Positions 1-38,185 of a DNA stretch of 38,185 nucleotides are shown one piece after another (position 1 is the stretch's first letter; every line of letters begins with the position of its first letter). Source of the stretch: Folioceros fuciformis. Its lineage: Eukaryota. Position numbers and translations under genes: made by a program. The stretch spans positions 370,169 to 408,353 of the forward strand of contig JBNGIO010006320.1 of assembly GCA_049999805.1 (NCBI GenBank), written 5' to 3'. Below the pieces are notes generated by a model, which saw nothing but the letters and a program-made list of their open reading frames with translations, searched no databases and had not been told where the DNA came from.

Positions 1-1083
1 CGTCCCCCGACCATGTACACCATCCTCCACACCTCCTCTGGGCTGCAGATTCCGACTTTGTCGTTGCGTGCTGTCCCAAATGCTGCAGCGGCCGGTCTGG
101 CCATGGAGACCAACACTCCTCTCTCCCCCTCTCTCTCCAGGCATCTTCCAGTCCGTTCAACGAGCCAAGGCCTGCCTGACCTGACTCCGCTCTCTGCCCA
201 TGGCTGACCATGGCCATTTTAAACGACCCGCTCTCTCCGCTCTCTCCCCTCTCTCCATCGGCACTCTCCGGCCTGTTTCGGGCCGTGAAACTGTTTCACG
301 GCACGGTTGGTGGGTGCTGGACACCCTGGTCGCTCCTGGGCCGCAAGCCAAGGCTTACTTCAGCTTCCTCCGCGTTTGTGGCTCCAACAAGCGTAATGCC
401 GTAAGCCGACACCTGGTGGGCCCCACCTCCTCCCTTTCCCCTTCCCTTGAACATGTGCCACCGGGAACCGGTCCAAAGGCCACAGACACGGACACGTGTC
501 GGTTCCCCCGTGGCCGACATCCTCCATGCCCACACCTACGTGTACACCCCTTCTCCGGGGCCTCATGCATGGACATGATGTAGGATAAGATGGGACCGCT
601 TTCCCATACCCCGTGCGGACTCTCCGTGGCTGGCCTTCTCATTTTTTCTCTTTTTCTATCGTACGGGAACGGCGCTTTATTTGGCCGGGTACCACCACTA
701 GTCCTTGTTAAAAGCCCGTTGGGTCAAAAAAAATGTATCCAAAGACTTTGTGGACCAAGTCTATGTACCTCTCTACCAGAACATGGCTTACGTCTTTATT
801 GTTCATGTTGCGAACACAACACATGCGGACACCCATCATTTAATACGGTTGTATGATACCATGCAGCAGGGACAATGGTGACGTGGCACAAGACACGGGG
901 AAGGCATGTGAATGCAGAAGTGATCAGTTATACCACAGCAAAGGGCTCCTCACTGGCACTTCTTCAATGGCATGTGCCTTGTTCCCCTTTCAACACAATG
1001 CAGGATAATGGGGATGGGATTTTTTATCTTTCTGCAAACCAGCAGTCACACGTGTTGACAAAGCCCCCTTTCCGGGGCAACAA

Positions 1084-1245
1084 TATGAATAAAACAAGTG
1101 GTTGACAAGACAACAGAACATTGATTGCTAAGAATAATGAATAAAATCAAAGTCTTATATATACATAATGTAAGCAATGGTTCACTACTTAACCCTAATC
1201 CATAAGTAACCATAGACATAGGCTAAGGTTAATTCCCCTTCAACA
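1084..1245 (-). repeat. 3' LTR of element A
   Basis: Direct repeat of 9137-9300, roughly 90% identical by eye. Follows the PPT on the minus strand and starts TGTTG. Confidence 0.9.
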
Positions 1246-1525
1246 CCCCCTCTTAGACTTAGGCGTGTCTTCGCGACTTCAGCTTCCCTGCATGGAGACT
1301 AAGGGGAAACACGAGGAAGGGCAGACGACAGCAGACTCATCATCACACTCGGCTTCGCGTTCAGCAAGTAGTAGCGCTCCCCCACTCCCCTTTACTCTTT
1401 AGTACAAGGCTGGTAGAGGCGTAAAGAAGAGGCGGTATACAAGAATGGTGACCAACTTGGCTTACACAATGGCATCAGTTGAGCTATTCATCTTCGTGCT
1501 TGTCCATCTGCTGTGCTTGGCGATC

Positions 1526-2030
1526 ATGAGGACTCGCAGCAACAAGGAGCTCCAACCTCGCTCTCCTACTAAGAAACAGAAGCAGAGAGTTGCCAGCCCA
1601 CAACCCACAGCCTCAAGCATGGAGGCCTCCTCATCAGAGGTGGTGCCTCTAGGCAAGGATGAGATCATCAGAGGCTAGGAATGGGATAGCAGACACATCG
1701 TAGGGGAATACGTTCGCCTAGGGAACTATCACGTTGAGCTGAACATATCCCTAATGATCAACAAAGTGAGGAAGAGAGACGCCCGTAGCTCCAAGCCTCC
1801 AAGTCATGAAGAAAGTGAAGAGAGGAGGAGTCTTGTGAAGCAGCTAGAGGATACCATCAAGTTGCTAAACAAGATGAAGGAGGTCGGGTTTGACTAAAGC
1901 CAGATAGAAGATTAGGTAATCTTGCTGCTTCATCCTTCTGTGGCTCATGGGCTTCAAGGGTTCTAGAAAAAACTAACTTCCTCAGCACTTAGGTCTTGTG
2001 ATGCAGGTTGTTTGGTTGAGACGCAACCAG
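1526..2030 (+). pseudogene. Decayed ORF antisense to element A, between the truncated RT and the PPT
   Basis: One frame reads MRTRSNKELQPRSPTKKQKQR...IIRG*EWDSRH...EESEERRSLVKQLEDTIKLLNKMKEVGFD*SQIED*... The stops are TAG/TAA, each one transition from a sense codon. No family recognised. Confidence 0.4.
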
Positions 2031-2034
2031 GAAG

Positions 2035-2917
2035 CAGGCAGAAGATAGAGCTTAGGGTAAGCTTATAGACATTTGTGTCAGCTGTATTCTGAACGAAGTC
2101 GATGCTAAGTAGATAAAAATGCATAGTAATGTACCATACCCTCCCACTTTGTTTCATACCATATATACACTTTAGGAGTTTTAATACCTTGTTTGGGTGT
2201 GCAAGGTCCTCATACGCCTCAGGTTGGAGCATTTACAGCTCCTCATTGAGTGCTCCATACAAGAACGTCATGCAAACATCCATCTGCAGGAGGTCAAGGT
2301 CGAACTGTGTGGCATAGGCTAGAATGAGTCTGATGGATTGGCTGCGCACAACAGGTGAAAAAGTTTCCTGATCATCAAGCCCTTCAACTTGAGTGAAGCC
2401 TCTACCCACAAGTCTTGCTTTGAATCTGGCCACTTCTTCTTTGGCATTCAATTTTAACTTAAAGACCCATTTGCAGGATATGGCCTTACCTCCTGGTGGG
2501 AGATCCACAAGCACCCAGGTCTTGTTCTTGACAAGAGACTAGTATTCATCCTCCACTACGGCCTTCCATTGCACATGTTCAGGACTAGTAAAAGCTTGAG
2601 ACAAACTGGTGGGCTCATTCGGCAGAATTGTACTGGCTGCAAGACCTGGAACAAGGTAAGTTCGAAAATCGATGGACTGATAATGAGGTTCCTTTCACTC
2701 TGAGGGTGGTGGCTTGTGTCGTGTTGAACGCCTGAGTCCCCGATCTGGTTTAGGTTCAACGTTGGTAGCAGGCTCATTTTCAATATCAGGCTCCTCATGA
2801 TCATTAGGGTCAGCAGCATCTGCAACTGCAGCCATGTCGATGGCTTCCTCTGCCTCTGGGTCCCCTAGAAGTACCCCCTCTCCATCCGGTAAGGGTGGAA
2901 TGGGAGAACTATAGGGT
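2035..2917 (-). pseudogene. Copia pol fragment of element A: IN-RT linker and N-terminal RT
   Basis: EPTSLSQAF..W..., KNKTWVLVDLPPGGKAISCKWVFK, RFKARLVGRGFTQVEGLD, QMDVCMTFLYG, LLKCIYGMKQSGRVW. Has in-frame stops and ends before the YVDD motif and RNase H. Confidence 0.9.
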
Positions 2918-3640
2918 TATTAAAGCCCAATGTGCTTAGACTAATGTGTTTAGTCTAAGATTAATGTCTAGTTAAGTATAATTTGTTTAGATTAGGTTAA
3001 GCTAATCTATAGGAAGCTTCTTGTGCAACTTCTTATGCGCTTCTTGTGAAGCTTCCTTGGGAGCTCTTCTAGAGAGTATAAATACCTCCTTGAGCTCCAT
3101 TGCTATTGAGACTCTGTGTGAGAGTGTGACCTCTCTTTCTCCTCTCCTCCTTCACCATGTGGCTCCTCCACCGATCCTTCAACTGGTATCAGAGCTAGGA
3201 TTGTGGAGCAAGAGGGTGATGGCTCTAGGTGCTGCGGACAAGGTGTGCAACGCCGTGAAGAGTGCACCGGAGTGAGTGAAGACAGCATTCGGCATCGGAG
3301 GTCCTTGTGCGGCATCCCGGGGTACAGAGGTCTTCAACCCCGTTGTGCAAGGCAGCATGGAGCGGGAGCCAGGTAGCGTGGGGTGTGCCCCAGGAGCGGG
3401 GCGACACTAGGCCCCCGGGGGCCGGGGGCCGGGGGGACGGGCGCAGGCGCTACAGGTGCCACGGGCACCCCGGCCGCAAGCGGGTGACCAGGCCCCAGCT
3501 CGGGCGGCTAGGCTGCGGGGCAGCCCAGGCCACGGGGCAGTTCAGGCGGCGGAGCAGCCCAGGCCGCGAGGGCACCCGGCCCCTGGCCTGGGCGCCAGAC
3601 CCGAGCGGCAAAATCCAGGTACGAGCAGCCTTCATCTTGT
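2918..3640 (+). mobile_element. Orphan 5' LTR + PBS + GC-rich leader of a third LTR element, opposite in orientation to A
   Basis: AT-rich segment with TATAAATA (about 3078) ending in CA at 3181, followed by a perfect TGGTATCAGAGC at 3184-3195. It sits where A's protease and integrase should be. Both outer boundaries are approximate. Confidence 0.7.
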
Positions 3641-3659
3641 AGAGAGCTTGACAAGCAGA

Positions 3660-4596
3660 CGGTAAGGATCCTCAGAAATGCCTTGGAGTTACTTGTCTTG
3701 TCCTTGACTGCCACATTTGCAGTAGGTTTTTGTTGCTTCTGGGGCTCACGTGCCTTCTACTTGCGGCATTCTCTTGCCCAATGGCCAGGAATCCCACACC
3801 AATTACAAGAACCTGGCCGCTTAGCATTTAAGGATTCTCCCCGCTATTGCTTGAAGGTATTGTTTCCTCCTCTAAATTTGTTTTGTCCTTTAGAAGAACG
3901 AAAATTCGTAGCTAATACCTTCTCGGCTTTGCTCTTATGAGCAGCAATAGAGAATGCACAACTCTGCTCCTCCTGGAACAGGGCACCAATCACCTCTTCA
4001 AGGGTAATGGAGATAGGTTGCCCAGCAGCAACAGCTGTGTGTGCCGTACGAATCGGTCCATTTTGGCTTGTAACAAAAGATTGATAGGAGAAAGGAAGAC
4101 TGGTTAGCACTTGGGCCACAATGTCCAATTCAATCATCTTGTTACCGTCAATCAACTGTGCCCGCAGATGTCGAAATCTACTGGTGTGAGTTGCCACCTT
4201 GTTGCCTTCCTTCATTTTAAATGCATAGAACTCCTGCCTTACAACACAAAGGGTCATCATGTTCTGTATTTGATATGTCCTTTCAAGTTGTGTCCAGATT
4301 TCAGCCGTAGCGGTGAAGAACTCAACTTCAGGAACGCGATCAGCATCTAGTCCTCTGATGAGCAGGGCTATGGCAATGCCTTTAAGCAAGTCCTATTTGG
4401 CAATCTCATCAGCCGAGGGCGTTGGAGTGGTATTGGAGTCTGGTCTCTTGGAGGTGCCATCCACAACAGGTCAAACACCATGTGCGATCAACATGCTTTT
4501 CATGCGAACTCTCCAAATCGAGTATTCCTATCCCTTGAACCTATCCTTTTCTTTAATTTTTTAGGTAAAGGATGGGGTGCTTACAGTTGTTGCCAT
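3660..4596 (-). pseudogene. Copia gag of element A (UBN2/Retrotran_gag-like region plus CCHC zinc knuckle)
   Basis: KEKDRFKG*EYSIWRVRMKSML, TAEIWTQLERTYQ, VAQVLTSLPFSYQSFV, and knuckle PGSCNWCGIPGHWAREC (about 3762-3815). Several stops. Clearly homologous to the gag of element B. Confidence 0.9.
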
Positions 4597-5193
4597 TTGA
4601 ATAGGTAATAGCTGAGTTGTTTGAACAACTTGGTTTAGGCTAAACTGTTGAAAGCTATTTGTTAATGCGTTCAACTGTGCCAGTAGGGATGCAGTGGACA
4701 TGAATACCTAGTCTGACTGTAATGAGCGATGGCCCTTACTAGTAGTACATGTAGGTATGCCATATCCAAGGCTGCATGCATGTTGTTAATGAATTGACGA
4801 AGGTAGCAGGGGAGGAACGCTAGGGGGTTAGCCAGAGGAGGGGCAGCCGTTGGCTATGCCCTACTCATGCTAAACTCCTCAGCCTTCCTTTCGAGCTATC
4901 ATGAAACGTTATTGACAAAACCCTAAAATTAATGCCCTATCATTATGATGTTTCAATTAGGTCAAAAACAACTATCGTGTCCCATTCATGGGAAACGACA
5001 TTAACTGACCAATGTTCTGTAGTGTAGCAAATTTGGGAGGAGGTGCAAGACAGAAAAGCACCATTTCAGATCTAGGCGACAACTTCTCCTACGCCTCGAG
5101 TGTCCCCACTCATGGGCAACGCAAATTTCTAAGAAACATGAGCACTGGATTCCACAGGTGAGCAATCTTGTTCAAAACTCTACAGCTTCAAAC

Positions 5194-8124
5194 TGTTAAA
5201 AATCAAGCTCTAACTGAATTGTTATTAAGAGCATACAACACTTAGGATAGTCTAGATTATCCCATATTGAACTCGTAGTTATCTACCACCTAAGCGTTAT
5301 CAGGATATACCAAGATATTGCACCCTCGAGACTAAGGCTTACCTTATCGAGGGTTGCCTCGATAAGGTAAGCCTGCTTGAAAATGAATTCAGCTGCTCCA
5401 TCTCTTGTCTAAGATTAGATGGAGGGAGAGAATATGTCTCAAATGAGTTTGACAAGTATCTTGCAGATCATGGTATACGAAGACAGCTGACTTGCAGATA
5501 CACACCACAGTAGAATGGTGTCGCAAAGAGGAAGAACAGGGTAGTCATGGAAACAGCAAGGGCCATGCTGAATGAGAAGTGCTTACCTAATGATTATTGG
5601 GCAGAAGCAGTGATGACAGCAGTGTATGTACTGAATCGAACTCCTACGGCAGGAATTCATTATGCTACACCAATTGAGAGACTGTATGGCTATAAGCCGG
5701 ATATTAGACACTTGAAAGTGTTTGGGTGCATTGCATATGTGCAAGTACCTGATGAGAAGCGTAGGAAGCTGGATCCTAAAGCGGTGAAGAATGTTTTTCT
5801 GGGGTATGCACGAAATAGAAAGGCATATAAGTGTTATGTGCCATCCACATGAGATCCTGATAAGTAGGGATGTGGTATTTGATGAGTTAGCTTCCTGGTA
5901 TAGCAACTCAGTTGCACAACCCTATGACAAACCCACAGGGAAGAGTACTGTTAAGAGTACTCCAGCAAAGAGTGAGGATGTGATCAATGGTGGATCACTA
6001 ATGGTGAATCCATGGTCTGAAAGACTACGGAATGGTAAACCCAAGACCACTGACCCGGACATGTTAGTGAGGGGGAGAGTAGAAAGCAGCAAAACTAGAA
6101 ATGAGGGATATGAATCCTCAAGTAGTGAGAGCATTGACAGTGAGGTTGGCATTCCGTCTGTGGAAACACCAGGTGCTATGGAGCAACGATATGCAAGGCA
6201 GGTTCAAATTGAACCAAGACCAAGGAGATCTGAGAGGGTTAGGAAACCCATTGACAGGTACACCTATACATGCTACAATGTGCAACATTATGCGTATATG
6301 ACAAGGGTCATAGCTTGTAAGGAGCCAACAAAGTTTGCTGAGGCAGTGACAGATGATAAGTGGTGTCAAGTCATGGATGAAGAATACTCAGCATTAGTTG
6401 AGAACAGAACGTGGGATTTGGTTCAATTACCTGATGACAAGGTTCCTATTGGTTCTAAGTGGGTGTACAAGATGAAGTTCAAGTTAGATGGAACGCTGGA
6501 GCGTTACAAGGCTAGGTTGGTTGCAAAGGGATATGCACAACAGTATGGTCTTGATTATGAGGAAACCTTTAGTCCAGTAGCCAAGATGACAACTGTAAGG
6601 ACAGTCATAGTATTAGCAGCAGCTAAAGGATGGAAGTTATGGCAAATGGATGTCAAGAATGCTTTCTTGAATGGTGAGTTGTAGGAGGAAGTGTACGTGG
6701 AACAGCCTGAAGGCTATGTTCATCCTAAGTTTCCAATGTATGTATGAAAACTAAAAAAGGCATTGTATGGACTCGAACAGACACCTAGAGCATGGAATGC
6801 TCGTATCACAAGCTATTTGAAGGAGCGAGGGTTTGCGAGGGTTTGTGATTGGAGACGTAGATCACAGTCTGTTTGTAAAACAGACCAAGGGAGGACAAGT
6901 GTGTCTTGTCGTTTATGTTGACGACCTAATCATCACAGGAGATGATGCAGATGGTATTGCAGATGTCAAGGCGAATATGCAAAAAGAGTTCAAGGTGAAC
7001 GATCTTGGTGAACTCAGATACTTCTTAGGAATTGAGGTTGTGTCTACACCTCAAGGAATCTGGCTATTGCAAAAACAATATGCTAAGGATATGCTGCAGA
7101 AGTATGGCCTGGTAGATTGCAAAGTGATGGATACACCATTGGAGCAGAACGCCAAGCTGCAAATGGATGTAGAAACTGAGCTGGAAAATGTGACCATATA
7201 TCGACAGATGGTCGGAAGTTTGATCACTTGACTATCACACGTCCTGACTTAAGTTATGCAGTAGGACTGATTAGTCAATTCATGCAGAACCCAAGGAAAC
7301 CGCACTTGGATGCAGTTAGAAGAACCATGAGATATGTGAAAGGAACTATTGAGTTTGGATTGCTCTATGAGCATAGGAAGCATCTTGAACTAACAGGATA
7401 TACAAATGCTGATTGGACTGGTTGTGCGTATGACATAAGATCAACCAGTGGATATGCATTCAGTTTGGGAAGTAGTATGATCAGCTGGCAAAGCAAGAAA
7501 CAACCGACAGTTGCTTTGTCAAGCACAGAAGCAGAGTATCGAGGAGCTGCAATGGCAGCCTATGAAGCAGCTTGGTTGCAGAAGTTGCTAAATGATCTTG
7601 GAAATATAGTGAACAGCAAGGTCACAATCTACTGTGACAACATGAGTAGCATGAGGTTGGCTACTAATCCTATGTTTCATACTCGTTCGAAGCACATAGA
7701 AGTACATTATTATTTCATCAGGGAAGCGGTATTATCTGAGAAGATAGATCTTCGGCACATGAAGATCGAAGACCAGGTAGCAGATACCTTTACTAAGTCG
7801 CTAGGTAGAGATAAGTTCTTACACTTTCGTGAACTACTTGGAGTGTTACAAATAGTCTGAGCTTGAGGGGGAGTGTTAGAAATCAAGCTCTAACTGAATT
7901 GTTATTAAGAGCATACAACACTTAGAATAGTGTAGATTATCCCATATTGAACTCGTAGTTATCTACCAACTAAGTGTGATCAGGATATACTAGGATATTG
8001 CACCCTCGACACTAAGGCTTACCTTATCGAGGGTTGCCCCGCCTGAAGGCTATATATGTAGCATCCTGTGCACCATAATGTATGTACTGTGGAGTCCATC
8101 TAAGCCAGTGGTGCTATTTTAACA
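5194..8124 (+). mobile_element. Nested Ty1/copia element 'N' with an internal deletion
   Basis: TG...CA termini, TSD CAAAC at 5189-5193 and 8125-8129, full 3' LTR at 7874-8124 preceded by PPT GAGGGGGAG (7865-7873). The 5' LTR is truncated at about 5375 and joined directly to the integrase core. Confidence 0.93.
5378..7860 (+). pseudogene. Copia pol of element N (integrase core, RT, RNase H) with stops and frameshifts
   Basis: CLRLDGGREY, YTPQ*NGVAKRKNR, HLKVFGC, YKARLVAKGYAQQYGLDYEETFSPV, VVYVDDLIITG, TRPDLSYAVG, SKKQPTVALSSTEAEY, RSKHIEVHYYFIRE, in IN-RT-RH (copia) order. Confidence 0.95.
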
Positions 8125-8129
8125 CAAAC

Positions 8130-9093
8130 CCATGTGTTGCAGGAGATCAGTAATATTTCTGATGTCTTGCTGGAGTCGATTTGTGCAGACAAGAATTGCT
8201 CGTTCTGCTTGGGAGTCCATATAGCGGATTCTGTTCTTGAGACAAATATGATTTGCAGACACTAGAGATAAGACCCTCTCCACGCGGGTGAGAATTTCTT
8301 GTGCCTTTTCCTTGACACTTGTTATGCCGGTATGAGGGTTGAATTTCGTGTTGCGTTGCGTTGCTATTGGTGGTTGGATTCTCGCAATAGGTCGAAGGGC
8401 CTTCCTAGAAGGTCTGGACAAGAAATTCGATGAAGCTAATGTTGCAGATCGAGGTGTGTAGTACAAGTCGGAGTTTTGCCCACGCCGGTAGCAACGTTCT
8501 TGACATAGTTTGTCAACTTCTTGATTTCTGTTGATTCTTTTTGTAGATGTGTTGCAACAATGCTTGGCAGCAAACTTATGTAGCTAGAGGTCAGAGTAGT
8601 TTCGATCGTAGAGGTCCAGCACCGTATCTAGATGTGTGGGTGCTGTATGCCTTGGTGAAGATCATGCTGGAAAATTGTGTCTAGAGGACAGATGTGTGGG
8701 TGCTGTATACCTTGGTGAAGATCATGCTGGACAATTGTGTCTAGAGGACAGATGTGTGGGTGTTGTATACCTTGGTGAAGATCATGCCGGACAATTGTTT
8801 CTAGAGGACAGATGTGTGGGTGCTGTATACCTTGGTGAAGATCATGCTGGACAATTGTGTCTAGAGGACAGATGTGTGGGTGCTGTATACCTTGGTGAAG
8901 ATCATGCTGGACAATTGTTTCTAGAGGACAGATGTGTGGGTGCTGTATACCTTGGTGAAGATCATGCTGGACAGTTGTGTCTAGAGGACAGATGTGTGGG
9001 TGCTGTATACCTTGGTGAAGATCATGGTGGACAATTGTGTCTAGAGGACCCACCTCGGAGTGAGGCGCTACTATTTTTACCATGCCTTGGCAT
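8130..9093 (-). pseudogene. Decayed extra ORF upstream of gag in element A (continues at 5188 beyond the nested insertion)
   Basis: The ATG at 9093 opens MPRHGKNSSASLRGGSSRHNCPP*SSPRYTAPTHL..., in the same frame as ORF 8119..8466. Shares motifs with the extra ORF of element B. Confidence 0.55.
8630..9049. repeat. 60-bp minisatellite, 7 near-identical units
   Basis: Unit AGATGTGTGGGTGCTGTATACCTTGGTGAAGATCATGCTGGACAATTGTGTCTAGAGGAC, visible as identical columns in consecutive 60-nt lines. Confidence 0.98.
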
Positions 9094-9136
9094 CTTTAAG
9101 ATCTGTACTCAAGATACTTACCATGCTTTGATACCA

Positions 9137-9300
9137 TATGAATAAAACAAGTGGTAGACAAGAGAACAAAACATTGATTGCTAAGAAAAATGAATAAAAC
9201 CAAAAAAGGTCTAATATACATAATGTAAGAAACGGTTCACTAATTAACCCTAATCCATATGTAACCATAGACATAGGCTAAGGTTAATTCCCCCGTAACA
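9137..9300 (-). repeat. 5' LTR of element A
   Basis: Direct repeat of 1084-1245, immediately followed on the minus strand by the PBS. Confidence 0.9.
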
Positions 9301-9385
9301 AACAACGGCCGTCATGGTGCTAGGAGAGCAGGCCGGTGCATGAGGTCCTTGCTCCCTACAATTCGGAGCAGCGCAAGAATTTGCA

Positions 9386-11296
9386 TCATTGCAGAGGCAC
9401 ATGAGACTTCCACCAGCCTGTGGAGTCCACAGTTCGTAGCTCATCAGCAGGTATCCATCGCCAGTCCTTCTCTAGCAAACCCAGAGAGCAATCGCTGGGG
9501 CATCCTGCCATTTCCAGCACTCTTGGCAGGTGCAGTCTGCTGGGGCAGTCGCGCTTCAAATCCCTGGGTATGCCTCTAGATCTGTACTCGTGAGCATCTA
9601 GGGCAGGGCCCCACTTGCAGGTCTGTGTCGGCGTGGGAGCCTCGATCAGAGAGTCTCCAGAAGGCGGGCTGTGTCGAGCCTTGGCAACGCCAGGATAGAA
9701 TGAGGGGTTCTGGATGCTATGGTACCGAACTAGCAAAATGGCATATGTCAGCATCCTTCCCTCGATGCTGCAAGTCCAGCCCAGCTCTCGGTGCACCGTG
9801 GTCACCATGTCTGAGATCTCGTGGTCGTGATTTTGCATGTATTGCAGGACTTCAGGCAGGTCTCTAAAACTGCACACAGTAGACAAGCCTGGCAGGAGTG
9901 AGAGCTAGCGCACGTGCAGCAGTAAGAGGAGAGCGAGTTGAGGTGTTGGAAGCACTGACAAGTGGTCTGTCTCCATGAAATGCCGCCCACGTTTGAACAG
10001 CGGGTAGTAGAACTCGGAGAAGGGAGAGCTTTGTAGAATGACGGCGCGGTCAGAGAGCATGACTCCGCACAGCCTGGTGATCCCCATCCCGCCGTCCACT
10101 AGCACCTCGTACTTGTACTTGCTCTTGTGGGTTTCGTTCAATTTGGATCCCAGGATGATCCCGCCTTCCTCCTGCAAGGCTCTGATAGATTCCGGCTTGG
10201 TATGGCTCCACCTGCTCACTCTGGCGTCCAGCAAGTCAGGGACCGCGTCCGTCATGCGGTGCAGCCGCACCCGGGGACTGCTCACCCAGTTCGACAGCCG
10301 CAGCCAGTAATTGGTGGTGGATCCTCTGAACACAGCCTTGGGCACCTTCCCATTCCACTCCTCCAAATTCCAGCTGACTTTCAGCATCTCGTCTCGGGAT
10401 GGCATGTAGGCAGGCCTCCAGTCCAAGAAATCCGGCACTAGGAGGTCGGCATCCAGGCCCTCGCTCACGTGAGAGCTCCACACCAGGAAATTGGCCCTGC
10501 CGCCCTCGGCCATGCCTTCCCTGGACATAGAGTGGTCGCATGTGTTGAACAGCAGCTCCACTTCTACCCCTCGCAGCTGAAAACGGTCGACGGTGGCCTG
10601 GAGGAAGGACGCCAGATCGTTGGCCCGGTTCAGCTTGAACTGGTCCGCCAGGAAGCCGCCGTAGCGGAAGAAAACCTTGCCACCCACAACTCTCACGTGA
10701 GCGCAGCACGAAGCCAGAGTGCTGTTCTGCAGCGATTGCCGGAGAAGCGAGACGGACCATAAGCTCCGTCGCACTGCCGAACCGACCGGTTGCGATTGCT
10801 GTATCGGAGCCCACCCCTCCGTGTATTTTTCCACCAGCTGCAGGATCGGGCGGATTCTGGAGTCCGTCAGGTTGAATGCGGCGCTCGCCAGTCGCAGCTC
10901 CTCTAAATCGGAATCCTTGATCTTGATGCTGCTCACGCGGGCGTGTTGGACGTCGGAAAGAGTGAGCCTGTTGCGGGCCACACTCAGGTTCCCAGACTTG
11001 TGAATGTTCGGGGGCAGCTTGTACCCTGACTTCTTCTCACACCTGTAGAAGCGGCCACGGTGGGACGGTCCTGAAGCGCAAGGAAAGATGGTGATAGGCG
11101 GGTTCCCGAAAACCTGGTCCAGCAAGCATGCGCTGTAGTACGAAATGACGATCGTGGCCCACAACAGCAAGCCCAGCAGCCAAACCATCCAGCGAGGCCG
11201 GAGAAATGACCTTCTGGCCCCTCTGAGCTGCAGCGAGGATGATCGTAGGGGTTCTGCATTCTTCGCATCCTTAGACTGCTCCTGGCCGGAGCGCAT
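9386..11296 (-). CDS. Glycosyltransferase family 90 / CAP10-domain protein (rumi/KDELC/DUF821-like), probable type II membrane protein, 2 exons
   Basis: N-terminal TM segment RPRWMVWLLGLLLWATIVISYY. Motifs VELLFNTCDH, WNGKVPKAVFRGSTT, KYKYEVLVDG and FSEFYYPLFKRGRHF. GT-AG intron 9959-9870 joins TDHF|FRDLPEVLQY in frame to the stop at 9386. First in-frame ATG is at 11296; the frame stays open further upstream, so the start is uncertain. Confidence 0.85.
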
Positions 11297-12057
11297 GCTG
11301 CTGGTTTTATCTCCGTCCCGGTCTTGTGGGATGTATAACCGTTCCCTGGGTGCGATCGTCTTTCTCGCAAACGATCTTCCAAATCCACTGATTGCGAGAG
11401 TCGGGGAGACTGATTGCAAGCAACAACACGTTTGCTCCGAGCTCTTGTGTCGTGGACGTTGGGATGCAGCTGCCTCTCTCTTTCTCACTGATTTGCAAGA
11501 CTGAAGTCCTTCGTTCAAATCACATGCCTTGGATATCGCCTTTCATGGCGAGATTCCGCCTTGGTCACGATAACGTACTTGACAACTACATCGAGGACTC
11601 GAGACGGAAGCTGGGGCGCTGAGACAGAGGTTGTCCAAGTGCTCGTTCAGACAGCCCCTCCATCGATATCGAGGATGCCAGATGGTAGCTGTGGAGGTGA
11701 GGAAACTTCTCCACCGACTCGTTCAATACATCCTCGTTCCACCGTAATCCTTCGGAAATTCAAATCAACATCAAGACTGGGAACGACTGCACGTGGCTGC
11801 TGCCAAGCAGTCGTAGTCTAGCTGGGTTAACGTTAATTATGCCATGGATGTACACACGCTCTAAGAAAGCAGCATCTGTGGAAAGGGGCTCAGTCTGCAT
11901 GGTGTGCCTGCATCACCTTTTGCAGGTTTGGCGTTACTCCCTTTCCGTCCTGCCAAAGCTCTACTTTTTTTTGTGTTGTTCCCAAAACCAGCTTGGGAAA
12001 GGATTTGTTATCGCTTTGTGCGCCTTCTACCATGAATCAAACGAACCGGATTGGATC

Positions 12058-12178
12058 TTGCTCCTTTGTCACCCTATAATACAGAATTCTATGGTACCTT
12101 ACTTCCCTGTCACCGATAATGCAGAATTCTATGGAACCTTGCTTCTATGTCAGCCGAGAATACATAAATCTATGGTAC
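12058..12178. repeat. About 40-bp degenerate tandem repeat, 3 units
   Basis: TTRCT...TGTCA(G)CC..(T)AATRCA.AA.TCTATGGWAC occurs three times in tandem. Confidence 0.7.
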
Positions 12179-12454
12179 AGCAAAGGTTGATGCGTATCTA
12201 CTCGACATCTTTCACTCTTGGGTACAATTGATTGACCATCAAACGGATGCCAGCAATAGGAAAATGGAGATCTCTTGATGTGAATCGAGATGGAAATGTC
12301 TATGCCTACCGCACCAATTACCTGGTCACGGACACCGCCTTTTCATAGCCTTGTGTGCAGGGGCATGAACAATATCTGCATGCTACTCTAACGTAGCACT
12401 GGCTGGGATGAAACACAACCAACTAACTCAATGTTATTGAGCTATTTTAACTAA

Positions 12455-12486
12455 CTAGGATCTCGGCATGCGCCTGCAGTGCATGC
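12455..12486 (-). mobile_element. Helitron-like 3' terminus
   Basis: Minus strand reads GCATGCAC-TGCAG-GCGCATGC (hairpin with one mismatch), 7 nt, then CTAG followed by T in an AT-rich flank. No 5' end or Rep/Hel ORF identified. Confidence 0.5.
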
Positions 12487-13683
12487 AGCCACGTATATAC
12501 ATGGCTCTGCGCGACATGTTTCAAGACCGGGTGGTGGGACGAACTCACGCCCCGCAGGCCGGTTTGTCAAAGTACCGCTAACAGCATTCCCTGCGGCTTG
12601 TGGAGCGGGAAGGGTGAGTGCTTTGGGGAAAGAGTTTGGTCTGGTTTTGCTCCTTCCCTATTCCCGCTCTCAATGCACTTAGGTTGAATGCGGGGGCTCT
12701 CCAGAAGGAACTCCTCTACATGAGGAGCCTCGATCCTGATGCTGCTCACGCAGGCATGTCGGACGTCGGAGTGAGTGAGCCTGCCGTAGATGGTCCGTGC
12801 GTTGGAAATTCCCCCGGATATTTCCGACTCTCGAAGGACGGCATCAAACTACCACCGGTCATGGATTCTCCTGCAGCAGCAGCAACCAGAAAAGCACAAA
12901 GTGTAAGCACAGAGCCCAGGCCTGTTATCCACTCTGCTCAACAAAAGGATGCACCGTGCGACAATGTAGAAAGCGTTTGGTGGGGCTAACTTTCAGGACG
13001 GAAGCCTCCGTGCCGTTTTACTTTAAAACGGCGCACATTGCACCGAGTCACTTTAGCAGGTGGCGCAAAGCTTGTAACGGCAATCACGATCAGAACAGCA
13101 CCGCGCACTTTCGTACCTCCAGTCTTTCGGCCTTGTCAAAATTGGACGAACACCTCGTCCGCAAGACGGGGACTCCCACTCCAATCTGAAGCAAGCATGT
13201 CTTCATCTCATGAGTTGCATCCTGCAGATGAAAATTGGAATTTCACGGATCAGAACTCATCTCCTCAGCTCCAGCAGAGGTAGGTGGAGATCTTCAGAAT
13301 GCTTGAAGAGACACGCCGCAGTGCTGGATTCCAATACGACAACTCCGTGGCGCACTCCTGAAAGACCTGCAGACGCGGATTGGCCTGAGCTCACGGGTCC
13401 ACGTTGTTAGGTACCAAGTCCCATCATGGAAAAACCCGTCCTCAGCGGACTTCAGTAGAATTCTTCTTTTCTTTCTTCTTCATCGCTATCCACATTAGTG
13501 CAGATTGCTCTCCCAGTCTCCGCATGCAAAATCTTGGAAGTTGCCAGCGAATCCCCAGTTTGAGAGCGTGATCACGCCGTCGGCACTTGCGGTTCCACTA
13601 TGGAATATCTTGCGCTCCCTGTGACAAGTATTAAGGCAGAAGAAAAAAAAACATCAAGGCAGAAGGCTCCAGGCCTGTAAGCT

Positions 13684-16575
13684 ATGGATTCCGTGGCATC
13701 ATCCTCCAGCCGCAGTAGGCTCCTCTGCTGCCTGATATGTTGCTTGTTTTTGCTACACCAGGCGCGCTCGGCCTGGGCTTCCCCCGAGCCGCGGCCCGGG
13801 CCTTTCGTGGAACATGCCGTGCCTGTTTTCAAGTCACAGCTACGGCCCGAGGCCCGTTCCAAACCGGGCCCGGAGCGGAAAACACCTTTTGCTACACTCG
13901 AGCCTGAAGACAAACCTGTATCCGAGCCTCGATTGGAGGCTCGCACAGACTCGCGGCTCGAGCCACGTTCCGAGCCTCATGCACGGATTCAGTCCGAGCT
14001 ACCACGACGTCCAGAGAAGCATCGGATGCTCGGATCGAGATTTTTGAATGATGTTGCGCCTCCTCCGCCACTCACCAGTCGCTCGGGAGATTTTCCTCAA
14101 CACTTTGTGTTCGGGACGGCTTCAGCTGCCTATCAGGTTTGGTTGCTGCACCGTGCTTGCAATTGGTACGACGAATTGCTTACTGAGTCGGTGCTTCTGA
14201 ATTGTAGTACGAAGGTGCAGCAGCCGAAGGAGGTCGAGGACCCAGTATATGGGACACATGGACGCACATGCCAGGTCAGGCCTGAGTTTTCATTTTTGCG
14301 CCTGGCCCAGCATAAGCTGGCTTGTCTAAATTGCTGAGGTACGGTTGGATTGCAGGCAAGACAGAAAATGGAGACACTGCAGATGTTGCTGTTGACCAGT
14401 ATCACCGATACAAGGCATGTCTCCTCTTTTGCTCTTCTGGAATTCCAGGTTTATGGGTTCATGCTCAAAGTTGTGGGTGTGATGCTCCAGGAGGATGTTC
14501 AGCTGATGAAGGCGATGTCAGTTGATGCTTACCGTTTCTCTATCTCATGGTCTCGTATTTTTCCAAGTAGGTCTCTTTCTCGTCACCTCAACAGTGAGTG
14601 TCAAGGCACTGTTTCTTTTGGGCCATCGTGATGGGCTGGTGCAATTCCTTATGCCAGATGGAACTTACCCCCTGAATCAAGAGGGAGTTGACTACTACAA
14701 CAACTTAATCAATGAACTGGTGGAGAACGGTAGGGATAAAGCAAGTCTCATGGTTTTGGTGATGAGTTCACGCGTGCTACACGGGTCTGTTTTCTTTGCC
14801 TTATGCGCTGTAATGTGTGCAGGTATTCAGCCGTTCGTCACGCTTTTCCATTGGGACCTCCCTCAAGGTATAGAGGATGCATATCAAGGATGGCTCAGCT
14901 CACAGACGGTGTAAGCTGAACTGCTTTGAGAAGTTCATGCGTTGACACTTGGTGGAGAGCCCTCAAGACGTGTATTGCATTGCAGGGAAGCATTTACTGC
15001 CTACGCAGATACTTGCTTTAGGCTTTTTGGTGACCGAGTAAAGCACTGGATCACGTTCAATGAACCACACACCTTTGTTCCCTATGGCTATGATAATGCA
15101 GCCTTCCCCCCTGGAAGGTGCACTGGGTGCCCGCAAGGAGACTCGTCAACAGAACCCTACACTGCAACTCATCATGTGCTTCTCTCCCATGCAGCAGCTT
15201 ACAGAGTCTACCAAAAACGTTACAAGGTTGCTGTGCTTCCATACTCGTTTTATCGGGGCCAGTTTGGCCATGGGCTAGCATGATTTAGTGCCATCTCACA
15301 AGATGTCTCCTTGCTTGCAGGCGTGTCAAGGTGGACAGGTTGGTATCACCTTGGACACAACCTGGTATGAGCCGCTGAACAAGTCCGCGGCAGCTGATAG
15401 ACAGGCTGTGGAACGAGCCATCCTGTTTCAACTTGGCTGGTTAGTCAAAGTTTGTCATGTCATCTAAACCCTCAACCATTTACAGTTTCTTGTCTTGTAT
15501 GCTCATTAATTACTTTAATAACTTGCATGGTCTACCAGGTATCTCGATCCTATCGTCTTCGGAAGGTACCCATCTGTGATGAAACGAGCAGTTGGAGACC
15601 GCCTTCCTAGATTTTCAAAAGGGCAAAAGAAAGCAGTAAAACGCTCGTACGATTTCATAGGCATCAACCACTATACCTCCTTGTATGCCTACGATTCTCG
15701 ACCAGCAGAAGGGGCGGTGGTTTCCTATTTCAATGACCAAAATGTCAGCACTACAGGTACTGGCCGTATCCCGATTTCCGAATCACACTGCTTTGGGCAG
15801 GTTCTTTGTCCATAGTTCGTGCAGTTCCTAATTTTTCCATTCTGTGATGTATCGTCTTGGCTGCTGTGGGAAGCTCAACGAGGAGACCAACTCATCGGGA
15901 TACAGGTAAGCCTCTTGTAACATTGCAAGCCCACCTTCGTCCTCAAGCATCATGTCAGATGTTGTGATCGTGACTTTCTTTGCTGTACAGGGGGCTTCTA
16001 GTTGGCTGTACATCGTGCCATTTGGCATTGAACGAATGCTTCTTTGGGTGAAACACCGTTACCATTCTCCGCCCATTTTTATCACTGAGAACGGTCAGCT
16101 TTCACACTCTCTTGGAGCCTCCTATTTCAGACTCACCTCGCTCATCTGTTGGGTTTATGGCCCTACCTCCCTGGCGCGTACCTGACAAGTGTAATCTGTT
16201 GGACTGCAGGCTTCAGTGACAGCTCCAGCCTATCAAAGGCAGCCGCCCTGAACGACAGTCTTCGCCAATCATACTTGCAGAGCTACCTTCCATATGTTTC
16301 TCGCGCGCTAAGGTACGACACATACGGAGGATGTATGTGAGGAAGACCAGGAATGGCTCACCACTGAATTTTTGCTTGACTTGACTGACTGCAGAGAGGG
16401 CGGAGTGGATCTGAGAGGCTATTTTGCGTGGTCTCTGCTGGACAACTTTGAATGGGGTTCTGGCTACACAATCCGATTTGGTCTGCACTACGTGGACTAC
16501 GAGAACAACCTGCAGCGTACTGCCAAAGACTCTGCACTGTGGTTCGGAAAGTATCTGTCTCGTTGTCAGCAATAA
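13684..16575 (+). CDS. BGLU: Glycoside hydrolase family 1 beta-glucosidase, copy 1 (13 exons, signal peptide, Pro/Glu-rich stalk)
   Basis: [39 protein letters not shown], acid/base motif TFNEP, GINHYT, nucleophile motif [14 protein letters not shown]. Exons by eye: 13684-14136, 14208-14274, 14356-14414, 14491-14566, 14658-14729, 14823-14910, 14986-15226, 15321-15439, 15539-15756, 15874-15905, 15991-16093, 16210-16312, 16395-16575. Confidence 0.95.
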
Positions 16576-16736
16576 GGCAGAGCACCATCTGTACTGGCAC
16601 GTTGATATCTAATTTTCAGGTCAAAATTGATGCCCACTGGTCTTAGAGAGCTGCTCCTGACGGAACGGTTACCCATCAAGCAATTCACACGGTACTATGT
16701 CATTCAAGGTTTATCAGTCCATTCATATCCTGTACG

Positions 16737-17064
16737 GTCCAGCCATAATTTAAAACGTGTACCGCCCAGCTCTGGTTTGAGACCTAGACCGTGTTCCTGT
16801 GGTTTTACGACTTGTACGGTCCACCTGTTGCTCACGACCTTGACAGGATGTGTAGCTGTGGTTTAAGACCTTTACAGTGCAGCTATGGTTGAAGACCTTT
16901 ACAGCGCAGCTATGGCTCAAGACCTTTCCAGCGCAGCTATGGTTTAAGACCTGTACAACAAAGATATTGTTTAAGACCAGCCCAATGCAGTTATGGTTTA
17001 CGACCAGTACAGTGCAATTATGGGTCAAGACCTGTTTAAGACCTGTGCAGTGCAGCTATGGTTC
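16737..17064. repeat. 27-bp degenerate minisatellite, roughly 11-12 units
   Basis: Consensus about GTGCAGCTATGGTTTAAGACCTKTACA, best conserved at 16850-17010. Explains the QLWxKT 9-aa periodic ORF. Confidence 0.85.
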
Positions 17065-17969
17065 GCTAACTTCTTGTGCAAGAAGAGAAGCAAAGCACCA
17101 AATCCCTGAATCCAGGAATGAAAGTATGGCGATTTGATCCCTAAATCAAAATCACTGGACTACGCACAGAAAGTATTAGAGAGTGGAAATAGTATTAAAA
17201 GTATTAATAGTTGATGTCCTCACAGCAAGCACTAATCGGATACACCATACACACTAATCATTGGATATAGTAGGAAGCACCTATGACAAAAAAAGCTACA
17301 TTGTGACATATCTTGGAGCACTTACTTATTGCAAGTAAAAGCCTAAGAAGAGCCTCTTCAAACAAGTTTAAACGGAAAAAAAAGTGGAGGATGGCTAGAT
17401 TTCTTGGGCCTAACACGAACAATCAATGGAATCATACATGTCGTTAGAGAAGCTAGGGGTGTTTTATAACTTTCTATATGTTATCATACTGATCTATAAA
17501 TAAAGGCTTCTCTTGTGTTTAGCTTGCTCACTTTTGTCTAGGTAGAAATAAGAATATAGGGTGCAAAGAGTGCTTCTCTTCCCTTTAGTTTTAAGATACT
17601 AGTTAAGGGTTTAGTTTCCCACATCAAGATTTTACTCGCTTTTGTAGCTTTGAAAGCAACTTTGAACTAATATAATCTAAATTCTTTTCTTTTACGAAAC
17701 CAGAATAACCAAGAATTATTTGATACATAGATTGAGTTTACTACGATATCTTTATTGTTTAATGCATGGATTGAATTTATTAAGAGATCTTTATTTTTTT
17801 ATTGCTTTTGCACCATTTGACAAAGTATAAATAGGCACAATGTGGTATTTCCTACATGGCCACACTTCCATGCAATGGCAAACCTTTGTAACAAGAATCT
17901 AGAATTCGAAGGGATTGTAAATGTCTTGGATCCAAGCAAGTTAAACTTTTGCTTAAACCCTAAACACCT

Positions 17970-18413
17970 TATAATGCCAATATCGGTGTCTTTCCTCTGC
18001 ATACCATTAATAATGTTTTTTTTCGAGCAAGCCTCTTGGGTGGCATGGTTGTTCACATGATCCCTAGGCTTTGTTGACAACCAACATTACAAAGTCTTAC
18101 GGTCTGTTGTACTATCTATATACATGTATGGGCCGTTTTATACCATGGGTCCATTATGCTACGCACCTTTCTTTCTCTAGGCAATATGGTTTCATACTTT
18201 CTTTGGGCACTATACTAGTATAATGCCAATGTGGGTATCTCTCCATTACATGCCATTAATATTGTTTTTTTAATCTCCGAACAAGCCTCGTAGATAGATA
18301 GCATGATGGTTCATCGTACACCTACATGTCAAATGTTTTATTAATGCCATAGGCTCCCTACCCTTCTAGTTCATAATACTACATACGTGAATGGGGTCAT
18401 TTTATACCATGCG
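17970..18413. repeat. Diverged tandem duplication of about 250-260 bp in AT-rich intergenic DNA
   Basis: TATAATGCCAAT..GGTRTCT...CATRCCATTAATAWTGTTTTTT...CGARCAAGCCTC occurs at about 17970 and 18219. TTTTATACCATG occurs at about 18135 and 18400. Confidence 0.65.
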
Positions 18414-18997
18414 CTGTATATGAGAAAGTACGTTTAATATCCTAGTGTATACACTATGACATATAAAAAAAAGGAAGTGTATACAACATGGTTTATACAC
18501 CAAGATATTATATCATCCATTAAGATTTTTTTTCCATTTCAATCTTAATTACTATTTATTTGGAAATGCATTATTTTACGAAAATCCATATATAACAACA
18601 TAGTCTTTCTTCAACTTTGAGGTGCTTTGCAGAAGCGTTTGATCAAAGATAGTACTTTACTAATTGATACAATTGATTACAAGAGGTGGGCTTTTATAGC
18701 ATGTGTCTGAAGAGTTGTACCTCTTGGGTACTAGATACCAAAGGGTATGACCACGCTGGGTTAAGCTAAGGTAACCATAACCAACACGGTCTGCACTTCT
18801 AACTCTCCCTCTCAGACAAGTTGGGTTATCTAAATCAAAGAACTAATAATCACTTGCCGCTGGAGTATTGTATAAGTACTACGGTCTTCAACCAAACTCA
18901 ACTCACCGATCGTCACCGGTTGCAAGTAAGATTGAAGCAAGCGGTCTACAATAGCTGTCAACTTTAAGTAACTGAACGTTCTGAGATAAGACGCGCC

Positions 18998-21900
18998 TCA
19001 CCAAATGTGTGACTGGTCTAGCTTCAAAAAGCTGCTACAGTCAACCAATCCAAGCCCTTCTCTGTGGAAGCAGTGTTTGAACTTCGGCAAGGATTTTGTT
19101 AGTACATCTGCTGTATTGTCGTCTGTGGGTACATACTGTACCTTAACAATTCCCCTCTCAGCAGCATCACGAATATAATGGTGTTGAATCTCAATATGCT
19201 TCGTGCGCGCATGAAAGACAGGATTAGCGACGAGAGCAATGGCTGACATATTGTCACAATTAAGCATTGTTGGCCCTTCCTGCTTCATATCCAAATCTTC
19301 GCATAGCTTTCTTTCCCATTTAGCCTCTTTCGTGGCTTCAGTGAGTGCTTTGTACTCCAATTCTGTTGATGAAAGTGATATTGCAGCTTGTTTTCTACAA
19401 GACCAATTAACAACAATGGAGCCAACAAGAAAGCAATATGCTGAGATAATTTTTTGGGTGTCAGTGTCTGAAGCCCAATCTGCATCGACAAAGCATGTCA
19501 GCAGCAGATGCTTCTTTCCGCTAGGCTTGAAGCAGAGGCCATAATTTGGAGTATCCTTGAGGTACCGCATGATGCGCTTGAGAGCAACCCAGTGATCCTT
19601 TCCTGGATTCTCTGAGAACTGAGCAATAGCATTTACAGTATTTGAGATATGAAGTCCGGTCTGATTACTCAAGAACATGAGAGTACCAACTCCCATACGA
19701 TAAGGAATATTTTCCATCTCTTTCTTTTCCTGTTCTGATTGTGGACAGGTAGCAGATGAAAGCTTAACTCCTACGGCGCCAGGTGTGGCTGCCGCACGTG
19801 CATTCTCCAAATTGAAGCGTTTTAACATACCAGCTACATATCTTCCTTAATGGAAATAGATAGCACCAGTGGTATCTCTATGTACATGCATTCCAAGAAT
19901 ATATTTAACTTTGCCGAGATCCTTCATCTCGAATTCTTTACTAAGGTCAGCTTTAATCTTGTTAACTAGTTCAATATTGTTACCAGGAATAACTAAGTCA
20001 TCAACATATAGTGCAACCAACACAAGGGAGCTGTCCTTGCGAAGTACATAGATATTAGTGTCTGCTTCACTTTGGATAAACCCTATCTTCTTGAGGTAAG
20101 AGTCCATTCTCTCATACCATAAACGTGGGCTTTGCTTTAGTCTGTAAATAGAACGAATAAGTTTACAAACCTTGTTTGGGTAATGCTCATCTTCATATTC
20201 TTCTGGTTGATCCATATAGATCTCTTCTTGTAGATGACCATAAAGGAAAGCAGTACAAACATCAAGCTGATAAATTTCCAGATTAAGCTCGGCACATAAA
20301 GCCAGGAGCATTCTCACGGAAGCAGCCTTGACCACAAGCGAATATACCTTATCGCCCTGATAGTCCACTCCCTCTTTCTGACTATAACCCTTAGCCACTA
20401 GTCTCGCCTTATAGCGAATACGAGGTTCAACCTCTTGGAATTTAGTTTTGAGAACCCACTTGCATTTGACAGTAGTTCTGCCTTTCGGCAAGTTTACTAG
20501 AGTCCAGGTATTGTTTTTGATAAGAGAATTATATTCATCATCAATAGCAAACTTCCACTTAGCTGCATCAGGTCGCGAATATGCCTCTTGAAGAGTAAGA
20601 GGATCTCCCTCTGAAGGGGCAACACTGAAGGCGTTGAAATGACCTGCAGCAGTGGTGGTGTAGCTAGCTTGATTGAACTCTAAATCAAAGGGGATCTCAT
20701 TCCAGAGGTGTCTCGGTTGACGATGACACGAAGGATACCCTCGCTCAGGGGCTGGATCAAGTGTTACGGGAGAAGGTGGAGCAGGAACTGTCTCTGGGTC
20801 TTGTGAATTAAGACACCAAAGTCGTCTCTATTTTCATAAGGATCAACAATGGCCTATTCATCTTCCCCCTCTCGAGCAGGAATAATAGGTATAGGTGCTG
20901 CTTGAGGTGAAGAGGCCAGGGATGGAGCAGAAGTTGCAGGACCAGAGTCCGGGAAAACAGAGGGCTGAGTCAAAAACTCAGGCATAAGGTCACCTGGGTC
21001 GGAAGAAGCAGTGTCGTCTGAAGGAGCCGAAGTAGAATCCATGGACTCAGAACGAGCAGATGTTAACCGAGCCTCATCAAAGGTGACAGTGCGAGCATAT
21101 ACAATAGCATGGGTAACCAAGTCAACCAGTTTATAAGCCTTACGGTCCTCGCCATAGCCAACAAATACCAACTTGCGAGCGCGAGCAGAAAGCTTGTCGC
21201 GAAGCTGAGAAGGAATATTAGCATAGGCGGGGCAGCCGAAAAATCCGAAGATGAGTAATAAGTGGCTTATATCCATGCCAGGACTCAAAGGGAGTCTGGC
21301 CAGGAACTGACTTGGAAAGAACCCTGTTGCGTAGATACACCGCAATATTAACCGTTTCGGCCCAGAAGGGTTTGGGGAGTTGAGCGCGAGCTAGCATGGC
21401 GCGGGCCATGGCGAGCAGATCGCCGTTGGCCTTTTCAGCAACCCCATTCTGCTGAGAAGTATAGGGAACCGTAAACTGACAGATAATCCCCCTCTCAAGA
21501 CAGAAGTCCTTAAAGTGCCGGTTATTTAATTCTCCTGCATTGTCAGATCTAATGCACCGAAGCTTGCAACCAGTTTGCAGCTCAGCCATAGTGACAAAAG
21601 GAGTAAAGGAGCCGAAAGAATCACTCTTCAACTTGAGCGGAATAGCAAAGGTATAGCGACTATAGTCATCAACAAGAGCCATAAAGTGTAGTGCACCGCC
21701 AAGTGAAGGGACTAGGAGTGGACCACAAAGATCAACATGGACCAACTCCAAGGGCTGAGTAGTCCGACGGGCAGGTAGAGTAGGATAGGGGAAGCTACGT
21801 TGTTTAGCATATATACAAGGTTCACATAACGGAGGAGTCTGTGAAAAGTGTGGTAGCTTATCCCTAAATAAATCCTGCCTAGACATCTCTAAAAGCTTAT

Positions 21901-23392
21901 CATGATTAATATGTCCAAGCCGAGAATGCCATAATAGGGAGTCACCTTTGCGAGAACTCCCTCTGTCGAGCGCAGTGGCCATTGCGGGAGCTGGGGTCGA
22001 GGAAGCTGTGATCACTGATACGGCGGAGAAGACATAGAGGTCATGCCGCGGACGACCTCTAGCAACCACGCGACCAGGAGCAACAGATCTTGTGAGGAGG
22101 CAATCGCCTCTGCCAAACTCTAGCCTGAAAGTAGTGTCCTTCACCAAGGGTCGGACGGAGATAAGATTCTTCGCCATTTGCGGAACATGTAGCACATCAC
22201 TTAAAAGAAGGATAGAACCATCGGCAAGAGTAAAAGTAACAGTGCCAGTGCCCGCAATAGTAAGGCCGGAGTCATCGCCGAGAAGAACAAAACGTTGATC
22301 TTCGGCAGGGAGATAATCCGAAAACATATGGTGATGGCAGCAAATATGTGCGGAAGCAGCTGAGTCCAATAGCCAAGAGGTCTTGTATTCGAAAGCTACC
22401 AAGCAGACTGTGAGGGCAATGTCGGCCTGTTTCTGCTTGGAGGTCGAGGCCATATTGGCAGACTTGGAAGGGCGTCGAGGCTCACCGGCTTTCTTCTTGC
22501 GGTAGTCAGGCTCCCAGTGGCCTGGAATCTGGCACCAGTTGCAAGTACCAGGCTTGCGGCTGGAACCACCAAGCTTGGAGAAGGAAGGTCCGCGAGAAGG
22601 AGACAGAGAAGGCGCAGTGAAGGGCCGTCTCTCAGGGGGAGGAGGACGACGTCGCTACTGGGGCTGGTGACGTTGACGGCCTTTGCTCACGAACATAACT
22701 CGTTCACCACCATGCTTCGAAGTGCCGGTGTTGAATCTGGAAGCCTCCTCTTGAAGGAGAGCGCCGGCAATTTTGGAGATGGAAATGTTGGGTGTGCGGC
22801 CAGCCTTTACCGCCTGATGAGCCTCTCGAATAGTGCCATTCTGAGAGGACACAAATGCTTGAAAGCTAGCGGGAAGGGAGGCCAGTAGTTGGACACAAGC
22901 TTCAAATTCCGATAAGGGAGTGCCTAAAGCAGCAAGCTGGGCACGAAGATAACGAAACTTCCCAACATAAGTACCAATGCTCTCATTATTATGCATGCGT
23001 AAGGAATAAAATTCGTTACGCACTGTGACTAATGTCATAACATTGGTAGATTGAAAAATATCTAGTAGCTGCCGCCAAGCCTCTGCAGCAGTAGTAGCCC
23101 CATCAGTATGATGTAGGGTGACTTCGTCAAGGCCTGAAATAAGAATGTGAAGTGCAAGCCTGTCTTGTTTGATCCAAGAGTTGAGAGCAGCAGAGGGACC
23201 AGCAGGCCGTTGAATGGTGCCATCCACTATGCCAAGCAAGTCACGAGTGTTGAGTATGGAACGCATATGCTTGGCCCATATCTCAAACTTTGTGCCATCA
23301 AAACGGTCTTTTTCTTTGAATTCAGAAGAAACATTCATATAATTAATAATTGGTGTAGGTGGAGTCGGCAAAGGAGAGGACATCGATGCCAT
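18998..23392 (-). pseudogene. gag-pol polyprotein of element B with a few stops and frameshifts
   Basis: Gag DRFDGTKFEIW, knuckle CNWCQIPGHW, protease WLLDSAASAHI, LWHSRLGH/CEPC, LVHVDLCGP, IRSDNAGEL, QQNGVAE, YKARLVAKGYSQ, ALYVDDL, FVDADWA, HARTKHIEIQHHYIR. Confidence 0.95.
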
Positions 23393-25223
23393 AGTTCTGA
23401 TAATCAAGCTGTAATATAATAATATAAAAGAAGGAACACCGACTGTAAGTTATGACTGCAGCCGAAGGGGCTTCTAATATAGTTATATGAGAAAACTTGA
23501 GGAGCAGAAATATTATGAAGACAAAGAGTAAAGTCAAATAGCCCAGTGAACTATGCCACGGATCATTAGGGGCATAGACAGTTGAAAGGTGCTGAACCGC
23601 TTGAGCAGCGGATTGCACTGACTCAGAAAGTTGGTGAAGATGATCCCAAAGATGTCGACACTCCAACTGAAACAGCTCTTGACCAGTGGCAACTGCTTGC
23701 TCATAAAGGTAGCGTTGATTGGCGATGTCGTCAGAAGGCAGGCGTGGCGACAAGGGCTCTTGTTTGATTGCTGATGCTGGAGTAGGTGTAAGGACGAGAG
23801 CCGGGGGCGACTTATAAGGAGTTGGCGAGCTACCAAAAGTCACGTCCGCTAACCGAGGAGGCACATCCGCTCGGGTGCCAGGAACCTGAGATATCAAAGG
23901 ACGGACACAGGTAAGAAACGGATGAGCCGTTTCATACCCCTGTGAAAGAAACTCCAACTGAGTTTCATTCGGTGGGGTCAAAAACGGCCCCGGAAAAGAA
24001 ACTCGGTTTAAGTTCGCAGCCGGGGCACCGATTCGCGGCTCGGCCGAACGCGCGCGCACGTCGGCTGCGCGCAGCGCGCGCTCATAACCGCCAGATCCCC
24101 CTGGATCTACACCCCCGCCGATCTGGGCCGATTCCCCACCAATCTGGGGCGCACAAAATGCAGAAGGGGAGCCCTGACCTGGCGATCTAGCTGGTGAGAG
24201 ATCTGAGCCGACGGCGGCCGGAGCTGAAACTGATTGGTCTTGGATGCCCGCTGAAGGATCTGCAGAAATCTCAGTCTGTTTGAACGTTGGAGCTCTCACG
24301 CATGTAGGAATCTGGACGCCAGAAGATTGCGCCGTTGCTGAAGTGCAGGTGCAACAGATTTGATGAGGCATTATGCCCGCAACAGCAGAGGCGCAACTGT
24401 TCAGTTCTTTGGCCAATAATCCGTTTGGTGGAACCCCAGAGACCTGCAGATCTGACGAGATATTAGCTTGTGAGGGGGCGACTACTGGAAATGAAGCGCC
24501 TCCTGTAATCTCAATGATGGGTGTCATCTTTCGGGTCCGAAATCCAGCGAGGAAGGCAGCAGCTGCAGAGATTTCAGCCTTCAACTACTGATAAGAAATC
24601 TGCTGTTTAACTTGCTGAGTACATGTTGCTGGGAAAACATGAGAAGGTATCCTATCCAGATCGAATTGAGATAACTGGTGATCTTCCAATGGGCTCAGAT
24701 TAGAACAGTTGACAGGGACTTCTACCTTCTCCATGGATTGCCCACATGATAAATACCACTTCTTCTTATTTAAGCTAGTAGATGTTCGATCATCTTTATC
24801 TGACCTTTTAGATAGTGAAGAAGAGGAAGTGTGAATTGGAGTGGCTGGAGTATATCGAGGTGAGCTCCTATGTTGCCGAAAGATGATGATTGATGTTGGC
24901 TGCTAGATACATCCCCACAATGACGCAATAGACTGGAGTCTGAACTGTTTGACCAGTGCCCTTCAGATAGATTGAGATATTCGAAAGCTTGAGTCTTTGG
25001 TAGGCGAATTGCAACCAATTGTCGAGGTTGATGTTGATGAGAGGTGGTTGTTCTCCAATAGATAAACCGTCAGGACTTCAGCAATTGTTAGTCCTAATTG
25101 TTGAAGGTTCCTAAATGTAAAACCACGCCTTGAAGAATGAGAGGTGTGGTTACGACCACACCTGTTGTTGTAATGCCGAGATCTTCTAGCAGTAGCGTTA
25201 GTCTTTCAGTGTCTTCTGGCCAT
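23343..25223 (-). pseudogene. Decayed extra ORF of about 627 codons between PBS and gag of element B, function unknown
   Basis: A single frame runs from ACA-ATG-GCC at 25223 to the stop at 23343. It is interrupted only by TGA 25208, TGA 24965, TAG 24905 and TAG 24587, and includes the 413-aa ORF 23343..24584. Confidence 0.65.
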
Positions 25224-25691
25224 TGTGTGAGGATGTAGAAGACACACCAAAGGAGGTAAAAGTACAAACAAATGTTGCTGAAGAGGAAATGAACAAAATA
25301 GAGTGCTAAGAAGCATTTATGAAAAGAGAGACATCCAAATCACTAGATGAAGAAGAGGATAGTAAAATTCATAGCCAAACATAATTAAAAGAAACAGTTT
25401 GGGAATTTGAAGTTTTGCTAAAACCTATAACTTAAATAACGCATTTAATTATAGTATTACAAAACACAACAGGATAGAATAACGTCGAAATGCATTTTAG
25501 AAAATGCTGAGAGAACCAGGCTCTGATACCAACTTTGAGGTGCTTTGCGGAAGCGTATGATCAAAGATAGTACTTTACTAATTGATATAATTGATTACAA
25601 GAGGTGGGCTTTTATAGCCTGTGTCTGAAGAGTTGTACCTCTTCGGTACTAGATACCAAAGGGTATGACCACGCTGGGTTAAGCTAAGGTA

Positions 25692-25791
25692 NNNNNNNNN
25701 NNNNNNNNNNNNNNNNNNNNNNNNNNNNNNNNNNNNNNNNNNNNNNNNNNNNNNNNNNNNNNNNNNNNNNNNNNNNNNNNNNNNNNNNNNN
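25692..25791. other. Assembly gap (100 N)
   Basis: A run of exactly 100 N, typical of a gap of unknown size. Confidence 0.99.
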
Positions 25792-27400
25792 CCTCCTACT
25801 TTCCCCTCTACGCTGACCACATGGCATAGATTGGAAGGGAGAATTTTTCTCCTTTGTCACATAGACGAGCTGCATACTTGACCACTTATCACTCATAACT
25901 TGTTCGTTTTTTGTTGCGAGAGTTTTAAAAGTCTTTGTAGACACCTCTATAGTTCAACATCGACCACGGGCTCTTTAGAGCCTTGCTCCTCCTCACTTGA
26001 TTCGCTTTCGACTCTCAAGAGAAACAATGGTTAGGCAACAATTTTTATCATTTTCAAGCCAAACTGGAGTTTGCTATTTAAATGTGCCGCCTTCTTCTTG
26101 CCATACCCATCTCTCCTTTTCCTATTTGGTTCGATCTTCTTTTGCTTTAAATGGGATCGACGACAACTATTGCAGCTACTTTCTCTTGTGTCATTCTTCG
26201 TTTTGATGGGTTTTCTACGAATTTGTCATCATGGATGTGAGTTTTTGTTCCCCTTCCATGGGTTAGCCACTTAGACTGAAAATCGTCACTCCTTCTCCTT
26301 TGCTGGTTGAAGGTCTTATATGCATTGTCCTCTCATCCTTCTCAAGCTCGCCAAGAGCTAGCATGACCTTGTTCACATTTGTTGTTGTGCATCTTGGTCT
26401 TCATGTCCATGGTTTTCTTGTCCTTCACTCCTTGACTCCTCATTATCACTGCCCACCTTTGGCTCTAGGTCCGCTACCATGACATTAAACTCATTGATGA
26501 TAATTGGAGGAATCGACGTACCCGTATGTTGTATGGTTGTCCGCTTGCTCGCCAAGCGATGTCTCTTTACCTCATACCAAAGGGCATAGATTAACTGTGG
26601 GACAAATTGGCCCTTCTTGTACACTTTCCAAGGCTCTTCCATGGCTGTAAATGGCCTCAGGTGGCTGAACTAAGCTTCTGCGTCTGGAGGGTCCCTTTCA
26701 AACTTTCCCTAAATTTGTAATCCCAACCTGCATGTTTGCACTAGCACCATGGATTGGGTTCTTCACCATTTGTTTTTTGAAGTTGCGCCTTTGCAACTAA
26801 AGATGCCTTGGACGGCTGGAACTTGCGAGCTGTCTAAATGCAAGCCCGCGTTAAGATGTTAGTTCACACTTTGTCATCGGCTCACGCTGGCTTGAATGCT
26901 TCCCCCTTCTCTCTCCTAAGTCTTCATTCCTTAAGTGCACAGACCTTAGTTGCCTCTATGTACTTGTTATTTCTTGTTCTAGTGTATTGACTAAATGCAG
27001 CGCTTATCATAGATTTCAAAAGCGTGTTAGGAAATTGGTTAGCTACATCATTGCATAATTTTTCTGCCTACTTGACGGCAATTCACTCCACTTGCCTAGA
27101 ATCTCAATGGTAGCCTTGCTGTGAATGAGCTTTAGTGCCTAGACACCGTCAACCCACTGAATGTTAATGAAAGTGTTGCTTTTGGAAGGTCCATGCTATT
27201 TGTGGCATTCCCTATCTCAAACTTGTCCAACAAGTGCGTTCTTACCCGATCTACACTCCTTTCCACACACAACTCTTTAAGCAAATCTTTGTGGTCAAGG
27301 GTGTTGACAACAACTACCTCCTTGTAGCAACAAGGTAGATGTGGGAGGTTCTTGCCAATTGCCACAAAGTTCTTTGCCCACAACTCATGTAGGGCAGCTT
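25792..27400 (-). mobile_element. Heavily decayed coding-like DNA, possibly a retrotransposon gag remnant
   Basis: Short broken minus-strand ORFs (26373..26642, 27132..27383) with charged low-complexity stretches. No diagnostic motif is intact. Confidence 0.3.
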
Positions 27401-27688
27401 CTATGCAAGAGATGGGACTTGGTCTAGTCTCCAGTTCGAGCCCAGTAGGTTGCTAGGAGTTTGCAACCTCCTATATCATACAGTTCAAAGGCAAAGGAAT
27501 GGAGAGAGGTCCAAGAGAATTCTCCTCTCCAAATGCCTTCCAAACGCTCCTCCAAAGCTGTGTTCTTCCCACACGACAATCCCATTCTCTCCAATGTGCT
27601 ATTGATCTAGGTGCTCTATCCTAGGCCCTCCCTCATGTGTGCGTGCACAACGTTCCAACCCAATGGTCCCCTCCCCTCATTGCTCGAT

Positions 27689-27844
27689 GAGTTGGGAGAA
27701 GCAAGGGAGAGCAAAGAGTTGGAGCTAGAGTTGGGAGAATCAAGGGAGAGCAAGGAGTTTGAGCTAGGATTGGGAAAAGTAATGAGCTGCAAGGAGTTTG
27801 AGCTAGAGTTAGAAAAAGCAATGAGCTGCAAAGAGTTGGAGCTA
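27689..27844. repeat. 39-bp tandem repeat, about 4 units
   Basis: Unit about GAGCTAGAGTTGGGAGAATCAAGGGAGAGCAAGGAGTTT, giving ELELGESRESKEF periodicity. Confidence 0.85.
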
Positions 27845-28138
27845 ATGAGCTCCCTTCATAGCAAAGGAGGCAAAGGCCTCATCTATTATTAACCACCATG
27901 TAGAGTACCAAGACCTCTCATATAACTAGAGGGCTACCAAAATTAGGGCTGATTTTTTGCCCTCGGTGCCCTCTACATTCTAAAGCCTACTTTAACCTAC
28001 AAAACTATTTATTGCCATGCTCATTTGCCTACTATAACTAGATCAATAGAACTTTACCACACAGCTTACGTTATGCTCATCCTTATCCGTTCCTCCACAA
28101 AATGTATATGGTCAAAAGACCATAACAACAAGGTTAGA

Positions 28139-28170
28139 ATATATATATATATATAAACCCTAAACCCTAA
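28139..28170. repeat. (AT)n microsatellite fused to two plant-telomere-type units (AAACCCTAAACCCTAA)
   Basis: Read directly from the sequence. Confidence 0.85.
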
Positions 28171-29045
28171 AGTAGACCACAGGTTGTCGGGTATTCCGGA
28201 CGCCTTTTTGGGTTTGCATCATAGATCCTTCAGAGATTCCGCGGTGCTGTGAGAGCACCTGTCCCATGTCCACAGTCTAACGACTGAGAATTAGAAATTA
28301 GATATTGGTGTGCTGTACTTCAAATCAAAACTAACACCGGTATCCGATCCAGATGCAACTGAAAATGCGGCATGCAGCGGCAAGGCGTCGTGGCGCGCCC
28401 TGCGGATTCTGCTTGATGCACGGAGCGCTTGGTGAGGCAGTCCTTGAGGACATTTCAGACTTCCACGAATACTGTGAGAAGCCGCAAATTTTATCGAACG
28501 ACTTTAGCAGGGCGTGCAAGCTTGTAGTGGCCACGCTTGTAACGTAAATCAATTGGAACAGCATCGACATCACGTTCGTACCACCACTCCTTCGCCCCTG
28601 CCCGCGTCGGACGCACTGCTCGTCCGGAAGGGAACTCCCGTTCTAGTCTGAAGCGAGCAAGCCTTCGTCCCATGAGGTGTATTCTGCCGATGAGAATTGA
28701 ATCTCCTCGGGTGAGAGCTGGTCTCCCAGGCTCCAACATATGTAGGTAGGTGGAGATCTACAGAATTGTTGAAGAGTCACGCCGAATTGCTGATGTTCGA
28801 TAGGACAATGCCGCAGAGCACTGCTGGAGTCCCGTAGGCGCGGATTGGCCAAAGCTCACCACCATCCACATCAATGCAATCCGCGTCTGCCAGTCTCGGC
28901 GTGCAAGTTCTTGGAATTGCCAGTTTAGGAGCCTGATGAGCCGGTAAACAGGTCACACTGTTGGCGCCTGCGGCGTGCTATCAGCTATGGAATCTCTTGC
29001 TCTCCCAGCTATATCCATGGCCGCAATCGGATGCATCTTCAAGCC

Positions 29046-31922
<2,877 letters not shown>

Positions 31923-32446
31923 AGAAGAGCGGCTCAATAATTTCTTCTTGTCGCGTGCTGAGTGTAGACAGTGTTTGTCCCCTAGTCTGTAACGTCGTGG
32001 TAAGCTTCTGGGCTTGTAGCGAGGAAGGAGGGCGCTGAGCTGGAGATTCCCATGACCAAGTAGTACTTAAGTGTGTATGTACACGAGGTGACACATGCAA
32101 AGTGGAAATGCCATGAGTTTCTTGGGTCCAGAGTTCGATACGCCCGGAATCTTTTTCCCTACACGGCAATGTGCTGCTGTTAGCATGCTGCGGTTCGTAA
32201 TGTGTAGACGATTCTCCCCGGCGTGTAAATGGAACAGCAACAGCTCCCTTCTAATTGCCCCTTGGGGAGCTGAAAAGTTTGTGGGTTGAGATGAGCGCGT
32301 TAGGCGGAGCCATTTGTCGGGGTAGAAGGCATGTGAATTGGCGGTAAGAAAATGCATGACGGCAAGGCGGGTGACTGTTGGGGATGTCGCTCTGGATCTG
32401 GGCTGCTTTTGAAGCGCAATTGAGGCAGTAGCTGCTGGATTTGAGC

Positions 32447-33667
32447 ATGCCGCACAGAGTGGATCCGCCCAGTGGGGATCATGTTCCCGGGAAGCACTAC
32501 TACATGGTGGGTGGCACCATCTTTGAGCTGGATACCAAGTACGTGCCGATTAAGGTTATTGGCAAGGGCGCCTACGGAGTGGTGTGTTCTGCGCGCAACG
32601 ACACCGGCGAGTCTGTGGCCATCAAAAAGATCTCTAACGCCTTCGAGAACTGCACCGACGCTCGACGAACGTTGCGGGAAATAAGGCTGCTCCGCCATCT
32701 CTCACACGAGAATATCATTGCCGTGAAGGACATCATGAGGCCTGTGGGTAGGCACTACTTCAACGACGTTTACATCGTGTATGAGCTCATGGACACCGAT
32801 ATGCATCAGATCATCCGGTCCAACCAGCCTCTCACGGATGAGCATTTCCAGTATTTCATCTACCAGGTATTATCTCTTCGCTTCCTACGTGCTTCTGGGT
32901 GCAGCCAATTTGTTGGTGGGTGGTGGCTTTGGGACAAGAGCCCAGGGTCCTGACTTTCGGCGGCCTCTCACGCTTGCCTGCAGCTTCTGAGGGGTTTGAA
33001 GTACCTGCACTCGGCTAACGTCCTGCACAGAGATCTTAAGCCCAGCAACCTGCTGTTGAATGCCACTTGTGATCTCAAGATCTGCGATTTTGGGTTGGCA
33101 CGCATTGGCAGCGATGAGGGCCAGTTCATGACTGAGTATGTGGTCACAAGGTGGTACAGGGCACCTGAGCTCCTCCTCTCCTGTGAGGAGTATAGCAGTG
33201 CTATTGACATGTGGGCTGTGGGTTGCATCTTTCTGGAGTTGTTGGCCAGGAAACCCATCTTTCCCGGGAAGGACTACATCCATCAGCTGAAGCTGATCAT
33301 TGACCTCATTGGCACCCCAGATGAAAGTGAACTGGAGTTCATCCAGAATCCCAGGGCCCGGAATTACATCCAAAGCTTTGATTATGTTCCTCGTGTTTCC
33401 CTTGCAAAACTATATCCCAGTGCCAACCCCCTGGCCATCGACCTTATTGACAGGATTCTTGTTTTTGACCCTCGGAGGAGGCTAACTGTGACGGAGGCTT
33501 TGGAGCATCCCTATCTGGCTGTACATCATGATCCAAGCATGGAGCCTGTAGCTCTTGCACCGTTTGAGGCCGAGTTTGAGCAGGACGATGCCAGCGAGGA
33601 CGCCTTGAGGGAGGGGGTGTGGAGTGAGATGCTCTATTACCATCCTGAGGCAAGCATCGAGCAGTGA
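32447..33667 (+). CDS. Mitogen-activated protein kinase, TEY type, most similar to plant group C (MPK1/2/7/14-like), 2 exons
   Basis: [43 protein letters not shown]. Single intron 32867-32983 (FIYQ|LLRG). N-terminus [16 protein letters not shown] and C-terminus [10 protein letters not shown]. Confidence 0.95.
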
Positions 33668-35019
33668 GGCTAGCCTAGGGCTGATGGCTCAACGAGAAGC
33701 GAGGCATGGCTGAGATCCCCGTGAACTCTATGGGATAGCCCACCATATGTATTGCCTGGCATGTCGCATGTACAGAGGAAAGCAGTGATCACCTTAGTCA
33801 GTCGGGAAATATCCCTCTTCTGAACTTCTCCTATTTATGCTGCTGTCCTGGGGAATAATGGGGCTATGCTATGCACATCACAGACGATGTAGGGACTTGA
33901 AAAATCTGACTTCGGTTATGGTGGAGGAATGGCCTGGCCAGTGCCTTACCGAGAATGTTACAGGTATGAGGTTCATCAGTAACTCAACGCATTCTCTTTC
34001 TGCCAATCTATCAAGTCTAAAGAGCCTCCATGTATATGCAGAAGAGCCAGGTGGACGTCAAGGATCTGTGTGGAAGGAACTTGGGTACATCCTCACAACT
34101 GATGCTGGAGTTGTGTTGATACTGTGGCAGCTTTCCGCCTTTGCTTCCTCTGTCCGCTTCTCTTCTCCACAGCTTTCTGTCTAGGAATCCATCTGGGCTA
34201 TTCCGTTTACCCCAACAGTGAACAACCCAAATAAGTGTTGAGGTCTGGACCGAGTACTCTACAAACAGAGCTCCCATTCTCTGGCTGCTTCTGGTGCGGG
34301 TTAACCAAAAACAGTCTGAACCTTCACCTCACTCTGCACAGGCACTCAGTGTACCCTGGAGAACAAAGCAGTCGCCCTGTGTATGGCAGATCGAAATAAA
34401 GCAGTACTTTACCAGAACCGGCAAGTCGCATGCAGGGTTTGTCGCACGAGGCCACGATTGGCAACAGCAGGCGACCAGGTGACTTCCCGTGGTTTGCAAC
34501 AGCATGTGACCAATACGGCTCTTTCGGGTCTTTCGTCTGTGAAGCATGCCCTCCGCACCAGACATGAAGGGGGCTTTTTCTCACGGCTCCTGTTTGTGGA
34601 GCTTAGCCTTCCTTCACAATTGTCTCTCCGTGATGAAGCTTGCCATTTATGTACATAGCAGTGTCTCCACCTAGTATCCCCCATTTCAGAGAAAACGTCG
34701 GACGTAGAGGTGACATCACAAGTGATCCTATAATATTAACCGAAATCTCTTACATATTCAAAACTATCTCCCAGGGACTACCTGGGCAGCAGTTTTTTGT
34801 CAAATTTCGGTTCTTGTTCGTGCGTTGTGTCTTGTGTGTATGGGGACCGGTACTGGCCAAAACCCGCTGCAAACTAAAGACTTCAAACGGGTTGTATTGT
34901 CGCTCCAGGGTGTTCAATCGCGCCTGTCGCAAAACGCCGGGTCCCTCGAGGCTCCCGCGCTGTCGCGAACACAGAGCAGGGTTCAGCGCAAAAATTGCAG
35001 ACGACGCTCAGCGGATACC

Positions 35020-35508
35020 ATGGGTTACTGGGGGAAGCCGATCTGGAAGATCGCCTTTCAAGAGGCCAAGAAGCACTGGTTCTTGATGATAGGATTTTCT
35101 GTCACCGGCGCCATGGTCCTGAAGTTGTCCCTGGGACTCACACGTAAGGGCTCGCTCGTTATGCAACAGCTTCTGAAGGAATTTTTGTCATTTGCATTAC
35201 GTCAAGGAATGATTTAGCCGCGATCGCAAGAACTACACGCTTCAATTAACCTAATGCCGTTCGTGGATTCTTGCCGCATTGTCATTGTGTGAACAGCGTT
35301 GCGTCTTGCTGTCTGCTGAGTGATGTTATCTTCTTTTGCGTTTGCAGCTGAGCAGGCCGAGAATTCAGCCTTCGTGAAACTGCACAGGTTTGGTTTCCAA
35401 ATTATAGTTCCCGTTGTTCTTGTGGCGAATCAGTGTAGTTTTGGTAATGGATGTAGAAAAAAATTCTGATACAATTAGCATAATATGACCAGGAGTGATC
35501 ACCACTGA
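35020..35508 (+). CDS. Plant mitochondrial ATP synthase 6-kDa subunit (about 59 aa, 3 exons)
   Basis: Exons 35020-35143, 35348-35387 and probably 35493-35508 give MGYWGKPIWKIAFQEAKKHWFLMIGFSVTGAMVLKLSLGLTPEQAENSAFVKLHRSDHH. This fits the family pattern W.F..GF.VTG....K...GLT.E.A.NS.FV..HR as I recall it. The last exon is tentative. Confidence 0.8.
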
Positions 35509-36060
35509 AGCCAATCACATCAGGATGAACACGGAGTCTCATGGAGGATCTTCGGCGCAAACCAGGGAGCGTGGGACAGCGGAGAATCTTACACGACAGA
35601 GGGTGATCTTGGCCTACTGGCAGGGGATAACAAGGAGAGACCTGCTTTGTAGGGGATAACCAGGGGAGGTCTGCTGGCAGGAGAGAACAAGGAGAGGCCT
35701 GCTAAGAGCGGGCGGCCTTTTTGACGATAGTTGAGGACACTGAGGACACAGGCGTAGGCATTGAACTGGCATTTGTATCTCTAAAGTCTTCCAAGCTTTC
35801 TGAACCGGGTGAAGCATTGATCAAGCTGATGGAACGTGTTCTGCTTCGTTTGTCACCACCGGCGTCCCATGACGAGAACTTGGTCGTGGGAATCGTCGAA
35901 ACACCAACCTCCATCTTCGATACCTGTATTCGCAGGACAGCAGCAGCCATTAGCCAGATTCCTTGAATCAAAGTCCCTTTGGCCTAGTTCGACTCAGCAC
36001 TCACCTCGGACCTTCGTTCTTGAACTGCGTTAGCCATTCAGCAAATACCGCGGCCGAACA

Positions 36061-36241
36061 AGTTAGGGTTTAAGGCTGCCTAGTCGTTAAACAGCCAGGT
36101 TTAGGGTGGTTTAGGGTTCCTGCGGTCGTTGTAAGTGCGCGAGAAAATAGAAAAATCTGTACATATACAAAATTTACATAAAATAAAAACAAATTCTGGA
36201 CATACGCACCTAGTTAGGGTTCAGCTACATCTCGTTAGGGC
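36061..36241 (-). promoter_or_regulatory. Cluster of telo-box/telomere-like motifs (TTAGGG / TTTAGGG on plus)
   Basis: Five TTAGGG cores at about 36063, 36101, 36111, 36214 and 36235, upstream of a decayed minus-strand frame starting at ATG 36037. Confidence 0.45.
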
Positions 36242-36729
36242 TTTGTTTTAGTTTGTTAAGGCTTCTTGTCAGCCCATCAAACATATTCATTCACCTATGA
36301 CAAAGACTAGGACCTAAAGGCTAGGCATCGCGAAGGGCAAGAGGTTGGGTTCAACAAGGATAAGGAAGTGAAGGCTAGGCCTCAGGCTAGACTAGACATA
36401 AGTAGCACAAGAGGCTAGGTTAGGACAAAGGGAGATGCTTGTGGAAGAGTTATGCAAGTCAAGTTACTGTTTGGCAACAATTAGCATATGTGATTAGTTA
36501 GCATAGGTGATTAGTGAGGATGCCAAAAAACATGGTGTGCTAGCTTTCTATGGTGGATGTGCCCAACCAAACTTTTCCGTGTATGTCCACCTTGGATGAG
36601 AAGCAAGACCTCTAGAAACCTATTTGGGTATATCCAACCTAACTTCTACTATATTCACATCTAGGTAAGAAGAAAGGCTTGCTTGTACATCCTTAAGATA
36701 ACATGGCCATCCATTCTGCCATAACTAAC

Positions 36730-37650
36730 TTGCATTTGAAGGTATACAACATGTAGTAAGACTTGTCCTTGTTGCAAATAGTACCTCGTGTCTTAAAGCC
36801 TCTTCAATCTTCTAAGACACCTATGTGTTTGAACCTGTAACCTGAAGGCTCTCTGACTTTTAGTACAATAATGTATTCAAACCCATGTTCTAAAGCCTTT
36901 TTAGACCTTCTAAGATGGTTGTGCATTTGAACTTATCTTCTAAAGCTTTTTTGATATTCTAGGATGATTTGTAATGGAACTTGTGTTCAAAAGCTTTTCA
37001 AAAAGCTTTCTACACCTTGTAGGACACATGTATATTTGAACCCGTGTTTGAAACATTTCTAGACCTTCTTGGGCGCCTTTGTTCTCAAGCCTTTTGAACA
37101 AATTAGAATGTCTGTGTATCTGAATTAGTGTTCTAAAGCCTTACCAACCTCCTTCTAGAGGCCTGTGTGTTTGAACCCATGTTCTAAGCCTTTCTAACTT
37201 TTTAGGACATGTGTATGCATATTTGAACTCATGTTCTACTGCTTTTCTAACCTTTTGGAATGGCCTGTGTGTTCTAAAGTCATTATAACCATCTAGGATG
37301 TCTATATGTATATTCAAACTAGTGTTGTAAAACCTTTTTGACCTTCTACGATACTAGTGTGTGTGAACACATGCTCTGACGCCTTTCTACCTTTCTATGA
37401 TGCCTATGAGTTTGTACCCATGTTGAATAACCTTTGGTTATGGCTACGTTTGAATGAACGTTGGATGATCGTCTAGAATGCTTGCATATTTGAAACTGAG
37501 TTGGATTATCTTCTTTGACACTTATGTGTCTGAACACGTGTTGGAGCTATGTTGGATGACCTTCCATACCCTTTGCAATGCCTGGTGGATGATCTTCAAT
37601 AATGCCTTGTGTATTTGTTCAAAGCTATGTTAAATGACCTTCTACAATGC
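36730..37650. repeat. Degenerate tandem array with a unit of about 50 bp, probably part of a transposon/LTR
   Basis: Recurring TGTRTTTGAACYYRTGTTCTAAAGCCTTT.TAGACCTTCTAGGATG-like unit, e.g. at 36871, 36921, 37030, 37165 and 37220. Confidence 0.75.
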
Positions 37651-37867
37651 CTAAGTACTTGACCCTAATGCCTAAGTATTTGATCGCATTGGATACCTTC
37701 TATGACCAATGGTGGATGGAAGAGAGATGCCTTTGTTTTGGACTCGATAAGATGCATCATTGGATGCTTCCGACTATGTTTACTGACCCCATGTTGGGGT
37801 CACATGGAAAACCTTAGTAATCCACACCCTAATCCAATCCCAACCTATTGCTTTGAGAGATATATTG

Positions 37868-38185
37868 GGGGTAAGAACTTCTTGGCCCATCCGGGTAAGA
37901 ACTTCTTGGCACATCCGGGTAAGCTTGGCACATCCGGGTAAGAACTGCTTGGCACATCCAGGTAAGAACTTCTTGGCACATCCGGGTAAGAACTGCTTGG
38001 CACATCCAGGTCTTGGCACATCCAGGTCTTGGCACATCCGGGTAAGAACTGCTTGGCACATCCAGGTAAGAACTGCTTGGCACATCCGGGTAAGAACTTC
38101 TTGGCACATCCGGGTAAGAACTTCTTGGCACATCCGGGTAAGAACTTCTTGGCACATCCGGGTAAGAACTTCTTGGCACATCCGG
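37868..38185. repeat. 24-bp minisatellite running off the window end
   Basis: Unit GGGTAAGAACTTCTTGGCACATCC with T/G and G/A variants and a few internally deleted 16-19-bp units. Confidence 0.98.

Follow-up and report, generated by a model that had tools for sequence, protein, structure and literature searches.

A coding-like open reading frame upstream of gag in a Ty1/copia element of Folioceros fuciformis, a possible acquired passenger

Results

Element B, a decayed Ty1/copia copy, has a long leader

We analyzed a stretch of 38,185 nucleotides of Folioceros fuciformis DNA (contig JBNGIO010006320.1, positions 370,169 to 408,353; hereafter the window, whose own numbering is used throughout). 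Its minus strand carries an LTR retrotransposon, element B, with the following features.

18612..18786, minus strand: 3′ LTR, ∼175 nt, beginning TGTTGG and with an internal TATAAAA motif; direct repeat with 25530-25691, start read after the purine tract
18796..18813, minus strand: polypurine-tract-like run GAGAGGGAGAGTTAGAAG, adjoining the 3′ LTR upstream; read from the sequence, putative role assigned from its position
18998..23392, minus strand: gag-pol of element B (Pfam and tblastn), broken
23343..24584, minus strand: extra ORF, 413 codons from stop to stop and 394 from the ATG at 24527, sense with gag-pol
23493..23549, minus strand: predicted single transmembrane helix SLGYLTLLFVFIIFLLLKF (AlphaFold2), codons 559-577, residues 327-345
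23574..23732, minus strand: predicted long α-helix (AlphaFold2), codons 498-550, residues 266-318 of 394, pLDDT 55-72
24585..25223, minus strand: N-terminal 213 codons of the original prediction, interrupted by four stops; most likely leader that does not code for protein, or else a remnant that died long ago
25224..25519, minus strand: AT-rich start of the leader directly after the primer-binding site, GC 0.32, six short upstream ATG frames
25520..25531, minus strand: primer-binding site TGGTATCAGAGC, directly after the 5′ LTR, read from the sequence
25530..25691, minus strand: 5′ LTR, its first ∼13 nt missing in a 100-N assembly gap (25692-25791)

This element belongs to Ty1/copia and is old and broken. 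Pfam matched Retrotran_gag_2 (1.3e-28) and RVT_2 (7.7e-65), the latter preceded by Pol_BBD, gag_pre-integrs, and rve, as fits the Ty1/copia order of gag, protease, integrase, RT, and RNase H. Six copia polyproteins were colinear with the element by tblastn (frames −2, −3, and −2), and they aligned to the start of B's gag from their residues 3 to 31, that is, without an N-terminal extension. Two LTRs, a primer-binding site, and a purine tract, which are also expected of Ty1/copia, are all present. The LTRs are identical at 157 of 162 positions (five mismatches, 18612-18773 against 25530-25691), and gag-pol is interrupted by two in-frame stops (TAG 22657-22655 and TAA 19849-19847) and changes frame twice (near 21240 and at 20810-20866). 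The primer-binding site TGGTATCAGAGC presumably matches the 3′ end of initiator tRNA-Met. A complete tRNA-Met site is used by most copia lineages, according to Neumann et al. 2019 (PMC6317226). The interval between the pol stop (18998) and the 3′ LTR (18786) is only ∼210 nt, with no ORF after pol, and Rfam had no match on the element. Among the best 120 of 4586 database matches, the RT of element B showed 35-53% identity (44-50% for the top-ranked ones); because identity does not exceed 53% among these matches, B's pol may, judging by sequence, belong to a poorly sampled lineage.

Placing the gag ATG at 23392 gives a leader of ∼2.13 kb from the primer-binding site, in agreement with the ∼2.1 kb and the start codon that the original prediction had given. 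That prediction had also described a minus-strand frame broken by four stops and no frameshift, and we recovered it as 627 codons from the ATG at 25223 to a TAA at 23343, with internal stops at 25208-25206 (TGA), 24965-24963 (TGA), 24905-24903 (TAG), and 24587-24585 (TAG). The frame is far from chance: in 300 shuffles of the leader, every 627-codon span had at least 11 stops, and across the whole leader the frame of the extra ORF has eight stops against 29-51 in the other five. The further argument that each internal stop lies one C-to-T change from CGA or CAG, as expected of decaying methylated sites, is uninformative; it holds for every TGA and TAG by the genetic code and therefore says nothing about methylation decay. 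The ATG at 25223 does have the good context claimed for it, with A at −3 and G at +4, but translation from it would end after five codons.

GC content rises along the leader from 0.32 to 0.42 and then to 0.52-0.62, and the observed/expected CpG ratio is ∼1.0 at 23700-24299, compared with 0.63 in gag-pol at a GC of 0.47. Tandem Repeats Finder reported just one 16-nt, two-copy repeat across 23300-25600, and thus no tandem repeats that might keep a frame open. Scans for splice sites gave weak candidates only; a pyrimidine-rich stretch ending in TTACAG at 23409 lies 17 nt ahead of the gag ATG, and unique read contigs start at 23410/23411. The leader contains 13 ATGs ahead of the extra ORF's own, which argues against efficient expression of that ORF under any reading, and 23 ahead of the gag ATG, so translation of gag-pol by scanning from such an RNA should be poor.

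Only the last 413 codons of the frame are coding-like

The hidden sense ORF of ∼627 codons that had been proposed divides into two parts of different character. From 24584 to 23343, the extra ORF has no internal stop where 15.5 were expected (minimum of three in 2000 shuffles), and its 413-codon open stretch exceeds the longest found in 2000 mononucleotide shuffles (264) and in 1000 dinucleotide shuffles (276). It is the single open frame of the six over this region, with one stop in its own frame against 17-28 in the others. Codon-position composition was strongly periodic (χ2 of 52.1, p 1.8e-9), to a degree comparable with gag (38.5) and RT (70.9), and a codon model trained on B gag-pol scored its frame at −0.003 bits per codon and the other five at −0.31 to −0.43. 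At its 3′ end, the ORF overlaps the start of gag by ∼50 nt in another frame. We conclude that the leader of element B holds a genuine sense ORF that is, or recently was, protein-coding. The ORF carries no lesion and gag-pol carries four, but this difference is not significant (the probability of no lesion in 413 codons at the gag-pol rate is 0.32).

The first 213 codons (24585-25223) behaved differently. The three sense frames there contain four, six, and 14 stops, codon-position composition showed no coding periodicity (χ2 of 10.7, p 0.10), and the codon model tied frames 0 and 1. First-position G was 0.16, compared with 0.32 in the C-terminal part and 0.29 in gag-pol. Stop density is ∼14-fold that of B gag-pol, at whose rate 0.29 stops would be expected rather than four (P 2.4e-4), and thus this segment either closed before the last insertion or was never coding. 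It is most likely leader sequence rather than a portion of any gene that was intact until recently, even though shuffles of the segment averaged 11.8 stops and gave four or fewer with a probability of 0.0048 for one frame. Of the proposed 627-codon ORF, therefore, the last 413 codons (394 from the ATG) stand as coding-like and the first 213 do not.

The protein has a predicted membrane helix and no detectable relatives

The product of the extra ORF would be rich in Ser, Ala, Leu, and Pro and is predicted to be mostly disordered, with a 50-residue tail after a membrane helix. AlphaFold2, run on the single 394-residue sequence, gave a mean pLDDT of 42.5. The helical-looking stretch and hydrophobic tail noted originally reappear as the two predicted helices at codons 498-550 and 559-577, and Kyte-Doolittle means over 19 residues peak at 1.6-2.5 at codons 555-568; the same hydropathy scan revealed neither a signal peptide nor a second membrane segment.

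Homology searches with this protein were negative throughout. There was no Pfam family at E up to 0.01 and then up to 10, where the sub-threshold matches Sporozoite_P67 (E 1.8), Rhabdo_glycop_CD (0.041), and Cucumo_2B (0.053) fell far below cut-offs and were dismissed as noise. No match was obtained at E up to 0.001 among 1,835,955,588 representative proteins, none of 8000 scored candidates held up in either of two word-index protein searches, and the ESM Atlas contained no relative. Sequences in the PDB returned noise only (one Fab light chain, E 0.37), and none of 33 pattern matches in viral contigs was confirmed. The possibility that the ORF is a diverged duplicate of gag was rejected, BLASTP against B gag (E 0.79) giving no similarity, and a search of the window for a second copy or a donor returned only the self-match. 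By these searches, the predicted protein is without detectable relatives.

Few copies of the element B family appear to carry the extra ORF

Copy number was gauged from Folioceros fuciformis read contigs of run X1, counting only copies at least 80% identical, and contig depth was taken as a rough proxy rather than as a copy number. Summed depth of the eight bins covering 23524-25475 in the leader was 13-40, with single contigs of the copy itself at 10-18; outside the leader it was 107-358 in gag bins, 186-885 in pol bins (the maximum in RT), and 75 and 275 in the two bins of the non-coding LTR. The depth of the leader thus equals that of ∼1-3 copies, and the depth of gag-pol and the LTRs is higher, from severalfold to tens of times. 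Since leader depth is far below that of gag, RT, and the LTRs, most relatives at least 80% identical lack the extra ORF, which is consequently no hallmark of the lineage; it seems to be carried by few members of the element B family. Presence "in all or most copies," by which a conserved accessory gene is recognized (Vicient and Casacuberta 2020), was not what depth indicated, as a proxy at 80% identity or more. Leader relatives less than 80% identical escape this count, so other members could possess a homologous, fast-evolving ORF.

One further contig, ∼90% identical over 24493-24928 and with a net length difference of 6 nt, reveals at least one more, diverged copy. A net difference that is a multiple of three, together with LTRs 3% apart, suggests that the form carrying the ORF has been through more than one insertion; a maintained gene would fit this as well. 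Read contigs free of errors extend over 23411-24009, 23930-24356, and 24493-24939, and at 25083-25587 the leader is joined to the LTR by a contig of run X3 (57 differing letters). Run X4, presumed to be RNA, had no contig matching 18400-25691 and is uninformative on expression.

Discussion

We favor the explanation that a small copia subfamily carries a 5′ forward extra ORF as an acquired passenger and not as an accessory gene that defines a lineage, and we put the probability of this reading at about one half. A small subfamily of the element B family would have acquired the ORF, most likely when reverse transcription switched templates onto a co-packaged transcript in a transduction-like event; intact relatives would then probably have mobilized the ORF-bearing copies in trans, and transposition probably did not depend on the ORF itself. 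That only a few copies carry it argues for a passenger rather than for the mark of a new lineage, and its sense orientation is consistent with this, transduced sequences being usually in sense and extra ORFs in one or a few copies fitting transduction (PMC7264820). The 23 ATGs ahead of that of gag, with the poor gag-pol translation expected from them, likewise agree with a passenger. No donor gene or element was found in the protein databases or in the window, so the capture is something we infer. Of the proposal that element B represents an undescribed copia lineage with a 5′ accessory gene, what survives is a sense ORF between primer-binding site and gag with no relatives; its status as a lineage hallmark does not fit the leader depth.

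The alternative with most to recommend it, although we consider it unlikely, is that the ORF is a genuine accessory gene. In that case, a distinct copia subfamily would retain, 5′ of gag, the coding sequence of a membrane-anchored protein of use to its life cycle, for example in membrane targeting of particles, in an env-like or movement-like role, or in evasion of silencing; gag would be expressed through splicing, or through re-initiation after the ORF stop that overlaps it. The coding statistics are strong, the frame is intact although gag-pol of the same copy is broken, and the second copy, ∼10% diverged, differs by a net 6 nt; the general likeness to Tekay 5′aORF proteins (PMC11728184), the ORF stop 49 nt past the gag ATG, and the TTACAG site 17 nt before that ATG would also suit such a gene. 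However, leader depth (13-40) is low against that of gag (107-358) and the LTRs (75-275), the databases searched contain no homologue, 13 ATGs precede the ORF start, and the intactness of the frame is not significant (P 0.32). The specific version in which the subfamily, in a poorly sampled plant lineage, maintains a 5′ gene for a membrane-anchored, disordered protein translated from genomic RNA, gag being reached through a leader intron ending at TTACAG or through coupled re-initiation, is in our estimate improbable. If a maintained 5′ gene were real, it would give Ty1/copia its first functional accessory gene upstream of gag, and it would widen the present picture and add a new candidate for element-host interaction.

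We also regard as a poor prospect the original 627-codon gene, read from the ATG at 25223, intact at insertion, and since closed four times by methylation-driven C-to-T changes. Reading through requires no frameshift, the start codon has a strong context, and four stops are fewer than shuffles of the first 213 codons produce, but an adjacent sense frame there has only six, codon-position signal is missing (p 0.10) with frames 0 and 1 tied, first-position G is out of keeping with the C-terminal part and with gag-pol, stops far exceed the gag-pol expectation, and being one C-to-T change away is true of any TGA or TAG. Slimmer still are the chances that a separate mobile element or unrelated DNA entered a short native leader, or that the leader is an assembly artefact beside the 100-N gap. 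The shifts in GC and CpG relative to gag-pol, the gap itself, and the start of unique-depth contigs ∼20 nt upstream of the gag ATG could be taken that way. A separate insertion with its own termini and target-site duplication had been named as something that would refute the original proposal, and none was found: the leader edges show neither terminal direct or inverted repeats nor a target duplication, only chance-like matches of 12-29 nt, and Pfam found no transposase, RT, or other domain within, leaving no candidate for a nested element. The gap lies outside the leader, error-free contigs run across parts of it, and the X3 contig joins it to the LTR. That the leader is non-coding and owes its long open frame to composition alone would account for a low-complexity-like translation, low model confidence, and the lack of homologues, but this is very unlikely on the statistics, given that none of 3000 shuffles matched the observed length, that one frame of six is open (one stop against 17-28), that three-base periodicity is strong, and that tandem repeats are absent.

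For annotation, the ORF is best taken as a low-copy passenger in a dead element and not recorded as a host gene, and the 627-codon reading should be dropped. Such a passenger would be unsurprising to a specialist. Extra ORFs in plant LTR retrotransposons are common, very diverse, and almost entirely of unknown function, with those 5′ of gag studied in Ty3/gypsy elements (Ogre and Tekay). In Neumann et al. 2019 (PMC6317226), 5′ forward extra ORFs of plant LTR retrotransposons form a class that is already defined, eORF-5′F, also called 5′aORF. With 413 codons (394 from the ATG), where the class requires at least 250, a forward orientation upstream of the polyprotein, and a position outside tandem repeats (three or more monomers, >150 bp), the ORF of element B falls within this operational definition; like the heterogeneous proteins of that class, its product has no conserved domain, and it has no match in the databases searched. 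The same survey reports extra ORFs of at least 250 codons in 582 Ty1/copia elements, forming 45 similarity groups, 19 of which are SIRE 3′ forward ORFs, and thus the earlier view that known copia extra ORFs are the env-like ORFs of SIRE after pol was too narrow.

There is a general likeness to the 5′aORF of Tekay and ORF1 of Ogre, which also lie in sense between primer-binding site and gag and encode proteins of ∼400 residues with biased composition, largely disordered and with a few helices; those of Tekay are Pro-rich and 92% disordered (PMC11728184). Tekay and Ogre, however, are Ty3/gypsy elements whereas element B is copia, and there is no sequence similarity. In sunflower, 500 of 523 members of the Tekay group have their ORF, whereas a small minority carry that of element B, and the Tekay proteins are predicted to be nuclear whereas a membrane helix is predicted here. 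The eORF-3′F of SIRE (Sirevirus) resembles it as an extra sense ORF borne by copia, and is highly heterogeneous, with its 19 groups; it follows pol and occurs in 74% of SIRE elements, whereas the ORF of element B precedes gag in an element with LTRs of ∼175 nt. Plant env-like ORFs encode proteins with transmembrane domains (PMC7264820), and the ORF of element B resembles those of SIRE and Athila in a putative transmembrane segment, one predicted hydrophobic helix (codons 559-577), but not in their place between pol and the 3′ LTR, lying instead between primer-binding site and gag. Unlike in transduction of the maize Bs1 type (cited in PMC7264820), no donor gene was identified and element B keeps its gag-pol rather than having it replaced; the likeness to such transduction lies in a sense, apparently foreign coding sequence carried by one or a few copies.

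Results

The minus strand carries element B, a Ty1/copia retrotransposon with short LTRs (~175 nt), which differ from each other at 5 positions over 162 comparable nt (18612-18773 versus 25530-25691).

Features of element B
18796-18813, minus strand, purine run preceding the 3' LTR
19847-20827, minus strand, RVT_2 (Pfam)
21218-22654, minus strand, Pol_BBD, gag_pre-integrs and rve (Pfam)
22655-23449, minus strand, Retrotran_gag_2 (Pfam)
23392, minus strand, gag ATG, which leaves a leader of ~2.13 kb after the primer-binding site
25531-25520, minus strand, TGGTATCAGAGC, directly after the 5' LTR
25692-25791, 100-N assembly gap, exactly at the outer edge of the 5' LTR

The gap swallows ~13 nt at the start of the 5' LTR, so neither the insertion site nor the target-site duplication can be read, and the sequence past it may not be adjacent to element B. 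This copy is dead; comparison with six related polyproteins (tblastn) places its gag-pol in frames -2, -3 and -2, with changes near 21240 and at 20810-20866, and in-frame stops lie at 22657 (TAG) and 19849 (TAA). In a word-index search of proteins of 572-2000 residues, the RT (19847-20827) was 35-53% identical to the best 120 of 4586 matches (44-50% for the top-ranked), and none of these 120 was a close relative. Hosts among the matches listed were a Closterium alga, pine, beech, Phytophthora, an ant and Aspergillus. These identities suggest that the pol lineage may be poorly sampled, a matter separate from the extra ORF.

The original prediction described a 627-codon sense frame in the leader, interrupted by four stops. 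This frame runs on the minus strand from an ATG at 25223 to a TAA at 23343, with internal stops at codons 6, 87, 107 and 213, and its openness is not due to chance. Over the whole leader it contains 8 stops versus 29-51 in the other five frames, and every 627-codon span in shuffled sequence (n=300) had at least 11. Its longest open stretch reaches 413 codons, versus maxima of 264 in mononucleotide shuffles (n=2000) and 276 in dinucleotide shuffles (n=1000); only two ORFs in the 38-kb window are longer, one glycosyltransferase-like (545 codons) and the other a piece of pol (478).

All four internal stops fall within the first 213 codons (N part, 25223-24585), and we compared this part with the remaining 413 codons (C part, 24584-23343), which constitute the extra ORF, using among other measures a codon model trained on the gag-pol of element B and scored in bits per codon.

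Coding signals in the two parts of the leader frame
Stops in the reading frame: C part, 1 (its own terminator); N part, 4
Stops in the other five frames: C part, 17-28; N part, 6, 14, 18, 13 and 18
Codon-position base composition: C part, chi2 52.1, p 1.8e-9; N part, chi2 10.7, p 0.10
Codon model: C part, frame 0 at -0.003 and the other five at -0.31 to -0.43; N part, frames 0 and 1 tied at -0.16 and -0.15
G at first codon position: C part, 0.32; N part, 0.16

For comparison, chi2 was 38.5 for gag and 70.9 for RT, and first-position G in gag-pol was 0.29. With 2 stops in its 1465 codons, gag-pol predicts 0.29 stops for 213 codons; the 4 observed in the N part exceed this (P 2.4e-4, or 0.003 using all four gag-pol lesions), so the N part held no intact reading frame when element B inserted. 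Thus the predicted frame, its stops and its non-chance openness stand, with coding support limited to 413 codons: the supported gene is 413 codons from stop to stop, or 394 from the ATG at 24527 (A at -3). Since this ORF is open today, describing it as hidden is not really apt, and the observation that each stop could arise from CGA or CAG by a single C-to-T change is uninformative because every TGA and TAG codon has this property. At the gag-pol lesion rate, 413 codons would escape any lesion with a probability of 0.32, so the intact ORF is no evidence of selection. Its final 50 nt overlap the start of gag in a different frame.

Over the whole 627-codon frame the amino-acid counts include Ser 77, Ala 58, Leu 54 and Pro 47. 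AlphaFold2 (single sequence; mean pLDDT 42.5) predicted for the extra-ORF protein one long helix (residues 266-318) and another helix (327-345), the latter coinciding with its only strongly hydrophobic segment, LGYLTLLFVFIIFLLLKF, and leaving ~50 residues C-terminal to it; this agrees with the helical stretch and hydrophobic tail segment originally described. The extra ORF matched no Pfam family. Protein searches with the 413-aa ORF and with the 626-aa read-through (X at stops) revealed no relative among 8000 candidates each, exhaustive phmmer against 1,835,955,588 representatives returned 0 matches at E up to 0.001, and ESM Atlas and PDB sequences yielded no relative. None of the 33 pattern matches among viral contigs could be confirmed, and within the window nothing else was similar. 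Comparison with the gag of element B led us to reject a gag duplicate.

We compared Logan contigs from three DNA runs of one sample of the same organism with 18400-25691 at ≥80% likeness, taking contig depth as a rough proxy for copy number. Summed depth in run X1 was 10-18 for single own-copy contigs, 13-40 in the eight leader bins (23524-25475), 107-358 in gag bins, 186-885 in pol bins, and 75 and 275 in LTR bins. Being non-coding, the LTR should accumulate differences no more slowly than a neutral leader. It nevertheless shows several-fold greater depth than the leader; of the relatives that share the LTR and gag at ≥80%, most therefore have no matching leader. At least one further leader copy exists: a 442-nt contig matching 24493-24928 carries 42 differences, and its length differs by a net 6 nt.

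Read contigs without errors span 23411-24009, 23930-24356 and 24493-24939, and one from run X3 (57 differing letters) reaches from 25083 to 25587; these rule out the leader as an artefact of the nearby assembly gap. Most differences between run X3 contigs and the window at 18400-25691 are C>T (475 places) or G>A (294 places), the pattern expected of a bisulfite-type library, so methylation data for this organism may exist. We also sought terminal repeats and a duplicated target at the leader and found neither; a nested element with its own termini was rejected. The leader contains no tandem repeats and matches no Rfam family. Its GC-rich core (0.53-0.62, at 23700-24299) has a CpG observed/expected ratio of ~1.0, versus 0.47 and 0.63, respectively, in gag-pol, an unevenness that fits, without being decisive, a sequence of different origin or age.

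Elsewhere in the window, a ~3.3 kb segment occurs twice, at 13278-16600 and 28744-31930 (71-90% identical, 15.36 kb apart), with a glycosyl hydrolase family 1 fragment in the second copy (Pfam 6.8e-14, 30674-31126); the arrangement suggests a tandemly duplicated beta-glucosidase-like gene whose two copies are separated by the inserted element B. At 32432-33667 (plus strand), a protein kinase domain is divided between two adjoining stop-to-stop frames that share one reading frame: 32432-32953 matches Pkinase profile positions 2-109, and 32954-33667 matches 100-263. An in-frame stop therefore lies within the domain, which makes it either a pseudogene or an error. Fragments of copia gag (3844-4392, minus strand) and copia RT (5788-6684, plus strand), surrounded by 87-168 nt repeats (1159/9214 and 5194/7874), are remains of at least one other copia element with no DNA-level relation to element B. 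Two tandem arrays were present: one at 8570-9109 with a 60-nt unit, open in both strands (a family of 7 overlapping 180-nt copies, spaced 60 nt apart, that spans 540 nt and is mostly 96% alike), and one at the window end (37856-38163) with a 24-nt, GCTTGGCACATCCGGGTAAGAACT-like unit. The window's longest ORF (9905-11542, minus strand, 545 codons) weakly matches glycosyltransferase family 90 (E 8.2e-06) and is probably a host gene.

Discussion

We conclude that the leader of element B, a dead copia copy, carries a genuine extra ORF that belongs to the 5' forward class and has no known relatives. Of the proposed new copia lineage with a 5' accessory gene, the real ORF ahead of gag survives, while leader depth points to a small subfamily. 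The ORF is shorter than first described and appears limited to this subfamily; we consider it most likely, with a probability of about 0.5, to be an acquired passenger. That it is instead a maintained accessory gene seems unlikely to us. The stretch from the primer-binding site to the gag ATG contains 23 ATGs, 13 of them ahead of the extra ORF's own, so both the extra ORF and gag should be translated poorly by ordinary scanning of a full-length LTR transcript. This load fits an ORF-bearing variant that intact relatives would mobilise in trans; otherwise, expression would need splicing or re-initiation. Unique contigs begin where a pyrimidine-rich TTACAG ends, at 23409, 17 nt ahead of the gag ATG; as a lead only, this motif could be a candidate splice site.

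Among the papers that our literature search covered, none dealt specifically with a copia ORF ahead of gag, although such ORFs may be recorded in the per-lineage table of Neumann et al. 2019 (PMC6317226). In that study, extra ORFs of ≥250 codons are defined by position and orientation, with a 5' forward class included; 582 Ty1/copia elements carry them, in 45 similarity groups of which 19 are SIRE 3' forward; only 21.4% have any known domain; and the authors conclude that several sources contributed them through independent acquisitions. Vicient and Casacuberta 2020 (PMC7264820) distinguish extra ORFs that most copies carry from those found in just one or a few, and attribute the latter to transduction, usually in sense orientation. 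The sunflower Tekay 5'aORFs (PMC11728184) are ~400 aa, Pro-rich and 92% disordered, and occur in 500 of 523 group members. By contrast, the extra ORF of element B appears limited to a small subfamily.
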